This document shows, in pieces, positions 1 through 64,000 of a stretch of 64,000 nt of DNA (positions are counted from its first letter, which is position 1; the number at the start of each line of letters is the position of its first letter). The translations under genes and the position numbers were made by a program. The notes beneath the pieces are model-generated. The model was given only the letters and a program-made list of their open reading frames with translations. It was not told the origin of the DNA and did no database searches. Location: assembly GCA_021324825.1 (NCBI GenBank), contig JAJPII010000029.1, forward strand, positions 15,825-79,824, given 5' to 3'. This DNA comes from Spartobacteria bacterium (GTDB lineage Bacteria > Verrucomicrobiota > Verrucomicrobiia > Chthoniobacterales > Chthoniobacteraceae).

Positions 1-106
1 TCGCGGCGTCCCTGGCCGCGGAAGAAGCCCGGCTGGCGGGCGGCGAACTTCAATGGCGCCCGCGGGACTTCAGCGCGTGCGTGCTCCTTCTCACACAATA
101 AGCCCC

Positions 107-871
107 ATGGATATACTGCTCCACACCATCGCCCTGGAACCGGCCCGCTGGACCCCTCAACGCGTCTCGCGTCCCCTCGCCCAACTGCTCCCGGCAATCG
201 CCGAGCGCGGCTTCAAGCAACTGGAAATCTACGAGCCTCATTTGCGCGACGAGGCCGAATGGCCGGAGATCATCGCAACCCTCACCTCACTCGGCTTGAA
301 GGCTGAAATCCTAAGTTCGTATCTCGACTTGAAGACTTCGGAAAACTTCGACGACCTCAAACGCCGCCTCGACGCCTTCGGTTTTACAAAGGCGCGCATC
401 TTCCCGAGCGCGCCCGCCACCGAGGAAGGCATGAACACGCTGGCCGTCCGCCTGCGCCGCCTTTCCGCGCGCATTCCCGGCGTGGAGATCCTGCTGGAGA
501 CGCACGACGGCTCCCTGGCGGACGATCCGCCCCTGCTGGTCCGCATGATGGAAGAGCTTTCCCATCCCCGGATCGGGTTGCTTTATCAGCCGACCTTCTT
601 CGACGCGGAGCGCTCCCTGCGGCAATTCGAACTCGAGAAACCGTTCATCCGCCACCTCCATCTGCAAGGGCGCCGGGCCGATACTTCCTTCACCCGATTG
701 GAAGATGGCCTGGTCCCCTGGTCGCGGATCATCACGGAACTGAGCCCGGAGGTGAACGCCACGCTCGAATTCGTCCCGTGCGCGGTCTGCCCGCCGGAGC
801 AATTCGACCTGGCCGCCGCGTTGAGCGAGGCCCGCTCAGAAACGGACTACGCGCGCTTATTGGCGATGTAG
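107..871 (+). CDS. Sugar phosphate isomerase/epimerase (xylose isomerase-like TIM barrel family), tentative
   Basis: ORF 53..871. The likely start is the ATG at 107 (MDILLHTIALEP...), just after an upstream frame closes with TAA at 99-101. Size (~254 aa) and motifs (LEIYEPHL, LLETHDGSL, HLHLQG) fit the TIM-barrel family. The last codons and the TAG stop lie inside a REP element. Confidence 0.5.
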   Translation: MDILLHTIALEPARWTPQRVSRPLAQLLPAIAERGFKQLEIYEPHLRDEAEWPEIIATLTSLGLKAEILSSYLDLKTSENFDDLKRRLDAFGFTKARIFPSAPATEEGMNTLAVRLRRLSARIPGVEILLETHDGSLADDPPLLVRMMEELSHPRIGLLYQPTFFDAERSLRQFELEKPFIRHLHLQGRRADTSFTRLEDGLVPWSRIITELSPEVNATLEFVPCAVCPPEQFDLAAALSEARSETDYARLLAM

Positions 872-894
872 AGGCCGCTGTGCCAGCCGCCTGG
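867..894. repeat. REP hairpin unit (single, one stem mismatch)
   Basis: The sequence tgtagaggccgctgtgccagccgcctgg matches the consensus TGTAGAGGCGGCTGTGCCAGCCGCCTGG seen at the other loci. The shared flank ttggcgatgtagagg also occurs at 13261-13275. Confidence 0.8.
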
Positions 895-927
895 GTGGTT
901 CGCCGGGGGACCCCCTCTCGTGTACCA

Positions 928-1701
928 TCAAGGACGAACCGGACGGCGCATCGTAGCTTGAATTTGCTGGTTTTGGGCCGCAATCGCAGCTTGCGCATTG
1001 GCGGGAAAGGTCAGCATGATCCCGGCCTTCAACGGCTCGAATTTATAAGTCGTCGCTTCCTGGCCGACCGTCATCGCCACGGGCAGCCTTCTTTCCACTT
1101 CGATGCAGGCTACCGCCGGGATTTTCATCCCCTCGATATTCTCGCCAGCCTTGATCGCGGCGTTGATGTCTTCCTTGGTCCAACTCTCCAAACCACGAGG
1201 CAGGATTTTATCCTTGAAATACATGCACTCTCCATGGCCGGGCAACTTTTTGATCCCGGTGAAATTCGCCGCCGAAACCCAGGAGATATCCGTAAAGCGT
1301 TCATCAGCCGACCCCGGCGAAACGGCGGGCATTTTCCAGCCGGTGTTCATGATCACCTGGTAGGCGCCCTTCTGCCAGATTTCCATTTTGTTGCCGTTTC
1401 CGGAGAAGCTCACGAGGTGGATGATATCGCCCGTCTTCTGGCCTATGACCACGTTGGTGTAGTCCGGCTTGCCAGGCGCCGGCTTCGGCGCAGTAGAATC
1501 TTTGGTCAGACCTTTGTGAACGATCGTCCATTGGTAGAAATCAGGAATGGGATTTAAAAGGGGACCCGGCGGCAAAGGCGGAGGCGATGACTCGGATGTC
1601 TGGGCAGGCGGGGATGAAGGCGGGGGGGACGATGCCGGTGCTTGCTGCGCGGCAGCCGCCGCTGCCGTCAAACCAAGCGCGAAGAGGAGCAGGAATTTCA
1701 T
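928..1701 (-). CDS. Secreted hypothetical protein (signal peptide plus Pro/Ser-rich linker)
   Basis: 257-aa ORF. The N-terminus MKFLLLFALGLTAAAAAAQQ looks like a signal peptide and is followed by SSPPPSSPPAQTSESSPPPLPP. Its ATG overlaps the TGA of the upstream giant gene (ATGA at 1698-1701). I do not recognise the family. Confidence 0.55.
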   Translation of the reverse strand: MKFLLLFALGLTAAAAAAQQAPASSPPPSSPPAQTSESSPPPLPPGPLLNPIPDFYQWTIVHKGLTKDSTAPKPAPGKPDYTNVVIGQKTGDIIHLVSFSGNGNKMEIWQKGAYQVIMNTGWKMPAVSPGSADERFTDISWVSAANFTGIKKLPGHGECMYFKDKILPRGLESWTKEDINAAIKAGENIEGMKIPAVACIEVERRLPVAMTVGQEATTYKFEPLKAGIMLTFPANAQAAIAAQNQQIQATMRRPVRP

Positions 1702-4700
1702 TCTTTTACGACTTCGATTTGTTTGTCTACGACCTGGCCAGTGTAGCGATCAATCGCCACGTGGATCCAGCAACGTTGTTCTCCCTCGACAACGAAATTG
1801 TCGAGACTCGTTGCCGACTGCGGGTAACGTCCTGCCTGCGCCACCACGTCAATCATCAGGTTCCATATGCGCGTCTCCCCGCACGCGGCCAGCGCGCGCA
1901 GGGGCGCATTGCGCACGCGTCCGATATTGCTGTCATCGTTTTGTGCGCCATTGGCGTTGGCAGGGGGGCCGCTGTTGAAGGTGCCGCTGAGGAGCACGCT
2001 CGTAAGGTCGGCGCTGAAACCATCGTACGAGGTAGGCCCATACGGTGGACTGTTGGTGGGTTGCGGGGTTTGCACGCTATAGCCAGAGGGTGGGGCGGTA
2101 GCGTTGATTGGCTCGATGTCCACCGGCGATTTCCATTTTCCCACCAACTCCGCGATGTTTTGCAGCGGCCCTTTGCCCGCGGTCGCCAGATTGGTGGTGC
2201 GGTTGACCAGAGCGGCAGCGATGGCGGCGGCCAAACTGCCCGAAAGCACGGTCGACGAAGATCCCGAAACAATGGAAGTGCCGGAAAGCGCCAACTCATC
2301 CCTGTAAGCGCCGGAGATGATGGCTTGCAGGACGGGGAGTTGTCGCGTGTTCAGATTCACCTTTCCGGCCACAAGGCCGCTGGGATCGCCGGTATCGTTT
2401 ACGCAAAAGACATCCAGCAATGCCGAGTCGCCGCTCTCCGGCATTTCGAAATTCAGGTTCTTCCACGGCGTGCCCGAAAATGTGTAGCCGAGCTCGCCCA
2501 CGGAACGGAATGGCCGATTCAAAATCATTGGCCGGCTTTCCGTTTGCAAAGGCAAGGATGCATTGGGGGGGTAGGTCAAATTGACATCGACTTTCTTGAG
2601 TTGATTGCCGGTTGCGGGATCGATGACGTGCGCCCTGCGCATGGGAAGCCCCAGTTTCTCGAGTTGACTGCCCGTGTCGGCAAAAGGCGTCGACACCCAC
2701 CCTCCCATCGCGCGGCGCACCACTCCATCCGCATCGGCATACACCTGGGGCTGTGTATCTATGGGGCTTGGAGTCATTGAGAAATAAGTCGGACTCCCCG
2801 TGTCGCCGAGTGGACCATTTGACCATCGCTCAAAAGGAGTGTTCTGCGAGAACAGACCGGTATAAAGCGCCTCAGAAAAATTATTCCATGTCCAGGTAGG
2901 TTGGCCGGGATAGAATCCCAATTGCTTCAGGAAGGGTTGCATACCGCCAACTGTCGATATCTCGAGGTTGGCTCCGGGTTCGTAGCCGCTGCGCAGGGAG
3001 ACCATGATGCCTTCGGATATGCTAATCCAGGAGTCGTTATAAACGGTCATGTTCGGGTCGCCCGACATTGGCACGGATCTAAAAAAATTGGCGTTGGTCG
3101 GCCCCGTCGCGTAGCCAGTTCCAGGATTGCCCGAATCCTCGAAGTTAAAACGGCTCGTCCGGGGATCCATGACAAAAGAATATTTGTCTCCTATACATCT
3201 GTTCTGCAGAAATCCACTCCATGTCTGGACCATGGGCCGGGCGATATTACCCCAGTCTTCCGCAGCGTTGCTGACCATCGCATGTTTTTCATCGTAGGTC
3301 ACCCAATTACCGCTGCCGGCAGGATTCTCATATTGAAGGTAGTAGCCAAACTCTCCTGCCGGAGACAACTTGACGGCATTAGCCCTGTTGACTGTCGCCG
3401 GTGGTGATGACCCTGCATTTATCCAGACGAGAGGAACGGTGCCGAGGTAGAAACCGATGTAACTCTGGTTCGCTTCAGGAGGAGAACCGCCCATGCCGGA
3501 AAAGATAATTCCCCCGTTTGAAAAGAGGGTGCCCGAACTTGCAAGAACGCCAAGGTTGTTTTGGACCGCGGGATCCCACGCCAACTGCGACCCGGAAGGA
3601 TGCTGCGGTTTATAGAGCACCGTCGGCTCCCGGAAGAGCTGCGCCCCCATCGCGCTCTTGCTGATCTGGAACGTCATCGCGGTGTTGGCCGCGGTCAGGA
3701 TGCGCTGCTCTCCCGCCGGGGGAAAACCTTTCGTAATGAAGTCGGGCGATACGGTGCCCGACGTGCTGATATTGCCGTAGTAATTGTTTTTGGAACCGTC
3801 AGTGGGGTTGGAGGTTATGACGGTTATGGGCGAGCTCGACGAAGACAGGGCATAGATGCGGAAGCTGGTGGGGCCGGCGACCCCCAGTGTCCGGTCAAGA
3901 TTCGTAGCGTCCCAATCATGCGGATTCCATAGCGTCGGCAGGAGCATCGTGACTCCCAGCCCCGTATCAAGCACTGTGTTCACGGTGGCGGGAGCTGTGT
4001 TTGCGGAATTGGAGGCGTTAACGGAGCCGCCGTAACTAGTAAATAGCTGGCCGTTATTATTCGTGTTGGGCGCGACCGCTTTCAACACCACCGGATCCAC
4101 CCGGTAAAGGTAGGGAAGATTCTCGATGCCGCGAAACTCCACCGCGCCGCTGCCATCGTCGAAGTAGATTCGCGTTGGAAAGTTATCCAGATCAAACTGA
4201 TCGATGATATTTGCTCCGATCTGGATAATGGCGTCATCCACACGGCTGTCCGTGTTATATTGGCTTACCCAATCGGGATAATAGCCGGCTGGAGGGGTCG
4301 AGGGAGGAAGGTACGCGGCCTTGGCAATCGATCCCACATTGATCGTCGCTTTCAGCAATTCAAAGAAATCCGGCTCACGGTTGGCTCCCACTACATCCTT
4401 CCCGCTGTCCCCCGAATAGCTGAGCTTGCGGATCGGGCCGGTCGCTCCGTTCTGGTTGTGAATATTGTAAAGCCAACGATTATTCGCGGAATCCCAGCTT
4501 AGTCCAAAGTATTGTTGAATGTTCGACGCCGATCCTTGCTTCAGAAACGCGTCGGTGAACCCGTAGGTATTTTCGAGGGCGGTAATGATCGTCGCCACCC
4601 CGGGGTCGCTGGTGGGATTCAGCGAACTGCCGGTAGAGATGGGCCCCGCATAAGTCAGCCACGCGAGGCGATTGAGGGAAAATCGCTTCTTCACGAGCGG

Positions 4701-6050
4701 CTCGCCCGCCAACGCCGTCGAGCCGTCGTTTCTTATCATTGAAGTTCCGCTCACCTGAACCGCCAGGAAGCTGGGGTTGATGGCGGTGTCCAACTGCGCC
4801 CCTGCCAGATCGGGCGCGGCGTTGTTGCCGCCGCTTCCGGAGAGCAACAAACTTGGCGCTGTGGAGTTGTAGCCCAGCGTCGTCGAAGAGATGGATTGGG
4901 TGCGGATGAACGACGGTTGGTTGAGGTCGCGGCTGAACGTGCCAAAGTAGTTGAGCACATTGAGGTTCGTCCCGGAAATGCCGAGTCCGTTCTTGAAAAA
5001 CTGGATCAACTCCTGGCGACTGCCAAACGCCTTGTCCGTCTGGTTGCCGTAGGTTCCGCTAACGGTCAAAAATCCCGTCGTATTTGAGATAACGTAGTTG
5101 AAATAATTGGACCCCGAAACCGACGTGAAGCCGGGGTTTGGAAATGCCCCCGTCACTTGCCCTGATCCCGACGTCGAAGCGTAGTTGCGCCAGCCCACCA
5201 GCGTATCCACCATCGACCCGCTCATCCCGGGGAGCTGCGTCAGGTCGGCATAGGCCAGCGCCGATTTGTAGGCGTCGTTGGGGATGACCGCGGCTGAACC
5301 GCTGCCGACGGGATAGCCCGCCACGTTCGCATCGAGCACCCCGCCTTCGTCGTAAACGACGTAGGCGTAGCGGCCGATGATCGCGCCCGTCCCGGAGGCC
5401 AAATACTGGGCGTTCGACCCGCTGAAGACGGCGGTGCCGCTCAACGCCGGAGTCGCGCCGCTGCGAGACACTAAAATCCAATTCGGCGCGGTGAACGCCG
5501 CGCTGCCCGTCATCAGCGGCGTCATGCTGGCGTCCGTGCCGGTGAGGAAACACGGCTTGTTCCAGCGGGCCAGGGATATGTAGCGCCCATTTTGCGAGGT
5601 GCCCGTGGTGAGCGCCGAGGAGGCGCGCGCAGGCCCGGCAACCGTCCAGGTGGAGCTGGAGACCAGTGGATAGAAGCTCGATCCGGACAGACTGATCTCC
5701 ACGACGTTGGGAGGCGCGCCGGGTCCCGTCATCCGGTATGGCGCCGCCGTGGCGGAGTTGGGAGAGTAGAGGCGTGTCGTGCCGGAGAGGTAGAGGTACG
5801 GGGTGATGGCGGGCGACCAGCCAGATGAATCCACGATCTCCTGCTTGAAATCTCCAATAATTTGGTCCGCGGCGCCTATCGCGAATATGGCCGCCTTTTG
5901 CTGGCCGGCGCTGCTGTTGGAAACCTGGCGATCAATAACGGTGCGCGAAAAGAAGGCGACGATGAGCCCGGTGACCAGGACGATGAACGCCAGGACGATC
6001 ACCAGGGCCACGCCGCGCTTGGGGGCGCGCGGGTGTCTGGAGGGAGTCAT
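1698..6050 (-). CDS. Giant pseudopilin-like surface protein resembling Verru_Chthon cassette protein A (family call tentative)
   Basis: 1450-aa ORF. The N-terminus KRGVALVIVLAFIVLVTGLIVAFFSR is a GspK/PilX-like hydrophobic helix. The rest is a long Ser/Thr/Gly/Asn-rich extracellular-type sequence. Size and N-terminus match my recollection of TIGR02600. Confidence 0.6.
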   Translation of the reverse strand: MTPSRHPRAPKRGVALVIVLAFIVLVTGLIVAFFSRTVIDRQVSNSSAGQQKAAIFAIGAADQIIGDFKQEIVDSSGWSPAITPYLYLSGTTRLYSPNSATAAPYRMTGPGAPPNVVEISLSGSSFYPLVSSSTWTVAGPARASSALTTGTSQNGRYISLARWNKPCFLTGTDASMTPLMTGSAAFTAPNWILVSRSGATPALSGTAVFSGSNAQYLASGTGAIIGRYAYVVYDEGGVLDANVAGYPVGSGSAAVIPNDAYKSALAYADLTQLPGMSGSMVDTLVGWRNYASTSGSGQVTGAFPNPGFTSVSGSNYFNYVISNTTGFLTVSGTYGNQTDKAFGSRQELIQFFKNGLGISGTNLNVLNYFGTFSRDLNQPSFIRTQSISSTTLGYNSTAPSLLLSGSGGNNAAPDLAGAQLDTAINPSFLAVQVSGTSMIRNDGSTALAGEPLVKKRFSLNRLAWLTYAGPISTGSSLNPTSDPGVATIITALENTYGFTDAFLKQGSASNIQQYFGLSWDSANNRWLYNIHNQNGATGPIRKLSYSGDSGKDVVGANREPDFFELLKATINVGSIAKAAYLPPSTPPAGYYPDWVSQYNTDSRVDDAIIQIGANIIDQFDLDNFPTRIYFDDGSGAVEFRGIENLPYLYRVDPVVLKAVAPNTNNNGQLFTSYGGSVNASNSANTAPATVNTVLDTGLGVTMLLPTLWNPHDWDATNLDRTLGVAGPTSFRIYALSSSSSPITVITSNPTDGSKNNYYGNISTSGTVSPDFITKGFPPAGEQRILTAANTAMTFQISKSAMGAQLFREPTVLYKPQHPSGSQLAWDPAVQNNLGVLASSGTLFSNGGIIFSGMGGSPPEANQSYIGFYLGTVPLVWINAGSSPPATVNRANAVKLSPAGEFGYYLQYENPAGSGNWVTYDEKHAMVSNAAEDWGNIARPMVQTWSGFLQNRCIGDKYSFVMDPRTSRFNFEDSGNPGTGYATGPTNANFFRSVPMSGDPNMTVYNDSWISISEGIMVSLRSGYEPGANLEISTVGGMQPFLKQLGFYPGQPTWTWNNFSEALYTGLFSQNTPFERWSNGPLGDTGSPTYFSMTPSPIDTQPQVYADADGVVRRAMGGWVSTPFADTGSQLEKLGLPMRRAHVIDPATGNQLKKVDVNLTYPPNASLPLQTESRPMILNRPFRSVGELGYTFSGTPWKNLNFEMPESGDSALLDVFCVNDTGDPSGLVAGKVNLNTRQLPVLQAIISGAYRDELALSGTSIVSGSSSTVLSGSLAAAIAAALVNRTTNLATAGKGPLQNIAELVGKWKSPVDIEPINATAPPSGYSVQTPQPTNSPPYGPTSYDGFSADLTSVLLSGTFNSGPPANANGAQNDDSNIGRVRNAPLRALAACGETRIWNLMIDVVAQAGRYPQSATSLDNFVVEGEQRCWIHVAIDRYTGQVVDKQIEVVKE

Positions 6051-6054
6051 GGAG

Positions 6055-6120
6055 TCAACGTTAAATAATTACCATGTAAATACAAGCAATATTTTTTGGT
6101 TGCGTCATTTGATGTAGGGG
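6055..6120 (-). promoter_or_regulatory. AT-rich candidate promoter/leader for the pseudopilin-like giant gene
   Basis: A locally AT-rich stretch (taaataattaccatgtaaatacaagcaatattttttggttgcgtcatttgatg) lies immediately upstream of the start at 6050. It sits downstream of a terminator hairpin and a REPIN. No consensus boxes were assigned. Confidence 0.3.
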
Positions 6121-6135
6121 GCCGGGGAAGGTTTG

Positions 6136-6217
6136 TTGTAGAGGCGGCTGTGTCAGCCGCCTGGAGCGCGGGGGGCGGGGAAGGTTCGACAGGCGTTTGG
6201 CACAAACGCCTCTACAA
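6136..6217. repeat. REPIN (inverted REP doublet)
   Basis: Left unit ttgtagaggcggctgtgtcagccgcctgg. Right unit gacaggcgtttggcacaaacgcctctacaac, in inverted orientation. The outer TGTAGAGG/CCTCTACA arms are inverted repeats. Confidence 0.8.
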
Positions 6218-6234
6218 CGAGGGGTGATAAACTA

Positions 6235-6262
6235 AGAAGGGGCGGCAATTGCCGCCCCTTCT
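6235..6262 (-). terminator. Intrinsic-terminator-like hairpin downstream of the adhesin gene
   Basis: Perfect 12-bp GC-rich stem agaaggggcggc / gccgccccttct with loop aatt, about 34 nt after the stop at 6296. The U-tract is weak. Confidence 0.5.
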
Positions 6263-6295
6263 GGTTGAATTCGTCACGGTTCGTCCCGCGCGGTG

Positions 6296-9200
6296 TCAGA
6301 CTTTTTTCGCGACGAGGCGGGATCGCATCCCGATGAGCCGCTTCCGTTCGCGGTAGCCTAGCAGGCCGACCAGCAGCACGCCCGCGAGGATGGTCGTCGG
6401 CTCGGGCACGGCGGTTACTTCGTAGAAGTTGCTGCCATTGCCCAATTGGATTTCCACGGCTCCCTGAACGCCATTGAAGCTGATGTCGTTGAGTTGGGTT
6501 GTGGTCAAACCGCCCGCTATATTGAAGATGAGCCGATCATCGGTTCCATCAACGCCGGATGACGTGTAACCCGAGGAGAGCGCCGTGGTATTCGAGTAGT
6601 TGATGACGTTCAAGAGCTTGCCGTTGTCGGTGTAGCCGTTGAAAACGACCGTCTCCGCAGTGTTCTTGAAGTCTATCGTCGAATTGGCCGTCAATGTGAG
6701 CGCGCCAATGCCGTTTAACGACGCGCCCGTCGTGACGGTGCTGCCCGTGGAAACGGAAGTGCCGGAGAGGAGGCCGCCGGTATTTTGGAAACCGCTAAAC
6801 GTATTTCCCGTCACACTTGCGCCCGCGCCCTCGTTCTTGGAAAGGGCAAGAGTGCCGCTCGCCAAGGTCATTGTGCTGCCCGTGCCGATCGCACTGGAAG
6901 CCGAGACGAGCAAAGTGCCGCCCGTGTTGACGGTGATCGGCGTGGAACCACCCAGGGTGCCGCCAGCGGCATTTCCCGCAACGCCAGCCCTGCCCAAGGC
7001 CAAAGTGCCGCCATTGACGGTGGTCGCTCCCGTATAGGTGCTTGAACCCGTCAGCGACATGACGCCCAAACCGCTTTTGATCAGGCCGGCGGCCGTCGAA
7101 GTGCTTTGGGAATTAAGCAGCGCCGTCGAGACGGTCAAATCCGGCCCCACCGCCCCGGTGGATGCCACATTGAAAGTGATCTGTCCGCCGGTGGCGGTAA
7201 GCTCCACTCCATTCGACCCGGACGTTGATCCCGAAAAGTTCTGGATGACGGAGGCGGTCGAACCACCAACCGTGACAGTGCCGTAGAGGGCCAGACCTTG
7301 AAAATTGGTATTGTTCGCCCCGGTGCCCACGTTGACCGTTCCGCCGTTCAGAGTCAGCGGGCCGACTAGATTCCAGAAGCCGCCGGCGCCGGTCTGCGAG
7401 CCGGTCGAAAACGTGCCCCCATTCAGGATGATAGCCGTCAGCGGAACCGTGGTGCTGCCACCCGTGCCCAACTCGTTAGCGGCGAGCAGCGCGAGCGTTG
7501 CACCACTATTGACGGTCACCGTGCGGCTTGCCGTGTTCAAACTGCCGATGCCGCTGGTCGTACCGTTGACTCCGGCAGCGACAGTGTTGATTGCCACCGT
7601 CCCCGAGTTGATGACCATGTTGCCGGTGAAGGTGTTAAGGGCGGCGAGCGTCGTCGTGCCGCTGCCCGACTGGATGAAGACGCCCGCCCCGCTGATGACT
7701 CCGCCCAGGGTATTCGAGATGCCGACGGTCTCGATCGCGGCGACCGTGCCGCTGTCCGCGATAGTCCCGGTATAGCTAGTGTTGTTAGCCATGTCGAAGG
7801 CCAGAGTCGCGCCCGCCGCCACCGTGGATGCACTGCTGTTACTAATCGAACCGGAAACGCCGTTGCCGATTTGCAGCGCGCCCGCGCTGACCGTGGTCGC
7901 GCCAGTGTAGCTGTTCGAGCCGGTAAGCGTGGTCGTGCCCGATCCCAACTGGGTGAAACCACCGCCGCCGGTGATAGTGTTGTTAAAGTCGACGCCTTGC
8001 GTGACCGCGTTGTTGCGGTCGATAATGAAAGCGCCGTTGTCCACAATGGCGCTGCTGGAGGAGAGCGCTCCCGTCGCGCCGCCGTTGCCGAGTTGCAACG
8101 CGCTCGTGCTGTTGATAGTCGTAGTGCCGGCGTAAGTGTTCGTGCCTGTGAGAGTGAGTGTGCCGCTGGCCGTAGCCGTGCCGGAACTTGTGGTCAAGCC
8201 GCCGACGCCGGAAATCCCAGAGCTGATCGTGCCATTTATTTGGGCGCCGTAGTTATACCAATCGCGCAGGCCAATCGTTACGTTGGCGTTCAGGGTGATC
8301 GGACCGGCGTAGTTGCCGCCGTTGCCATTTTCGAAGCTCAAAACGCTGTTGGTACCGCCATTAACGATGATTGTGTTGAGAAGTGTCGTCGCTGGGCTTC
8401 CCTGAAGGGCCAGTTCACCGTTATTATTGATGAAGAATGTGCCGCTGGAGGCTATGGCTCCCGTGGTGCCGGACTCGAAGATACCGCCGCTTTGGAGCAC
8501 CACATTGCCGCTGAAGGTGTTGGTTTGGTCAACGCGCAGATTGCCGGTGTTCGCGGTCAACGTGCCCGCGCCTGTGACCGTCAACGTCCCGCTGCCGAGC
8601 AGGGTATTTGCAGTATGGAAGTAGTATTGCCCCGTGGTGGTCACGTCGATCGTGCCGCCCGAGGGGCCGATGGTGAATGCGTGCGTGTCCGTAATGCCGG
8701 CGGTGGTCGCCACCGCGCCGCCATTCAATGTAACCGCTGAAGCGGTGGCCCCGAGATTGGGATCGGCGGAGATCGACACCGTGCCGCCGGTAATCGCGTT
8801 GCCGCCGGTATAGGTATTCGTGGCCGTCAATATCGTCGTGCCAGCGCCGCTCTGCGCGAAGCCGCCCGACCCGCTGATGACTCCGCCCAGAGTGTTCGTG
8901 ATGCCGGCAGTCTCGATGCCGGCGACGGTGCCGCTGTTGGCGATGGCGATCTTCCCGCCATAGCTTCCGCTGGTGGCCATATCAAAGGCCAAGGTCGCGC
9001 CCGCCGCCACCGTGGATGTGCCCGTGTTGCTAATCGAACCGGAAACGCCGTTGCCGATCTGCAGCAAGCCGGCGGTGACGGCCGTTGTGCCGGTATAGGA
9101 ATCGGAGCCGGTGAGAGTGAGCGTGCCGGAGCCCGCCTGGATCACGCCCCCGGAGCCAGCAATGTTTCCACTGATAGTGGTAGCGCCCGCGCCCGAACCC

Positions 9201-12200
9201 GTGAGCGTGAATGCGCCCAGGCTCACAGAGCCTGAGACTGTCAGCGACGAGCTGGTCGAATTGTTCGTCCATGTCTGGGACTGGTTTAGAGCCACATTGG
9301 CTCCGATCGTCACCGGGCCTGCGTTGCTGTTCACAGTCAGACCGCCGGCTTCCAGGGTCAGCGTATTGCCATCGGCGTTGATGGTCACCGCGTTGGTTCC
9401 GGTAATCGCCGCGTTTGTGCCGCCGAATACCACGCCGGCAACGTCGAATCCCTGGCCGAGGGTATTGGTAAAGTTCGTGGCGTTGCTGCCCGAGAAGATA
9501 ACGGTGGTGTTCGCCTGCGGATACTCTTGCAGGAATTGAGTTCCGGCGACATCCGACGTGAAATTGGCTCCATTGCCGTTGGTCGCACTCCATGTGGTTC
9601 CCGCCGCGCCCGACCAGTAAGCTATGGCGGGGGCGGTGGCGCCGGAGGTAACCAGGAGCACGCTGGATCCGGTCACGGTCAGGGTGCCGCCCACGCCGAA
9701 GCTCAGGTTGTTCGCGTTATTGAGGGTGAGCGCACCTTCGGTAGCGCTCCCGCTCCCTGTTGAGAAGCCCGTTCCCGCGCCGGCGCCGAAGGTCATCAGG
9801 GTGTAAGTCGTGTTCGAGACGAGGCCAAAGTTCGTAATGTTGATCAGGCCGCCGCCGCTGTTCTCGGTGAACGTGCCGGTGATCGCGATCCGATCGGCAT
9901 TGTTGCTTTTGACCCCGAAATCCAGGATCGACTGGCCGGTCGAGCCGTCGCCGATGGTAAGGTTCCCAAGGGTGAGAACACTGGTTCCGCCATTAACCAC
10001 ATTGACAGTGCCTTGCGCCGGGGCGGTCGCGCCGCCCGCCACGGTGACCGTGCCGGCGATTTTGCCGCCGTTGGCGCCCAAAAGCGTTCCGCCGCCATTT
10101 ATGGCAACACTCGTGCCGGCGCCCAAAGTGCCGCTGACAAGGAGCGCTCCGCCGTTGACGGTGGTAGCGCCGGTATAACTGTTTGAACCCGACAGTGTGG
10201 TTGTCCCGGACGTATTGGTGACCGAGGATGTGCCGGTAATAACGCCGGAGGCGCTTTCCGTGAACGTCGCCGCATTGCTGATGGCGGTGCCGCCTCCGAC
10301 CCCGGAACCGAGAGTGCCCGTGAGGCTGAGCGTGCCGCCGTTGACGGTGGTCGCGCCGGTATAAGTATTTGAGCCTGACAGTGTGGTTGTGCCGCTGCCC
10401 GACTGGATGAAGACGCCCGTCCCGCTGATGATGCCGCTGAGCGTATTCGTGATGCCGGCGCCCTCGACCCCCGAGACAGTGCCGCTGTCGGCGATGGCGC
10501 CGCTATAGTTTCCGCTCGTGACCATGTCGAATGCCAGAGTAGCGCCCGCCGCCACCGTGGATGCGCTGATGGATGCAGTCGTGCTGGTCAGCAGGCCGAC
10601 GCCGTTGCCGATTTGCAGCGTTCCCGCGTTCACGGTGGTCGCGCCAGTGTAAAAGTTCGTACCCGAAAGAATCAACGTTCCGGTGCCCACCTTGGTCAGC
10701 GCGAGCTGATTCAAGGCAGCGAGGTCGTTGTTGTTAAGGGGGTCGCCGGAGTTGAGGTTATCTTTTATCACGCCTCCATAAGTCGTGCTGGTATTTAGCG
10801 CACCAACGCTAAGCGTCTGGACCTTCGTCGTCGACGTTTGCTGAAAGTGTCCCGCAATTTCTCCTGTGCCGGACAGCGAGCCGAGGTTGAACGTATTAGT
10901 CCCCGTCACGTCCGTTGAGAAGCCGCCGTTGATTACCCATGCCGCGCTCGCGCTGCCGGCACTAGCCGATGCCAACCTGACGTTGCCACCTGTGACCGTA
11001 ATGGTTCCGGTATAGCCGGAATTGTTTCCCCCCAACTCGAAACCGTTGGTGCCGACAGTTGCGGATAGGCCAAGAGCGCCACTCCCGGTAATATTGCCGT
11101 TTAGAACCAAGTTGCTGCCTCCAGCAGCGCCCGAAACGATCGAGGAAGCTCCGTTTACAGCGATGGCATTTGCCAGGGTGCTGTTCGCGGTGGTCGCTCC
11201 AGCACTGGTCAAAGTGCCGCCATTCATCGTCAGCGTGCCACTGCCGAGAGCTGTGGCATTGCCAACCGCTAACGTGCCGGAATCAAGGAAAGTGCCGCCG
11301 CTATAAGTGTTTGCGCCAGCTAGTATCACGGTGCTCGTGCCGGTAGTGGTTAACGCGGATGCAGTGCTGCCGTTGTTTGATATAATGTTATTAATCGTGA
11401 TTCCCGCAGTCTCCGCCGCGAGAACGAGTTCGCTGTTGGTCCCAATCTGCACATTAAGGGCGAACCCTCCTCCCCCAATTACGAGCGTCCCGGTCCCGGC
11501 ATTCATGATGCCATTGGCAATTAATAAAGTACCAGAGGTATTCGCTTGTTGGATCATTCCCGATCCCGTGTAGCGTATAGTATTGACGTTGCGCTGAAGT
11601 CCGGTAACGCCAAGCGTACCGGAGACGCTGATATCATAATTTACCGTAGGATTGTTCCCACTTGGAAGGCCGCCCCAAGCACTTCCGGCGGTCGACTCGG
11701 AAGTTGCGCCTGTATAGGCGATGATATTCGAGCCACCGGTCACTGTGGCATAGGTATAGCCGTTTGCCGAGTTGTTCGCGGCGGCGCCTGTGCCGCTGAC
11801 AATGGCCCACGGCCCCAGAATACTGTTCGTATTCGTCGTACCTGTAAGGATGCCGTTCGAGGCGCTCTGCGTGCCGGTGGGCAGAGTGAATACAACCGTG
11901 CCTCCCGTGTTGCGCGTGATCGCGCCCAGGTTCAGCGAGAGCGGGTTGGCTGTCGCGTTCGCATTCAGAGTGATGGCCGAGCCGCCGGAGTTGAAGGTCG
12001 CGCCGTTGAACCGCTGGCTGTTGGTGGCGTTGGCGCTCCCGGTCAGCTTCAGCGTGCCGCCGCCCATGACGAGGGCCGAACTGTTCGCGCCGTTATTGAT
12101 GATGTTGGTCGCGGGAGCGCCCGCGGCGGCGAAGTTCAGGTTCACCGTGCCGGCGTTGATCGTCGTTGCGCCGGTGTAGACGTCACTGCCGGAGAGCGTC

Positions 12201-12730
12201 AGCGTGCCACCGCCCGTCAAGGTCAAACCGTTGGCGCCGGAGATAACGGAGGCGATGTTCGCCGCGCCGGCGATATCAAGGTTGCCGCTGGCGCCGAGAA
12301 CGAGGCCCAGGGCGCCGACGCCATTTTGGATGGTCAGCGTTCCCCCGGATGCCACATAGAGAAGATCAGCCGCGTTGGGAGCCACGGAATTGCTTCCGCC
12401 ATTGAGGGTGATGGTTCCAGCCGCCGCATTGGAGTTTGTGATGACAAGGGATTGAGTGGCATCCAGGTCATTGAGTGTGGCGAAAACCAGCCCCGCGCCG
12501 TTGTCGTCCAAAGTGGTGGAAGTGTAGGCTCCCGAGAGGATGACATCCGTCCCGCTGGCGGCCGTGGGAGTGATGGCAGGCGAGTAGTTCGCGCCATTTG
12601 AAAGATCGGTTGCGGAGTTCGAGAATGTCGTCGCGGTATCCGCAGCCAATATCAGGCGCGGGGCGAAGAACGCGGCCACGATTGCGAGGAGGAAGGCGAG
12701 GCTCTTCGTCAGAGGGGTGAACTTGTTCAT
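6296..12730 (-). CDS. Giant autotransporter-associated beta-strand (PATR) repeat adhesin with C-terminal PEP-CTERM sorting signal
   Basis: 2144-aa ORF. Signal peptide MNKFTPLTKSLAFLLAIVAAFFAPRLILAADT. Dozens of repeats of the type GxGTLxLSGSNTYTGATTVNGGTL. C-terminal VPEPTTILAGVLLVGLLGYRERKRL gives the PEP motif, a TM helix and a basic tail. Confidence 0.85.
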   Translation of the reverse strand: MNKFTPLTKSLAFLLAIVAAFFAPRLILAADTATTFSNSATDLSNGANYSPAITPTAASGTDVILSGAYTSTTLDDNGAGLVFATLNDLDATQSLVITNSNAAAGTITLNGGSNSVAPNAADLLYVASGGTLTIQNGVGALGLVLGASGNLDIAGAANIASVISGANGLTLTGGGTLTLSGSDVYTGATTINAGTVNLNFAAAGAPATNIINNGANSSALVMGGGTLKLTGSANATNSQRFNGATFNSGGSAITLNANATANPLSLNLGAITRNTGGTVVFTLPTGTQSASNGILTGTTNTNSILGPWAIVSGTGAAANNSANGYTYATVTGGSNIIAYTGATSESTAGSAWGGLPSGNNPTVNYDISVSGTLGVTGLQRNVNTIRYTGSGMIQQANTSGTLLIANGIMNAGTGTLVIGGGGFALNVQIGTNSELVLAAETAGITINNIISNNGSTASALTTTGTSTVILAGANTYSGGTFLDSGTLAVGNATALGSGTLTMNGGTLTSAGATTANSTLANAIAVNGASSIVSGAAGGSNLVLNGNITGSGALGLSATVGTNGFELGGNNSGYTGTITVTGGNVRLASASAGSASAAWVINGGFSTDVTGTNTFNLGSLSGTGEIAGHFQQTSTTKVQTLSVGALNTSTTYGGVIKDNLNSGDPLNNNDLAALNQLALTKVGTGTLILSGTNFYTGATTVNAGTLQIGNGVGLLTSTTASISASTVAAGATLAFDMVTSGNYSGAIADSGTVSGVEGAGITNTLSGIISGTGVFIQSGSGTTTLSGSNTYTGATTVNGGTLSLTGTLGSGVGGGTAISNAATFTESASGVITGTSSVTNTSGTTTLSGSNSYTGATTVNGGALLVSGTLGAGTSVAINGGGTLLGANGGKIAGTVTVAGGATAPAQGTVNVVNGGTSVLTLGNLTIGDGSTGQSILDFGVKSNNADRIAITGTFTENSGGGLINITNFGLVSNTTYTLMTFGAGAGTGFSTGSGSATEGALTLNNANNLSFGVGGTLTVTGSSVLLVTSGATAPAIAYWSGAAGTTWSATNGNGANFTSDVAGTQFLQEYPQANTTVIFSGSNATNFTNTLGQGFDVAGVVFGGTNAAITGTNAVTINADGNTLTLEAGGLTVNSNAGPVTIGANVALNQSQTWTNNSTSSSLTVSGSVSLGAFTLTGSGAGATTISGNIAGSGGVIQAGSGTLTLTGSDSYTGTTAVTAGLLQIGNGVSGSISNTGTSTVAAGATLAFDMATSGSYGGKIAIANSGTVAGIETAGITNTLGGVISGSGGFAQSGAGTTILTATNTYTGGNAITGGTVSISADPNLGATASAVTLNGGAVATTAGITDTHAFTIGPSGGTIDVTTTGQYYFHTANTLLGSGTLTVTGAGTLTANTGNLRVDQTNTFSGNVVLQSGGIFESGTTGAIASSGTFFINNNGELALQGSPATTLLNTIIVNGGTNSVLSFENGNGGNYAGPITLNANVTIGLRDWYNYGAQINGTISSGISGVGGLTTSSGTATASGTLTLTGTNTYAGTTTINSTSALQLGNGGATGALSSSSAIVDNGAFIIDRNNAVTQGVDFNNTITGGGGFTQLGSGTTTLTGSNSYTGATTVSAGALQIGNGVSGSISNSSASTVAAGATLAFDMANNTSYTGTIADSGTVAAIETVGISNTLGGVISGAGVFIQSGSGTTTLAALNTFTGNMVINSGTVAINTVAAGVNGTTSGIGSLNTASRTVTVNSGATLALLAANELGTGGSTTVPLTAIILNGGTFSTGSQTGAGGFWNLVGPLTLNGGTVNVGTGANNTNFQGLALYGTVTVGGSTASVIQNFSGSTSGSNGVELTATGGQITFNVASTGAVGPDLTVSTALLNSQSTSTAAGLIKSGLGVMSLTGSSTYTGATTVNGGTLALGRAGVAGNAAGGTLGGSTPITVNTGGTLLVSASSAIGTGSTMTLASGTLALSKNEGAGASVTGNTFSGFQNTGGLLSGTSVSTGSTVTTGASLNGIGALTLTANSTIDFKNTAETVVFNGYTDNGKLLNVINYSNTTALSSGYTSSGVDGTDDRLIFNIAGGLTTTQLNDISFNGVQGAVEIQLGNGSNFYEVTAVPEPTTILAGVLLVGLLGYRERKRLIGMRSRLVAKKV

Positions 12731-13267
12731 GGGTATACTCCGGGAGGGCTGGGTTCTGGGCGGGTGGCGGTTACAATCGGGTAAAAAATTGGGCGGAATG
12801 GTGGTTCAACCTTGGACAAATACACGGGAGGGGAAAGGCTGTCAAATAAAAAAATTAAATTTACGGTGTTTTTTTGAACGAAATGCGGGTCGGGTGAATC
12901 GCCCTTTCTTTTATGAATGCGAAGGGAGGGGATTTCTCCTGGGGGAGCCATGGTTGAGAACTGGAGAAGCGGAGGTTTTTCGACATGGTTTTTATATATC
13001 TTGTTTATGATAAGAGAGTTGTGAGATTTATGGCGGATGCGGCGCGGGTGGTTTGGCGGCGCGCCCTCCATTTATGTCATTCCGTGTTAGTTCTTTGTTA
13101 AAATCGTGTTAAACGAGGGGGTCGTTGGCCGCTTGGAGGGAGGGTGTCTGAGGGGAAGTCGGACGTTCGGATCTTTCGGCTCAGGTGGATAAAAAATAAC
13201 AGGGGGATTATTTTATCGCCCGGAAAAGGAGGAGATTGGTTAATTGGGTTGATAATCAGGTTGGCGA

Positions 13268-13329
13268 TGTAGAGGCGCTTGTGCCAAGCGCCTTTTTTTG
13301 GATAGGCGGCTGGCACAGCCGCCTCTACA
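13268..13329. repeat. REPIN doublet immediately 5' of the RAYT gene
   Basis: tgtagaggcgcttgtgccaagcgcct + T7 spacer + aggcggctggcacagccgcctctaca. Nearly identical to the doublet at 13858-13920. Confidence 0.85.
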
Positions 13330-13400
13330 ATGGTGGGGCGTTGTGGAATGGCCGAGGAAGGGCTCGCTTTGGCGTTCCCGGAGTGGCAGGTTTGTTGACG

Positions 13401-13853
13401 ATGGCTAACCGCCCGTTACGTCTCGACCGGGTTTTTCAGACGCATGGGGAGGCTTTGTTTTTCGTGACGTTCAATACGCATAGGCGCGCGGCCATTCTGG
13501 CATGCGAGGCGGTCCATGCCCGCTTTGTCGCTTTCGCGCGGGAGTCGGAGGGGCGGAATATCGCGGTGGGGCGCTATGTGATCATGCCGGATCACGTGCA
13601 TTTGTTCGTGCAGGGCGGGGCGGGGTTCGTCCTTTCCGGCTGGATTCGGATGCTGAAACGCAGTCTCTCACAGGCAATCGCCGCCGGACCGCCCCACTGG
13701 CAGGAGGGGTTTTTCGATCACCTGGTGCGCCACGATGAGAGTTACGCCCGGAAATGGGATTACGTGCGGGATAACCCGAGGCGCGCGAAGCTGGTGCGGG
13801 AGGAGGAGGAGTGGCGGTACCAAGGTGAGGTCGTTGTTATTGACCGGGCGTGA
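13401..13853 (+). CDS. REP-associated tyrosine transposase (RAYT, IS200/IS605-like Y1 HUH transposase family)
   Basis: ORF 13236..13853. The 5' part of that ORF translates the REPIN, so the ATG at 13401 (MANRPLRLDRVF...) is preferred. HUH motif PDHVHLFV (cac gtg cat at 13593-13601). C-terminal WDYVRDNPRRAKL carries the Tyr motif. REP doublets flank both sides. Confidence 0.8.
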   Translation: MANRPLRLDRVFQTHGEALFFVTFNTHRRAAILACEAVHARFVAFARESEGRNIAVGRYVIMPDHVHLFVQGGAGFVLSGWIRMLKRSLSQAIAAGPPHWQEGFFDHLVRHDESYARKWDYVRDNPRRAKLVREEEEWRYQGEVVVIDRA

Positions 13854-13857
13854 TGGT

Positions 13858-13972
13858 TGTAGAGGCGCTTGTGCCAAGCGCCTTTTTTTGGGATAGGCGG
13901 CTGGCACAGCCGCCTCTACAACCGGGGATAGGCGGCTGGCACAGCCGCCTCTACAACCGGCCTCTACAATGC
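13858..13972. repeat. REPIN doublet plus a perfect 35-bp tandem duplication of the right REP unit
   Basis: tgtagaggcgcttgtgccaagcgcct, then ggataggcggctggcacagccgcctctacaaccgg twice in tandem (13891-13925 and 13926-13960), then a partial third copy cctctacaatg. Confidence 0.85.
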
Positions 13973-14482
13973 TTCGGTTAGCCGGATGGCTGTCGCGGCG
14001 AGGTTTTCGATGCGGGTTCTGACTTCGGCGTTGATTTCGTCGCCGGCGAAGTCGGCGCCGGAGCCGTAGACGTACCGGGGGATGATGACGCATTCGAAGT
14101 CGAGCATGAGGCTGTTGGCCAGGGGCATGGCGGACATGTAGCTGCGGTGGCCGCCCGCGGCGCAGAGGAAGCCGACGATTTTGTCGTTCCAGGCTTCGCC
14201 GGTGAGTTCGATGAGGTTTTTGGCGAAGCCGCTGGTGGAGTAGTTGTAGATGGGGACGGCGAGGATGACGCACCGGGCGGCGGCTATGCGGGCCTGGAGG
14301 GGGGCGACGAGGGGATGCCCGTAGGCTTCGGCGGCGTCGCAGAAGGGGAGGGGCAGGCGGCGGGCGTCGATGTACTCGGCTTGGACCCGGGTGAGGAGGC
14401 GCTCGTGCAGGGCGAGGGCGAGGGCGCGGCTGCGGCTGGCGGGGCTGAGGCTGCAACTGATGATGAGGAAGTCGCCTTTCAC
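13964..14482 (-). CDS. NAD(P)H-dependent FMN reductase family protein
   Basis: 172-aa ORF. LIISCSLSPASRSR at the N-terminus and AVPIYNYSTSGFAKN are typical of the FMN_red family. The stop codon TAG is supplied by REP-derived sequence (cattgtagagg). Confidence 0.75.
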   Translation of the reverse strand: MKGDFLIISCSLSPASRSRALALALHERLLTRVQAEYIDARRLPLPFCDAAEAYGHPLVAPLQARIAAARCVILAVPIYNYSTSGFAKNLIELTGEAWNDKIVGFLCAAGGHRSYMSAMPLANSLMLDFECVIIPRYVYGSGADFAGDEINAEVRTRIENLAATAIRLTEAL

Positions 14483-14573
14483 AGGGGGGAAGGGTAAAGA
14501 AGAGGGGGCGGGATGGGAAGGGCATTTTCCCGTGGCGCGTGGCGCGCATCTAGCTCACTTTTGTGGCTCATTA

Positions 14574-15815
14574 ATGAGAGGAGCGCGTTCATCCCAGACA
14601 AGCCCGGCGGTTCCCATTCCGATCCTGCTCATCGAGGATAACCTGGAGTTCGCGGGGTTGGTGGAGGCCATCCTCGGGACGGGGAGCATCGCTTTCAAGG
14701 TGCATTGCGCGGATAAGCTCCAGGCGGGGCTGGAGATCCTGGCGACGGAGGAGATCGCGCTGGTGTTGTGCGATTTGACGCTGGAGGATTCTTCGGGCCG
14801 GGAGACGTTTGACAGGGTGCGGACGGCGGCGCCGGGGGTGCCGGTGATCGTTCTCAGCGGGTTGGACGATGAGTCGCTGGCGGTGGAGACGGTGCGGCTG
14901 GGGGCGCAGGATTACCTTGTAAAAGGGCAGTTTGATACGCAGAGTCTGGCCCGCGCGGTGCGCTACGGCCTGGAACGGAATGCCCTGGAGTCCCAATTGG
15001 CGGCGTATGCGGAGGAACTGCGCCGGAAAAACGCCGAGATGGAGGCTGAATTGAAGATGGCGAGGGAGCTCCAGCGGGCTTATCTGCCGGAGCAGCACCG
15101 GCGTTTCCCGGCGGCTGGGAGGGCTGGTTCGGAGATCCATCTTTCGTACCGTTACCAGCCGGCTTCGAAGATCGGCGGGGATTTTTTCGACATCGTGGAG
15201 ATTTCCGAGACGGAGATCGGGGTCTTCATCTGCGATGTGATGGGGCACGGGGTGCGGGCGGCGCTGGTGTCGGCGATCCTGCGCGGGCTGGTGGAGGAGT
15301 TGAAGCCGGTGGCGGGGAACGCGGGGGCATTCCTGTCGGCGGTGAATCGCGGGTTGCTGTCGAGCCTCGCGCATGCGGAAGACCAGATTTTCGCGACGGG
15401 TTTTTATATGGTGTTGGACCTGGCGCGGCAGGAGTTGCACTTCGCGAACGCTGGGCACCCGAGTCCGCTCTGTCTGAACCGCGCCACGGGGACGGCGACG
15501 CCGATCCGCCCTCCCAACCGGGGTTGCGGGCCGGTGCTGGGGATGTTCGGGGGGGCGCGCTACGAGGTGTTTCACAAGGCGCTGGGCCCGGAGGATTTGC
15601 TGGTTCTGTTCACGGACGGCTTGTATGAGGTCGAGGATGGCAACCGGGAGCCGTACAGCATGGAGTCGCTGCCGGCGGCGCTGGAACGGCGGAGTCTGCT
15701 CGAGCCCGCGGAGTTATTCGACGACCTGCTTGCGGAGATACAGGAGTTCTCGGCGAATCACGAATTTGAGGATGACGTTTGCCTGGTGGGTTTGGAAGTG
15801 AAGTCCGGGGGATGA
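14574..15815 (+). CDS. Response regulator receiver fused to PP2C/SpoIIE-type phosphatase (RsbU-like)
   Basis: ORF 14370..15815. The upstream part is antisense to the FMN reductase gene, so the ATG at 14574 is preferred. Receiver motifs ILLIEDN...LVLCDLTL...VIVLSG...DYLVKG. A coiled linker is followed by SpoIIE-type GGDFFD...CDVMGHG...FTDGLYE. Confidence 0.8.
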   Translation: MRGARSSQTSPAVPIPILLIEDNLEFAGLVEAILGTGSIAFKVHCADKLQAGLEILATEEIALVLCDLTLEDSSGRETFDRVRTAAPGVPVIVLSGLDDESLAVETVRLGAQDYLVKGQFDTQSLARAVRYGLERNALESQLAAYAEELRRKNAEMEAELKMARELQRAYLPEQHRRFPAAGRAGSEIHLSYRYQPASKIGGDFFDIVEISETEIGVFICDVMGHGVRAALVSAILRGLVEELKPVAGNAGAFLSAVNRGLLSSLAHAEDQIFATGFYMVLDLARQELHFANAGHPSPLCLNRATGTATPIRPPNRGCGPVLGMFGGARYEVFHKALGPEDLLVLFTDGLYEVEDGNREPYSMESLPAALERRSLLEPAELFDDLLAEIQEFSANHEFEDDVCLVGLEVKSGG

Positions 15816-16846
15816 GGGTTCTTTTCGGCCCGGATTTCCGGCATCTGGTTCAGTACCAGCAACTGCTGGCGGACGCGCTGGGGGCGGGAGGGGTTGACGT
15901 CGAGTTTTTGCAGGGGTATCGGCGGCTCCTGCCGATGACCCGCGGGGTGCGGGCGGCGCGGCCGGATGTGTTCCACCTCCACTTCCCGGTGCACTACATT
16001 CGCTGCAACGGGAAGCTGGACGAGGCGAGGAAGTATCGCTTTTTCGCGGATGTCTGGCTGGCGGCGAGGGCGGCGCGTCTTGTTTATACGGTTCACGATC
16101 TTTACCCGACCAGCTACGCGCAGGATAAGGCCGGCAACGCGGGGCAGCATTATCTGCTGCGGCGGGCGGCGGGGCTGATCGTCCATTCGGAGGAGGCTCT
16201 GAAGCAAGTTCTGGAGATTGGGGGCGTTCCGGCGGAGAAATGCACGGTCATCCCGCATGGCGATCTTTCGGCGCCGATGGGGCAGCCCATCCCCCGCGCG
16301 CTGGCACGCGCGCAGGCGGGGTTCCAGGAGGGGGAACGCATCTGCCTCGCGCCGGGGATAGTGACGCCCAACAAGGGGCTGGAGGAATTGATCGCTTACT
16401 GGAAACGGGAGAAGCCGGATGCCATCCTCCTGATCGCCGGGCACGCCCACGACGGCGGCTACGGCCAGCGGCTGAACATGCTCGCCTCCGGGGTTGCGAA
16501 TGTCCGCCTGCGGCTCGGGTTCGTCTCCGACTACGATCTGAAGGTGCTCTTCTGCGCGGCGGATTGCGTGGTCATCAATTACCGGACGATCTTCACCTCG
16601 GGCGTGGCGAGTCTGGCGCGTTCCTTCGGGACGCCCCTGCTGCTGCCGGAACGGCTGAAGACGGTGCATCTGCTGGAGCCGCATCCTTCGGTGGTGCGAT
16701 TTGGCGAAGGGGACTTCGGGGTGAAGCTGGCGGAGACTCTTTCGCTCACGACGGATTACGCCGCCGCGGAGGAATGGCGGAATGCGACCGCCTGGGACAA
16801 GGTCGCCGCCAGGACGCGGGCGGTCTATGAATCCGTGACTTCGTAA
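15812..16846 (+). CDS. GT-B fold glycosyltransferase (GT1/GT4-like)
   Basis: ORF 15779..16846. The start at 15812 (MRVLFGPDF) overlaps the upstream stop (ATGA). The C-terminal half (PNKGLEELI...LLIAGH...FCAADCVVINY) is typical of retaining GT-B enzymes. Its 3' end overlaps the convergent PPTase gene by 22 nt. Confidence 0.6.
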   Translation: MRVLFGPDFRHLVQYQQLLADALGAGGVDVEFLQGYRRLLPMTRGVRAARPDVFHLHFPVHYIRCNGKLDEARKYRFFADVWLAARAARLVYTVHDLYPTSYAQDKAGNAGQHYLLRRAAGLIVHSEEALKQVLEIGGVPAEKCTVIPHGDLSAPMGQPIPRALARAQAGFQEGERICLAPGIVTPNKGLEELIAYWKREKPDAILLIAGHAHDGGYGQRLNMLASGVANVRLRLGFVSDYDLKVLFCAADCVVINYRTIFTSGVASLARSFGTPLLLPERLKTVHLLEPHPSVVRFGEGDFGVKLAETLSLTTDYAAAEEWRNATAWDKVAARTRAVYESVTS

Positions 16847-17454
16847 GAGCGAACGGCGAGCGGTTTTCCCGCGACGACCACGGCGGCGGCGTAGCGGGCT
16901 CCGAGTTCGGGTTCGAAGAGCGACCACCGGGCTTCCTCGAGCGCGGAAGCGACGTCGATTTCCTCCGGGGGAAGGGAAAAGCCTTTGCCGACAGCCTTGA
17001 GGTAGGCCTCCTTGCGCGTCCATAGCTTGAAAAAATCCTCGCCTTCGGAAAGCAGGGCGCGCTCCCGGGGCGCAAAGACATTTTCCAGGGCGGGGAAGCC
17101 GGGCCTTCGAAATTCCACGTCGGCGCCAAGTTCCATTTCCCGGGAGAACGCGAAGAGGGCGAGGCTTTCGGAATGGGACATATTGAACTTCAAGGTCCCG
17201 CCGTCCAAGGCCGGTTTGCCATAAGGCGAACGGATGAAAAGCGGCTCCGCGCCCAGCCAGGATGCGAGCAGGAACCGCAACCACCCGTGCGCGGCGATGA
17301 AGCGCGCCCGGTGACCGGGAAAGCGGAAGCGCGACGCGCGGGCGGCTTCCCCGGAGTCAAGCGTGCGCTCGAATCTCCGCAGGGCGTCTTCCTCGAGGTC
17401 GAGGCGGGCGTGGACGACGTGGACTTCGCCGTCCGCGAGTTGCGGCGGAGTCAC
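16825..17454 (-). CDS. 4'-phosphopantetheinyl transferase, Sfp type
   Basis: 209-aa ORF. Motifs FNMSHSESLALFAFS, GADVE and WTRKEAYLKAVGKG. The GTG start overlaps the upstream stop (GTGA at 17451-17454). It is the last gene of the NRPS-PKS operon. Confidence 0.8.
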   Translation of the reverse strand: MTPPQLADGEVHVVHARLDLEEDALRRFERTLDSGEAARASRFRFPGHRARFIAAHGWLRFLLASWLGAEPLFIRSPYGKPALDGGTLKFNMSHSESLALFAFSREMELGADVEFRRPGFPALENVFAPRERALLSEGEDFFKLWTRKEAYLKAVGKGFSLPPEEIDVASALEEARWSLFEPELGARYAAAVVVAGKPLAVRSYEVTDS

Positions 17455-19967
17455 GCGGAGGCGTCCAGGCAGGCTTGCAGACGCTCCGTCAGGACGGTGA
17501 GATTCGAATAAACGGTGATCGCGGTGAAATGCCCGCCCGGCACCACGTGGACGGTCAGGCGCCTTACCACCGTTTTCCAGTTGAAGGTCGGATCCTCGCA
17601 GCGGATGCCGGGGTCCGGCTCGCTTTGCCGCAGGAGAAAGACCTTCCCGTCATAACGCCGGGGGATGTAGGCGCAGACCGCTTCGCGATACGTCCGCGAA
17701 ACGTCGAACTTCTGTTCCACCGGCTCCCCGGGGGCTTCGCCCGCCGGACGCGGGGCGAACAGCCTGCCGATGCGCCGGAGAATGCGCCCGGTTTTCCTCC
17801 GGATGCGGGCGAAGGCCGTGGCGGCGTCCGATTGCACGATATCGCGCAGGGCGGCCATGTGGTGGCGGAAGGAGGCGTTCGCGAAGATGCACGCCTGGCG
17901 CCATTTCAGGAAGAGCAACTGGCGGGAGCGGTCATTCATCCGGTGCATGCCGCCCCAGAGAGCCACGGCGGTGAGAAGCGGCTTGAACTGGATGTTGATC
18001 GCATCCACCAGGACGAGGATTAGGCAGGCGACTTTCTTTCCCTGCGCCTCCAGTTGCCGCGCCATCTCGAAGGCCACCAGGCCGCCGTTGCAGTAACCGC
18101 CCAGGTAGTACGGGCCGTCCTTCTGCATCTCGAACAGGATTTTCAGCCGGGAAGCGGCCATCGCCTCTATCGTCTCGGGCGCGGGCCGTCCGTCCCAGCC
18201 GTGGGGGTCGATCTTGTAGAAAGGGCGGTCTTTCCTCATGCGGCGGGCCAGGTTTATACAGTAGAGGCCGCCGTCCAGGAAATCGCCGTGCAAAAAGAAA
18301 AACGGCGGCTTCGTCCCCTCGGCCTGCACCTTGGTCACGGCGAAGAACTCCGAAAGGTGCTCGATGGTCGCGCCGTGGGACAACGCATCGGGCGTCAATT
18401 TGCGGCCGATGATCTTCTCGACCCGCGCGCACATCGTGGCGGCCAGGGCCGGGCTGCCTCCCAATTGGAAAAAATCGTCGGTTATCCCAACGGGGCGCGC
18501 GTGGAGGAGGTCTTCCCATATCTCGACGAGACGCTCCTGCATCCAGCCTTGCGGCGGGATGCAGGGGCGGTCGCGCGGCGGGGTTCCGTCGGCCTCGCCC
18601 GGAGCAAGGCGGCGTCCCCTGCCCGTCACGAGAAGCGGCAGTTCGGAAAGGCGGGCGTGCGGCGCGGCGACGACGGCTTCCAGCAAGCCGTTGAAATGCG
18701 TGCCGATGAGCCGGATGCGCTCGGCGTCAAAGATGTCGGTATTGTAGTTGAGGGCGCCGTCGATCCCGTCGGCGCGTTCGGAGAGCGAGAGCGTCAATTC
18801 GTATTTCGCCACGGGGCTGTCGATGGAGACGGGAGAGAGGGTCAGGTTTCCCATGGGCCGGCCGGAACGCGGCGCCGCGCGCAGGGAAAAGAGCGCACGG
18901 CAGGGCGGGATGGAATCGGCTTCCTCCAGGAGCATCTCGCACGGAAGGTCCTGGTTATCGTAAGCGCCCTGGACGGTGTCGCGCACCCGGCCAAGGAAGT
19001 CGGCGAAGCGGGGATCGCCCGCAAGGCTCGTCCTGAGCAGCAGGGTGTTTTCAAAGAGCCCGATGAGACCTTCCACGCCCGGCTGCGACCGGTTCGCCAC
19101 GGGCGAGCCGACGACGATGTCCTCCTGGCCGCTGTACCGGGAGAGGAGAGAATAGAACGCCGCCAGGAGCAGGGAAAACAACGTGACCCCCTGCTCTCTT
19201 CCCAGCGCGCGCAAGTCCTCCACCAGGGCCGCGGTCAGATCGAACCGCTCCGTAGCGCCCTGGAAATCCCGCTGGACGGGACGCGGGTGATCGGAAGGCA
19301 ACTGGAGCGCGGGCGCGCCGCGCAGGCGTTCTTTCCACCAGGCGAGTTGCCTGGTTATCTCCTCGTTCTGCACCGCGGCGCGCTGCCATTCCGCGAAATC
19401 CCCGTATTGGATCGGGAGTTCCGGCAGCGGGGAAGGCAGGCCCGCGTCGAACGCCTCGTAGAGCGCGGCCAGCTCGCGTTCCAGGACTTCGCGCGAAGCC
19501 GCGTCGGTAATGATCTGGCTGCTGTTGACCAGGAGGATGTGTTCGCGCTCGTCCAGGCAGAGGAGCCGCGCCCGGAACAACGGCGCCTCCCGCAGGTCGA
19601 ACGGGGTCTGCACTTCCTCGTCAATGAGCCGCTCGGCCTCGGCGCGCCGCTTTCCGGCGTCGAGGATGCGCAGATCGACGGCGGGCAGGAGAAGGGGCTT
19701 CGGCGGGAAGACGAGTTGAACCGGCCTCCCCTCGACGGAATTGAAGGCGGTGCGGAGGATTTCATGCCGGCGCGCGATTTCGGAGATCGTCTTCTCAAGG
19801 GCCGGGACGTTCAGCGGCCCTTCGAGGCGGAAGGCTTCCGGCATGTTGAAGGGAGCCGACCAGAGGCGCTGCTGCGGGTAGGAGGCGGCGAAGACAAAAA
19901 TGTCCTCGGTGTTCGCGTCGGCCACTCCGCCCGTCCATTGATGGGACGAAAGATCGGGGCGGCTCAT
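17451..19967 (-). CDS. NRPS release protein: degenerate condensation-like domain, degenerate carrier-like domain, thioesterase with Cys nucleophile
   Basis: 838 aa.
- C-like domain, aa 20-445 (nt 18633-19910): C1 motif YPQQRLW is present, but the C3 motif reads SQIITDAAS (nt 19494-19520) instead of HHxxxDG.
- Carrier-like domain, aa 475-545 (nt 18333-18545): DDFFQLGGSPALAA, so Pro sits at the canonical Ser position.
- Alpha/beta TE, aa 553-830 (nt 17478-18311): FFFLHG, nucleophile elbow GYCNG (Cys626 = TGC at 18090-18092), GGHFT His813. Confidence 0.85.
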   Translation of the reverse strand: MSRPDLSSHQWTGGVADANTEDIFVFAASYPQQRLWSAPFNMPEAFRLEGPLNVPALEKTISEIARRHEILRTAFNSVEGRPVQLVFPPKPLLLPAVDLRILDAGKRRAEAERLIDEEVQTPFDLREAPLFRARLLCLDEREHILLVNSSQIITDAASREVLERELAALYEAFDAGLPSPLPELPIQYGDFAEWQRAAVQNEEITRQLAWWKERLRGAPALQLPSDHPRPVQRDFQGATERFDLTAALVEDLRALGREQGVTLFSLLLAAFYSLLSRYSGQEDIVVGSPVANRSQPGVEGLIGLFENTLLLRTSLAGDPRFADFLGRVRDTVQGAYDNQDLPCEMLLEEADSIPPCRALFSLRAAPRSGRPMGNLTLSPVSIDSPVAKYELTLSLSERADGIDGALNYNTDIFDAERIRLIGTHFNGLLEAVVAAPHARLSELPLLVTGRGRRLAPGEADGTPPRDRPCIPPQGWMQERLVEIWEDLLHARPVGITDDFFQLGGSPALAATMCARVEKIIGRKLTPDALSHGATIEHLSEFFAVTKVQAEGTKPPFFFLHGDFLDGGLYCINLARRMRKDRPFYKIDPHGWDGRPAPETIEAMAASRLKILFEMQKDGPYYLGGYCNGGLVAFEMARQLEAQGKKVACLILVLVDAINIQFKPLLTAVALWGGMHRMNDRSRQLLFLKWRQACIFANASFRHHMAALRDIVQSDAATAFARIRRKTGRILRRIGRLFAPRPAGEAPGEPVEQKFDVSRTYREAVCAYIPRRYDGKVFLLRQSEPDPGIRCEDPTFNWKTVVRRLTVHVVPGGHFTAITVYSNLTVLTERLQACLDASA

Positions 19968-22900
19968 AGAGTCGCCCGCGTGACGCGCCTTGCCGCGCGC
20001 GAGATTCCCACGATGGGCGGAAGCGCCTTGCGTCCGCCGGCGGTTTCCGGCTTCGCGGCAAACGGGTTCTCATAACCGAACTCGGAGGCCATGTTCCAGG
20101 TGGCGGCGCTTAGGAAGTCTTCCGCGTATTCGGCCTTCCATTGGTCGGCGACGTCGGGGCGGACTTCGTTGAACTTCAGGAAATTATGATCCCCCACTTG
20201 CGGCGAGAGCGGATGTATCCCGTCGGTCATCTTCTTCTGCTTGTCCTTGTACGGCTCGATCATCCCCGGGTGAAACGCGATTCCCAGGAACCGGCAGACG
20301 GCTTCCATCGCCGGCCGCGGGTCGCCCACGATGTCTTCAAACCGCACCCGATGCCGCCGCTGCGCCGGGATGCCCGAAAGAAACTCGCGGATGTTTTGAT
20401 GGGAGATCAGCCAGGTCAGCTCGCCCAGCCGCCGGGCGGAGAAATTCTGTTTATGCCGGTACGGAGATTCGAGGATGAACCGCCCTTTCTCATAGGAACG
20501 GATCATGCCCAGCGGGTGGCGAAGCAGGTGGATGTAGAGCGCGTCGTCGAACCACTCCTCGGCGCGCCGGAGGACGTCGAGGTCCATGGCGTAGTCGGGC
20601 GATTTGTCCACCAGAACCTTCGGGGCCACCCACTCCTGCATCTGCCGGTAGAACTCCTGCACGGAAGAGCCCGCGTTTTCCAGTTCCTCCATGATCCTGC
20701 CCGCCTCGTCCATGTCGCACCCCTTTATCTCCATGACGGCGCGCAGGACGCCCTCGAGCATGTATTTGTCGTAGCCGGTATAGACCTTCTTGCGCGTCGC
20801 GAGGTTCTGGAACCCCAGGAGCTGCAATTCCGGCGGGGCGAACAACGCCGGGTTGCCCGCGAGCATTATCCTGCACAGGGTCGAGCCGGAACGCATCGGG
20901 CTGAGAATGAAGACGGCGCGCGGATTTTTCCTCTTCGCGGGGACGGCGGCGGATTCGACCGGGCGGACGGACTGGACGATGAGGCGCAACTTCTCTTCAT
21001 CCCCTCCCCCGGCGGACTCGGGCGCTTTCGTCTCCGGCGCGGTTCCGAAAACCCGGCGGACGCTCTTCTCGTAATTCGTCTCCAACAAGCCGGAAAGCTC
21101 CGCGAGCGTCGGCGCTTCGAAAAGGACGACCAGGGCGACGTGTTCATCCAGCAAAGCCTGGAGCTTTTGGACGAACCGCAATCCAAGGAGGGAGTTGCCC
21201 CCCATCTCGAAGAAGTTTTCATGTAATCCTATGCGGTCCAGGCCGAGGTTCTCTTTCCACATCTCCGCGAGCTTCGCCTGGAGCGGGGTCAGCGCCGCTT
21301 CCGCGGTCTCCCGGAAGACGGCGGCCGCGGGCGCGGGCAGGGACCGGCGATCCACCTTGCCGTTGGCGGTCAGCGGCAGCGCCTTTAGCGAGACGAAGGC
21401 GGAGGGGATCATGTATTCGGGGAGATGATGCTTGAGGGCGCTCCTCAAAGCGGTCGAGAGGTCTTCTCCTTCGTTTTTCGGGACGACGTACGCCACGATC
21501 CGCTTGTCCCCCACCCTGTCCTCGCGGGCGAGGACGACCGAGTCCTTGACCAAGGGCTGCCGCTCGAGCGCGGCGTTGATCTCGTCCAGCTCGATCCGGA
21601 ACCCGCGGACCTTTACCTGGAAGTCGATGCGCCCCATGTAAAGGATGTTGCCGTCCGTTGTCCACTTCGCGAGATCGCCCGTGCGATAAAGCCGGCCTCC
21701 GGGGCTGAACGGATCGGGGATGAATTTCTCGTTCGTCAGTTCGGGCCTGCCCCAGTAACCGCGCGCGAGGCCCGCGCCTCCTATATATAACTCCCCCGCC
21801 ACGCCCACCGGCACGGGCTGAAGCCTGCCGTCGAGCAGATAGATGGCGGTGTTGGCTATGGGCCGCCCTATGGGCACGACTTCCGATTCCCGCCTGCAAG
21901 TCCAGTGCGTGACGTCGACAGAGGCCTCCGTCGGGCCATAAAGGTTGTGAAGCCGGGCGCGCAGGACGGAGAAAAACCGTTCCTGAAGATCATGGGAAAG
22001 CGCTTCGCCGCTGCAGATGACATCGCGCAGGGCGGCGCATTTCCCCGCGTCCCGCGCTTCGAGGAAAACGGCCAGCATGGGCGGGACGAAGTGGATGACG
22101 GTTATCCCCTCCCCCATGATCGTCGCGGCGAGGTAATCGCTGTCCTGGTGGCCGCCGGGCTTCGCCATGACCAGCCGCGCCCCCGCGAGCAAAGGCCAGA
22201 AGAACTCCCATACCGAAACGTCGAAACTGAACGGCGTCTTCTGAAGGACGCGGTCTTCCGCGCCGAGGCGGTACGCGTCCTGCATCCAGAGAAGGCGGTT
22301 GCAGATGCCGGAGTGCGTGTTCATGGCGCCCTTCGGCTTGCCGGTGGAACCCGAGGTGTAGATGACGTACGCCAGGTTCTCCGGCCTGGTTGCGGAGGTT
22401 GGCGCTTCGGTTGATTCGCGCGCGATGGCGGACCAGCCCGCGTCCAGGCAGACGACCTCCGCGGAGTGCGGGGGCAGGCTGAGGCGCTCCTGCGTCAGGA
22501 GAACGGGGATGCGCGCGTCGGCGATCATGAAGGCCAGGCGCTCCGGCGGGTAACCGGGGTCGAGCGGCACGTAAGCGCCCCCGGCCTTCAGGATGCCGAG
22601 CAGGCCGGTCACCATCTCCAGGGAGCGTTCCATGCAGACGCCGACCGGCGAATCGGGGCCGATCCCCTTCCCTTGCAGGTAACGCGCCAGCTGATTCGCC
22701 CGGCGGTCCAGCTCCCGGTACGTGAGGCTCTTCTTTTCGAAAACGACGGCCACGGCGTCCGGCGTCCGCCTCGCCTGTTCCTCGATGAGGCGGTGCAGGA
22801 GCGCGTCCTTGGGATAATCGACGCAGGTGTCGTTCCACCGGACGAGGATCTGGTTGCGCTCGACCTCGTTCAGGAGCGGGAGATCGCGCACGTCGCGCGC

Positions 22901-25900
22901 GGCGTCGGCGACGACTCCTTCGAGGATCGTCTTGAAATGGCCCAGCCAGCGCAGGACGGTTTCGGGGTCGTAAAGGTCGCTGTTGTGGTCGCACTCGATG
23001 TCGAGCGCGCCGTCCTTCTCGGCGGCGTTCAGGTAAAGCTCGGCCATCGCGGTCGTGGCGGGGCCGCGATACGGCACGTGGCGGGTCAGCAATTCGACGT
23101 GGAGGCCGTCGAGGTTCTTGCGGAACTCCCCGCTTTCGAAGTTGAAGATGGTCGAGAAAATCGGCGCGCGGGCGGGGTCGCGCGGCAGGCGCATCGCATC
23201 GAGCAGCCGCCCGAAGAAGTAGTTCTGGCGCTCGGAAGCGCCGAGCACGAGATTCTTCATGCCGGTCATGTAATCGGCGAACGGCGCCTTCCCGTCGATG
23301 CGGCTCCGTATCGGCAGGACGTTGGTCGTGTTCGCGAACAGGGACGGCCCGCCCTCGAGCGTGCGGACGTCATCCTCGAACGGAACGCCGATGACCACGT
23401 CATCCTGCCCGCTGAGGCGATGCAGCAGGACGCCGAACGCCGCGAGGAGCACGTTGAAAAGCGAACAGCGCCGCGCGGCGGCGGCATGCCTCAAAGCGCG
23501 CGTGAACTCCGCGTCGAGCGTCAGCGTCTGCCGCTGCCCGCGGAACGTCAGGAAGTTCGGGCGGGGACGGTCGGCGGGCAGTTCCAGGACGGGGACGCCG
23601 CCCTTGAATTGCGCCAGCCAGTACGCTTCCGCCTCGGCGGCGTCCTCGCGGCGCCGGGCGTCCCGCGCGATGAATTCGCTCAACTGCATCGCGGGCGGCA
23701 GCGTCTTCACGCCGGAGTAAAGCGCGCAGAGTTCCTCCAGGAAAACCCAGTAGGAAGGGCCGTTCCCCATAACGTGATGGAAGGTCAGCAGGAGCAAATG
23801 CTCCTTCTCGTTGACGTTCAAAAGAGCCGCGCGGAAAAACGGCCCTTTCAGCTTCTCGAAAAGTTCGTTCTCGATCGGGAAAAGAGCCTCGGGCTCTCCC
23901 GAAAGTTCGCGGAAATCGACTGTTCCGGCAGGAGCGATGTTCTGGGAGGAACCGTCCTCCGAAATCGTGGCGCGCAACGCTTCGTGGCGACCCGCCAGCG
24001 CCTGCAGGGCCGCGCGCAAAGCCGCGACATCCAGCGGGCCGCGAAGGCTGAGCGTAACCGATTCGTGATAGGCCCGCGCCGCCTGGTCATCCATGCCGGA
24101 AATCCATAAGCCCTGTTGCGCGGGCGTCAAAGGCAATGTGCGCGCGGCGGGGGTCTTCTCGTAGCGGCTCTTCAGTTCGCTTAGGGTTGTAAGGCTTTGC
24201 AGGACGGAACGAGTATCAATTCCGAAGTCGATGAAGCACCCCACCTCGTCCACTCCGATTCCCGCCAGGCGATCCATGACGCGCGCGCAGGAATCGGGCG
24301 TGCCGATCAGCGCCTTGCCCTCGACGTAATCCGTGAACGCAGTATCCAGGAGGTATTCGATGTCCGCGGGATCGACCTCGACCTGGCCGCCTTCGCTCTC
24401 CATTTTCTTGCGGCTGTTGTCCAGGAACGAACGGAGATATTCGCGGAGCGGCCCCCGCGCGGTCTCGCGGGCCGCCGCGAGGTCCGGGCCGACAAACGTG
24501 TGCAGGAGGATCGTCACATGGCCGGCGGCCGGGTCGTGCCCGTGCCGGACGAGGGAGTCGCGGTACAGGGCGATCTTTTCCGCGACCTCCTCCACCTTCT
24601 GGTTCATGAGGTAGCCGAGAACGCCGACGCCCATCTCGCCCGCCTTGACGAACGAGTCCGGGTGGATGCATGTGAGCCATATCGGAAGGTCCTTCCGCAT
24701 CGGCAGCGGGTGGAGCTTCACCTGCACGTCGTTGCCCGCGCCGCCCTTCATCGGGACGGCCTCCCCTCGCCAGAGCTTCCTGACCGTTTCCAGACCTTCG
24801 AAACAAAGCTCGCGCCGCCGGTCGAACGCCGCGGGAGCGAAGATGAAGTCGTTCGGATGCCAGCCCGAGGCGATGGAAAGCCCGGTGCGGCCCTTCGAGA
24901 GATTATCGACGACCGACCACTCCTCCGCGATGCGCGCGGGATGGTGCAGCGGGAAGACCACGCTGCCGCCCCGAAGCTGGATTTGCCCGGTCTCCCGCGC
25001 AAGGGCGGCGGCCAGCACGGAGGGATTCGGCGAAAACCCGCCCACCGCGTGGAAATGGCGTTCCGGCAGCCAGACGGCGGTGAACCCATGTTTGTCCGCG
25101 AATTTGGTTGCTTCAAAGAGGAGGTCGTATTTATCCGGCTGGAAGCCCGCCTCATAGTTGCCGAAGAAATAGAGGCTGAACTGCACCCCGGACTTCGCGG
25201 GTCCGGGTCTCGGAACGGGAGGAGCGACAGGAACCGGCTCCAGGCGAGGCGGAGGAGCGGGAGGGGTTTCCGATTCTTCGCCGGGAAGAAAACCTCCCGC
25301 CTTCATTTCCAGCACGCTCTCCTTGAACGCGCGGATGACGAACTCGACATCGGCCTCCGTATGCGCGGTCGAGAGGAAGCAGGGGCGGCCTTCCCAGACG
25401 TGGACGCCTTTTTCGCGCAGATGGAAGAAGAGCAGGCTCGGATACTTTATCTCCGGGCTGAAATCGAAATAGAAGAGGGAGCGGAACCAGATGATCCGCA
25501 GCGGCGCCTGCCGCTCCGCGAAGAAGGCGTTCAGCGTCCCGGCGAAACGCGCGGTTCGCGCGGCGAGTTCCTCCTGAAGGCCGGGGCCGGATTTCTTCAA
25601 ATGTTCGAGGATGGCGGACGCGGCGGCCATCGCGAGCGGATGGCGCACATAGGTGCCCGCGAAGAACGTCACGCCGACCTCGGGGAACGAGGCGTCGCCG
25701 TAATCCCACGCGCCGCCGTCCAGGGCGTCCATGTATTCCGCGCTGCCGCAGAGCGCGCCGATGGGCATGCCGCCGCCGATGATCTTCCCGTAGGTCGCCA
25801 GGTCGGCCCGGATGCCAAAGAGCGCCTGCGCCCCGCCCGGATGCGAACGGAACCCGGTGATGACCTCGTCGAAAATGAGCGCCGTTCCCGCTTCCTTCGT

Positions 25901-28900
25901 GATGCGCCGGACTTCCCTGAGAAAATCGACCGGCTGGATGTCGGGATGCCTGCTCTGCACCGGCTCGACAAGCACCGCCGCCAGTTCTCCCACGACCGAC
26001 TTCAATACCTCCAGCGAATGCGCGGCGCCCCATTCCAGGATGCAGACCTCGCTCACCGCGTGCGCCGGGATGCCGGGCGCGATCGGAACCGCGCGGTTGT
26101 CCGCGGCGGGGCGGACGAGAACCTCGTCGCAAATACCGTGGAAGGCGCCGGACATCGTGGCGATCTTCGTGCGGCCCGTGACGGTGCGGGCCAGCCGTAT
26201 CGCCGCGAGCACCGCTTCCGACCCGGTGTTGCAAAACGCGGCCCGCTCCATGCCGGTCAACTCGCACATCAGTTTGGCGACCTTCCCAGCGACGGACGAT
26301 TGCGGCCCGACCTCCACGCCGCGGTCAAGCTGCTCGCGGATGGCGTCCGTGACGAACGACGGCGAATGCCCGAGGATGTTGGTGCCGAACCCCATCGTGA
26401 CATCGACGTATTCGTTGCCGTCCACGTCCCACAGCCGCGCGCCCGACGAGCGGGTCGCCACAACCGGGTAAACCATCTCCTTCCAGAACGGCCGGAACCC
26501 CGCGACGGTGCGCGGATCGGCGAAGTGGCGGCGGTTCTCCTTGGTATAGCGCTTCGACCCCGGGGTGCGCTTCACGTAACGCGCGACGAGCGCGTCGAGA
26601 TGCGCCTGCTGGCGCGGCGTGAACCCCGCGCCCGCCGTCTTGTCGATCGGCTTGTAAGGGCCGAAGAACTTCGGTTTCTCAGGCTGGGAGGGATGCGCGG
26701 CGGGGACTTTAGGGGGAGGTTGTCCGCCGCGCATCGCCTCAATCTGTTTCGTCATCTCCTGCAACTGCCGGGCCATGCCGTCGAGCGCCGATTCCGCGGG
26801 CGCGGCGGGCGCGGGCGCCTGCTCGCGCGGCAACTGGGCGTCGAGGAAGTCCGCGATCGCGTCCAGTGAGGAGAGTTCTTCCAACAGTTGCCGGAAGGTT
26901 ATCTTGACGTTGAATTTTTTACGGAACGCCTGCGCCGCCTGCGTGAGGAAGAGCGAGTCGAATCCCAGTTCGAAAAAGCTCGCGGCGGGGTCCAGTTCGG
27001 AGCGGTCGCGGCCCGAGATATCCTTGAGGACATCCGTGAGCGTCGAGACGATCCCCTCCTTGCGGCCTGCCGTCGAGACGGCGGCTGCCGGTCCGGGCGC
27101 GCCCGGTTTTTCCACCGGCGCGGACGCATTCGGCGGCTCGACGTAATGTCGCGTCCTCTCAAAGGAATACGCGGGGAGATGAACCCGCCGCCGTTGTTCG
27201 CGCGCATGGAAACCGGCCCAATCCACCTGCGCGCCGTTCAGCCAAAGCTGGCCGAGGGCGCCCAGCATGGAAGCGGTCTCCCCGGACGCCGCGAGCGACG
27301 GGATGACAGCCTGCTCCTTCTTTTTGGCGGGATGCTGCCGGGCGAACGTCGCCAGCGACTGGCCCGGCCCCACTTCGAGAAGGACGCGCTCCGGCTCGCG
27401 GACGAGGGTTCCCATGCCGTCGAAAAAGCGGACCGTTTCGCGCAGATGACGCGCCCAATAGGCGGGGCTGGTCGCCTGCTCCGGCGTTATCCAGTCCGCG
27501 GTGAGATTCGAGATATACGGGATCGCGGGCGCGTGAAGGGGCGTCTTCCTCACCAGTTCGGTGAACGGCTCGAGGATGGGATCGAGCATGGCCGAATGGA
27601 ACGCGTGGGACGTGCACAACGGCTTGGAAGCGACGCCCGCCTCCTCCAGCTTCATCCGCAACGCCGCGAGGCGCGTTTCCGGGCCGGAAACGACGCAAAG
27701 CGAAGGGCCGTTCACGGCGGCTACCGCGACATCCTCCGCGAGCCAGGGACCGAGCTTCCCCTCTTCCAGCCGGACGGCGAGCATCGCGCCCGAGGGCAAT
27801 TCCTGCATGAGCCGCGCGCGCCGGGCAAGCAGGACGAGGCCGTCCTCGAGTGAAAAGACGCCCGCGAGGCAGGCGGCGACGTATTCGCCGACGCTGTGGC
27901 CGATCATGGCCTTGGGGCGGATGCCCCACGACATCCAGAGGGTCGCGAGCGCGTATTCCACGGTGAAAAGCGCGGGCTGCGTCACGGAGGTCTGGCCCAG
28001 CCGTTGCGCGGCTTCCGTCTCCGCGCCCTCGACAGGGAAAAGCGCCTCGCGCGGATCCGCGCCAAGGCTCTCGATGAGAATGCGGGAACAGCGGTCGATG
28101 GCTTCGCGGAAGACCGACTCGGTCCGGTAAAGCTCGCGGCCCATATTGACGTACTGGGTCCCCTGCCCCGGAAACAGGAAAACGACGGGCGGCTCGGCGG
28201 AAGGAGCCGTCTTCGTCATCCACTTCTCCGGGATCGCCGTGGAATTGGCGACAACCGCCCTGCGATGCGGAAATGCCTGCCGGCCCGTTTGCAACGTCCA
28301 CGCGGCATCCGCCAGGTTGGTTTCCGGATTGGCTTTCATGTAGCCGGTGAGATTCGCCGCGGCCCGGTCGAGCGCCGCTTCGCTCTTGGCCGAAAGGAGC
28401 AATAGCTGCGAGGAGCGCGAATGTGTCGCGGGGCCGGGATCGGGCGCTTCCTCCAGGACGACGTGGGCGTTCGTGCCCCCCACCCCGAACGAACTGACGC
28501 CCGCGCGGCGCGGCGTCGGGCCGGCCTTCCATTCGGCCAGCTTGCGGTTGACGTAGAACGGGCTGTTCGCGAAGTCGATGCGGGGATTCGGGGCCTCGAA
28601 ATGGAGGCTGGGCGGTATGAGCTTGTGGCGCAGCGAGAGCGCCATCTTTATAAGCCCGCAGACCCCGGCGGCGACTTCAAGATGGCCGACGTTCGTCTTG
28701 ACCGAGCCGATGGCGCAATGGCTCCCGCCGCGCGACCGGAACGCCTGGGTCAGCCCGGCGATCTCGATGGGGTCGCCCATCGGCGTGGCGGTGCCGTGCG
28801 CCTCGACGCAAGTGATCGACTCGGGCTGGAACCCCGCCATCTCCTGCGCCAGGGCTATCACCTCCGCCTGCCCCGAAGCGCTCGGCGCGGTGTAGCCGAC

Positions 28901-29770
28901 CTTGGCCGAACCGTCGTTGTTCAGGGCGAACCCTTTTATGACCGCGTAGATGCTGTCGCGGCCGGCGAGCGCATCCTCCAGGCGCTTCAGGACGACGACG
29001 CCCGCGCCGTCGCCGAAGACCGTTCCCGACGCCCGGGCGTCGAACGCGCGGCACTTGCCGTCGGCGGAAGCGAGGCTCCCTTCCTGGTGGAGATAGCCGC
29101 GATGCCGCGGAAACGAAATGGAAACGGCCCCCGCCAGCGCCGCGTCGCACTGGTAGTTCAGGAGGCTCTGGCACGCCTGGCTCACGACCACGAGCGAGGT
29201 CGAGCACGCCGACTGGATGGTCATGCTCGGCCCGCGCAGGTCGAGCTTGTAAGAAACCCGCGTGGAGAGGTAGTCCTTGTCGTTGCCGAGAAGATATTCG
29301 TACCCGGTGACCTGGTGGCCGCCGACGAGTTCCTCGATGAATTTCCTGTCCGCGCACAGATTCGCCAGCAGGTAAGTGTTCAGGCTCACCCCCGCATAAA
29401 CGCCGATGGAGCCATGGAAGCGCGCGGGGTCGCACCCCGCATCCTCCAGCGCCTGCCACGCCGTTTCGAGAAAGACGCGGTGCTGGGGATCGGTCAGGTC
29501 GGCCTCGCGCGGATTGTATCCGAAAAAGGCGGAGTCGAAGCACTCGGGGTCGCGGAAGAGAGAGCGCGCGCGGACGTAGCCTGGGTTGTCGAGAAGGGCC
29601 TGGCTGACGCCCGCCGCGCGCAGATCCGCTTCCGAGAAATGCGAGATGGCATCGACTCCCTCGCACAAATTCCGCCAGAACTGCCCGATGTCGTCCGCGC
29701 CGGGGAAACGGCCGGCCATTCCCACGATGGCAATGCCTTCCTGGGACTCTGCTTTTGGAACATCACTCAT
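19964..29770 (-). CDS. Hybrid PKS-NRPS megasynthase: KS-AT-ACP-aminotransferase-LLM monooxygenase-C-A-PCP-sulfotransferase
   Basis: 3268 aa, with ATGA overlaps to both neighbours. Motif-based domain map (aa / nt):
- KS 12-440 / 28451-29737: TIQSACSTS Cys189, EAHGTAT, KTNVGHLE.
- AT 528-850 / 27221-28189: GHSVGE, HAFH (malonyl type).
- ACP 905-980 / 26831-27058: LGFDSL.
- Class III PLP aminotransferase 1040-1490 / 25301-26653: NTGSEAV, YGKIIGGG.
- Luciferase-like monooxygenase 1528-1870 / 24161-25189: FSLYFFGNY, WLPERHF.
- C 1878-2300 / 22871-24139: HHVMGNG.
- A 2320-2815 / 21326-22813: YTSGSTGKPKG, FDVSVWEFF, NLYGPTEASVDV, YRTGD, VKVRGFRIEL.
- PCP 2826-2895 / 21086-21295: GGNSL.
- Sulfotransferase 2948-3215 / 20126-20929: SPMRSGSTL at nt 20876-20902. 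Confidence 0.95.
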   Translation of the reverse strand: MSDVPKAESQEGIAIVGMAGRFPGADDIGQFWRNLCEGVDAISHFSEADLRAAGVSQALLDNPGYVRARSLFRDPECFDSAFFGYNPREADLTDPQHRVFLETAWQALEDAGCDPARFHGSIGVYAGVSLNTYLLANLCADRKFIEELVGGHQVTGYEYLLGNDKDYLSTRVSYKLDLRGPSMTIQSACSTSLVVVSQACQSLLNYQCDAALAGAVSISFPRHRGYLHQEGSLASADGKCRAFDARASGTVFGDGAGVVVLKRLEDALAGRDSIYAVIKGFALNNDGSAKVGYTAPSASGQAEVIALAQEMAGFQPESITCVEAHGTATPMGDPIEIAGLTQAFRSRGGSHCAIGSVKTNVGHLEVAAGVCGLIKMALSLRHKLIPPSLHFEAPNPRIDFANSPFYVNRKLAEWKAGPTPRRAGVSSFGVGGTNAHVVLEEAPDPGPATHSRSSQLLLLSAKSEAALDRAAANLTGYMKANPETNLADAAWTLQTGRQAFPHRRAVVANSTAIPEKWMTKTAPSAEPPVVFLFPGQGTQYVNMGRELYRTESVFREAIDRCSRILIESLGADPREALFPVEGAETEAAQRLGQTSVTQPALFTVEYALATLWMSWGIRPKAMIGHSVGEYVAACLAGVFSLEDGLVLLARRARLMQELPSGAMLAVRLEEGKLGPWLAEDVAVAAVNGPSLCVVSGPETRLAALRMKLEEAGVASKPLCTSHAFHSAMLDPILEPFTELVRKTPLHAPAIPYISNLTADWITPEQATSPAYWARHLRETVRFFDGMGTLVREPERVLLEVGPGQSLATFARQHPAKKKEQAVIPSLAASGETASMLGALGQLWLNGAQVDWAGFHAREQRRRVHLPAYSFERTRHYVEPPNASAPVEKPGAPGPAAAVSTAGRKEGIVSTLTDVLKDISGRDRSELDPAASFFELGFDSLFLTQAAQAFRKKFNVKITFRQLLEELSSLDAIADFLDAQLPREQAPAPAAPAESALDGMARQLQEMTKQIEAMRGGQPPPKVPAAHPSQPEKPKFFGPYKPIDKTAGAGFTPRQQAHLDALVARYVKRTPGSKRYTKENRRHFADPRTVAGFRPFWKEMVYPVVATRSSGARLWDVDGNEYVDVTMGFGTNILGHSPSFVTDAIREQLDRGVEVGPQSSVAGKVAKLMCELTGMERAAFCNTGSEAVLAAIRLARTVTGRTKIATMSGAFHGICDEVLVRPAADNRAVPIAPGIPAHAVSEVCILEWGAAHSLEVLKSVVGELAAVLVEPVQSRHPDIQPVDFLREVRRITKEAGTALIFDEVITGFRSHPGGAQALFGIRADLATYGKIIGGGMPIGALCGSAEYMDALDGGAWDYGDASFPEVGVTFFAGTYVRHPLAMAAASAILEHLKKSGPGLQEELAARTARFAGTLNAFFAERQAPLRIIWFRSLFYFDFSPEIKYPSLLFFHLREKGVHVWEGRPCFLSTAHTEADVEFVIRAFKESVLEMKAGGFLPGEESETPPAPPPRLEPVPVAPPVPRPGPAKSGVQFSLYFFGNYEAGFQPDKYDLLFEATKFADKHGFTAVWLPERHFHAVGGFSPNPSVLAAALARETGQIQLRGGSVVFPLHHPARIAEEWSVVDNLSKGRTGLSIASGWHPNDFIFAPAAFDRRRELCFEGLETVRKLWRGEAVPMKGGAGNDVQVKLHPLPMRKDLPIWLTCIHPDSFVKAGEMGVGVLGYLMNQKVEEVAEKIALYRDSLVRHGHDPAAGHVTILLHTFVGPDLAAARETARGPLREYLRSFLDNSRKKMESEGGQVEVDPADIEYLLDTAFTDYVEGKALIGTPDSCARVMDRLAGIGVDEVGCFIDFGIDTRSVLQSLTTLSELKSRYEKTPAARTLPLTPAQQGLWISGMDDQAARAYHESVTLSLRGPLDVAALRAALQALAGRHEALRATISEDGSSQNIAPAGTVDFRELSGEPEALFPIENELFEKLKGPFFRAALLNVNEKEHLLLLTFHHVMGNGPSYWVFLEELCALYSGVKTLPPAMQLSEFIARDARRREDAAEAEAYWLAQFKGGVPVLELPADRPRPNFLTFRGQRQTLTLDAEFTRALRHAAAARRCSLFNVLLAAFGVLLHRLSGQDDVVIGVPFEDDVRTLEGGPSLFANTTNVLPIRSRIDGKAPFADYMTGMKNLVLGASERQNYFFGRLLDAMRLPRDPARAPIFSTIFNFESGEFRKNLDGLHVELLTRHVPYRGPATTAMAELYLNAAEKDGALDIECDHNSDLYDPETVLRWLGHFKTILEGVVADAARDVRDLPLLNEVERNQILVRWNDTCVDYPKDALLHRLIEEQARRTPDAVAVVFEKKSLTYRELDRRANQLARYLQGKGIGPDSPVGVCMERSLEMVTGLLGILKAGGAYVPLDPGYPPERLAFMIADARIPVLLTQERLSLPPHSAEVVCLDAGWSAIARESTEAPTSATRPENLAYVIYTSGSTGKPKGAMNTHSGICNRLLWMQDAYRLGAEDRVLQKTPFSFDVSVWEFFWPLLAGARLVMAKPGGHQDSDYLAATIMGEGITVIHFVPPMLAVFLEARDAGKCAALRDVICSGEALSHDLQERFFSVLRARLHNLYGPTEASVDVTHWTCRRESEVVPIGRPIANTAIYLLDGRLQPVPVGVAGELYIGGAGLARGYWGRPELTNEKFIPDPFSPGGRLYRTGDLAKWTTDGNILYMGRIDFQVKVRGFRIELDEINAALERQPLVKDSVVLAREDRVGDKRIVAYVVPKNEGEDLSTALRSALKHHLPEYMIPSAFVSLKALPLTANGKVDRRSLPAPAAAVFRETAEAALTPLQAKLAEMWKENLGLDRIGLHENFFEMGGNSLLGLRFVQKLQALLDEHVALVVLFEAPTLAELSGLLETNYEKSVRRVFGTAPETKAPESAGGGDEEKLRLIVQSVRPVESAAVPAKRKNPRAVFILSPMRSGSTLCRIMLAGNPALFAPPELQLLGFQNLATRKKVYTGYDKYMLEGVLRAVMEIKGCDMDEAGRIMEELENAGSSVQEFYRQMQEWVAPKVLVDKSPDYAMDLDVLRRAEEWFDDALYIHLLRHPLGMIRSYEKGRFILESPYRHKQNFSARRLGELTWLISHQNIREFLSGIPAQRRHRVRFEDIVGDPRPAMEAVCRFLGIAFHPGMIEPYKDKQKKMTDGIHPLSPQVGDHNFLKFNEVRPDVADQWKAEYAEDFLSAATWNMASEFGYENPFAAKPETAGGRKALPPIVGISRAARRVTRATL

Positions 29771-31539
29771 GCCATTGAACGAGACAGCCGTTTTCGCGCC
29801 AAAACCGCCTTTTGTTTTTGCGCGCGTTCACTGATGGCGGCGGACAACTGGGGCGCCTCCGAATCCGGCGCGAGAAAGGCGGCCAGCGCCCGGATTGTCG
29901 TGTGTTCGAAAAGCGCCGTGACGGGGAAATCCCCACCGAATGCCGCGAGCAGTTTGCGGTGGACCTCGTTGACGCGCAGGGAATCGCCGCCCACGTCGAA
30001 AAAGTTGTCGTCCCGGCCCGGCGCGGCGCCGATGACCTCCTGCCAGATGGCGGCGATCCCGCGCTCGCGTTCGGACTCGAAATGAACCGGCGCATGGGAG
30101 ACGCGCGGGACGGGCAGGGCGAGGGGGTCGATCTTCCCGCTGGGGGTGAGCGGCAGGCGTTCGAGAAAGGTAAATGTGGAAGGAATGAAATGCTCGGGCA
30201 GCGCTTCGCGGAGATGCCGGCGCAATTCCTCGGCGGACGGCGCATCGGCGCGGGGCTTTATATACGCCGCGAGCCGCCCGTCGCGAACGACGACGACCAC
30301 CTCGCCGACCGCCGGGTGATGGGCGAGGCGCGTCTCGATCTCCCCCAACTCGACCCGGACGCCGCGGATCTTGACCTGGTCGTCCGAACGCCCCAGGTAC
30401 TCGATATTTCCATCGGGGAGAAACCGCGCCAGGTCGCCCGTCTTATAAAGAAGCGAAGGCGGCGGTTCGAAGGGATTCGGGATGAACCTGGCGGCCGTCA
30501 TCTCGGGGCGGTACAGATACCCGCGGCAGAGACTCTCCCCGGCGACGTGGAGTTCGCCTTCCAGGAGATGGATGCGCGTGTTCGCGATCGGGCGCCCTAT
30601 GGAAGGAAGCGGCGGCCAGCCCGCGGGCGGGCCCTGCAAGGTGTAAGCGGTGACGACATGCGTCTCGGACGGGCCGTAATGATTATGCAGCGAACAGCCC
30701 GGGAGCTTCTCGAAAAACTCGACGATGCGGGGGGTTATGCGCAATTGCTCGCCCGCGGTGATAACGTCGCGCAAGCTCTCCGGGACGGGGCCGGCGGCCT
30801 CCGCCAGTTGCTGAAGCGCGACAAATGGCAGGAAGAGCCGCTCGATCCGCCGGCTCGCCAGCAGGCTTAACAAACGCGCGGGATCACGCCGGTCGGCGTC
30901 CGCGATCAACACGAGTTCCCCTCCCCCGCGCCAGGTGGAAAACATCTCCTGAAAGGAAACGTCGAAACTCAGCGGGGCGAACTGGAGCGTCCGCGCAGGC
31001 CCGGGCAGTACGGATTCCTGCCAGGCGAGAAGATTCAGCAGGGGCCGGTGCGGCATCGCGACCCCCTTCGGCTTCCCCGTCGAGCCGGAGGTGTAGATGA
31101 CGTACGCGAGATCCTCGGGGTCGCTGGAAACGCCGGTCGGAACGCCCGGTTGCACCGGCAGATCGGCGTCGATCAAAAGGGAGGCGCGCGAATCCTCGAT
31201 CATGAAATCCAGCCGTTCCTTCGGGTAGGCGGGGTCCAGCGGCAGATAAGCGCCGCCCGCCTTCAGAATCCCGAGCGCCGCGACCATCGCCGGAACGCCC
31301 CGCTCCAGCCGGATGCCCGCCACGCCGTCCCGTCCGAGTCCCCTGGATCGCAAATAAGCGGCGAGACTGTCCGCCCTGGCGTTCAATTCACCGTAAGTCA
31401 GCCGTTCGTCTCCAAAGGAGACGGCGATAGAGTCCGGCGTCTTCGCGGCTTGTTCTTCAAACAGGCCGTGAACACTTTTTTTGCTGGCTAAACTCAAGTA
31501 TTCCTCCCCTCCCACGTTCGGCAGCAATAACCCTGCCAC
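29767..31539 (-). CDS. Stand-alone NRPS loading didomain (adenylation plus PCP)
   Basis: 590 aa with a GTG start at 31539. A-domain cores LTYGELN, YTSGSTGKPKG, FDVSFQEMF, TAGEQL, NHYGPSETHV, YKTGD, VKIRGVRVELGEIE. PCP motif FFDVGGDSL. The stop overlaps the ATG of the megasynthase (ATGA at 29767-29770). Substrate not assignable by eye. Confidence 0.9.
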   Translation of the reverse strand: MAGLLLPNVGGEEYLSLASKKSVHGLFEEQAAKTPDSIAVSFGDERLTYGELNARADSLAAYLRSRGLGRDGVAGIRLERGVPAMVAALGILKAGGAYLPLDPAYPKERLDFMIEDSRASLLIDADLPVQPGVPTGVSSDPEDLAYVIYTSGSTGKPKGVAMPHRPLLNLLAWQESVLPGPARTLQFAPLSFDVSFQEMFSTWRGGGELVLIADADRRDPARLLSLLASRRIERLFLPFVALQQLAEAAGPVPESLRDVITAGEQLRITPRIVEFFEKLPGCSLHNHYGPSETHVVTAYTLQGPPAGWPPLPSIGRPIANTRIHLLEGELHVAGESLCRGYLYRPEMTAARFIPNPFEPPPSLLYKTGDLARFLPDGNIEYLGRSDDQVKIRGVRVELGEIETRLAHHPAVGEVVVVVRDGRLAAYIKPRADAPSAEELRRHLREALPEHFIPSTFTFLERLPLTPSGKIDPLALPVPRVSHAPVHFESERERGIAAIWQEVIGAAPGRDDNFFDVGGDSLRVNEVHRKLLAAFGGDFPVTALFEHTTIRALAAFLAPDSEAPQLSAAISERAQKQKAVLARKRLSRSMA

Positions 31540-31554
31540 AGGATTTGCCCTTTG

Positions 31555-32631
31555 TTAAGCGCCAAGCGGAGGCCAGTCGCGGATATGCAAGTCGCGCTGC
31601 GGGTACGGAAGCTCGATTTTCGCTTCGCGGAAGGCGCGTTCGATGGCGAAGTTCATCTCGCTCTTGAACGCGCGCGGCCGGTAGCTCATCTCCTCGCTCC
31701 AGACGACCAGCTCGAAGTTGTAAGTGAAGTCCCCGAACGATTCAAAGAAGACGCCCGGCGCGGGTTCCTTTAGCGCCTCCGGATGCGCGCGCGCGACGCC
31801 CAGGAGTATCTCCTTCACCTTCTCGACATCGCTCGTCTGCGCCACCCCCACCGGGATGCGGAACCGCACCCGCGCGTCCTCATGGCTCCAGTTGACGACC
31901 TTCTGTTCGATGAACCGCGAGTTCGGAACGATGATCGCGATGTTGTCATTCGTCATCACGGTCGTGCTCCGTATGCGTATGTTGCGCACCCGCCCGGCGA
32001 CGCCGTCGACCTCCACCCGGTCGCCTATCTTGATCGGGCGTTCGGCCAGGATGACGAGACCGCTGATGAAGTTGCTCGCGATGTTCTGCAGGCCGAATCC
32101 CAACCCCACGCCCACCGCTCCCGCGAACACGGTGAGCGTGGAAAGGTTCATCCCCGCGTTCTCCAGCGCGATCAGGATGCCGGTCACGAGCACCACGTAG
32201 CCGAATATCTGGCCCACGGTGTATTGCAGCGCCTTGTCCATGCCGCTGCGGGCCAGGAAGCGCTCCACCAGGAATTTCTTCCCCCGCGAGGAAAGCCAGA
32301 AGATGACGGCCACGAGCACGACGAGCCGCAGCAAGCCGCTGAAGCTGACGCCGACGCCAGGGATCGGCGCCTCCCACGGGATTGGCAGGCCCGCGCCGTT
32401 CAACCCCGCCATGGTGAAAGCGAGGAACACGCCCAGCCCCAGCATGGCCGTGACGAACGCCACGAAGTGTTCCTCCAAACCGAAGCGCTTCAGGAAACCC
32501 CGCACCGCGTCGCTTTGGAGAAAACGCGAGACCGCCAATCCCGCCACGACGCAGCATCCAAAAGCGATGAATCCCGCGATGGAAAGGAAACGCCCGAAGA
32601 CCGGGTACTTCTGGTCAAAGAACCAGTCCAT
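31555..32631 (-). CDS. Mechanosensitive ion channel, MscS family
   Basis: 358 aa with N-terminal TM helices. The conserved MscS beta-domain reads LAERPIKIGDRVEVDGVAGRVRNIRIRSTTVMTNDNIAIIVPNSRF. Its stop lies only 15 nt upstream of the NRPS loading gene on the same strand. Confidence 0.85.
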   Translation of the reverse strand: MDWFFDQKYPVFGRFLSIAGFIAFGCCVVAGLAVSRFLQSDAVRGFLKRFGLEEHFVAFVTAMLGLGVFLAFTMAGLNGAGLPIPWEAPIPGVGVSFSGLLRLVVLVAVIFWLSSRGKKFLVERFLARSGMDKALQYTVGQIFGYVVLVTGILIALENAGMNLSTLTVFAGAVGVGLGFGLQNIASNFISGLVILAERPIKIGDRVEVDGVAGRVRNIRIRSTTVMTNDNIAIIVPNSRFIEQKVVNWSHEDARVRFRIPVGVAQTSDVEKVKEILLGVARAHPEALKEPAPGVFFESFGDFTYNFELVVWSEEMSYRPRAFKSEMNFAIERAFREAKIELPYPQRDLHIRDWPPLGA

Positions 32632-32645
32632 GAAGAAGAAATTTA

Positions 32646-32696
32646 ACCACGGATAACACGGATAGCACGGATGAAGGGCTCGTTCTTATCCGTGGT
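32646..32696 (-). terminator. Intrinsic terminator of fic with a triplicated 9-mer arm
   Basis: On the minus-strand RNA, ACCACGGAUAA...UUAUCCGUGGU is followed by UAAAUUUCUUCUUC. The plus strand shows cacggataa cacggatag cacggatga in tandem (32648-32674) facing the inverted ttatccgtgg (32687-32696). Confidence 0.55.
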
Positions 32697-32706
32697 CTCC
32701 TAACTC

Positions 32707-33750
32707 TCACGCCTTCCTCCAGAGCGCGTCGCGGCCGCCTTTCACGCAGCGAATCTCGCCCGCCTTGCGCATCTCCGCCAGCGCGCGGTTCATGGTGGGG
32801 CGGCTTATTCCGGGCGAGAGGCGCTCGACGTCGGCGAAACGGAACTCGGCGGGCAGCCGGTGGATCACGTCCATGATCATCTCGCGCTTCGCGCCGCGCG
32901 TAACGGTCACGGCGCCGACACGGCTGGCAAATTCCCGGTAGGCCCCAAGGAGGATTACGCCAAGGAAATACTCCGTCCACGGGGTCAGGTCGTGCTGGCG
33001 CCCGTGCCATCTTTGCGACGAGGCGTGGAGGGTGTCGTAGTAGGAGTTCTTGGTGCGCTCGATCAATTGCTCCAGGCTGATGAATCGCCCGACCTCGTAC
33101 CCGGCCTTGTATAGGAGGAGCAGGGTCAGCAGGCGCGCGGTGCGCCCGTTCCCGTCCAGGAAGGGGTGGATGCAGAGGAAGTCCAGGACGTAAGCAGGGA
33201 TGACCAGGAGCGGCTCAAAGGTTCCCGCGTTCCAAAGGGCGTCGAATTCGCCATGCAGCGAATCCATCGCGCCCGGCGTTTCGTCGGCGGGAACAGGTTT
33301 GAACCGGAGGATTTTCCTGCCGTCCGCGAGCGTCTCGGTTATTTCGTTGTCCTTCGCCTTCCAGGCGCCGCCTTCGACCGCCGAAAACCGATGGATGTCC
33401 CGGTGCAACGCAAGCACGGTCGTTACGTCGAAACGAAGATGCCCGTGGCCGGTATGGATGAGGTTCAGCGCGTCCCGGTAACCCGCGATCTCCTGTTCGG
33501 GACGGTTCTTCGGCTCGCTCCGTTTGGCCACGAGGTCGGCGATCCGTTCGTGGGGCGCCGTGATGCCCTCCAGCCGGTTCGACGACTCTGTGCTCTCGAT
33601 GACAGACCCCTGGCGAAGCGTTTCGAGCACTTGCGGCGATTGCGCGCGGAAAAGTTCCTGCTTCCCCTTGAATTCGCCCAGGAGCCGGATGGTTTGCAAC
33701 AACCCGTGAGAGACGTGCATCTCGCGGAGGGAATCGGCAAATCGCGCCAT
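32707..33750 (-). CDS. Fic family protein (class II; N-terminal inhibitory helix, C-terminal winged-helix-like domain)
   Basis: 347 aa. Fic active-site motif HPFLDGNGRTARLL. N-terminal SSNRLEGI fits the [ST]xxxE[GN] auto-inhibition motif. The C-terminal ~70 aa resemble a wHTH (SRPTMNRALAEMRKAGEI). Confidence 0.9.
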   Translation of the reverse strand: MARFADSLREMHVSHGLLQTIRLLGEFKGKQELFRAQSPQVLETLRQGSVIESTESSNRLEGITAPHERIADLVAKRSEPKNRPEQEIAGYRDALNLIHTGHGHLRFDVTTVLALHRDIHRFSAVEGGAWKAKDNEITETLADGRKILRFKPVPADETPGAMDSLHGEFDALWNAGTFEPLLVIPAYVLDFLCIHPFLDGNGRTARLLTLLLLYKAGYEVGRFISLEQLIERTKNSYYDTLHASSQRWHGRQHDLTPWTEYFLGVILLGAYREFASRVGAVTVTRGAKREMIMDVIHRLPAEFRFADVERLSPGISRPTMNRALAEMRKAGEIRCVKGGRDALWRKA

Positions 33751-33779
33751 TTCTCTATGTATATCACCAATTCATTTAG

Positions 33780-33830
33780 TGATCAAGTTAAAAGCGTTTG
33801 ATCATTATCATGAATTTTCCATTTGATCAT
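33780..33830. promoter_or_regulatory. Candidate fic promoter/operator with three TGATCA palindromes
   Basis: The 82-bp AT-rich intergenic region has TGATCA at 33780-33785 and TTTGATCAT at both 33797-33805 and 33822-33830, upstream of the fic start at 33750. Confidence 0.4.
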
Positions 33831-33832
33831 GT

Positions 33833-34597
33833 TTACTGCGTGTGATGAGTATGTTCCACGACGCCGAGGTAGTTTCGCACCGCGCTGATCTCCGGAATGT
33901 AATAAGGCTTCGGCTCGTCCGAAATCCACAGACCCGACGAGGCGCCGCCATCAAGATTCAGCGCCCTCGCGATCTTGATTTCACCGAAGAGGTCCGGCGT
34001 GGCGAGCATCTCGGCCGTCTCGGCCAGCGTCGCCGGCCCGGTTACCACCAACGCGCAAAGATCGCGCCCATTGGAAAGAACAACCGTTCGCACGGCCTGC
34101 CGTTGGGAATTGAGGCCCGCGACCGCCTTTCCGCGATCCACGAGGAACGGCCCGGCTTGCAGCGCCTGGGTTATGCGGGCGCCCGGCCTGTACTCCTCGG
34201 TGCGAAGAAGAGCCAGGCTGTTCGGCGTGGCGGCCAGCACGCCGCTGAGAAGCCGCGCCTTTTGCACGGGATGGATGACCTGTCCGTTGCTGATGACCAG
34301 GCCCAGCGGCGTGCGGTCCGGTTGGAAATAATTGCCGTTCACGCCCGCGAGGCAATGGTTCGCCCGCATGGCGGACGAGAGATCGCCGCCATCGACAAAG
34401 GGATGATCGATGACCTCGACGCCGCATTTCTTTGTATCGAAGAGGACAAGATGAAGCGGCACGGGGCGATTCCCGCGCGCCACTTTTTCAATGTGCGTCA
34501 CGAGGGAGCGCGCGCCGCCGGCGTCGTGGGACGACTCCAGAGTCCACGCCGCGCGGGCGGAGGCGCAGCAAAGCAGAAGCAGGCAACCCCACTTCAT
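33833..34597 (-). CDS. Phosphodiester glycosidase family protein (DUF2233/NAGPA-like), secreted
   Basis: ORF 33833..35071, trimmed to the ATG at 34597 (MKWGCLLLLCCASARA signal peptide). Motifs AGVNGNYF, PLGLVISNG, ALNLDGGASS. The start overlaps the stop of the M50 gene (ATGA). Confidence 0.7.
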   Translation of the reverse strand: MKWGCLLLLCCASARAAWTLESSHDAGGARSLVTHIEKVARGNRPVPLHLVLFDTKKCGVEVIDHPFVDGGDLSSAMRANHCLAGVNGNYFQPDRTPLGLVISNGQVIHPVQKARLLSGVLAATPNSLALLRTEEYRPGARITQALQAGPFLVDRGKAVAGLNSQRQAVRTVVLSNGRDLCALVVTGPATLAETAEMLATPDLFGEIKIARALNLDGGASSGLWISDEPKPYYIPEISAVRNYLGVVEHTHHTQ

Positions 34598-35259
34598 GAA
34601 GTCACGAGGGTTCTGGCCCGTTTGAACGCGTTCCAGCACCTGCCGGCCATGTAAAGCGCGATGACACCCAGCCAGACGGACTGTAGCCACACGGCGAGCG
34701 CCACGATCAAACCGGCGCCGAGAATCCCCAGGAGGGATGCGACCAGAAGGCTGCGCCTCATCCCGATCCAGAACCAGAGCAGCGCCCGGAGGATTTGGCC
34801 GCCGTCCAGGGGATAAATCGGCAGCAGGTTGAAAATAAGCAGCCCGAGATTGATCCTCCAAAGCATGCGGAAAAGATGGTGGACATCGTAAGCGGCCCCC
34901 GCCGTGGCATGCCCAAGCAGCCAGAGCACGGGAACGAGCGCGACGTTCACGAGCGGACCGGCGGCTATCGTCCAGAGCAACGCCCCGGGCCACGGCGGAG
35001 GGGTGACGTAAGCCACACCGCCGAGAGGCCACAGCACGATGCGGTTCGCGACGCCGCCTACCTGCCTGCAAGCCGAGGCGTGGCCGAACTCGTGCAGCAA
35101 CACCATGAGGAAGAGGGAGAGATACTCCGCGGCGTTCCAGGCAGGCGAAGTGTAGTTCCGCCCGCGGCTCTGAATCTCGTACAACGCGACCAGGAACCAG
35201 CTCGGGTGGAGAAAGACGTCGATGCCTGCGATCCGGAAAATCCGAAGGTTGCGAAACAT
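34594..35259 (-). CDS. Site-2 protease family (M50) membrane metalloprotease
   Basis: ORF 34594..36525, trimmed to the ATG at 35259 (MFRNLRIFRIAG...). Motifs HEFGH and NLLPIYPLDGG, with multiple TM helices. The longer ORF is antisense-frame read-through into the helicase gene. Confidence 0.8.
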   Translation of the reverse strand: MFRNLRIFRIAGIDVFLHPSWFLVALYEIQSRGRNYTSPAWNAAEYLSLFLMVLLHEFGHASACRQVGGVANRIVLWPLGGVAYVTPPPWPGALLWTIAAGPLVNVALVPVLWLLGHATAGAAYDVHHLFRMLWRINLGLLIFNLLPIYPLDGGQILRALLWFWIGMRRSLLVASLLGILGAGLIVALAVWLQSVWLGVIALYMAGRCWNAFKRARTLVTS

Positions 35260-35273
35260 GAAGGGCGCAGTCT

Positions 35274-38200
35274 TTACTCCATGAGGAGAAAGTTCAAGTC
35301 CTCCAGCGTAAGCGTTTTCGCGAAGCCCTTGTCTCCGAGGACGGCGTCCACGAGCTGCTTCTTCTTTTCCTGGAGCACGCGGATTTTCTCCTCGATGCTT
35401 TCTTTCACCACCAGCCGGTAAGCGAAGACGTTCTGCGTCTGGCCTATGCGGTGCGTCCGGTCGATGGCTTGCGCTTCGACGGCCGGATTCCACCACGGGT
35501 CGTACAGGATGACGTATGGCGCGGAAGTGAGGTTGAGGCCCGCGCCCGCCGCTTTGAGCGAGAGCAGGAAGATCATCGGCCCCTGCGCTTCCTGGAACTT
35601 CTCGACCAGCGCGCCGCGTTTCTCCGTCTGGCCCGTGAGGTACAGGTATTCCCAATCGCGGGCGGCGAGTTCCTCGCGCAGGATGTCGAGCATCGTGACG
35701 AACTGGCTGAAAACCAGCGCCTTGCCGCCTTCCGCGCGGATTGTCTCCAGCAGGTCGAACAGCGCGCCCATCTTCGCGCTCTCCTCCTTGCGGTGGTCCG
35801 CATCCACCAGCGCGGGGTGGCAGCAAATCTGCCGCAGCCGGATGAGGCTTTGCAGGATGCTGAAGCGTTCCCGGTTCAATTCGCCCGCGGTCTTCACCCG
35901 CAACAACAGGGCGCGCGCCCGCTTCAACTCGGCGCCGTAGAGTTTCAATTGGAGGCCTTCCATCTCGCAACCGACGTCTTCCTCGATCCTGCTGGGAAGC
36001 TCTGGCGCCACCTGCTCTTTCGTCCGCCTCAAAAGGAAGGGCCGCAGCCGCGCGGAGAGCCGCATGCGGGTGAAGCCGTCCTCGCTCCTGTCGAATCGCT
36101 TCGAGAAGGAACGTCTGCCGCCGAGCACGCCGGGCATCGCGAACGCCATGAGGCTCCAGAGGTCCAGGAGACGGTTCTCGATGGGCGTGCCCGTCAGGAC
36201 GAGGCGGTGCTCGGACTTCAGTTCGCGGGCCATGCGCGCCGTCTGCGATTCCGGGTTCTTGATGTTCTGCCCTTCGTCGAGGATGACCGCCAGCCATGGG
36301 ATGCCCTCCAAGGCCGCGCCGACGATCCGCAACTGGGCGTAATTGACGACAAGGAGGTCGATCCCCGCGAGCATCTCCTCCGAGGGATTGGTTTCCGGCT
36401 TGGCGAGGCGGTGCAAGCGCAACGTGGGAGCAAACTTCTCCGCCTCCTTCATCCAGACATCCATGACGCTCTTCGGGCAGACCACGAGGCTCGGCTTGCG
36501 TTTCGCCGCGCCTTCCAGCAGCCACTGGAGCCAGGTGAGCGTTTGCAATGTTTTCCCCAGGCCCATGTCATCCGCCAGGATCCCGCCAAAGTGGTTCTCC
36601 GCCAGGTACGCTAGGAAGTGGAAGCCCTCCAGTTGATAGGGCCGCAGCCCGGCGGTGACGCTGGCGGGCGGCGCCGGGGTCGCGCGCGTCTTTATCCCGC
36701 GGGCGCGCTCGCAAATCTCCGCCCACGCCTTGGCGCCAAACTCCTTCTCCGCCGCGCCGTCCGCCAATTGCAGGACGTGGAGCCGTTGGGGTTCGCCGGA
36801 GAAATCGAGGGGATCGAGTCCGAGCCGCGAGAGGCGTTCGGCTTTTTCCTGGTCGAGATCGAAGTCGAGGCGCCGCCAGCCCTTCCCTTTCAGGCGGACG
36901 AAGCCGCCGCGCGCTTTCAGCAACAGGTCGAGTTCCTCGCGGGTGAAATCGAGATCGGGCGCGCGGAGGCGGACGCGGAGATCGAACCAATCGATCGCCC
37001 CCGGCTCGGCCTCGAACTCGACGGAGGCCTTGACGGCGGGCTGCAACAGCGTGGCCAGTTCGCCCCCGGCCAGCACCTCCATACCGCCGGGAATCGTCGC
37101 GGCCCACGCGACGAACTCCTCCGGGAAAGAGCGGTTGACCCGGCGCACCCATTTCTCCTGGCCGGCGTCGGGAACCAACCGGAGCGCTTGCAGCAGGCCG
37201 GGAACCGCCGCGAGGCTCTCGCGTTCCACCAGGAGGAGGTCATCCCCGTTCACCTGGGCGGCTTCCCAGCCGCCGCCGCGGTACTCCTCCACCAGTTCGC
37301 CGCCGGGGGAAGAGGCCCGCACTCTCATTTCGAAACGCTCCCGCTTCCCGAAGACATCGGCCTTCAACTGGCAGAGCAGGGAAACCCGCATCGGAAGCCG
37401 CCGCACCCGCCTTTCCATCGCCTCGGGCAGAGGAGAACCCGCGCGACGGAGAGCTTCGACCCCTTCCTGCGTTTCGAGCGCCTCCGCGGGCACGCTGTGG
37501 CTGAGACCGGTCTCGCCCGGAACGAACGGCCCCGGTCCGGGGTAAACGGCGTCCTCCGTCACGTAAAACCACGGGTTTCCGGGCAGGATGAGGACGTTCC
37601 CCTTCAAGAGACGGCCGGAAGCCGTGACCAGTTCCACCTCATAGCCGCCTTCGCGCCCTTCCGCGCGCCAGGCCAGCGGCTGCTCTTCCCGGTGAAACAC
37701 GTCCCCCACCCCGTTCACAAGAAAGGACCGCAGGGCGTCCTCGCGAAAAAGTTGGTGCAGCAAGCGGCGCTCAGCCTCCTGCTCGGGCCCGAGGTGGGCT
37801 TCGAACCAGGCGGGCGACATCTTCTCGAAGACCATCCAGATATAATTCGACGGACCGGTCAGGGGGAAGGAGCCGTCCCGCACCCCCTGTTGCAGCCGGC
37901 GCCAATCCGTCTGGCGCAGGCTCTTGTATCTCGCGGCGCCGGGGAGGCGCCATTCCAGCCGGGCCGCTTTGGCGGTGACAAGCATCCGAAGCGCGGTCTC
38001 CGCATCGAGCGGCGGGGCGGCGGCTTTCAGTCGGTCCTTCCATACTTCGATCTCGACCTCGCTCCTGAATTTCCCGACCTTCGCGCGCAATTCCTCCGAA
38101 TCGACGAACGGGTCGACGAAATTCAGCCGCGGCAGCTTCTTTTCCACGAAGCGCATCGCGATGTGGCCGCAGAAATCGCCGAAACTTTCGACGCCGGGCG

Positions 38201-38408
38201 GCGCCGAGAATGGCGGAATGTAAAAATGAAACGGGGGGACGGGAATCCTGAAGGAGAACTGCGCGGCTTGTTCGTGCCCATTCCGGCAATAGGCCTCGTA
38301 CGCGACGTACAGCTGGTCGACCATGCTGCGGTCGCCAGGCTTCACGGCGCGGCGCATCGCGGTATAAGCGTCCCTGGCTCCCTTGGTTCCGGCGGTAGAG
38401 AAGTTCAC
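35274..38408 (-). CDS. SNF2-family DEAD/DEAH helicase with a long N-terminal accessory region
   Basis: 1044 aa. Motifs LADDMGLGKTLQTL (motif I), ILDEGQNIKNP (DExx), the helicase-C block KALVFSQF...LSLKAGGAGLNLT, and QAIDRTHRIGQ. Confidence 0.9.
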   Translation of the reverse strand: MNFSTAGTKGARDAYTAMRRAVKPGDRSMVDQLYVAYEAYCRNGHEQAAQFSFRIPVPPFHFYIPPFSAPPGVESFGDFCGHIAMRFVEKKLPRLNFVDPFVDSEELRAKVGKFRSEVEIEVWKDRLKAAAPPLDAETALRMLVTAKAARLEWRLPGAARYKSLRQTDWRRLQQGVRDGSFPLTGPSNYIWMVFEKMSPAWFEAHLGPEQEAERRLLHQLFREDALRSFLVNGVGDVFHREEQPLAWRAEGREGGYEVELVTASGRLLKGNVLILPGNPWFYVTEDAVYPGPGPFVPGETGLSHSVPAEALETQEGVEALRRAGSPLPEAMERRVRRLPMRVSLLCQLKADVFGKRERFEMRVRASSPGGELVEEYRGGGWEAAQVNGDDLLLVERESLAAVPGLLQALRLVPDAGQEKWVRRVNRSFPEEFVAWAATIPGGMEVLAGGELATLLQPAVKASVEFEAEPGAIDWFDLRVRLRAPDLDFTREELDLLLKARGGFVRLKGKGWRRLDFDLDQEKAERLSRLGLDPLDFSGEPQRLHVLQLADGAAEKEFGAKAWAEICERARGIKTRATPAPPASVTAGLRPYQLEGFHFLAYLAENHFGGILADDMGLGKTLQTLTWLQWLLEGAAKRKPSLVVCPKSVMDVWMKEAEKFAPTLRLHRLAKPETNPSEEMLAGIDLLVVNYAQLRIVGAALEGIPWLAVILDEGQNIKNPESQTARMARELKSEHRLVLTGTPIENRLLDLWSLMAFAMPGVLGGRRSFSKRFDRSEDGFTRMRLSARLRPFLLRRTKEQVAPELPSRIEEDVGCEMEGLQLKLYGAELKRARALLLRVKTAGELNRERFSILQSLIRLRQICCHPALVDADHRKEESAKMGALFDLLETIRAEGGKALVFSQFVTMLDILREELAARDWEYLYLTGQTEKRGALVEKFQEAQGPMIFLLSLKAAGAGLNLTSAPYVILYDPWWNPAVEAQAIDRTHRIGQTQNVFAYRLVVKESIEEKIRVLQEKKKQLVDAVLGDKGFAKTLTLEDLNFLLME

Positions 38409-38513
38409 CTCAAAGAGGGGAACCTACGCCCCAGTATGGCAGGGACGCAAACGCGGGCGGCAATTTATAGAGCGAGTCCTGCACCGTTCGCCCTGAAGCG
38501 GCGTCGTCCGTTG

Positions 38514-38542
38514 TTGTAGAAGCGGTTGTCCCAGCCGCCTGG
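38514..38542. repeat. Degenerate REP unit
   Basis: tgtagaagcggttgtcccagccgcctgg has 3 mismatches to the consensus. It lies in the helicase/LysR intergenic region, at the left edge of the lower-GC block. Confidence 0.6.
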
Positions 38543-38803
38543 GGAGCGGAAGGCAAACGCCAAAGCGCCAAGCCCGTTCCGGGTCTCTTAATTAAGGCTG
38601 CGGTGATGGCAATAGTCCGCTCGGTCGGGAATGGAACCGAATGAGCAGGTTGAGAAGGTTTTGGCCGAGGAATCGGAACCTTTTGAGGTTCGTGCTCAAA
38701 AATTGCGCCGCGCAGCATTGGAGGACGCCGCGCAAGGATTCGTTTTCAAAAGCCTGCCGTGCCTCTCGCCCGTTTACTCAAGCCCCATCAAGACTGCCGA
38801 CCT

Positions 38804-39742
38804 TTATCCACTCTTATTCGCTTGCGCGGCAAAGGTTTCCGATACGGACTTGCAAAGGCCGACAAAGGTTTCATCGAGCAAACTCAGCTTTCGGCTTCTC
38901 CAGTGCAAAATTCCCCACTGCCTCCGCAACTTTCTTTTTCCCAATGGCAGAGCGACGAGCGACCGCTGCGCGAGTTCGTTTTTGGCGATCCATGGAGCGA
39001 AAATGCTGACCCCGAGACCGGCTTTCACAAGCTCTTTGATCGCCTCCATGCTGCCCAATTCGATGGAGGTGTGAAGGGCGATGCCTGCGGCAGCGAAGTA
39101 GCGATCTATCATTCGGAATGTGAAGCTCGCCTTGTCATAAAGGATGTAATTTTGCCGCGCGATCTCGGCCTGGACCACTTTGCCCGCCTTCACCCAGGGA
39201 TGCAGCGGGCTGACGATGAATCGCAATTCATCGGTGAAAAGCGGGCGAAAGTGGAACTGCGGTTCGTGCTTCGGCTGAAGGCTGATGGCGAAGTCGATCT
39301 GGTTGGCGCGCAGCAATTCGAGCGTCTCGGGACCGTCTCCGGGCTGGATGGTGATGACGCATTGCGGATAGCTTTCCTTAAACTCACGAAGGACCGCGGG
39401 AATCAAGTGCTGGCACGCCGTGGTGCTCGCGCCGAAGCGCAGATGGCCGTGCCCCCATTTCCCCAGGTGTTCGATCTCTTCGCGCATGAGCCGCATCTCA
39501 TTCACTACTCTTTTGGCGCGGACGAGAAGCGCTTCACCGGCCTCGGTGAGTGTAACTTTTTTGCCAGTCCTGTCTAAAAGGCGACAACCGACGTCGCTTT
39601 CCAAGGCCTTCATCGCGTGGCTGACCGCGGATTGCGTCACGGAAAGCGCCCGCGCGGCACCGGTAAAACTGCCGCTGCTGGCGAGGGCGCAGAACGCGCG
39701 AAGCTGTCTGGAATCCAGTGGAATGCTCACTATTAATAGCAT
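38804..39742 (-). CDS. LysR-family transcriptional regulator
   Basis: 312 aa. N-terminal HTH LRAFCALASSGSFTGAARALSVTQSAVSHAMKALE and a typical LysR substrate-binding domain. An alternative GTG start at 39730 (VSIPLDSRQLRAF) is possible. It is divergent from the nitrate array. Confidence 0.85.
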   Translation of the reverse strand: MLLIVSIPLDSRQLRAFCALASSGSFTGAARALSVTQSAVSHAMKALESDVGCRLLDRTGKKVTLTEAGEALLVRAKRVVNEMRLMREEIEHLGKWGHGHLRFGASTTACQHLIPAVLREFKESYPQCVITIQPGDGPETLELLRANQIDFAISLQPKHEPQFHFRPLFTDELRFIVSPLHPWVKAGKVVQAEIARQNYILYDKASFTFRMIDRYFAAAGIALHTSIELGSMEAIKELVKAGLGVSIFAPWIAKNELAQRSLVALPLGKRKLRRQWGILHWRSRKLSLLDETFVGLCKSVSETFAAQANKSG

Positions 39743-39760
39743 TCATAGTTGATATTAATA
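39731..39760. promoter_or_regulatory. Two palindromic TATTAATA boxes in the divergent LysR/nitrate-array control region
   Basis: TATTAATA at 39731-39738 and at 39753-39760, 22 bp centre to centre. Located at the extreme 5' end of, or just upstream of, the LysR gene. Confidence 0.4.
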
Positions 39761-39841
39761 ACTTTCGCAACGTTCATGGCGGCCTTTGGGCGCAGGTGGC
39801 ATGGCCCTAGCTTATTGCGCCGGAAACAGTTTATCCGGCCC

Positions 39842-40900
39842 ATGATCAAAAAACCGCTTTCTCAATTTACGCAGGCTGGCGGGCTATTGCGCATCGGCTT
39901 CGTTCCTTTGAACGACTGCGCCCCCCTGGTCATGGCGCAGGAGTTGAAGCTGTTTCTCAAATACGGTTTGCAAGTCGAACTCATCCGCGAAGTTGGCTGG
40001 GCCACGATCCGCGACAAGATTATCTACGGAGAACTCGAAGCGGCACACGCCGTCGCAGGCCTGGTTTATGCATGTAATTTAGGACTCGGCTGCATTCAGA
40101 AAGATTGTCTGACCGCGCTGGTCCTAAACTTGCACGGAAACGCCATCACGCTTTCGGGGAGACTGCGCGCGCGCGGTGTAAGGGATGCGGCGACTCTGAA
40201 CGTGGAAGTGCAGCGAACGAGAGGGAGCCGCACGTTAACATTCGGCGTCGCTTCACAGGTTTCCTCGCATCCAGTTTTGATGCGCCGCTGGCTGCTCACG
40301 GGCGGCATCAATCCCGACAAAGACGTGCGCATCGTCGTTGTTCCGCCGCCGCAGATGTTCTGGAATCTCAAGGGTGGCCACATCGACGGTTACTGCGTCG
40401 GCGAGCCGTGGAATTCCGTCGCGGTCATGCGCGACGTAGGTTGGTGCGTGGCGACGAGCGAAGAACTCGCTCCGCTGCATCCGGAGAAGATTTTATTGGT
40501 GCAAAAGCGCTTTGCCGAAACAAGGGAGGCGGAACATCTCGCGCTGATCGCCGCGATACTCGAAGCGTGCGCGTTTTGTGATCGCCCGGAAAATCGCGAG
40601 CGCATCGTGGAAATGCTTGCGCAGCCCCAATACGTGGGAGCGCCGATTGAATCGCTGCGGATGAGCATGATGGGGCGGTTTCATTTCAGCCGCAGCCGAA
40701 TCGAGAAAATGCCAAACTTCAATGTTTTCGCCCGCCTCGATGCGAACACGCCCACTATCGAGAAAGCGGAGTGGATCTTGAGCGAACTGCTCGCCAGCGG
40801 AGTCCTCATCGATCCCCTCGTTCCGCCAAACGCGGCTCGCAAAGCTTTTCGCAATGACATTTTTCAACAAGCCACCCAGTTGATGCAATCAAACACCTAA
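39842..40900 (+). CDS. NrtA/NasS-like nitrate/nitrite-binding protein without a signal peptide
   Basis: ORF 39749..40900. The ATG at 39842 (MIKKPLSQF) is preferred. LRIGFVPLNDCAPLVMAQE...GYCVGEPWNS is typical of the NMT1/NrtA periplasmic-binding fold. No hydrophobic leader is present. Confidence 0.6.
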   Translation: MIKKPLSQFTQAGGLLRIGFVPLNDCAPLVMAQELKLFLKYGLQVELIREVGWATIRDKIIYGELEAAHAVAGLVYACNLGLGCIQKDCLTALVLNLHGNAITLSGRLRARGVRDAATLNVEVQRTRGSRTLTFGVASQVSSHPVLMRRWLLTGGINPDKDVRIVVVPPPQMFWNLKGGHIDGYCVGEPWNSVAVMRDVGWCVATSEELAPLHPEKILLVQKRFAETREAEHLALIAAILEACAFCDRPENRERIVEMLAQPQYVGAPIESLRMSMMGRFHFSRSRIEKMPNFNVFARLDANTPTIEKAEWILSELLASGVLIDPLVPPNAARKAFRNDIFQQATQLMQSNT

Positions 40901-42106
40901 ATGAAAATCAGCGACCTCAAAAAATCCGGCCATTGGCCTACCTTACTCACTGCGTTCCTGTACTTCGATTTCAGCTTCACGGCGTGGACGCTGCTCGGCC
41001 CGCTCGGCGTGCAAATCGGCGAGGCGTTGCATCTTTCGGCGCAGCAAAAGGGACTTATGGTCGCGGTTCCCATTCTATCCGGCGCGGCACTCCGTATCCT
41101 CCTCGGTCTGCTCGTGGACCGTATAGGAGCCAAAAATGCGGGCGTCATAGCGCAGATCGTTGTCATTTGCGGACTCGCGGCCGCTTGGCTGATCGGTCTA
41201 AAAAACTTCGAGGCCACACTGCTTATGGGTGCGGTGCTCGGCTTTGCGGGTGCGAGCTTTGCGGTTGCGCTGCCGCAAGCCGGCCGCTGGTATCCTCCGA
41301 ATATGCAAGGGGTGGTCATGGGCCTCGCTGGGGCGGGGAATGTTGGCACCGTTCTTGACGCGCTCTTCGCTCCGCGCATCGCGGCTGCTTACGGCTGGCG
41401 CAACGTCTTCGGCCTCGCCCTCATCCCCGCGGTGCTTGTGCTTCTCGTTTATGTGATCTTCTCGCGTGAAGCGCCGGTCGATGTGAAGAAGAAGAACCTT
41501 GGCGACTATCTGAATCTGCTCCGGCAGACCGATGCGCATTGGTTTTGCTTCTACTACACGGTGAGTTTCGGCGGCTTCGTCGGCCTCGCCAGTTCCTATG
41601 TCCTTTATTTTAAGAGCGAGTTCGGTTTGCCGGCCGTACACGCGGGTGATTTCGCCGCTATCTGCACCGCGAGCGGCGCGTTGCTGCGGCCTGTCGGCGG
41701 CGCGGTCGCGGATCGCATCGGCGGCATCCGCGCGCTCTATCGCCTTTACATCACGGCCGCCCTGGCCTTGGTCGCGGCAGGGTTTGCGCACAGCTTATAT
41801 CTGAACCTCGCTATCCTGCTCGTCGCTTCCGGCGCGCTCGGCATGGCGAATGGCGCTGTGTTTCAACTTCTCCCTCAGCGCTTCGGCAAGGACATCGGCG
41901 TGATGACCGGCCTGGTTGGCGCGGGCGGCGGCGTCGGCGGGTTCTATCTCGCGAGTTCGCTTGGTCTTTCCAAAGGCCTCACCAACTCCTATTTCACCGG
42001 CTTCCTGATCTTCGCGGGCCTCTGCGTGCTCGCGGTGCTGGGCCTCACCCTCGTGAAAACCCGCTGGCGCACGACCTGGGGCGCGCTCGCGCAAGCCCGC
42101 ATCTGA
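40901..42106 (+). CDS. narK: MFS nitrate/nitrite transporter (NarK/NasA family)
   Basis: 401 aa with about 12 TM helices. Motifs FDFSFTAWTLLGPLGV, GLLVDRIGAKNAG and GAGNVGT match the NNP family. The start abuts the upstream stop. Confidence 0.85.
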   Translation: MKISDLKKSGHWPTLLTAFLYFDFSFTAWTLLGPLGVQIGEALHLSAQQKGLMVAVPILSGAALRILLGLLVDRIGAKNAGVIAQIVVICGLAAAWLIGLKNFEATLLMGAVLGFAGASFAVALPQAGRWYPPNMQGVVMGLAGAGNVGTVLDALFAPRIAAAYGWRNVFGLALIPAVLVLLVYVIFSREAPVDVKKKNLGDYLNLLRQTDAHWFCFYYTVSFGGFVGLASSYVLYFKSEFGLPAVHAGDFAAICTASGALLRPVGGAVADRIGGIRALYRLYITAALALVAAGFAHSLYLNLAILLVASGALGMANGAVFQLLPQRFGKDIGVMTGLVGAGGGVGGFYLASSLGLSKGLTNSYFTGFLIFAGLCVLAVLGLTLVKTRWRTTWGALAQARI

Positions 42107-42107
42107 T

Positions 42108-43766
42108 TTGCTAACTTTGAAAGTCAACGTCACCAGCTTCGGCATGCCACGTTCACAACAAGCAGTTTCGCACGATGCCTTCGCCGTGCAGGCGCGAGAT
42201 GAAACGGTAATCGCCGTTCTCGCGGATGGCGCGGGCGAGGCGAATGAAGCGGGCGAGGCATCGCAAAAAATCGTGCAAGCGCTGATGACGAATTACCCCG
42301 CGCGTCCCGGGACATGGCCGCCGCAAAGAGCGCTCGCGGAATTCACAAAGCTCATCAATCGCACGCTGTATCACGACTCGATCGCGCGCTTCGGCGCTCC
42401 CGAGTTGGTCTCGACGCTGTCTGTCGCGGTGATCGAGGGCGATAAGCTTTATGGGCTGAACGTGGGCGACTCGCGCGTGTATCTCGCGCGCGGCGGCGAG
42501 CTTTCTCAGCTCTCCGCGGATCACGTTGCGGGCGGAAGCGGATACCGGCATATCCTGAACCGTGCAATCGGCCTCGCGCCCGAGGTTGAGCCGCATTGCT
42601 TTGAAATGGATCTCGCTGACGGCGACGTAGCGCTGCTTTGCTCCGACGGTATCTCGAATGTGCTGGACGACGCACTGCTCAAAACCAAGCTGGATCGCCG
42701 TTGCGCTGCCCGCGTGATCGTTTCCACCGCTTGCGAGAAAGCTACGCCCGAAACGCTCGATGACATGAGCGCCATCGTGCTCGACATTGCGGAAACGGGG
42801 AAACTGAAAGCTGTGAGCGAACTGCCGCTCTCCATTCCGTCGTCTTTAAGAAAGGGCGATGTCATCGATGGCTTTACCCTGCTGAAGTCTTTCCAGCAGA
42901 GCGACCGCGTCTGGCTCGCTGCGCGAGGCGGGCAACGCTTCACACTGAAATTTGCGCCGATCGAAGCGCTCGACAACGAGGCGGTGCTCAATCAATTCGT
43001 GAAAGAAACATGGAATGCCACGCGTCTCGACGCCGACTTTTTCGTGAAAGCGTTCATCCCGGAAGATGTTACGGTGCGCTGTTACGCGATGGAGTTCATC
43101 GAAGCGCCAAGCTTGAAGATGCTTCTGCGTTCGCGTCGCCTCGCTGTCGATGAAGGCGTCGCGCTCGGCAAGTTCTTGCTCAACGCAGCTCAATATCTGC
43201 TGCGGTTCGATCTTGTTCACGGCGACATCAAGCCGGAAAATATCCTCGTCCTCAGCGGTTACGATTCCGTGCTTTTCAAGCTCGTGGATTTCGGCAGCGC
43301 CACGGAAATTTTTTCGACCACCACGCGCGCGGGAACCGCGAGCTACCTTGCTCCCGAGCGATTTCACGAGGCTCCGATCGCGGAGCGGACCGAAGTTTTC
43401 GCTATTGGCGTGACGCTGTTTGAAGCGCTTACAAAGACCTTTCCCTACGGCGAAATCGAGCGTTTTCAGACCCCGCACTTCCACGCTCCGAAACGGACGG
43501 CGACGCTGAACGCTAATATCCCGCCCTGGCTCGATGCGGTGCTTTTACGCGCGGTATGCGCCAATCCGCGGTTGCGCTACCAGAACTATTCGGAGTTCCT
43601 CTTCGATCTTGAACATCCCGACAAAGTCGCGCCGTTTCATTATGCCGGTTCGACGTGGATCGAGCGCAACCCGCTTCGCTTCTACAAAACAGCCTTTTTC
43701 ATCGCGCTCGGGATCGTGATCTACCTTGCGATTAAACTGCTGAGCGCGGGCGCACGTTTTCCCTGA
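42108..43766 (+). CDS. PP2C phosphatase / Ser-Thr protein kinase fusion with a C-terminal TM helix
   Basis: 552 aa with a TTG start at 42108 (alternative ATG at 42144). PP2C-like N-terminal half (VLADGAGE...GDSRVY...CSDGISN). Kinase half (HGDIKPENIL, DFG, APE). C-terminal FFIALGIVIYLAIKLL is a TM helix. Confidence 0.8.
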   Translation: MLTLKVNVTSFGMPRSQQAVSHDAFAVQARDETVIAVLADGAGEANEAGEASQKIVQALMTNYPARPGTWPPQRALAEFTKLINRTLYHDSIARFGAPELVSTLSVAVIEGDKLYGLNVGDSRVYLARGGELSQLSADHVAGGSGYRHILNRAIGLAPEVEPHCFEMDLADGDVALLCSDGISNVLDDALLKTKLDRRCAARVIVSTACEKATPETLDDMSAIVLDIAETGKLKAVSELPLSIPSSLRKGDVIDGFTLLKSFQQSDRVWLAARGGQRFTLKFAPIEALDNEAVLNQFVKETWNATRLDADFFVKAFIPEDVTVRCYAMEFIEAPSLKMLLRSRRLAVDEGVALGKFLLNAAQYLLRFDLVHGDIKPENILVLSGYDSVLFKLVDFGSATEIFSTTTRAGTASYLAPERFHEAPIAERTEVFAIGVTLFEALTKTFPYGEIERFQTPHFHAPKRTATLNANIPPWLDAVLLRAVCANPRLRYQNYSEFLFDLEHPDKVAPFHYAGSTWIERNPLRFYKTAFFIALGIVIYLAIKLLSAGARFP

Positions 43767-43794
43767 CTCTCCTCAACCAACAAAACCAACAACC

Positions 43795-44529
43795 ATGAAA
43801 GAAAGAACCATGACCAACCTGGCCGCAAAGCCAAAAAAAATCCGAGGGTTGCTTGCGGCAACCCTCCTTATCGCCACGATTCCATCTGCCTTTTGCGGGG
43901 ACGCGACGGACGTGTCGAAATCTGTAAACACAACCAATCTACTCCAAGAGGCGGCGGCTGCAAATCCGCTCTGCTTCTTGGACGGCCAACTCTGCTTCGA
44001 CCTGCAGGAGCGGGTGAGGTTCGAAATACGCGAAGATAATTACAGCTTCAACGACAGCGTCACGTCGCCCAACGACGGCTCGTGGCTGCTCCAGCGATTT
44101 CGCATCGGAGCCGTTCTTAAGCCGGTGGATTGGTTGACCGTTTACGCGCAGGGACAGGACTCGCCGGAAGCAGGCTCCGCACGGGCGAAGATTCCGGGCG
44201 CGCTCGGCGCGGAAGGCAATGATCCTCCAATCTGCGCCAGGCCTACATCGAGCTGGGGAACTACAAACTGTTTCCGGTCACTCTGAAAGTGGGCCGGCAG
44301 ATCCTCAGCTATGGCGATGAGCGGCTCGTCGGCGCCTTCGATTGGAACAACTTTGAGCGCACATTCGACGTGGTGAAGCTGCGCCTGGAGCAGCCAAATT
44401 GGTCCCTGGATGCGTTCACTTCAACTTCCAGGCCGGTTACAGCCATTCTTCGCGGGGGACTACCTGCGCGACACGGGACCGCACAGCGATGCGGATTTCG
44501 GCTACGTGATGGCCACGGTGAACTTCTAA
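43795..44529 (+). pseudogene. Decayed alginate-export-family outer-membrane porin gene
   Basis: Signal peptide plus first strands run in frame 1 to about 44220. LRQAYIELGNYKLFPVTLKVGRQILSYGDERLVGAFDWNNFERTFD is in a second frame. HFNFQAGYS and then FFAGDYLRDTGPHSDADFGYVMATVNF* (a typical beta-barrel C-terminal Phe) are in two further frames. The total of ~245 codons compares with >400 expected. Confidence 0.6.
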
Positions 44530-44574
44530 CGATGAGCTGAAACCCAAACCGACCGCGGCACAATCCGCGTTTTG

Positions 44575-46359
44575 ATGAAAACCATGAGCGCAGAAATCCT
44601 ATCCGAAAACGACTCGTTCAATCCCGAGCAGAAAGAATATCTCCAAGGGTTCTTTGCGGGTCTGGAAGCGGTCAGGGCATTGCCATTCGTAGGACACACC
44701 GCTGATGGCAGAATCACCAACGTATCCGCCGCGGGGTTGCCAAACTCCGCGGCGGCCCAGGAGGAGGATACCGTCTTCGGGACGCCGGTCGCGGATTTGT
44801 GCGAGCAGGAAATCTGGAAACTCGAAAAGAACGGCCTTGATTTCTGGGACGAGATGCTGAAATACGCCGAGGAGGATAAGTTTCCCGATAAGCGGGACAC
44901 GTTCCTGTTTCGGTACCAAGGGCTGTTCTACGTGGCTCCGACGCAAAACTCGTTCATGCTGCGCGGACGGGTTCCCGCCGGAGAACTGAGGGCGGAGCAG
45001 TTGCGAGGACTGGCGGGCATTGCAGACGAATGGGGCGGCGGGTACATCGATCTTACGACGCGGGCGAATTTCCAGATTCGCGAGATCATGCCGCGCAATT
45101 GCATCAAGGTGCTGCTGCGCCTCCAGGAGCTGGGTCTTACCGCGCGCGGCTCCGGCGTCGATAACGTGCGCAACATCACCGCCTCGCCCACCGCCGGCAT
45201 TGACCCCGCGGAACTGATCGACACGCGCCCCATGGCCAAGGGCGTACACTATTATATATTGAACAACCGCGACCTGTACGGTCTGCCGCGCAAGTTCAAC
45301 ATCGCGTTCGACGGGGGCGGCTCGATCAGCGCCGCTGCGGACACGAACGACATCGGCTTCATCGCCGTGCGCGTCGGCGAAGGGCGCGGCGTTGAACCGG
45401 GCATTTATTTTCGCGCCGAACTGGCTGGCATCACAGGGCATCAGCAGTTCGCGCAAGACGCGGGCATTCTGCTGCGACCCAGCGAATCAGTCGCGGTCGC
45501 GGCTGCGATGCTTCGCGTATTCAACGAAAATGGCGACCGCACCAACCGCAAGAAGGCGCGCCTAAAATATCTCATTGACAAGTGGGGCTGCGATAAATTC
45601 GTGGATGAGACGGAGAAGAAACTCGCCTTTCCACTCACGCGGCTTCCGAGGGACAAATGCATCCCGCGCCATCCGGCAATCCCGCATGGGCACATCGGCG
45701 TGTACAAACAAGCCCAGCGGGGCCTCAACTACATCGGCGCGGTCATTACCGTTGGGCGCATAAAAACAAAACAAATGCGACGCCTCGCGGACATCGCCCA
45801 GCACTATGGATCGGGCGAAGTCAGGCTGACCGTCTGGCAAAATCTCATCATCCCGAACGTGCCCGACGCATTCGTGGAGACGGTGAAAAAGAATCTCGTG
45901 AAAATGGGATTTCATTATGAAACCACCGCGATCTCCGGCGGCCTCGTCGCCTGCACCGGCAATGCCGGTTGCAAATGGTCGTCGACGAACACCAAAGCGC
46001 AGGCAGTCATGCTCGCGCGGCATTTGGAAAAAAAACTCACGCTCGATCAGCCGCTCAACATTCACCTCACCGGCTGTCCGAACTCATGCGCGCAACACTA
46101 TATGGGCGACATCGGCCTTCTCGGAACGAAGGTCGGCAAGGAGAACAGCGAGGGCTATCACGTCTTTTTTGGCGGCGGCTTCGGCGAGCAGCAAGCGGTC
46201 GCGCGCGAAATTTTTCACGGCATTCCTTTCGACGAGTTGCCCGGCTTGCTCGAGCATGTGTTGAAAATCTATCTCGACCGGCGGAACCGCGGCGAAAGCT
46301 TCGCCGCCTTTACTCGCCGCCACGAAGTGAAGCAATTACAGGAGCTGTTCTCGGAGTAA
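44575..46359 (+). CDS. nirA: Siroheme/[4Fe-4S] nitrite (or sulfite) reductase hemoprotein, NirA-like
   Basis: About 594 aa (TTG at 44572, ATG at 44575). Motifs FRYQGLF, LRGRVPAGEL, TTRANFQIREI, cluster cysteines CTGNAGCKWS and TGCPNSCAQHY. The nitrite assignment is by context. Confidence 0.75.
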   Translation: MKTMSAEILSENDSFNPEQKEYLQGFFAGLEAVRALPFVGHTADGRITNVSAAGLPNSAAAQEEDTVFGTPVADLCEQEIWKLEKNGLDFWDEMLKYAEEDKFPDKRDTFLFRYQGLFYVAPTQNSFMLRGRVPAGELRAEQLRGLAGIADEWGGGYIDLTTRANFQIREIMPRNCIKVLLRLQELGLTARGSGVDNVRNITASPTAGIDPAELIDTRPMAKGVHYYILNNRDLYGLPRKFNIAFDGGGSISAAADTNDIGFIAVRVGEGRGVEPGIYFRAELAGITGHQQFAQDAGILLRPSESVAVAAAMLRVFNENGDRTNRKKARLKYLIDKWGCDKFVDETEKKLAFPLTRLPRDKCIPRHPAIPHGHIGVYKQAQRGLNYIGAVITVGRIKTKQMRRLADIAQHYGSGEVRLTVWQNLIIPNVPDAFVETVKKNLVKMGFHYETTAISGGLVACTGNAGCKWSSTNTKAQAVMLARHLEKKLTLDQPLNIHLTGCPNSCAQHYMGDIGLLGTKVGKENSEGYHVFFGGGFGEQQAVAREIFHGIPFDELPGLLEHVLKIYLDRRNRGESFAAFTRRHEVKQLQELFSE

Positions 46360-46363
46360 ATCC

Positions 46364-48184
46364 ATGGATAAGACATCGTTGACGACCAGCACCCCAGTTA
46401 GCGCGCCATTCATTCCCGACCATGCTCCGTTCACGCCCGCGCAGCGCGCGTGGTTGAATGGCTTTCTCGCCGCGATATTTTCCGCGCCCCGCGCCGGGGC
46501 GGCCGCGCCCGCGCCGCCGCCCGCGGCGACCAAAGTCAAAGTGTGCGTGCTCTTCGGGTCCGAAAGCGGGAACTGTGAAGCGCTCGCAAAGCGTTTGGCA
46601 AAAGTCGCGCAAGGCAAAGGCTACGACGCGGCGGCGAAAGGCCTGGACAAAATCAAGCTCCACGATCTCGCGAAGGAAAAGTACGCGCTCTTCGTTGCGA
46701 GCACATTCGGCGATGGGGAACCGCCGGAAAACGCGAAGGAGTTTCACGCCGCGCTGCTCGGGGGCGGCGCGCCGCGTTTGGAAAATCTCAGTTTCTCCAT
46801 CTGCGCGCTCGGCGACACGAATTACGAGAAGTTCTGCCAGTGTGGGAAAGACTTTGACGCCGGGCTGCATGCGCTGGGAGCTAAGCGGATTTTCGAGCGG
46901 GCGGATTGCAACGTCGACTTCGAGGAAACATTTCAGCAGTGGCAGGAGGGCGTCTTCAGCGTGCTGGACGCCATGGCGAAATCGGAAGGCGTGGCTCCCG
47001 CTTCAGCAAATGGCGCATCGCCGAAACTGGAGCCAGAACAGGCGCCGGAAGCCGCGGCAACGCTCGCTTATTCTCGCAAGAATCCGTTCCTCGCGACGCT
47101 GCTTACCAATCGCAAGCTTACGTCCGGCGACTCCGCGAAAGAAACACGCCATTATGAAATCTCGCTCGAAGGCTCTGGGCTGACTTACGAGGCCGGCGAC
47201 GCGCTCGGAGTTTTCCCCACGAATTGCCCCGCTCTTGTTGAGGATGTTTTGCGCGCGCTTAACTGCGACGGCGAGGAAGCGGTGCCGGCGCCCGACGGCA
47301 GCGAAGCGCCGTTGCGCATCGCGCTCACAAGGCATTACGAGATCAACAAAGCTCCTCCGCCCCTGCTTCAGACAATCGCCGAACGCAGCGCCGATAAGAC
47401 ATTGCGTGACATGCTTGATCCCTCGGCGAAGGACGCATTGAAGCATTATTTATGGGGCCGCGAGGTTGTCGATCTGCTGGTCGATTTCGCCTCTGCCAAA
47501 CTCAGCGCGGTCGAATTCGTCGGGTTGCTCAAGAGTTTGCAGCCTCGTCTCTACTCGATTTCGTCGAGCCTCAAAGCGTTTCCGAACCAGGTGCATCTAA
47601 CCGTGGCCGCCGTGCGCTATGAGAGCTTCGGACGCAAGCGCAAGGGCGTCTGCTCGACGTTTCTCGCGGATCGGGCAAACGGCGCGGTCCCGGTCTTCAT
47701 CCAAACCTCGCACAGCTTCCGTACGCCGCGGGACGGCGGCACGCCGATGATCATGGTCGGCCCCGGCACCGGCGTGGCGCCGTTCCGCGCGTTCCTGCAT
47801 GACCGGCGCGCGACCGGGGCGAAAGGCGTCAACTGGCTTTTCTTCGGGGAGCAGCGGGCGGCGACAGACTTTTTCTACCGGGACGAATTCGACGCGATGC
47901 TCGCGGACGGACATCTCACAAAACTCAGCACGGCGTTTTCCCGCGACCAGGCGGAGAAGGTTTACGTGCAGCATCGGATGCTGGAACATGCTGCGGATCT
48001 CTGGAAATGGTTGCAGGACGGCGCCCACTTTTATGTGTGCGGAGACGCCACCCGCATGGCGAAGGACGTGGACGCCGCATTGCACAGCGTCATCGAAACC
48101 GCAGGCGGCCTGAGCAGGGATGACGCGGAGGCTTACGTGCAAAAATTGAAGACCGACAAGCGCTACCAACGGGACGTTTACTAA
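46364..48184 (+). CDS. CysJ-like diflavin reductase (flavodoxin plus FAD/NADPH ferredoxin-reductase modules)
   Basis: 606 aa. Flavodoxin VCVLFGSESGNCEALA...STFGDGEPP. FAD RLYSISSS. NADPH GPGTGVAPFRAF. C-terminal YQRDVY. Confidence 0.85.
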   Translation: MDKTSLTTSTPVSAPFIPDHAPFTPAQRAWLNGFLAAIFSAPRAGAAAPAPPPAATKVKVCVLFGSESGNCEALAKRLAKVAQGKGYDAAAKGLDKIKLHDLAKEKYALFVASTFGDGEPPENAKEFHAALLGGGAPRLENLSFSICALGDTNYEKFCQCGKDFDAGLHALGAKRIFERADCNVDFEETFQQWQEGVFSVLDAMAKSEGVAPASANGASPKLEPEQAPEAAATLAYSRKNPFLATLLTNRKLTSGDSAKETRHYEISLEGSGLTYEAGDALGVFPTNCPALVEDVLRALNCDGEEAVPAPDGSEAPLRIALTRHYEINKAPPPLLQTIAERSADKTLRDMLDPSAKDALKHYLWGREVVDLLVDFASAKLSAVEFVGLLKSLQPRLYSISSSLKAFPNQVHLTVAAVRYESFGRKRKGVCSTFLADRANGAVPVFIQTSHSFRTPRDGGTPMIMVGPGTGVAPFRAFLHDRRATGAKGVNWLFFGEQRAATDFFYRDEFDAMLADGHLTKLSTAFSRDQAEKVYVQHRMLEHAADLWKWLQDGAHFYVCGDATRMAKDVDAALHSVIETAGGLSRDDAEAYVQKLKTDKRYQRDVY

Positions 48185-48186
48185 CG

Positions 48187-49875
48187 GTGCCTGCCACACA
48201 AGATTTCAGCGAATCGCGCACGCTCATCGACGACCTGCTGGCCGAGCAGCAGACAATGACGGCGGCGGCTAAATTCTCGCGTTTGCACGAACGTCATCAG
48301 CTCCCCGCGCAAGCCAGATACTACCGCGACCTCATCCCGCTGGAGCGTCCGCGCGACGGGGAGCAGTATGCCTTTGCGGTCGATCTGGATGGCTGCACGG
48401 GGTGCAAGGCGTGCGTCACGGCATGCCATAATTTGAACGGCCTCGACGATGACGAGACATGGCGCGAAGTAGGCGTCCTTTTTGGAGGGACGGTTCTCGA
48501 ACCGGTGCAGCAGACGGTGACGACGGCGTGCCACCACTGCGTTGACCCGGCGTGCATGAACGGCTGCCCGGTGCTCGCGTACGAAAAGGATCCCGTGACC
48601 GGCATCGTGCGGCATTTGGACGACCAGTGCATCGGCTGTCAATACTGCATTTTGAAATGCCCCTACGATGTGCCGAAGTATTCCAAAAAACGCGGCATCG
48701 TGCGGAAGTGCGACATGTGTTCCTCTCGGCTGGCGGTCAACGAAGCGCCCGCCTGCGTGCAGGCATGCCCGAACGAGGCGATCCGAATCGAAGTCGTGAA
48801 CAAAGCGGAGATGGTGCGGGAAGCGGCGCTCGGGAAATTTCTGCCCGACTCGCCGGACCCGGCTTACACAAAGCCGACTACACTTTATCGAACCAAAAGA
48901 AAATTCCCGGCAAACATGCAGGGGGGCGATTATTTCCACGTGAAGCCGGAGCACTCGCATCCGGCGCTTGTGGTGATGCTGGTGCTCACGCAATTATCGG
49001 TCGGCGCGTTCGGCATGGCGGTGCTTTTGCGAACGGTGTTTTCCGCGCCGCTGGTGGCGCGGTTCACGCCCTTTCACTCGCTGGTCGCGCTCGCGCTCGG
49101 GCTTCTGGCGCTGGGCGCGAGCACGATGCATCTGGGCCGGCCCCTCTACGCTTGGAGGGCTTTTGTGGGATTGCGCACATCGTGGTTGAGCCGCGAGATC
49201 ATGGCTTTCGGCGGTTTCGCGGCACTGGCGAGCCTCTATGCGGGGTCCTTCTGGCTCTCGCTCTTCGCGAAAACCGCGGGCCTTGCCATTCCCGGCATGT
49301 GGGCTTTGCCGATCGCGCAGCGAGCATCGGGGATACTTGTCGTCTTCAGTGGGATTATCGGCATCGCTTGTTCCGCGATGATTTATCATGATACCCAGCG
49401 GAAGTTTTGGTCGGACGCGAGGACATTCCTGAAATTCTTCGGAACCGCGGCGCTGCTCGGACCCGCGACAATCCTCTTCACTATGACGGCGCAGACGCTG
49501 TGGTTCACGACTGCCCGGCATGACCCGGCCTTTCGCGAAATCTGTTCCTTGCTCGCAGCGGCCGTCCTGGCAGTAAGCGCCATGAAGCTGGCATGGGAGC
49601 TTTCGATCTTTGTGCATCTGCGCGACCCTGAGTTCTCGCTGATGAAGCGTACGGCGCTTTTGATGCGAGGCGAACTGAAAGCGATAACGCTGGCGCGGTT
49701 TATCTTTGCCTTTATGGGGGGCATGGCTCTGCCGCTGGCCGTCCTGCTTGGCATGACGGAGCCTGCGTTCGCGCTGGCCGTCATGCCGCTCTGTTTGCTC
49801 GGGGAGTTGCTGGAGCGCTCTCTGTTTTTCACGGCGGTTATTCCGCCGAAGATGCCTGGCGGGGTGGCTGCATGA
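48187..49875 (+). CDS. Fusion of a 4Fe-4S dicluster ferredoxin (DmsB-like) to a DmsC-like polytopic membrane anchor
   Basis: 562 aa with a GTG start. Cys clusters [37 protein letters not shown] and CDMCSSRL...CVQACP. These are followed by about 8 TM helices containing [24 protein letters not shown] (DmsC-type). The stop overlaps the ATG of the molybdoenzyme (ATGA at 49872-49875). Confidence 0.7.
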
Positions 49876-52115
49876 AAGATCATCCGCTCATAAAAAAGAT
49901 CGGCTCGTTGATTCGCGCGCACGATGGCGCGCTGACGCAAGACCTTGTGCAGCATCCAGGCGAATTCGGCCTGGGCAAAGTCCCGGCCCGGCTGATGCCC
50001 GACGACACCACCACGACGATCTGCGGCTTCTGTTCGACCGGTTGCGGATTGAACGTTCATCTCAAGAATGGAGAAGCGATCAATCTCACCCCGACGACGG
50101 ATTATCCGGTAAACCTCGGCATGGCTTGCCCGAAAGGGTGGGAGGCGTTGACGCCCTTGCGCTCAGCGGACCGGGCGACGACGCCCTATCTTCGAAATAC
50201 GAGCGGAACGCTGGAGCCTGTGGATTGGGACACGGCGCTTCAAGTTTTCACGGTTCGGTTCAAGGCGATCCAGGACCAGCATGGCAAGGAGTCCATCGCA
50301 TTCTTGAGCACTGGGCAGATTTGCACCGAAGAGATGGCGCTTCTTGGCGCGCTCGCCAAATTCGGCATGGGGATGCTGCACGGCGACGGGAATACGCGGC
50401 AGTGCATGGCCACGGCGGTAACGGCCTATAAACAGTCCTTCGGCTTTGACGCTCCCCCTTATACCTACGCGGATTTCGAAGAGTCGGACGTGCTCGTCTT
50501 CGTCGGCTCGAACCTCTGCATCGCGCACCCAATCATGTGGGAGCGTGTCTGCCGGAACAAAAATAATCCCGAAATCATCGTCGTCGATCCCCGTAAAACG
50601 GAAACGGCGATGGCGGCGACGCAACATTACGCAATAACGCCGAAGTCCGATCTCACGCTGCTTTACGGGCTCGCAAATATTCTCATCGCGAGTGGCTGGA
50701 TCGATCTGGATTATATTGAAAAACATACAAGCGGATTCGAGGAATTCGTCCGATTCGTCACGCGGTTTACATCCGATACCGTAAGCGCGGCGACAGGGAT
50801 CAGTGTCGAAAATCTGTGGCGTTTCGCCGATACGATTCATCGGGGGAAACGGGTCTCGTTTTGGTGGACGATGGGTGTGAATCAGGGGCACGAGGCCACA
50901 CGCACGGCGCAGGCGATCATCAATCTCGCCCTGATGACGGGAAACCTCGGACGTCCCGGCACGGGCGCCAATTCCGTCACGGGCCAGTGCAACGCGATGG
51001 GCTCCCGCCTCTTCAGCAACACGACGAATATGCTCGGCGGTCACGATTTTCTGAATGAAGCGCATCGGAAAAAGGTCGCGGCGGTGCTGGGCATCGACGT
51101 GGGTTGTGTGCCCTCGCAAAACTCATGGGCGTATGACCAGATCATCGATGGAATCGAAAGCGACAAGATCAAGGGGCTGTGGATCATCGCAACGAATACT
51201 TCGCATTCGTGGATCAATCAGCGATCATTCAACGAACTGACGAAGAAGCTCGATTTTCTTGTCGTGCAGGATATGTATTACACGACCGAAACGGCGCAGC
51301 GCGCGCACCTTGTGTTGCCCGCGGCCGGGTGGGGTGAGAAGGAGGGGACATTCATCAACTCGGAACGGCGTCATGGTTTGGTCAAAAAGGTTTCGCGGGC
51401 GCCGGGGCAGGCGCTGTCGGACTTTAACATCTTCAAACTCGTTGCTCAGTATTGGGGCTGCGGCGACATGTTTGCGCGCTGGTCTTCGCCTGAGGAGGCA
51501 TTCCAGATCATGAAAGAGCTTTCGCGGGGGCAGCCCTGCGATATCACCGGCATCGACGACTATCTCATGCTGGACCGCGCCGGCGGCGTGCAATGGCCGT
51601 GGAGCGGCGAATCCACTTCCGCAAATGCCGGGGCCGTAAACGAGGAGCGGGCGCTCCCAGGACAGGAACGGCGGCTCTTTGAGGACGGCGCCTACTTCCA
51701 TGCGGATGCCAGGGCACGGTTTCTCTTCTCCGAGCCATGCGAGGCGCCGGAGCCGGTCGACGATGAATATCCCTTTACGCTGCTCACGGGACGCGGCACT
51801 TCCTCCCAGTGGCACACGCAGACGCGCACTGCGAAATCGGCGGTGTTGCGGAAGCTCTACCCCGAGAACGCCTACGTCGAAATCAATCCCCTGGACGCGG
51901 AGCGGCTGGGCATCGCTTCCGGCACGCTGGTGGCCGTCGTGTCGCGGCGGGCGCGCGTCGAAGCGAGTGCTTTTATTGCAATGACCGTCCAAAAGGGCCA
52001 GGTTTTCATGCCGATGCACTATGCCGTGACCAATGAACTCACGTTTCCATCGTTCGATCCGTTCTCGCGCCAGCCCAACTACAAAGCCTGCGCGGTGCGG
52101 GTAGAAAAAGCGTGA
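49872..52115 (+). CDS. nasA: Molybdopterin oxidoreductase, assimilatory nitrate reductase type (NasA/NasC/NarB family)
   Basis: 747 aa. N-terminal 4Fe-4S motif CGFCSTGCG...[20 protein letters not shown] carries the Cys Mo ligand. MGD-binding blocks are present. There is no twin-arginine leader. Confidence 0.85.
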
Positions 52116-52130
52116 CGCCCAAACGCCCGC

Positions 52131-53123
52131 ATGCATAACTCCCCCGCCCCTCTTGATGCTGTTTCGCGTCCCGTGGATTACCTGCGTATTTCCATCACGG
52201 ATCGGTGCAATGAGCGGTGCCTTTATTGCCTGCCAGAGGGTTTCACGGCATGGACGGAGCGCGAGGAAATCCTAACCTATGAGGAATTGCTGCACGTTGC
52301 GCGGGCCGCGACGGCGCTCGGTTTCCGCAAATTCCGCGTCACCGGCGGCGAGCCGTTGGTGCGGCGAAACGCGAGTGACTTCCTGGCCGCCCTGATCGCG
52401 CAGCCGGGAGTCGAACACGTCGGCCTCTCGACCAATGGCATCCGGCTTTCCGCCTCTGCGCGTGCGCTCGCTGAAGCCGGGTTGCGCAGCGCGAACATCA
52501 GCCTCGACGCGGTTGAGCCGGCGATTTATCGGCGCATTACAGGCGGCAATGTGCGAGAAGTCATCGCCGGCATCGAAGCGGCGCAGGCCGCCGGTATTTC
52601 GACGATCAAGCTGAACGCCGTGCTCATTCGTGGTGTAAATGAAAATCAAATCTGGCCGCTCGTGCAATTTGCCGCGAGCCGCGAGTTGATTCTGCGCTTC
52701 ATCGAATTGATGCCGGTCAGTCTTACAAGCGTGCTGAACGAGGAAAACTTTTTCCCGGTCGGCGAAGCAAAGAAAGCCGTCGCCAGCCGGACGGCGATGA
52801 TTCCGGACCTCACGCGCCATGGAAACGGCCCCGCGGCCTACTACCGGCTGCCGGAATTATCGGCGACAGTCGGTTTTATCGGCGCGCTCACCGATCTTCA
52901 TTTTTGTGAAACGTGCAATAAAATGCGCCTCACTGCGGATGGAAGCATTCGCCCATGCCTCGGGAATCACGGAGAGATCGACCTCAAGCCGGCGTTGCGA
53001 CCTCGCGCGGATGCAGCACGGCTGCGGAAGTTATTTTTGCAAGCGTTGCGCGACAAGCCGCGCGAGCATAGTTTTCGAGACCGGTATCAGCCGAACCGGG
53101 TAATGACGGCCATCGGCGGCTGA
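52131..53123 (+). CDS. moaA: GTP 3',8-cyclase MoaA (radical SAM)
   Basis: 330 aa. Motifs YLRISITDRCNERCLYCLPEG and the C-terminal cluster CETCNKMRLTADG. Confidence 0.9.
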   Translation: MHNSPAPLDAVSRPVDYLRISITDRCNERCLYCLPEGFTAWTEREEILTYEELLHVARAATALGFRKFRVTGGEPLVRRNASDFLAALIAQPGVEHVGLSTNGIRLSASARALAEAGLRSANISLDAVEPAIYRRITGGNVREVIAGIEAAQAAGISTIKLNAVLIRGVNENQIWPLVQFAASRELILRFIELMPVSLTSVLNEENFFPVGEAKKAVASRTAMIPDLTRHGNGPAAYYRLPELSATVGFIGALTDLHFCETCNKMRLTADGSIRPCLGNHGEIDLKPALRPRADAARLRKLFLQALRDKPREHSFRDRYQPNRVMTAIGG

Positions 53124-53136
53124 CGAATCATTTTTT

Positions 53137-53376
53137 ATGAAGGTCAAGTTTTTTGCCCAACTGCGTACAGTCACGGGTCTGGATGAATGCGATTTGGCGG
53201 TACGCGAACCGCTGAACGCCGAGCAATTGTGGAAGCTGCTCGATTCAAAATTTCCGGGCTTGTCGCGATGGCAAGCAGCGACACGGATTGCACGCAACAT
53301 GACTTACGTCGATGAAGGAACCCATCTGCATGATGGCGATGAAATCGCGCTGATCCCGCCCGTCTCCGGTGGCTGA
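53137..53376 (+). CDS. moaD: Molybdopterin synthase sulfur-carrier subunit MoaD
   Basis: 79 aa, ubiquitin-like, ending in ...PPVSGG. Located between moaA and moaE. Confidence 0.75.
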   Translation: MKVKFFAQLRTVTGLDECDLAVREPLNAEQLWKLLDSKFPGLSRWQAATRIARNMTYVDEGTHLHDGDEIALIPPVSGG

Positions 53377-53378
53377 AG

Positions 53379-53783
53379 ATGATGCCTCGTATATCCATTG
53401 AAATAAAAAATCGTCCCCTCGGATCGGCTCCCGCGCCCGTCGGCGACTGCGGAGCTGTCGTGGATTTCCGCGGCGTAGTGCGCGGCGAGGAAGATGGGAA
53501 GCCGATCTCCGCTCTCGAGTATCACGCTTATCAACCAATGGCCGAACGTGAGATGAACCGGATCGTGCGCGAATTGACGGACGAGTTTGCGTGCTTCGAT
53601 GTTTACATCGCGCATCGCGTCGGTATTGTGCCGGCCGGCGAAGCGGCGATCCTCGTGCGAGTTGCAGCCCGGCACCGCGGACCGGCATTTTGCTTCCTTC
53701 CAGAGTTTATGGACCGCCTCAAAATCGACGTGCCGATTTGGAAGGTTCGCTCCATCCCCGCAGGGGTGGTCTCCCCAACATGA
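53379..53783 (+). CDS. moaE: Molybdopterin synthase catalytic subunit MoaE
   Basis: 134 aa. GAVVDFRGVVRGE...LEYHAYQPMAE is typical of MoaE. The stop overlaps the moeA ATG (ATGA). Confidence 0.75.
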   Translation: MMPRISIEIKNRPLGSAPAPVGDCGAVVDFRGVVRGEEDGKPISALEYHAYQPMAEREMNRIVRELTDEFACFDVYIAHRVGIVPAGEAAILVRVAARHRGPAFCFLPEFMDRLKIDVPIWKVRSIPAGVVSPT

Positions 53784-54961
53784 TTTCCGTTGCGGAGACC
53801 GCGACGCTCATTCTATCGAAAGCCTTGGCGCTGGATGTGGAACGAGTCCCGCTCGCTTCGGCGCTTCACCGCGTTTTGCGCGAAGACATCGTGGCGGATT
53901 TGGACTCGCCGCGCTTCGACTGCTCGGCAATGGACGGTTACGCTCTCCGAACTGTCGATATGGCCGGACGCTTGAGGATTACCGGTGAGATTCCGGCGGG
54001 GCACGACAGCGATTTAAGGATCGGCAGCGGCGAATGCGCGCGCATATTCACCGGCGGGCGAGTTCCATCCGGCGCGGATCGCGTGGTGATGCAGGAGGAT
54101 GTCGAGGTCGAAGGGGAATTCATTCGCATCAAAGGCGGGAGCATCGCTACGCATGTGCGCCGAAAAGGCGAGAATTACAGGGGGGGCGATGTGCTCGTGC
54201 GCGCCGGACAGCGCCTGCGCGCGGCGGAACTCGCGACGCTGGCAAATTGCGGCGTCTCCGTTCCGCTTGTGACGCGGCGGGCGCGCGTCGTCCACTTCGT
54301 CACCGGAGACGAAGTGGTCGCCCCCGAACAGACGCCAACAGGCGCACAGGTGCGGGACTGCAATTCGATCCTGATTTCCTCGTTGCTGGCTGAACAGGGC
54401 GCCCGGCTTGTCGTGCAGCAGCTCCTTGGCGATTCCCTCGAAGAGCAACACGATGCGCTCGCAGCCCAGGATTTCGATGTGGCGTTCATCTCAGGCGGAG
54501 CCAGCGTGGGAGACTACGATTTTACACGTCCCGTGCTGAAGGCAGCCGGTTTCTCGATCCATGCGGAGAAGGTGAATCTGCGTCCCGGCAAACCGCTTGT
54601 GTTCGCCACGCGCGGCAGGCAACTCGCGTTCGGGCTGCCAGGAAATCCCGTTTCGCACTGGGTCATCTTCCAGCTTTTTCTTGTACCGCTCTTCGAGAAA
54701 TTGCGCGGGTGCATCGCGAGAAACGCCTGGCGGCGGGGCCGTTTCCAAAAGGACTTCGCGGCTGCTCCGAATGCGCGCGAAACGTATTGGCCGGCCTCGG
54801 CAGAATTCGAGGAGGGGGAATACAGACTGCGACCGCTGCGGTTTGTGAGCTCGGGGGACATCGCCGGGCTTGCCGGGGCGAATGCGCTCGTTAAGATCGC
54901 GCCGAACCGCGAGTGTATCGGCGAGACGGAAACGGCGGACTTTTTATTGTGCGAACCATGA
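53780..54961 (+). CDS. moeA: Molybdopterin molybdotransferase MoeA
   Basis: ORF 53591..54961, trimmed to the ATG at 53780 ([12 protein letters not shown]). Motifs [20 protein letters not shown] and LPGNPVS. Confidence 0.85.
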
Positions 54962-55434
54962 AGACATCCGGTGGAAAGACGGGCAAGGCCGGGTTCTCCC
55001 ATCTCACGGCTTCGGGCGAGGCGCGCATGGTGAATGTCGCGCATAAGCCGGAGCAGCTTCGCCGCGCGGTGGCGACCGGGTTTCTCCGCTGCGGGAGCGC
55101 GACGATTTCGTTATTATTAAAGAAGCGCTCGCTGCCGAAAGGCGACGTGTTGACCGTCGCGAAGATCGCCGGCATCCAGGCGGCGAAGAGCACGAGTGTG
55201 CTGATCCCCCTTTGCCACCCATTGGCGCTGCACTGGGTCGAAGTTGCTTTTGAAATCGAAGCGGACGGTGTGCGGATCGAGGCAAGCGCGGAAACCACGG
55301 GCAAGACAGGTGTTGAAATGGAAGCCCTTACTGCGGTCTGCGTGGCGGCGCTGACGATCTATGACATGTGCAAAGCGGTGGATAAGTCGATGGTGATCGA
55401 AGCCGTGCGGCTTGCCAGCAAAACCAAGTCGTGA
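54958..55434 (+). CDS. moaC: Cyclic pyranopterin monophosphate synthase MoaC
   Basis: ORF 54913..55434, trimmed to the ATG at 54958 (overlaps the moeA stop). Motifs [42 protein letters not shown]. Confidence 0.85.
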
Positions 55435-55919
55435 AAATCGCGCGCGTCACCTTGAGCGATCGCGCCACGGAAGGCGTCTATGAAGACGCGAGCGGGCCTG
55501 AGATCGAGCGCGTCGTGCAGCAGCTTTTCGCGGACGACATCGAATGGCATCGGGCGCTGTTGAGGGACGAACGGCGGGACATTGAAGAGGCATTGCGCCG
55601 CTTTGCGGATGAAGTGCGGTGCCCGCTCATCCTGACGACGGGCGGGACGGGGCCGTCGACGCGCGATGTGACCCCGGAGGCTACCCGCGCGGTATTGGAA
55701 AAGGAGTTGCCGGGGTTTGGGGAACTGATGCGAATGCAGAGCTATGCCAAAGTGAAGACCGCGATTCTCTCTCGCGCGACGGCTGGCATTCGAGGCGCCA
55801 GCCTGATAATCAATCTTCCAGGACGCCCCAGCGCCATCGCGGAATGTCTGCCTTTGATCGCGCCCGCCATTTGCGAGGCAGTGGAACACCTGACAGGGGT
55901 GCGGCCGATTTTGAGATGA
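55431..55919 (+). CDS. mog: Molybdopterin adenylyltransferase, MogA/MoaB family
   Basis: 162 aa with a GTG start overlapping the moaC stop. Motifs [50 protein letters not shown]. Confidence 0.8.
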
Positions 55920-56671
55920 AGCGCTACGGACTGGGTTTGATTTTTATGTGCCTTGTCGCTGTTCCCCTCACGAATGCCGCTGAGCTGACCGTCTTTGCGG
56001 CGGCAAGCTTGATGGACGTGCTCCACGAAATCGGCGCGCGTTGGGAACAGGCCAGCGGTAACAAGGCGGTATTCAACTTCGCGAGTTCGAGCACGCTCGA
56101 GCGGCAGGTAAGCGCGGGCGCGCCGGCGGATGTTTTCCTGTCCGCGGACGAGGCGAAAATGGATCAACTCGCGAAGCAGGATTTGATACTGCCCGGCACG
56201 CGCGAAACCATTTTGTCGAATACACTGGTAGTCGTCGTGCGCAAGAAGAGCCTGCTTTCACTCACGAAGGCCGCCGATATCGCCCAAGTTTCCTCACTGG
56301 CTCTCGCCGAGCCGGAGACGGTGCCCGCGGGCATCTATGCGCGGGAATATCTCGAAAAAATCGGCTTCTGGGACGCCTTGAAGAGCAAGGTCATTCCCAC
56401 TGAGAACGTGCGGGCCGCGCTCGCGGCGGTGGAGGCCGGGAATGCGGACGCGGGGATCGTTTACAAGACCGACGAAGAAACCTCCAAAGACTTGAAGATC
56501 GCCTGGGAAGTGCCCGCGAGCGAAGGCCCGAAGATTTCCTACGCCGTCGCGATCATGCGGGCGACCAGCCAGCCCGAACTGGCGAGAAAATTTCTCGCCT
56601 GGCTCTCTTCACCTGGGGCGAAGGAATCGTTTAGAAAATACGGATTCCTTCTGCCGGGCGGGCATGATTAG
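55916..56671 (+). CDS. modA: Molybdate ABC transporter substrate-binding protein ModA
   Basis: ORF 55619..56671, trimmed to the ATG at 55916 ([21 protein letters not shown] signal peptide). Motifs VFAAASL, FASSSTL, ADVFLSAD, GIVYKTD. Confidence 0.85.
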   Translation: MKRYGLGLIFMCLVAVPLTNAAELTVFAAASLMDVLHEIGARWEQASGNKAVFNFASSSTLERQVSAGAPADVFLSADEAKMDQLAKQDLILPGTRETILSNTLVVVVRKKSLLSLTKAADIAQVSSLALAEPETVPAGIYAREYLEKIGFWDALKSKVIPTENVRAALAAVEAGNADAGIVYKTDEETSKDLKIAWEVPASEGPKISYAVAIMRATSQPELARKFLAWLSSPGAKESFRKYGFLLPGGHD

Positions 56672-57344
56672 GCCTGACGAATGGCAGGTCCTCCGCCTCA
56701 CGGTGGTGCTGGCGGCGCTGAGCAACCTGCTGATTCTCGCGCCGGGACTGGCGCTCGCATGGGTGCTGGCGCGAGGAGATTGGCGCGGGAAATCGGTGGT
56801 CGAAACGATCGTGACGCTCCCGCTTGCCATGCCGCCGGTGGCCACGGGATTGATATTGCTGAAGCTGCTGGGGCGGCGGGGAATGATCGGCGAATTTCTG
56901 CACGAAATCGTTCATTTCGACATCGCGTTCACCTGGCGCGCGGTGGTGATCGCCATGGCCGTGATGTCGTTCCCCCTGCTCGTTCGCACATGTCGCACCG
57001 CCTTTGCGCAGGTAGATCCGCGTCTGGAGCAAATCGCGCGCACGCTGGGAGCGAGTGATCCGCGCGTTTTTTTCACGATAACGCTGCCGCTCGCCCGGCG
57101 TGGAGTCGTGGCGGGAAGCCTGCTGGCCTTTGCCCGGGCGCTTGGAGAATTCGGCGCGACCATCATGGTGGCCGGCAACATTCCAGGTCGCACTTCCACG
57201 CTGCCGCTTGCGATCTATCACCTCGTGCAATTGGGGCAGGACGCACAGGCTTATCGCATGATGCTGATCTCGATTCTGATCACTTTCGCCGCCGTATGGT
57301 TCGGCGAAAAACTTGTCCCGCGCGGGAAAGAAGCCGGGCCATGA
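56664..57344 (+). CDS. modB: Molybdate ABC transporter permease ModB
   Basis: 226 aa with 5 TM helices. EAA-type loop ARTLGASDPRVFFTITLPLARRG. Overlaps modA by 8 nt. Confidence 0.85.
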   Translation: MIRPDEWQVLRLTVVLAALSNLLILAPGLALAWVLARGDWRGKSVVETIVTLPLAMPPVATGLILLKLLGRRGMIGEFLHEIVHFDIAFTWRAVVIAMAVMSFPLLVRTCRTAFAQVDPRLEQIARTLGASDPRVFFTITLPLARRGVVAGSLLAFARALGEFGATIMVAGNIPGRTSTLPLAIYHLVQLGQDAQAYRMMLISILITFAAVWFGEKLVPRGKEAGP

Positions 57345-58045
57345 GCCTAGTCGTGAAAGTCGATGCGGCATGGCCGGGATTCCGTTTGCGGATCGATTTC
57401 GCGGCTGAGCACGGGATGACCGGAGTTTTCGGACGCTCGGGCGCCGGGAAGACTTCGTTGCTTGATGTGGTCGCGGGCATCCGCAAGCCGTTGCAGGCAT
57501 TCGTAAAGCTGAATGGGTATGTGCTTACCGATACCGCCGGGGGAATCTTTGTTCCGGTGCGGCGAAGGCGAATCGGGTACGTGTCGCAGAATCTCTCGCT
57601 CTTCCCGCATTTGTCGGTGCGGCGGAACTTGCTCTACGGCTCTTCCGACGGAGAGGGCGGGGAGCCTTTCTCGCTGGCCCACGTCACAAAACTGCTCGAA
57701 ATCGCGCCGCTCATCGAGCGTGAGATCACTCATCTCTCCGGCGGTGAATTGCAGCGCGTGGCGCTGGCGCGAGTGCTCTTGAGCCGGCCGCGTTTGCTCC
57801 TGCTCGATGAGCCGCTCGCCAACCTGGATGCAGGTTTGAAGGCGAAGATCATTCCTTTTTTGCGCGGGATCCGGGACGAGTTCGGAATTCCGACTCTCTA
57901 CGTTTCTCATGATCCGATGGAGATGGTAGCGCTTTGCCAGAACGTGCTCGTCATCGAGCGCGGCGAAGGCTGGCAACTCCGCACGCCAGAGGAAATGTTC
58001 GAACAGCGCACAGAGACGGTTTATCGGCTCCGTGGGGATTTATAA
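57341..58045 (+). CDS. modC: Molybdate ABC transporter ATPase ModC (short form, no TOBE domain)
   Basis: ORF 57296..58045, trimmed to the ATG at 57341 (ATGA overlap). Walker A GRSGAGKTS, signature LSGGELQR, Walker B LLLLDEP. At 234 aa it ends soon after the H-loop. Confidence 0.85.
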   Translation: MSLVVKVDAAWPGFRLRIDFAAEHGMTGVFGRSGAGKTSLLDVVAGIRKPLQAFVKLNGYVLTDTAGGIFVPVRRRRIGYVSQNLSLFPHLSVRRNLLYGSSDGEGGEPFSLAHVTKLLEIAPLIEREITHLSGGELQRVALARVLLSRPRLLLLDEPLANLDAGLKAKIIPFLRGIRDEFGIPTLYVSHDPMEMVALCQNVLVIERGEGWQLRTPEEMFEQRTETVYRLRGDL

Positions 58046-58618
58046 CGCCCTAAATCCGGCGAGATCGGCAGGAGTGTTGACGTTGAAAAAAAGTGCGCGC
58101 TCGCCAGCCGCCATCAGCCGCTCCCGCACGAGACCGCTCGCGACAGCACGCGAGACGAATCCTTGCAACGAGCGAGCGCGTTGGGCGAGGCACTCCTCCG
58201 CAAGGGCCAGCGCAGCCGCGGGATAGGCCGCCGCCAGCGGCTCATACCGTTCGCCGATTTTCGGCACGACGCCGGTGTCCGCTCCCGCGGATTCGACAAG
58301 CATCCTCAGAAAAGCGGATGTCATCGACGGCATGTCCACGGCTAGCACCACGATGAGCGGGTACGTAGCGCGGCGCAGGACTGAAACAAGACCGCCGAGC
58401 GGCCCGCAAGCAGGCCGCTCGTCTTCGACGACGACCAAACCGGCGTCACGCCAGTCCGGGCGGTCCGGTCCTGAAACAATGACTTCATCCACCCCTGTCT
58501 TGCGCAGAATCGCGATTTGCCTTTGCCAAAGCGACTCTCCGCCCACGAGCATGTCCGCTTTATCCAAACCCATCCGGCGCGACTGTCCACCCGCGAGAAG
58601 TGCGCCGCTGCATTTCAT
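58040..58618 (-). CDS. mobA: Molybdenum cofactor guanylyltransferase MobA
   Basis: ORF 58040..58681, trimmed to the ATG at 58618 (MKCSGALLAGGQSRRMGLDK). The LAGGxSxRMG motif is present. Its 3' end overlaps modC convergently by 6 nt. Confidence 0.8.
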   Translation of the reverse strand: MKCSGALLAGGQSRRMGLDKADMLVGGESLWQRQIAILRKTGVDEVIVSGPDRPDWRDAGLVVVEDERPACGPLGGLVSVLRRATYPLIVVLAVDMPSMTSAFLRMLVESAGADTGVVPKIGERYEPLAAAYPAAALALAEECLAQRARSLQGFVSRAVASGLVRERLMAAGERALFFNVNTPADLAGFRAL

Positions 58619-59121
58619 CGAACTTCGAGTATGCCGTCCGTAAGGATTTGCGCGCGCAACCCGCCGAGGCCCATCAGCCACTCCTCCGCGCCGGGACAGA
58701 CGGCTTCATTCATCCAATAGCACGGGGTGCATTCACCCGTGCCTTGGAACCGCACGCCGCCGATTTCGAACGGGACGCCGATCCATTCGTTTAAATCGAC
58801 GCCGCTGAGGATCACGTTGCGGCGGAAAACGCTCGGTGGTTTCTCCTCTTTTGGAAGGTTGAACTCAGTGAGCAAGCGTTCGTAAACTTCCGCTGAAAAA
58901 AACGTGATCTGCCCTTTGTAATCCTTTTTGAAATCAAAAAAACGATCGCCCTTGATTCCCAGTCCTGCAAGGCACTCGATGCGGTCCATTTCAACCATGG
59001 GCACCTCTCCAGGGGGCAGGCCATGATGTCCAAAAAAATTGTGCGCTGGAGAAATGTAGAGATGGCGAATTTGGATCACGGGATTTGATTTTGAACACGC
59101 TGGATGAGAGGACAAAAACAA
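58615..59121 (-). CDS. MOSC domain-containing protein
   Basis: 168 aa (alternative GTG start at 59079). Contains RNVILSGVDLNEW...FQGTGECTPCYWMNE, with the conserved Cys typical of MOSC. The stop overlaps the mobA ATG (ATGA). Confidence 0.7.
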   Translation of the reverse strand: MFLSSHPACSKSNPVIQIRHLYISPAHNFFGHHGLPPGEVPMVEMDRIECLAGLGIKGDRFFDFKKDYKGQITFFSAEVYERLLTEFNLPKEEKPPSVFRRNVILSGVDLNEWIGVPFEIGGVRFQGTGECTPCYWMNEAVCPGAEEWLMGLGGLRAQILTDGILEVR

Positions 59122-59498
59122 TGGTACGTTATATCACTTCGGATAGAACGATCAAGATTCAGCCGCGCCAATCTGAAATACCGCCTGCCCCCGCAGAGAC
59201 GGAGGGCGTGATGGCTCATTATCGCTTTGATCTCTTCAATCCTGCTTCTTGGTCATGGTTCCTTTCGGTTTTTAGGCTTCTTGGTCGAAACCACCCGAAT
59301 ACCATGACCCTTTCTTTTTGCAGAGAATTTAGGACACTACCTTTGCGGCGGCCCCGAAGCGTATGGTGGAACCCGGCCAACCGAAAGACCGCCGCGGTTC
59401 CGCGCCACCGCGAGATCAAATCCCACAGCATGGGCTGTTTGCAAGGCGCTGGAGATTTTGAAGCCTTGAGATGCGCAACAGTCGGAATCGACTCCCTT

Positions 59499-59822
59499 TT
59501 ACGCCGCGAGTTGCAGCAGGAGAATGCCTGAACCGATGAGGGTGATGGCGAACCACTGCCAGGATGTAAGCGTCGATTTGAAAAGGACGCACGAGAACAA
59601 TTGAAGGAAGAAGAACCCGCCTCCGAAACAGAGCGCGTAGATGATGTTCGGGTTGTTATTCCTGAGGGCAAGCGTCAGGAAAACGGTGCAGAAAAATCCG
59701 ATGACATTGCCGGCAATGAACCAGCCGAGGCTCGGGGCGGACCGGCCCTCGACCATCTTGAAACAAAGGTTCGCGCTCACCTGAGCGAGCACGAAGCCGA
59801 GGCAAAGAAGCGTGGTTCTCAA
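59499..59822 (-). CDS. Small 4-TM membrane protein, DMT/SMR-like (start uncertain)
   Basis: ORF 59499..59969, but its first 49 codons translate a REPIN. The first plausible start is the TTG at 59822. About 107 aa with four hydrophobic helices. Confidence 0.35.
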   Translation of the reverse strand: MRTTLLCLGFVLAQVSANLCFKMVEGRSAPSLGWFIAGNVIGFFCTVFLTLALRNNNPNIIYALCFGGGFFFLQLFSCVLFKSTLTSWQWFAITLIGSGILLLQLAA

Positions 59823-59861
59823 GAACTGGAGCGTGTCATGAACTTTTGGCCCGCTCTTGGT

Positions 59862-59936
59862 TGTAGAGGCGGCTGTGCCAGCCGCCTGGAGCGCGGGTAG
59901 GAAAGTCGGTAGGCGGCTGGCACAGCCGCCTCTACA
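59862..59936. repeat. REPIN (inverted REP doublet, consensus copies)
   Basis: tgtagaggcggctgtgccagccgcctgg + 20-nt spacer + aggcggctggcacagccgcctctaca. It shares the cctggagcgcggg extension with the 6136 copy. Confidence 0.85.
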
Positions 59937-59984
59937 ACGACAACGACGTCGCTCAGGGAGAGCGGCCAAAAGTGCATGACCCCT

Positions 59985-61439
59985 CTAGGAAGCCGCGAGC
60001 GGCTCGCCTTTGCGCGAACGCATGAACTGGAAGAACTCGAGGCCTTCGCGCAGACGGCGCTGCATCACGTGGGCGTCCTGGAGCATCGTCCAGAGGATGC
60101 GCGCGATGGGGCGCGGACGGAAGTAGTAGGACTTGTAGAACTTCTCGACGTATTCGAATATCTGGTCGCGGTCCAAGCCGTCGTATTGCAGGACGGCGGT
60201 CTGCTGGCCCCTGGCGTCGGTCAATTCGACGGGGCCGCTGAACCAGTTGTTCTCTTTCGCCTGCTTGTAAAGCTCCGTGCCGGGATACGGCGCGGCCAGG
60301 CTCACTTGAAGCGAGAACGGGTCGATCTCCTTGGCGTACTCGATGGTCTCGCGGATCGTCTGGTGCGTTTCGCCCGGCAGCCCGAGGATGAACGTCCCGT
60401 GGATGGCGATGCCGAGCTTCTTGCAGTTCTTCGTGAACTCGCGGGCTTGCTCCAGCCGGACGCCCTTCTTGATGTTGTCGAGTATTTTCTGGTTGCCGCT
60501 CTCGTAGCCGACCAGGAGGAGGCGCAGGCCGTTGTCGCGCATGACCTTGAGGGTCTCGTAGCTGACATTGGCGCGGGCGTTGCAACTCCACATGATGCCG
60601 AGTTGCCCGAGCTTCACCGCGATCTCGCGGGTGCGGACGGGGTAGGCCGTGAAGGTGTCGTCGTCGAAAAAGAATTCCTGCACCTGCGGGAAGAGCGACT
60701 TGGCGTGTGCCATCTCGCGGTAAACGGCGTCGGCCGATTTGGCGCGGTACTTGTGCCCGCCGACCGTCTGCGGCCAGAGGCAGAAGGTGCATTGCGCGGG
60801 GCAGCCCCGCCCCGTGTAGTGCGAGACGTACGGGTATTTCAGATACCCGATGACGTAGTTCTCGACGGTCAGGTCGCGCTTGTAGACATCCATCACGCTC
60901 GGCAGGTCGTCGAAGCTCTGGATGAGCTGGCGCTCCTGGTTATGGACGAATTTCCCCTCGCGGCGATACGAGACGCCGTCGACGGATTCCAGGGGTTTCC
61001 CCTCGGCGAGTTCCTTGCAGGTAAAGTCAAATTCCTTGCGGCATACGAAGTCGATGGCTTCCGAGGCGCCAAGCGTCTCTTCGGGAAGGACGGCGGCATG
61101 GGCGCCGACGAAGCCGACCGCGGTATCCGGCGACTGGTTCTTGATCGCTTCCGCCAGCATGGCGTCGCCGTGCAGGGTCGGGCTGCTCGTGTGGATGACG
61201 ACAAGTTCGTAGTCGCGCGCAATCTTCAAGACATCGTCCACGGACAGGCCGTCCGGGGGCGCATCAACGAGCCGGCTTCCCTCCACGAGCGCAGCCGGCT
61301 GTGCGAGCCACGTCGGATACCAGAATGAGCGGATTTCCCGCTTCGCCTGGTACCGCGAACCCGCCCCGCCATCGAAGCCCTGCCACGAAGGCGGGTTGAG
61401 GAATAAAGTCTTTTTGTTTTGCACGGGGTTCTTTTGCAC
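59985..61439 (-). CDS. hpnJ: B12-binding radical SAM protein, HpnJ-like (hopanoid-associated)
   Basis: 484 aa. LFLNPPSWQGFDGGAGSRYQAKREIRSFWYPTWLAQPAAL, radical SAM motif YTGRGCPAQCTFCLWPQ and LLVGYESGNQKIL match my recollection of HpnJ (TIGR03471). Confidence 0.75.
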   Translation of the reverse strand: MQKNPVQNKKTLFLNPPSWQGFDGGAGSRYQAKREIRSFWYPTWLAQPAALVEGSRLVDAPPDGLSVDDVLKIARDYELVVIHTSSPTLHGDAMLAEAIKNQSPDTAVGFVGAHAAVLPEETLGASEAIDFVCRKEFDFTCKELAEGKPLESVDGVSYRREGKFVHNQERQLIQSFDDLPSVMDVYKRDLTVENYVIGYLKYPYVSHYTGRGCPAQCTFCLWPQTVGGHKYRAKSADAVYREMAHAKSLFPQVQEFFFDDDTFTAYPVRTREIAVKLGQLGIMWSCNARANVSYETLKVMRDNGLRLLLVGYESGNQKILDNIKKGVRLEQAREFTKNCKKLGIAIHGTFILGLPGETHQTIRETIEYAKEIDPFSLQVSLAAPYPGTELYKQAKENNWFSGPVELTDARGQQTAVLQYDGLDRDQIFEYVEKFYKSYYFRPRPIARILWTMLQDAHVMQRRLREGLEFFQFMRSRKGEPLAAS

Positions 61440-61576
61440 TCTGCCATGGGGCGCGTCAAGTCCTTTCGGACCCTGGCGAGCCGTTCCTAAGGGGTGTCAT
61501 GCATTTTTTGTCCGCAGGGATGCGTTCTCGTTGCCTGAAGACTGGGAACGGTCCGGCGCTTTGGTATTGCCTCCCT

Positions 61577-61604
61577 CCAGGCGGCTGGCACAGCCGCCTC
61601 TTCA
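61577..61604. repeat. REP unit (single, reverse orientation)
   Basis: ccaggcggctggcacagccgcctcttca, with one mismatch in the outer arm. Confidence 0.75.
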
Positions 61605-61629
61605 ACCCAACCCAAGAGCGGGCAAAGTT

Positions 61630-62844
61630 CTAGGTGGAGGGCCGCTTGCAGAGATCGGCGTACAAGGCGTGGGTCTGCGCGGCGATGGCCGACCAGCTGA
61701 ACTTTTCCACGGCGCGCTTTCTGCCCGCTTTGCCGAACCGCTCGCCGAGCGCGGGGTCGGCCATGACCTGGTTGACGCGGGCGGCAAGGTCGCGCGCGAA
61801 CTGGTCGGGGTTGGTCGGCTCGAAGGGGCTTTCTTTCATCTGCTCGACCGGGACGAGGAACCCGGTCTCCCCGTCGACGACGACTTCCTTTATGCCGCCC
61901 ACGGCGCTGGCGACGACCGCCGTCTCGCAAGCCATCGCTTCCAGGTTGATGATGCCGAACGGCTCGTAGATCGAGGGGCAGCAAAACACCGAGGCGTGCG
62001 AGTAGAACTCGTAGACGGTCTTTTTGTCGACCATCTCCTCGATCCAGAGGATGTCGGGCCGGACTTTGCGGGCGGCCTCGACGGCGGCGGCCATCTCGCG
62101 GGCGATCTCCGGCGTATCCGGCGCGCCGGCGCAGAGGACGACCCGGAAGCCGGGGTTCATGTAACGGACGGCGTTGACGAGGTGGACGATGCCCTTCTGC
62201 CGGGTGATGCGCCCGACGAACAGGAGAAACGGTACGTTCGGGTCGATGCCGTATCTGGCGAGCGCCGCCGTGGATTCGACCTTTTGGTATTCGGAGAGGT
62301 CGATTCCGTTGTGGATGATCTTGATCCGCTCCTCCGGTACGTCGAAAAGCCGGAGCACGTCGGCCTTCGTGTCATTGGAGACGGCGATGACGGCGTCGGC
62401 CATCTCGATGGCGGTCTTCTCCAGCCAGCAGGTGAAGTCGTAGCCGCCCGCGAGTTGTTCCCGTTTCCAGGGCCGGAGCGGTTCCAGGGAGTGGACGGTG
62501 AGCGCCATCGGGATGCCGTAATTCAACTTCGCGAGGATGCCTCCGAAATGGCTGTACCACGTATGGCAATGGACGACATCGGCGTCGATGGCCGTCGTGT
62601 TGAAATCGACGCACCGCCGGATCGCGCCGAAGACCGAGCGCAACGGCTTGGGACAGGTGAAGCCGCCCGCATCCAGGGGAAAGCCCTGGACTTTGAGGTT
62701 TTCCAGCGCCTGGGACTGGTCGCCGAACGCGCGGACTTCCACGTCCATGATCTTCGCCAACTCCCGGCTGAGGTAATCGACATGGACGCCCGCGCCGCCA
62801 TAGACGTGGGGAGGATATTCGTTGGTTAGAAACAAGGTTTTCAT
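61630..62844 (-). CDS. glgA: GT4 glycosyltransferase, glycogen synthase (Corynebacterium-type GlgA)-like
   Basis: 404 aa. Motifs LTNEYPPHVYGGAGVHVDYL, HCHTWYS, FVGRITRQKG, PSIYEPFGIINLEAMA. Confidence 0.7.
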   Translation of the reverse strand: MKTLFLTNEYPPHVYGGAGVHVDYLSRELAKIMDVEVRAFGDQSQALENLKVQGFPLDAGGFTCPKPLRSVFGAIRRCVDFNTTAIDADVVHCHTWYSHFGGILAKLNYGIPMALTVHSLEPLRPWKREQLAGGYDFTCWLEKTAIEMADAVIAVSNDTKADVLRLFDVPEERIKIIHNGIDLSEYQKVESTAALARYGIDPNVPFLLFVGRITRQKGIVHLVNAVRYMNPGFRVVLCAGAPDTPEIAREMAAAVEAARKVRPDILWIEEMVDKKTVYEFYSHASVFCCPSIYEPFGIINLEAMACETAVVASAVGGIKEVVVDGETGFLVPVEQMKESPFEPTNPDQFARDLAARVNQVMADPALGERFGKAGRKRAVEKFSWSAIAAQTHALYADLCKRPST

Positions 62845-64000
62845 CAGGAGTGTTGGATCCAGAATTTAATGAATATGGGGATGATGAGGATGGCGACGAT
62901 GTTGACGACCTTGATCATGGGATTGATGGCGGGGCCGGCGGTGTCCTTGTACGGGTCGCCCACCGTGTCGCCCGTGACGGAAGCCGCGTGCGCGGGCGAT
63001 CCTTTGCCGCCGTGGTTGCCTTCCTCGATGTATTTCTTCGCGTTATCCCAGGCGCCGCCGCTCGATGTCATGGCGATGGCGACGAAAAGGCCCGTGACGA
63101 TGGTGCCCACCAGCACCCCGCCCAGCACCACCGGCCCCAGCGCGGGAATGGCCGCGACCGCGAGGACAAACGCCACCGGCAACAGCGCGGGGACGATCAT
63201 CTCGCGCAGGGCGGCCTTGGTGACGATGTCCACGCAGGCGCCGTAATCGGGAATATCGTCTCCCGTCAGGATGCCGGGCTTCATCTGAAGCTGGCGGCGC
63301 ACTTCGCGCACGACCGCGCCCGCGGCCTTGCCGACGGCGTCCATGCTGAAGGCCGTGAAGATAAAGGGAAGTAACCCGCCGATGAAGAGGCCGATGACGA
63401 CCTCCGGCTGGGTAAGCGAGAACTCCAGCGGCGGGGATACGGCATGCTGCCCGCGGGCGTAGAAGGACTTCAACTCCTCGACATAGGAGCCGAAGAGCAC
63501 CAGCGCGGCGAGGCCCGCGGAAGCGATGGCATACCCTTTGGTGACGGCCTTCATGGTGTTGCCGACGGCGTCCAACTCGTCGGTGATCGCCCGGACGCTT
63601 TTTGGCAAACCGCTCATGACGGCGATGCCGCCCGCGTTGTCCGTGATTGGGCCGAACGCATCCAGGGAGATGATGATGCCCGCCATGGAAAGCATGCTGG
63701 TGACGGCGATCGCTATGCCGTAGAGCCCGGCAAAATTGAAACTGAGGAGGATGGCGATGCCGATGAACCCGACCGGGAGGGCCGTGGCGTGCTGCCCGAG
63801 CGCCAGCCCGGCGATGATGTTCGTGGCGTGCCCCGTCTCCGAAGCCTTGGCGATATTCCGCACGGGAGAAAAGCTCGTGGAGGTGTAGTAGTTGGTGATG
63901 ATGACGACAACGCCCGTCATGACCAACCCGACGACGGACGCCTTATAGAGATCGTAGGCGGTGCGCTCGACGCCCGAGATCACGACCGGGTGCGGGAAGA
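62844..64000 (-). CDS. hppA: Membrane-bound proton/sodium-translocating pyrophosphatase, C-terminal part (gene runs off the window)
   Basis: The ORF is open to the window edge. Motifs [51 protein letters not shown]. Its stop shares 1 nt with the glgA-like start. Confidence 0.9.

What the first reader, a model, noticed from the sequence alone, without database searches (positions are those of the whole stretch)
20126..20929. CurM-type sulfotransferase domain fused behind an NRPS carrier, possibly activating a PCP-bound seryl hydroxyl
Seen in sequence:
- The last ~320 aa of the megasynthase follow the PCP (GGNSL).
- They contain [32 protein letters not shown]. This is a PAPS 5'-phosphosulfate loop plus the LAGxPxLFxPPELxLL block that I recall from the CurM/OLS ST domains.
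- The preceding A domain has the FDVSVWEFFWP / CSGEAL / NLYGPTEASVDV core pattern that I associate with the EntF (serine) clade.

Established knowledge: in CurM the ST sulfonates the beta-hydroxyl of the ACP-bound chain, so that the TE can hydrolyse and decarboxylatively eliminate sulfate to give a terminal alkene.

Inference: a seryl thioester also carries a beta-hydroxyl. O-sulfonation on the PCP could therefore set up elimination (dehydroalanine), decarboxylative elimination (a terminal enamide) or ring closure (beta-lactam or aziridine). I know of no ST placed in cis after an NRPS module.
Basis: partly seen in the sequence, partly recalled or inferred. Interest (0 to 1): 0.82.

Follow-up and report, generated by a model that had tools for sequence, protein, structure and literature searches.

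The report
Sulfotransferase domain fused to NRPS module

Summary
Residues about 2950-3240 of the 3268-aa protein at window 19964-29770 (-) form a CurM/OLS-family sulfotransferase (ST). It sits directly behind the carrier domain (PCP) of a serine-type module whose specificity code is DVWHISLVDK.

- The cluster has three translationally coupled genes: A(Pro)-PCP | KS-AT-ACP-AmT-LLM-C-A(Ser)-PCP-ST | C*-PCP*-TE(Cys).
- The thioesterase (TE) is not CurM-like. It sits on the next protein, behind a degenerate but still selected C-PCP pair.
- The window ST belongs to a monophyletic clade found only in this PuwE-like architecture.
- In sister loci the residue next to the ST is Gln-type (N-methylated) or Val-type. 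The ST there keeps its catalytic motifs, shares clade-specific segments and is under purifying selection.

The shared acceptor is therefore more likely the proline-derived 3-amino-2-hydroxy unit than the Ser hydroxyl.

In-cis STs behind NRPS modules are also not unique. A metagenome scan found many, mostly after Thr, Ser or Tyr modules, and the cyanopeptolin synthetase OciA is a published precedent.

I could not decide whether the sulfate is kept or serves as a leaving group. I class this as a new variant of a known kind, of moderate to high interest.

The parts
29767..31539 (-). Loading didomain A-PCP (590 aa). The specificity code DVQFIAHVVK is proline-like. Its stop overlaps the start of the megasynthase (ATGA).
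   Evidence: Pfam AMP-binding, AMP-binding_C and PP-binding. NCBIfam TIGR01733 amino-acid adenylation domain, 358.8 bits against a cut-off of 317.4, so this is not a fatty acyl-AMP ligase. Code extraction. Overlap.
19964..29770 (-). Hybrid PKS/NRPS megasynthase, 3268 aa: KS-AT-ACP-AmT-LLM-C-A-PCP-ST.
   Evidence: Translation. Pfam. NCBIfam.
26843..29740 (-). PKS module: KS (residues 11-392, active-site Cys in ACSTS), AT (530-826, GHSVGE and HAFH, the malonyl type) and ACP (910-976). There is no KR.
   Evidence: motifs.
25304..26470 (-). Class-III (GSA-type) aminotransferase domain, residues about 1095-1489.
   Evidence: Pfam Aminotran_3, E 4.9e-49. NCBIfam hits.
24170..25180 (-). FMN-dependent luciferase-like monooxygenase domain (MupA/Atu3671 family), residues 1531-1867.
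   Evidence: TIGR04020, 466.2 bits against a cut-off of 244.45. Pfam Bac_luciferase.
22844..24142 (-). Condensation domain, residues 1877-2309. Its motif is HHVMGNG instead of HHxxxDG, and this variant is conserved across the family.
21086..22783 (-). Adenylation domain (residues 2330-2805, code DVWHISLVDK, serine type) and PCP (Ser2860 in GGNSL).
20051..20914 (-). CurM/OLS-family sulfotransferase domain, residues about 2953-3240. It has the 5'-PSB loop PMRSGST (2958-2964), Glu2981 in PPELQLL, Lys3056 in VDKSP and the 3'-phosphate motif RHP..S (3084-3092).
   Evidence: dN/dS is 0.12 against L001.
19967..20050 (-). Basic C-terminal tail after the ST (…GRKALPPIVGISRAARRVTRATL). It is conserved in relatives and may be a docking element for the next protein.
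   Evidence: 82% identity to L001. The docking role is inferred.
17451..19967 (-). C*-PCP*-TE protein (838 aa); its start overlaps the megasynthase stop (ATGA). C* (residues 40-447) has SQIITDA in place of HHxxxDG. PCP* (478-541) has GGSPA, with no Ser at the attachment position. The TE (545-838) has GYCNG, a Cys nucleophile.
   Evidence: dN/dS: C* 0.20, PCP* 0.16, TE 0.13.

Best explanation
The region is an active PAPS-dependent sulfotransferase domain of the CurM/OLS family. It is built into the last functional module of a three-gene assembly line.

Proposed sequence of steps:
1. A stand-alone A-PCP loads proline (inferred from the specificity code).
2. KS-AT-ACP add one malonyl unit. The domains are shown; the chemistry is standard.
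3. The aminotransferase and the luciferase-like monooxygenase convert the 3-oxo group into a 3-amino-2-hydroxy unit (inferred by analogy with PuwE).
4. The C domain joins this unit to Ser on the PCP.
5. The ST, tethered next to that PCP, sulfonates the carrier-bound intermediate.
6. A Cys-thioesterase on the next protein releases the chain. That protein's C and PCP domains have lost their catalytic His and attachment Ser but are still under selection, probably as a scaffold or dock.

I think the sulfate most likely goes on the 2-hydroxyl of the proline-derived unit, not on the Ser side chain. That unit is the only acceptor shared by every member of this ST clade.

I think retention of the sulfate (on-line tailoring that gives a small sulfated peptide) is somewhat more likely than use as a leaving group. 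CurM-style hydrolysis with decarboxylative elimination is unlikely.
For: Identity and integrity of the ST:
- Pfam E 3.8e-25.
- CurM ST E 5e-63 and OLS ST E 1.4e-52, with the PSB loop, PPEL Glu, VDKSP Lys and RHP..S aligned.
- These residues are invariant across 16 and 33 relatives.
- Fold TM-score 0.93 to 4gbm.
- dN/dS 0.12.

Architecture. Both gene junctions are ATGA overlaps. PuwE has the same KS-AT-ACP-AmT-Ox-C-A-PCP order and is linked to a 3-amino-2-hydroxyacyl unit (PMC4219810).

Shared acceptor:
- The window ST falls in a monophyletic clade of 12 loci.
- All 9 clade loci that reach far enough upstream carry the LLM, against 0 of 49 outside the clade.
- The loading codes are Pro-like in the three loci where they can be read.
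- The adjacent residue is Ser (window, L001, L002, L003, L006), Gln-code plus methyltransferase (L007-L010, L087) or Val-like (L013).
- All clade STs keep the catalytic motifs and share the clade-specific segments EKGRFILESPYRGRHxF(S/T)AR and SPQVGD(H/A)NF.
- The Gln-type STs have omega 0.10-0.20.
- No hydroxylase gene lies next to the L007 or L013 clusters.

Against the CurM route:
- The TE does not match the CurM TE in the PDB.
- In L003, L007, L008, L010 and L011 a complete C-A-PCP-TE module follows the ST.

For retention:
- OciA is a precedent with a retained sulfate (PMC2533009).
- Outside the clade, in-cis STs follow Thr (21), Ser (16) and Tyr (4) modules and are mostly mid-line.
Against: - Nothing here shows sulfotransfer, the acceptor atom or the product.
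- The Ser beta-hydroxyl sits at the same distance from the thioester as CurM's beta-hydroxyl. Outside this clade most in-cis STs follow hydroxy-amino-acid modules. Ser-OH therefore remains a serious candidate in the Ser-type members.
- The acceptor could differ between subclades.
- The 2-hydroxylase role of the LLM rests on a bioinformatic proposal for PuwE.
- The Gln, Val and Pro assignments rest on specificity codes recalled from the literature, not on assays.
- Clade loci are related by descent, so the LLM and ST co-occurrence counts are not independent events.
- The only biochemically characterised members of this ST family, CurM and OLS (from my own knowledge), use the sulfate as a leaving group. 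A conserved Cys-TE would also fit ring-forming chemistry. Both argue against simple retention.
- No PAPS-supply genes are in the window.
Confidence: 0.45

Rival explanations
1. The ST O-sulfonates the PCP-bound seryl beta-hydroxyl to make a leaving group. Elimination (dehydroalanine), decarboxylative elimination (terminal enamide) or ring closure (beta-lactam or aziridine) follows, at or before release by the TE.
For: - The A code is Ser, 9 of 10 identical to EntF.
- Ser-OH is isosteric with CurM's beta-OH.
- The ST is of the CurM family.
- Outside the clade, 37 of 66 readable ST-adjacent codes are Ser or Thr, and 9 of these modules are followed directly by a TE.
- The TE has a Cys nucleophile, and in the window it is followed by Asn. 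A Cys nucleophile and a Cys-Asn pair are features discussed for the ring-forming SulM TE.
Against: - The TE is not CurM-like. The TEs that follow STs in other NRPS loci are not CurM-like either.
- The TE does not match SulM or ObiF TEs in the PDB search. Its conserved Asp lies in the usual LVLVDA position.
- Sister loci with Gln- or Val-type modules keep a constrained ST of the same clade.
- In most family members a normal elongation module follows the ST.
Confidence: 0.2
2. Activation on the conserved unit. The ST sulfonates the 2-hydroxyl next to the 3-amine (or near the pyrrolidine N). The neighbouring nitrogen then displaces the sulfate to give an aziridine or azetidine, a Wenker-type closure on the assembly line.
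For: - AmT, LLM and ST always co-occur in the clade, whatever the downstream residue.
- To my knowledge, the characterised members of the family use the sulfate as a leaving group.
- Sulfation followed by aziridine closure has a published precedent: Kurosawa et al. 2022, cited in PMC9570651.
- The Cys-TE is conserved in all family members.
Against: - No AziU2/U3-like cyclase or other accessory enzyme is in the three-gene cluster.
- In most members the intermediate would have to survive a further condensation cycle.
- The argument is purely inferential.
Confidence: 0.2
3. N-sulfonation. The ST makes a sulfamate on the 3-amine or on the pyrrolidine nitrogen, as SulN does on PCP-bound diaminopropionate in sulfazecin biosynthesis.
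For: - Free amines are predicted on the conserved unit.
- Sulfonation of a PCP-bound amine followed by a Cys-TE has a precedent in SulN and SulM (PMC11298585).
Against: - The closest solved relatives are O-sulfotransferases acting on secondary alcohols.
- The TE lacks the SulM criteria other than Cys-Asn.
Confidence: 0.07
4. The ST is catalytically dead or purely structural in this lineage, like the neighbouring degenerate C and PCP domains.
For: - The next protein shows that domains can decay here.
- CurM His62 is replaced by Gln.
Against: - All PAPS-binding and catalytic residues that are invariant in the family are kept.
- Position 62 varies across the family: E, Q, H, L, D or Y.
- dN/dS is 0.12, as low as for KS, AmT and LLM.
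Confidence: 0.05

Closest known systems
CurM ST (curacin A) and OLS ST (Synechococcus PCC 7002 olefin synthase), PDB 4gbm and 4gox
   Same: - Same sequence family and fold (E 5e-63 and 1.4e-52; TM-scores 0.93 and 0.92).
- Same PAPS loop, Glu and Lys.
- Same placement directly after a carrier domain.
   Different: - The carrier here is an NRPS PCP loaded by a Ser-type A domain, not a PKS ACP preceded by a KR.
- There is no fused CurM-type TE.
- His62 is Gln.
- Two segments are clade-specific: EKGRFILESPYR… and SPQVGDHNF. They coincide with the lower-confidence parts of the model.
- The acceptor is probably not a KR-made beta-hydroxyl.
PuwE of the puwainaphycin pathway (KS-AT-ACP-AmT-Ox-C-A-PCP)
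   Same: - Same domain order from KS to PCP.
- The aminotransferase-monooxygenase pair is proposed to make a 3-amino-2-hydroxyacyl unit (PMC4219810).
   Different: - The starter is proline on an A-PCP didomain, not a fatty acid on FAAL and ACP.
- An ST is appended.
- The assembly line is very short: one or two amino acids.
OciA sulfotransferase domain in the Planktothrix cyanopeptolin/oscillapeptin synthetase
   Same: A sulfotransferase domain integrated in an NRPS and acting as an on-line tailoring step (PMC2533009).
   Different: - There it accompanies a glyceric-acid loading domain at the start of the line.
- Sequence relatedness to the window ST was not tested.
SulN/SulM (sulfazecin) and ObiF Cys-thioesterases
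   Same: - Sulfonation of a PCP-bound intermediate before release.
- A TE with a Cys nucleophile (PMC11298585).
   Different: - SulN acts in trans and N-sulfonates diaminopropionate.
- The window TE does not match the SulM or ObiF TEs by sequence.
- Its Asp is in the usual position.
Sulfation-dependent aziridine formation in the azinomycin/vazabitide pathways (Kurosawa et al. 2022)
   Same: A vicinal amino alcohol plus a sulfotransferase acting on a carrier-bound intermediate would give the same type of precursor.
   Different: - No homologue of the dedicated cyclase was seen.
- The carrier system is different.
- The link is an inference only.

Membership tests
CurM/OLS-type carrier-linked sulfotransferase domains | Sequence and fold homology to the CurM and OLS ST domains | tested here: met
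   phmmer E 5e-63 and 1.4e-52. Foldseek target TM-scores 0.93 and 0.92. Pfam PF13469 E 3.8e-25.
CurM/OLS-type carrier-linked sulfotransferase domains | PAPS-binding motifs (5'-PSB loop PxRSGST; 3'-phosphate motif RHP…S), and the Glu and Lys aligned with CurM Glu60 and Lys133. The residue numbering is recalled from the CurM ST structure paper. | tested here: met
   PMRSGST 2958-2964, Glu2981, Lys3056 and RHP..S 3084-3092. All are invariant.
CurM/OLS-type carrier-linked sulfotransferase domains | His aligned with CurM His62 | tested here: not met
   It is Gln here (PPELQLL). Among 120 relatives the position is E, Q, H, L, D or Y, so it is not a family-wide requirement.
CurM/OLS-type carrier-linked sulfotransferase domains | Placed directly after the carrier domain that holds the acceptor | tested here: met
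   PCP (GGNSL, 2857-2861) is followed by the ST from about residue 2950.
CurM/OLS terminal-alkene off-loading unit (ACP-ST-TE) | A fused, dedicated CurM-type TE directly after the ST | tested here: not met
   The ST ends the protein. The TE is on the next protein, behind C*-PCP*. It has a Cys nucleophile. The CurM TE is not among 56 PDB matches up to E 10.
CurM/OLS terminal-alkene off-loading unit (ACP-ST-TE) | A KR-made beta-hydroxyacyl thioester as acceptor | tested here: not met
   There is no KR in the megasynthase. The candidate acceptors are Ser-OH, the LLM-made 2-OH, or amines.
PuwE-like hybrid (KS-AT-ACP-AmT-Ox-C-A-PCP) | [quoted passage not shown] | tested here: met
   Description of PuwE in PMC4219810.
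PuwE-like hybrid (KS-AT-ACP-AmT-Ox-C-A-PCP) | Fatty-acid starter delivered by FAAL and ACP | tested here: not met
   The upstream gene passes the TIGR01733 amino-acid adenylation cut-off. Its code DVQFIAHVVK is Pro-like.
SulM/ObiF-type ring-forming Cys thioesterases | Cys nucleophile | tested here: met
   GYCNG in the window. Cys is present in all 11 family TEs examined.
SulM/ObiF-type ring-forming Cys thioesterases | Catalytic Asp moved to position II (after beta7); Gln-Cys-Asn motif; sequence relatedness to SulTE | tested here: inconclusive
   - A conserved Asp lies in LVLVDA, at the usual place.
- The motif is Tyr-Cys-Asn.
- No SulM or ObiF TE is among the PDB hits.
- No structure of the TE was modelled.
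Integrated NRPS tailoring sulfotransferase (OciA type) | ST domain within an NRPS polypeptide, with the sulfate retained in the product | not testable with these tools
   Integration is shown. Retention needs the product. Homology to OciA was not tested.

The most novel reading that the evidence does not exclude
The ST is the activating step of an assembly-line route to a strained or unsaturated nitrogen function. Either the 2-O-sulfate of the proline-derived 3-amino-2-hydroxy unit is displaced by a neighbouring nitrogen, giving an aziridine or a 1-azabicyclo ring in an on-line Wenker reaction. Or, in the Ser-type members, the O-sulfoseryl thioester is converted to dehydroalanine, a beta-lactam or an enamide. 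More broadly, the many C-A(Thr/Ser)-PCP-ST modules in soil metagenomes might be an unrecognised sulfate-dependent way of making dehydroamino acids in nonribosomal peptides.
Probability: 0.3. Interest if true: 0.85.

Novelty: new variant of a known kind. Interest (0 to 1): 0.6.

Why it matters
To my knowledge, CurM-type STs have been characterised only as leaving-group installers at the end of polyketide lines. Here the same domain family sits in an NRPS module of a compact three-gene cluster from uncultured Verrucomicrobia-like bacteria.

The comparison set shows that such PCP-ST fusions are common in environmental DNA, mostly behind Thr, Ser or Tyr modules. I found no biochemical study of them in the searchable literature.

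The three-gene cluster is small enough to reconstitute. That experiment would show whether these domains simply decorate peptides with sulfate or open new on-line elimination or cyclisation chemistry. It would also give a rule for predicting products of many orphan clusters.

Tried and rejected
1. I first labelled the upstream gene FAAL-ACP and the product a lipopeptide. I rejected this after NCBIfam placed the gene above the amino-acid adenylation cut-off and the code read Pro-like.
2. I labelled the TEs that follow STs in other loci as CurM-like. I rejected this: a representative (P0035) matches ordinary NRPS and FAS TEs and not the CurM TE.
3. ORF 15758-17284 (-) looked like a fourth cluster gene. 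It has no Pfam hit and an Arg-rich nonsense-like translation. The conserved gene there is the opposite-strand response regulator-PP2C at 14370-15815 (+).
4. I looked for PAPS-supply genes in the window and found none. The nitrite/sulfite-reductase-like gene at 44572-46359 sits in a nitrate-assimilation-type cluster.
5. I tried to read the CurM ST structure paper by DOI and by a remembered PMC id. It is not held, so the CurM residue numbering rests on memory plus the 4gbm alignment.
6. Literature searches for an ST domain after an NRPS module, for sulfation-elimination to dehydroalanine, and for ST + AmT + FAAL lipopeptides found no matching study.
8. The genome-collection scan found only two close relatives, both MAGs.
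Full report

Yes. The long minus-strand ORF at window 19964-29770 encodes 3268 aa. Pfam and NCBIfam give the domain order below.

| Domain | Residues | Note |
|---|---|---|
| KS | 11-392 | |
| AT | 530-826 | |
| ACP | 910-976 | |
| Class-III aminotransferase | about 1095-1489 | |
| Luciferase-like monooxygenase | 1531-1867 | MupA/Atu3671 family, TIGR04020, 466 bits against a cut-off of 244 |
| C | 1877-2309 | |
| A | 2330-2805 | |
| PCP | around 2857-2861 | GGNSL |
| Sulfotransfer_3 | 2953-3167 | E 3.8e-25 |

- The finding's coordinates correspond to residues 2948-3215.
- The C-terminal 378 aa match the CurM ST (4gbm) at E 5e-63 over chain residues 16-313. They match the OLS ST (4gox) at E 1.4e-52. 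Nothing else in the PDB matches.
- An AlphaFold model (pLDDT 85.8) has target TM-scores of 0.93 to 4gbm and 0.92 to 4gox. Tyrosylprotein sulfotransferases come next, far behind.
- The alignment keeps the PSB loop (PMRSGST, 2958-2964), the Glu of PPELQLL (Glu2981), the Lys of VDKSP (Lys3056) and RHP…S. By my recollection of the CurM ST paper, the Glu aligns with CurM Glu60 and the Lys with Lys133.
- These residues are invariant across relatives.
- CurM His62 is Gln here. That position is E, Q, H, L, D or Y among 120 homologues, so the change does not argue against activity.
- Against the orthologue in L001 the ST has dN/dS 0.12, as low as KS, AmT and LLM.

**2. The adenylation domain**

I extracted the ten specificity positions by alignment. 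The window reads DVWHISLVDK. E. coli K-12 EntF, fetched and processed in the same way, reads DVWHFSLVDK.

**3. The surroundings change the picture**

- The upstream gene (29767-31539) overlaps the megasynthase start by ATGA.
- It is not a fatty-acyl ligase. It passes the NCBIfam cut-off for amino-acid adenylation domains.
- Its code is DVQFIAHVVK, which I recognise as one residue away from the classical proline code. The same or a near-identical code is found in L013 and L003.
- The AT has the malonyl motif HAFH, and the KS has its catalytic residues.
- From KS to PCP the megasynthase has the domain order of PuwE. There the aminotransferase and monooxygenase are held to produce a 3-amino-2-hydroxyacyl unit (PMC4219810).
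- The intermediate on the PCP is therefore predicted to be (3-amino-2-hydroxy-3-(pyrrolidin-2-yl)propanoyl)-seryl thioester. It carries two hydroxyls and two amines, not just the seryl hydroxyl.

**4. Downstream gene**

- It also overlaps by ATGA. The gene at 17451-19967 encodes C-PCP-TE.
- Its C domain has SQIITDA in place of HHxxxDG.
- Its PCP has GGSPA, with Pro at the attachment position.
- The TE has GYCNG, a Cys nucleophile.
- The TE finds ordinary NRPS, PKS and FAS thioesterases in the PDB. The best hits are 7r0x and AB3403 (4zxh), the latter also GWCFG. It finds neither the CurM TE nor the SulM or ObiF TEs, even at E up to 10.
- The degenerate C and PCP still evolve under purifying selection (dN/dS about 0.2 and 0.06-0.16, against 0.11-0.15 for the TE; dS is near saturation, so the values are rough).

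**5. Relatives**

A protein search with the ST returned 273 hits at E ≤ 1e-10. They include many carrier-ST and ST-TE fragments and at least 17 A-PCP-ST fragments.

Genome and metagenome scans and contig look-ups gave the same cluster type in these loci:
- L001, an uncultured Verrucomicrobiae MAG, with 79% ST identity.
- L002.
- L003, a Chthoniobacteraceae MAG.
- L006-L013, L086 and L087.

Within this family the second module forms a decay series.

| Loci | State of the second module |
|---|---|
| L003, L007, L008, L010, L011 | Complete C(HHxxxD)-A(Val-like)-PCP(GGHSL)-TE |
| L002 | A-domain remnant only |
| L012 | A domain lost |
| Window, L001, L006 | A domain lost, catalytic His lost, attachment Ser lost |
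| L013 | ST fused directly to the Cys-TE |

The nucleophile is Cys in every case. In the window lineage the TE must therefore take the chain from the PCP that precedes the ST.

**6. Which group is sulfonated?**

- An NJ tree of 95 ST domains puts the window in a monophyletic clade of 12 loci.
- Every clade locus that extends far enough has the LLM (9 of 9). None of 49 loci outside the clade has it.
- Inside the clade the A domain next to the ST falls into three types:

| Code | Type | Loci | Extra domain |
|---|---|---|---|
| DVWHISLVDK | Ser | Window, L001, L006, L002, L003 | L002 has an N-methyltransferase |
| DAWQFGLIDK | Gln (the classical code, from memory) | L007-L010, L087 | Methyltransferase insert |
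| DAFFVGGTFK | Val-like | L013 | None |

- All these STs keep the catalytic motifs. They share SPMRSGSTL, EKGRFILESPYRGRHxF(S/T)AR and SPQVGD(H/A)NF. Those segments differ from the consensus of other NRPS-linked STs and from CurM and OLS.
- The last two segments coincide with the lower-confidence, probably mobile, parts of the model.
- The STs of the Gln-type loci are under purifying selection (omega 0.10-0.20).
- No hydroxylase gene lies beside the L007 or L013 clusters.
- The simplest reading is an acceptor common to all members, namely the proline-derived 3-amino-2-hydroxy unit. Its secondary 2-hydroxyl is the closest analogue of CurM's substrate.
- This is inference. Clade members are related by descent. 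The codes are predictions. Ser-OH, isosteric with CurM's beta-hydroxyl, cannot be excluded for the Ser-type members.

**7. The wider class**

- Outside the clade, almost all loci from the metagenome scan are C-A-PCP-ST.
- Each is followed by another C-A-PCP (38), a TE (19) or a KS (4).
- Of 66 readable codes, 21 are the Thr code DFWN[IV]GMVHK, 16 are Ser codes and 4 are Tyr codes DAST[IVA]AAVCK. The code assignments are from memory of the published tables.
- Integrated STs behind hydroxy-amino-acid modules are therefore common in environmental DNA.
- A TE that follows such an ST (P0035) is again not CurM-like.
- In the literature I could search, OciA of the cyanopeptolin pathway has an integrated sulfotransferase with a glyceric-acid loading domain (PMC2533009).
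- SulN sulfonates a PCP-bound amine in trans before a Cys-TE closes the monobactam ring (PMC11298585).
- I found no study of a CurM-type ST after an A-PCP module.

**8. Mechanism and fate of the sulfate**

The steps that are shown:
- the domains, their order and their integrity;
- translational coupling of the three genes;
- selective constraint on the ST.

The steps that are inferred:
- the Pro starter;
- malonyl extension;
- transamination and 2-hydroxylation;
- condensation with Ser;
- PAPS-dependent sulfonation on the PCP;
- release by the Cys-TE.

Against a CurM-type decarboxylative release:
- There is no CurM-type TE.
- In most relatives an ordinary elongation module follows the ST.

For retention:
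- OciA is a precedent.
- STs follow Tyr modules, where elimination is impossible.
- The STs are mostly mid-line.
- No cyclase is present.

For a leaving-group role:
- Characterised members of the family use the sulfate this way.
- The ST always co-occurs with AmT and LLM. A vicinal amino sulfate is the precursor type used for aziridine closure in the azinomycin/vazabitide systems, cited in PMC9570651.
- The Cys-TE is conserved.

I put retention slightly ahead, but the question is open.

**9. Verdict**

The CurM-like logic, the claim of uniqueness and, probably, the acceptor are not.
- I class it as a new variant of a known kind, with interest 0.6.

Noticed in passing
L013-L085 (metagenome loci): CurM-family ST domains fused after NRPS A-PCP modules are abundant in metagenomes. 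Of 66 readable adjacent A codes, 21 are Thr, 16 Ser and 4 Tyr. The ST is followed by C (38), TE (19) or KS (4). Several assembly lines carry two ST domains (L057, L060, L069, L075, L078, L081).
   Followed up: partly
window 22844-24142 (-), residues 1998-2004; L001-L003, L006-L010, L013: The C domain that follows the monooxygenase has HHxxGNG instead of HHxxxDG. This variant is conserved in all nine family members checked.
   Followed up: partly
window 17451-19967 (-): The C and PCP domains have lost the catalytic His and the phosphopantetheine Ser, yet they keep dN/dS of about 0.2 and 0.06-0.16. They are retained for some non-canonical role. Relatives form a stepwise decay series of this module.
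   Followed up: yes
window 19967-20050 (-); tails of L001, L002, P0002, P0026, P0042, P0073: Many C-terminal STs end in a short basic tail (for example PPIVGISRAARRVTRATL). It may be a docking element.
   Followed up: no
L088 4291-5988: A stand-alone 565-aa protein carries an ST of the window clade (59% identity) and an unknown 227-aa N-terminal part. It lies beside BamA/OmpH-like genes, outside any NRPS context.
   Followed up: no
window 6296-12730 (-) and 1698-6050 (-): Two giant ORFs of 2144 and 1450 aa. The first has 10 PATR (passenger-associated transport) repeats. The second has no Pfam match.
   Followed up: no
window 15758-17284 (-) versus 14370-15815 (+): The 508-aa minus-strand ORF is probably spurious. 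The conserved gene is the opposite-strand response regulator-PP2C/SpoIIE phosphatase, which is 73-77% identical in L001 and L006.
   Followed up: yes
window 39749-52115 (+): A nitrate/nitrite-assimilation-like cluster. It contains an NMT1-like binding protein, an MFS transporter, a PP2C-kinase fusion, a nitrite/sulfite reductase, a flavodoxin reductase, a Fe-S/DmsC-like protein and a molybdopterin oxidoreductase. It is unrelated to PAPS supply.
   Followed up: no
L003 15707-21749; L013 11802-19208: In two family members the cluster is followed by glycosyltransferases, a hexapeptide transferase and an ABC-2 exporter. L003, L007, L086 and L087 have a PPTase right after the TE gene. The window has none of these.
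   Followed up: no
window 31555-38408 (-): Upstream neighbours are an MscS-type channel, a Fic-domain protein, a NAGPA-like protein and an SNF2-family helicase. They do not appear to be part of the cluster.
   Followed up: no

Follow-up and report, generated by a model that had tools for sequence, protein, structure and literature searches.

A verrucomicrobial nitrate-assimilation operon that may combine a quinol-fed, cytoplasm-facing nitrate reductase with a sulfite-reductase-like NADPH:nitrite reductase

Four packed genes within a nitrate island

How do electrons reach nitrate and nitrite in an operon that sets a NirA-type hemoprotein beside a CysJ-like flavoprotein, and a molybdoenzyme beside an iron-sulfur protein fused to a DmsC-like anchor? 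Four such co-directional genes lie on the + strand at 44575-52115 of the window (the whole 64,000-nucleotide stretch of DNA analysed). The ORF listing gives their coordinates as 44572/44575-46359, 46364-48184, 48187-49875 (GTG start) and 49872-52115, and direct reading of the junctions revealed a 4-nt gap between the NirA and CysJ-like genes (TAA-atcc-ATG), a 2-nt gap between the CysJ-like and FeS-DmsC genes (TAA-cg-GTG) and an ATGA overlap between the FeS-DmsC and molybdoenzyme genes (gcATGAaa). This confirms the tight packing described in the initial annotation, whose four gene identities were likewise borne out by domain and family matches. The island comprises the following features.

38804..39742, - strand: LysR-family regulator, divergent (NCBIfam LysR-family matches)
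39749..40900, + strand: NrtA/NMT1_2-type solute-binding protein (Pfam NMT1_2, 250 bits)
40901..42106, + strand: NarK-family nitrate/nitrite MFS transporter (TIGR00886, 248 bits)
42108..43766, + strand: bifunctional PP2C phosphatase / Ser-Thr protein kinase (Pfam PP2C_2 and Pkinase)
44575..46359, + strand: NirA-family sirohaem-[4Fe-4S] nitrite reductase hemoprotein (NF007126; Lys-x-Asn site)
46364..48184, + strand: CysJ-like FMN/FAD/NADPH diflavin reductase (three-domain Pfam content; TIGR01931)
48187..49875, + strand: DmsB-DmsC fusion (Fer4_11 and DmsC; 16 Cys, 8 TM helices)
49872..52115, + strand: leaderless Mo-bisMGD nitrate reductase catalytic subunit, Nas/Nap clade (domain and family matches, signatures)
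52131..53123, + strand: MoaA, GTP 3',8-cyclase (TIGR02666, 323 bits, cut-off 284)
53591..54961, + strand: MoeA-like molybdopterin molybdotransferase (NF007960, 263 bits, below the 440-bit cut-off)
55619..57344, + strand: ModA and ModB, molybdate ABC transporter binding protein and permease (TIGR01256, 204 bits; TIGR02141, 223 bits)

The LysR, NrtA-like and NarK genes thus stand upstream of the four genes and MoaA, MoeA and ModAB downstream, and in related contigs the same four genes follow NarK or a full NrtABCD-type transporter. The divergent LysR protein, which recurs in loci L005, L008, L015 and L082-L084, is the likely regulator of the cluster. No ABC permease adjoins the NrtA-like gene, which is kept beside NarK in L008 and L084 and whose product possibly binds or senses nitrate/nitrite. 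NarK copies of 71-85% identity adjoin the same module in L001-L003, L008 and L070, and homologues of the phosphatase/kinase occupy the equivalent position in L001 and L056. MoaA, with a role in molybdenum cofactor supply, starts 15 nt past the nitrate reductase gene. The NF007960 alignment of the MoeA-like ORF begins at residue 67, and the true start is probably downstream of the ORF start.

The hemoprotein and its proposed diflavin partner

The hemoprotein carries the Pfam domains NIR_SIR and NIR_SIR_ferr and the cluster motifs CTGNAGC and TGCPNSC. It scores 856 bits against the NCBIfam 'NirA family' model NF007126 (cut-off 523) and 400 bits against the 'ferredoxin--nitrite reductase' equivalog NF007125, below the cut-off of 594, while two CysI equivalog models with cut-offs of 457 and 757 give 139-184 bits. 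Its best solved relatives in the PDB are tobacco and spinach nitrite reductase, and the plant enzyme, at 255 bits, outscores any sulfite reductase; E. coli CysI matches at 75 bits and 23% identity. The anion site, LPRKFNIAF, is of the nitrite-type Lys-x-Asn form, whereas E. coli CysI has the sulfite-type Lys-x-Lys (LPRKFKTT). By motif and score, the protein bears nitrite rather than sulfite signatures. A sulfite-specific hemoprotein, envisaged at the outset as a possible objection, was rejected on the Asn that replaces the second Lys and on the contrast between 255 and 75 bits.

The neighbouring protein combines Flavodoxin_1, FAD_binding_1 and NAD_binding_1 domains, shares 40% identity with E. 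coli CysJ along its entire length and scores 643 bits against the cysJ equivalog TIGR01931, just under the cut-off of 668. A homologue search with the fusion protein matched at least 590 species genomes, and gene content was examined at the best 80 loci, which belong to Verrucomicrobiota, Planctomycetota, Polyangia and Poribacteria. Among these loci, which are not phylogenetically independent, all 8 that have NirA also have a CysJ-like gene, against none of the 53 with a fused NirBD gene. NirA and the CysJ-like gene are kept next to each other, whichever of them comes first and whether they precede or follow the nitrate reductase pair; in L070 it is the CysJ-like gene that borders directly on FeS-DmsC, without an intervening NirA.

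The same pair is found in Alphaproteobacteria and is routine in their nitrate clusters. In a Methylocystis nitrate cluster NirA is followed by a 'sulfite reductase subunit alpha', and both genes are present on a Sulfitobacter plasmid, where no nitrate reductase is annotated in the 12 kb shown and the record, as displayed, ends some 1.4 kb from NirA. These homologues carry the NirA-family name, and the B. japonicum protein is likened to them by gene name; deletion of its gene abolishes growth on nitrate or nitrite, and the enzyme was assumed and modelled to be ferredoxin-dependent (PMC4724949). Since the CysJ-like gene occurs only where NirA replaces NirBD, and the alphaproteobacterial pairs agree, the evidence suggests an NADPH:nitrite reductase of sulfite-reductase design, in which the CysJ-like protein would pass electrons directly to NirA.

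The iron-sulfur/anchor fusion and the molybdoenzyme

The fusion protein (Pfam Fer4_11 and DmsC) can be aligned over its whole length with E. coli DmsB and DmsC joined in that order, and begins with a conserved N-terminal extension of ~58 aa. It contains four complete Cys groups, 16 Cys in all (C70/73/76/80, C115/118/123/127, C148/151/154/158 and C175/178/190/194), and its C-terminal part has 8 hydrophobic helices, a putative quinol-binding anchor of the NrfD/DmsC type. In an AlphaFold model (pTM 0.77, 8 TM helices) the FeS domain matches ArrB, FdnH and PsrB and the membrane domain ActC and PsrC. The concern that the fusion is an artefact of a missed stop was rejected: both halves are present in 119 full-length relatives at 55-73% identity, and tblastn matches at 80 genome loci cover approximately residues 2-562 in one frame.

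Inspection for sequence motifs found no Tat signal on the fusion or the molybdoenzyme. Lys and Arg number 15.0 in the FeS-side loops and 3.4 on the opposite side, with a smallest difference of 6 in any member, the reverse of the loop charges of E. coli DmsC (4 versus 7). Together, these features place the FeS domain on the cytoplasmic side as judged from sequence, in line with the topology proposed in the initial annotation.

The quinol-site residues S62, H65, S82 and E87 of E. coli DmsC (PMC8076601) correspond to S312, H315, S332 and E337 of the fusion and are kept in 118-119 of the 119 relatives. The quinol-site argument rests on these four residues, which structural reasons could also preserve. 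At most loci no extra flavoprotein lies beside the FeS-DmsC/molybdoenzyme pair, so the pair seems to carry its own electron entry point. Three Planctomycete loci have a small FAD/NAD(P)H FNR-like gene directly upstream of FeS-DmsC; this, the arrangement in L070 and the 2-nt gap allow for a pyridine-nucleotide route into the FeS domain. The quinol pool and the diflavin reductase had both been proposed as donors for nitrate reduction; the evidence favours the former, and quinol is probably the donor.

The molybdoenzyme consists of Molybdop_Fe4S4, Molybdopterin and Molydop_binding domains, lacks a twin-arginine leader and has a conserved N-terminal extension of ~45 aa with the motif DGxLTxxLxxxPGxFGLGxVP. 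It falls under every NCBIfam equivalog cut-off, including those for NasA and NasC, and a formate dehydrogenase model scores 464 bits against 443 and 402 bits for the Nas models. Identity as a formate dehydrogenase was nevertheless rejected, as the C/U-H and RGQNNVQG motifs (Cys/Sec-His, Arg) are absent and the nitrate-reductase signatures RQCMATAV and VTGQCNAMG (Cys-Met, Thr-Gly-Gln) are present instead. NapA-like RQCMA and (I/V)TGQxNAMG occur in all 75-79 homologues checked. The signatures are those of a nitrate rather than a formate enzyme and place the catalytic subunit in the Nas/Nap rather than the NarG clade, contrary to the suggestion that it might prove a non-nitrate molybdoenzyme.

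The molybdoenzyme follows FeS-DmsC in 76 of the best 80 loci. Both pairings recur in many genomes, and the single four-gene module first envisaged gives way to two independent two-gene modules, FeS-DmsC with the molybdoenzyme and the CysJ-like protein with NirA. The originally proposed sulfite-reductase-style nitrite reductase and membrane-tethered, cytoplasm-facing nitrate reductase both gain support, the former from the anion site, the plant match and the co-occurrence, the latter from the absent Tat signal, the loop charges and the catalytic signatures. The wiring, described as unusual, is so with respect to textbook Nas systems but not in nature. Our literature search found no paper characterising either the FeS-DmsC/Nas or the NirA/CysJ-like pairing.

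Proposed electron routes and comparison with known systems

On balance, we consider it probable that this operon of a Chthoniobacter-like, soil-type Verrucomicrobium assimilates nitrate via two separable enzyme modules. Genes 3 and 4 would encode a membrane-bound, cytoplasm-facing nitrate reductase with the three-part layout of DmsABC, FeS subunit and anchor being one chain. A DmsC-type site, located where TM2/TM3 end on the cytoplasmic side, would oxidise quinol, and four [4Fe-4S] clusters would conduct the electrons to the Nas-type subunit. With its own [4Fe-4S] cluster and Mo-bisMGD, this subunit would reduce imported nitrate to nitrite inside the cell. Genes 1 and 2 would encode an NADPH:nitrite reductase of two subunits on the plan of E. 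coli sulfite reductase, in which the CysJ-like protein would carry NADPH electrons via FAD and FMN to the sirohaem-[4Fe-4S] centre of NirA, where nitrite would become ammonium.

A single NADPH-driven system, in which the CysJ-like protein feeds NirA and also, via the four-cluster domain, the nitrate reductase, with DmsC as no more than a membrane tether or an overflow connection with the quinone pool, seems to us rather unlikely. The 2-nt spacing, L070 and the Planctomycete FNR-like genes speak for it, as do NasA-CysJ fusions in Alphaproteobacteria (PMC4013037) and mycobacterial NasN, whose CysJ-type diflavin module is a proven donor to a Nas-type Mo domain (PMC7816997, citing Tan et al. 2020). 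However, all 53 NirBD loci have the FeS-DmsC/Nas pair without any CysJ-like gene, the near-invariant quinol-site residues are hard to square with a passive tether, and loci without CysJ also conserve the N-terminal extension of the FeS protein, so that this extension is not a CysJ-specific docking site. We give low probability to a ferredoxin- or flavodoxin-dependent NirA, with the CysJ-like protein serving the nitrate reductase only or as a general flavodoxin reductase. Although the closest solved relatives are ferredoxin-dependent plant enzymes and B. japonicum NirA was modelled in this way (PMC4724949), the CysJ-like gene tracks NirA and not the nitrate reductase, the 12 kb shown of the Sulfitobacter plasmid include the pair but no annotated nitrate reductase, and the NF007125 score falls short of its cut-off.

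Equally improbable is a dissimilatory enzyme that would reduce nitrate for respiration or redox balance and leave NirA or NirBD to detoxify the nitrite formed. Its layout would be NarGHI-like (membrane-bound, cytoplasm-facing, with a quinol site), and NirBD of E. coli has a role in dissimilatory nitrite ammonification as well. Yet the catalytic subunit belongs to the Nas/Nap and not the NarG clade, the nitrite reductases found with the pair are of assimilatory type, and the pair is accompanied by uptake systems, be it NarK or the complete NrtABCD-type high-affinity transporter of L082 (nitrate-type MFS transporters at ~40 of the best 80 loci). Moreover, a cytoplasmic-side quinol site would release protons inside the cell, so that no proton gradient would arise from the reaction itself. 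A variant CysJI sulfite reductase working with a non-nitrate molybdoenzyme in sulfur assimilation is scarcely credible: the resemblance of gene 2 to CysJ and a 192-bit match of the hemoprotein to M. tuberculosis 'NirA', which is a sulfite reductase, are outweighed by the anion-site Asn, the plant and CysI scores, the CysI equivalog cut-offs and flanking genes that all concern nitrate/nitrite transport or molybdenum. At the level of sequence, this last reading is already contradicted.

The two-module operon can be set against known systems. All three modules of genes 3 and 4 recur in E. coli DmsABC: the catalytic subunit holds Mo-bisPGD and an FS0 cluster, a second subunit holds four [4Fe-4S] clusters, and the anchor is the 8-TM haem-free DmsC, whose quinol-site residues the fusion shares (PMC8076601). 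Here, in contrast, the B and C parts form one chain, both subunits have extra conserved N-terminal extensions, the catalytic subunit is of the Nas/Nap clade (22% identity to DmsA), and the missing Tat leader and inverted charge bias predict an enzyme that faces the cytoplasm. SoeABC and NarGHI are likewise membrane-bound molybdoenzymes with catalytic and FeS subunits on the cytoplasmic side. NarGHI performs quinol-driven nitrate reduction, which in M. tuberculosis also supports nitrate assimilation, but it is respiratory, its catalytic subunit is of the NarG clade, and its dihaem anchor, NarI, oxidises quinol at the outer face. SoeABC has separate subunits, oxidises sulfite and reduces quinone; its SoeC is a haem-free NrfD/DmsC-like anchor with an equivalent His65 (PMC8076601).

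The textbook Nas enzymes (cyanobacterial NarB, Azotobacter/Klebsiella NasA, Paracoccus NasC with NasB/NasG, Bradyrhizobium NasC with Flp) share the leaderless cytoplasmic Nas/Nap-clade Mo-bisMGD subunit, the N-terminal [4Fe-4S] cluster and Cys-Met active site, and clustering with nitrate transporter and sirohaem nitrite reductase genes. They are soluble and draw on ferredoxin/flavodoxin or NAD(P)H flavoproteins (PMC4724949), whereas the molybdoenzyme described here has a presumably obligatory DmsBC-like membrane partner and scores below the NasA and NasC equivalog cut-offs. E. coli CysJ/CysI (SiRFP/SiRHP) also sets a diflavin reductase gene (Fld, FAD, NADPH) beside that of a monomeric sirohaem-[4Fe-4S] hemoprotein of the same superfamily and catalyses a six-electron reduction, the N-terminal 80 residues of the hemoprotein binding the FNR domain of the flavoprotein (PMC11195156); it differs in its CysI-type, rather than NirA-type, hemoprotein. 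NasN and the NasA-CysJ fusions of Gordonia, Beijerinckia and Methylocystis parvus employ a CysJ-type diflavin module in nitrate assimilation (PMC7816997, PMC4013037), but there it forms one chain with the Mo domain and supplies electrons for nitrate reduction, whereas the separate CysJ-like protein here follows NirA and not the molybdoenzyme. Closest to the nitrite module are the alphaproteobacterial clusters, with an NF007126-family NirA 45-47% identical to that of the window and a CysJ-related flavoprotein directly after it, and with B. japonicum nirA, likened by gene name, an assimilatory nitrite reductase by genetics (PMC4724949). Their soluble NasA-type nitrate reductase (that of Methylocystis is 32% identical to the molybdoenzyme of the window) differs in having a C-terminal BFD [2Fe-2S] domain and a Flp-like flavoprotein, and in the Methylocystis flavoprotein a small FeS domain takes the place of the flavodoxin domain.

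Gene order around the nitrate cluster

The initial annotation had described four tightly packed genes, and their junctions, which read TAA-atcc-ATG, TAA-cg-GTG and gcATGAaa, are exactly as claimed. The genes encode a NirA-family hemoprotein, a CysJ-like diflavin reductase, an iron-sulfur protein fused to a DmsC-like anchor (FeS-DmsC) and a molybdoenzyme (the Nas subunit). A fifth gene, moaA, starts 15 nt past the stop of the molybdoenzyme gene, and MoaA, MoeA, ModA and ModB are encoded downstream of the operon. A LysR regulator gene is divergent from the nitrate cluster. The closest homologues are found in Chthoniobacter and Chthoniobacterales MAGs (72-73% identity for the fusion protein, 86% for NirA), which makes a verrucomicrobial origin of the window most likely.

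Features of the nitrate cluster (coordinates, strand, description; source for the operon genes)
39749-40900, + strand, NrtA/NMT1_2-type binding protein, upstream of the operon
40901-42106, + strand, NarK, upstream of the operon
42108-43766, + strand, PP2C/Ser-Thr kinase fusion, upstream of the operon
Upstream of the operon, + strand, 163-aa ORF with no family match
44247-44540, + strand, decayed porin gene (Alginate_exp family, AlgE-like), upstream of nirA
44572/44575-46359, + strand, gene 1, NirA-family sirohaem protein; ORF list and Pfam/NCBIfam
46364-48184, + strand, gene 2, Flavodoxin/FAD/NAD diflavin reductase; ORF list and Pfam/NCBIfam
48187-49875, + strand, gene 3, Fer4_11 and DmsC protein; ORF list and Pfam
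49872-52115, + strand, gene 4, Molybdop_Fe4S4/Molybdopterin/Molydop_binding enzyme; ORF list and Pfam

The NrtA/NMT1_2-type gene lies between the divergent LysR gene and that for NarK, an arrangement repeated in the related loci L008 and L084. No ABC permease or ATPase gene was found beside it (39749-40900), and its product could sense nitrate/nitrite instead of serving in a transporter. The gene for the PP2C phosphatase/Ser-Thr kinase fusion follows NarK after a 1-nt gap, with homologues in the same place in loci L001 and L056; through phosphorylation, its product may regulate the reductases or nitrate transport. In L083, a further verrucomicrobial contig with the same four genes, an intact porin gene (356 aa) is situated directly upstream of nirA. 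The remnant in the window (44247-44540) matches residues 1-60 of that gene at 75% identity and residues 305-356 in another frame, with about 245 codons missing; the nitrate cluster may originally have included an outer-membrane anion porin. A G+C-rich hairpin at 44554-44574 (CGCGGCACAATCCGCG), followed by TTTTG, ends 1 nt before the nirA ATG and could be either the terminator of the decayed upstream gene or a regulatory attenuator. An Rfam scan of the window from 38 to 59 kb returned no match, and no Moco riboswitch either.

Elsewhere in the window, the reverse strand carries a non-ribosomal peptide synthetase region (17451-31539), in which an 838-aa ORF with Condensation, PP-binding and Thioesterase domains adjoins ORFs of 3268 and 590 aa, and a 1044-aa SNF2-family helicase (35274-38408). 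This strand also has two very long ORFs at 1698-12730, one of 1450 aa and one of 2144 aa; a Pfam search of the 1450-aa ORF gave no match. The GC skew from 12001 to 16000 is +0.22 to +0.25, far higher than in the remaining window.

Identity of the four proteins

The first protein scores 856 bits against the NirA family model NF007126 (cut-off 523) and 400 bits against the ferredoxin--nitrite reductase equivalog NF007125, under its cut-off of 594, while two CysI equivalog models give 139 bits (cut-off 757) and 184 bits (cut-off 457). A search of the PDB placed the tobacco and spinach nitrite reductases highest among these matches (252-255 bits), followed by M. tuberculosis NirA (192), an established sulfite reductase, and by the sulfite reductases of maize (134 bits) and E. 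coli (CysI, 75 bits). The motifs CTGNAGC and TGCPNSC supply the four cysteine ligands of the sirohaem-[4Fe-4S] centre. At the anion site the window protein reads LPRKFNIAF and its alphaproteobacterial relatives LPRKFN, against LPRKFKTT in E. coli CysI; structural work has established that the second lysine of the sulfite reductase site is an asparagine in nitrite reductases. This asparagine and the order of the PDB scores rule out a sulfite reductase. The hemoprotein is thus predicted to be a nitrite reductase, and the sulfite specificity that the initial annotation named as the finding that would overturn its reading is not borne out. Deletion of nirA in Bradyrhizobium japonicum, whose protein may belong to NF007126, abolishes growth on nitrate and nitrite (PMC4724949). 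The neighbouring diflavin protein has the Fld, FAD and NADPH domains, is 40% identical to E. coli CysJ, and scores 643 bits against TIGR01931 (cysJ), just under the cut-off of 668.

Family scores alone are ambiguous for the molybdoenzyme. It falls below the cut-off of the NCBIfam models for Fdh-alpha (464 bits vs 666), NasA_Halo (443 vs 1000) and NasC (402 vs 1100), as it does for NapA (329 bits), and the top PDB matches are an FdhF and a Desulfovibrio NapA with equal score. Pairwise identity to four references is 32% for a Methylocystis NasA-type protein, 29% for E. coli NapA, 27% for FdhF and 22% for DmsA. The N-terminal motif CGFCSTGC provides the cysteines for an FS0 cluster. The active site is more telling: the first motif is RQCMATAV in the window, RLCMASAV in NapA and RLCHAPTV in FdhF, and the second is VTGQCNAMG, LTGQPNACG and LRGQNNVQG, respectively. 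The aligned motifs leave the window enzyme without the catalytic His and Arg of formate dehydrogenase; it has instead the Nas/Nap-clade signature, in which the Cys ligand is followed by Met and a Thr replaces the formate dehydrogenase Arg. Both motifs are kept in all 75-79 homologues checked. The gene is clustered with nitrate transporter and assimilatory nitrite reductase genes, and this context together with the active-site residues rules out the formate dehydrogenase identity suggested by the top NCBIfam and PDB scores. On the same two grounds the enzyme is predicted to be a nitrate reductase.

It had been cautioned that the FeS/DmsC fusion might result from a missed stop codon. This is excluded by 119 full-length relatives that carry both the DmsB-like and the DmsC-like half, and by single-frame matches across nearly the whole length in 80 genome loci (the best of at least 590 genomes); the fusion is genuine. 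The protein aligns end to end with E. coli DmsB and then DmsC, and the family has a conserved N-terminal segment of about 58 residues that is absent from DmsB. Its 16 cysteines, in four groups, are all invariant in a 12-sequence alignment of relatives; in a 45-sequence alignment 12 cluster cysteines are invariant and the other four at least 90% conserved. Pfam DmsC is matched with 49 bits (cut-off 22); the score against the TIGR02951 DmsB model, 127 bits, does not reach the cut-off of 214. Eight transmembrane (TM) helices are indicated both by hydropathy and by an AlphaFold model (pLDDT 75, pTM 0.77). In Foldseek comparisons the N-terminal half resembles ArrB, FdnH and PsrB, and ActC and PsrC are the matches for the membrane half. 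A PDB sequence search matched the FeS half alone, the membrane half being recognised by fold only.

Gene pairs, membrane orientation and electron supply

We searched the 80 loci (the best of at least 590 genomes) by tblastn with the window proteins and their neighbours, and ran Pfam on representatives; the locus counts are raw and ignore the shared ancestry of the genomes. FeS-DmsC is followed by the molybdoenzyme in 76 of the 80 loci, and the four other contigs are truncated. A fused NirBD nitrite reductase of about 1000 aa (Pyr_redox_2 ... NIR_SIR ... Rieske_2) occurs in 53/80 and nitrate-type MFS transporters in about 40/80, whereas NirA is present in only eight and the CysJ-like gene in nine. 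Wherever NirA occurs in these loci, the CysJ-like gene is adjacent to it, in either gene order, and the pair lies upstream or downstream of the nitrate reductase pair depending on the locus. NirBD and the CysJ-like gene were found together in none of the 80 loci. Co-occurrence had been proposed as a check on the four-gene module. Three further verrucomicrobial contigs have the four genes in exactly this order, preceded by LysR, by NMT1_2 proteins and by NarK or, in its place, a complete NrtABCD-type transporter. The co-occurrence across the loci rejects one co-inherited unit in favour of two separable pairs. The simplest reading would be that the CysJ-like protein is the reductase that NirA lacks and NirBD has built in, and that the FeS-DmsC/Nas pair brings its own electron entry.

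Some variation surrounds these pairs. In L082, one of the three further contigs, a DUF4202 gene (13622-14263) is inserted between the CysJ-like and FeS-DmsC genes. Two examples come from outside the PVC group. A Sulfitobacter plasmid encodes NirA and a CysJ-like protein, with no annotated nitrate reductase within the 12 kb shown. A Methylocystis plasmid (L085) carries NasT/NasS/NrtABC, an Flp-like flavoprotein, NirA, a 'sulfite reductase subunit alpha' and NasA with a BFD domain. In this 'subunit alpha' (10737-12326) a putative small Fe-S domain, PF04060, replaces the flavodoxin domain of CysJ; the FAD/NADPH body is the same but bears another head.

Neither the fusion nor the Mo-subunit has a twin-arginine leader. 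RR-like strings upstream of some homologues fall outside the ORFs, and a Tat-dependent, periplasmic location was rejected. The N-terminal extension of the Mo-subunit (DGxLTxxLxxxPGxFGLGxVP) is non-hydrophobic and conserved from Verrucomicrobiota to Sorangium. We counted Lys and Arg in the alignment-defined loops of the 119 fusion relatives: the FeS-side loops average 15.0 vs 3.4 on the opposite side, and no single relative shows a difference of less than 6. E. coli DmsC, in which the DmsB side is periplasmic, shows the reverse bias (4 on that side vs 7). Under the positive-inside rule, the charge pattern of the relatives predicts a cytoplasmic FeS domain and, with it, a membrane-bound nitrate reductase that faces the cytoplasm, in agreement with the orientation first proposed.

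In E. coli DmsC the quinol-site residues are S62, H65, S82 and E87, and replacement of H65 blocks quinol oxidation (review of NrfD-like subunits, PMC8076601). These align to S312, H315, S332 and E337 of the fusion, conserved in 118, 119, 119 and 119 of the 119 relatives, respectively, at the cytoplasmic ends of TM2 and TM3, adjoining the FeS domain. It is mainly this placement of conserved quinol-site residues beside the FeS domain that favours quinol as the probable donor to the nitrate reductase. Other observations speak for a route by which pyridine nucleotides, alone or beside quinol, would feed the FeS domain. A small FNR-like flavoprotein gene lies directly upstream of FeS-DmsC in three Planctomycete loci; it encodes 267 aa with FAD_binding_6 and NAD_binding_1 domains, is placed between nirBD and FeS-DmsC (9089-9892 in L018, also L024 and L076), and may let NAD(P)H feed the FeS protein in some lineages. 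In the related locus L070 the CysJ-like gene immediately precedes FeS-DmsC without an intervening NirA, and in the window only 2 nt separate these two genes. In NasN and in NasA-CysJ fusions, the electrons for a Nas-type Mo domain come from a diflavin module (PMC7816997, PMC4013037). Together these points keep such a route in play, and we regard it as unlikely.

In the quinol-fed scheme, which we consider somewhat the more probable, nitrate would be imported via NarK and quinol oxidised at the DmsC site on the cytoplasmic side. Electrons would pass through the four [4Fe-4S] clusters and the FS0 cluster to the Mo-bisMGD of the Nas subunit, reducing nitrate to nitrite. NADPH would then reduce the FAD and FMN of the CysJ-like protein, and FMN the sirohaem-[4Fe-4S] centre of NirA, with ammonium as the product. 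Because quinol would be oxidised on the inner face, no proton gradient is expected from the nitrate step alone, which would probably still be cheaper for the cell than spending NAD(P)H or ferredoxin.

Significance and comparison with known systems

We propose, with about even confidence, that FeS-DmsC/Nas adds a fourth class to the assimilatory nitrate reductases of bacteria: an enzyme that is bound to the membrane, faces the cytoplasm and is fed directly by the quinol pool, and through which Planctomycetota, many Verrucomicrobiota, Polyangia (Sorangium) and Poribacteria, which are sponge symbionts, would mainly assimilate nitrate. In the same reading, NirA with the CysJ-like protein would be an uncharacterised NADPH:nitrite reductase built like sulfite reductase. 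All parts belong to known superfamilies; familiar modules are recombined and the chemistry is not new. Apparently undescribed are the use, by several phyla, of a Nas-clade catalytic subunit and its fused DmsBC partner as the standard enzyme for assimilating nitrate, and the pairing of NirA with a CysJ-like protein as a nitrite reductase in sulfite-reductase style. We found no description of a DmsBC-linked Nas or a NirA/CysJ nitrite reductase in the open-access full-text literature, and an earlier account elsewhere is possible.

Public annotation calls the fusion a 'formate dehydrogenase iron-sulfur subunit' or a 'DMSO reductase anchor subunit'; with its partner mislabelled, metagenomic nitrogen-cycle surveys overlook the connection, or may miscount the enzyme. 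A quinol-fed Nas, if confirmed, would call for a new estimate of what nitrate assimilation costs in energy and redox terms, and would affect several abundant soil, freshwater, marine and sponge-associated phyla. The complex would be a natural DmsABC-type enzyme flipped toward the cytoplasm, useful for studying the evolution of orientation and Tat dependence, and the NirA/CysJ-like pair offers a direct comparison for the docking of diflavin reductases to sirohaem enzymes. The matched genomes include those of cultured hosts, such as Sorangium cellulosum and Adhaeretor mobilis, which opens the nitrate reductase pair to direct testing.

Textbook Nas enzymes are soluble and take electrons from ferredoxin, flavodoxin or NAD(P)H. 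Whereas Nas/NarB is fed by ferredoxin/flavodoxin or by NasB/NasC, the constant neighbour of the window enzyme is FeS-DmsC (76/80 loci), and no soluble partner of either kind, ferredoxin/flavodoxin or a NasB/NasC-type module, is encoded with it. With DmsABC-type enzymes it shares a Mo-bisPGD subunit with FS0, a four-cluster protein and a haem-free 8-TM anchor with quinol-site residues, but not their Tat leader and periplasmic orientation. The cytoplasm-facing DmsC-type layout has precedents in SoeABC, among the DmsC/NrfD-anchored enzymes (PMC8076601), and, functionally, in NarGHI. CysJ/CysI has the same diflavin domain layout, but its Lys-x-Lys sulfite site is replaced by one with Asn in the window hemoprotein. 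In the NADPH-sulfite reductase complex the hemoprotein N-terminus binds the flavoprotein FNR domain (PMC11195156). NasN joins its Mo domain and diflavin reductase in one chain, whereas in the window these are encoded by separate genes and the CysJ-like gene follows nirA rather than the molybdoenzyme gene.
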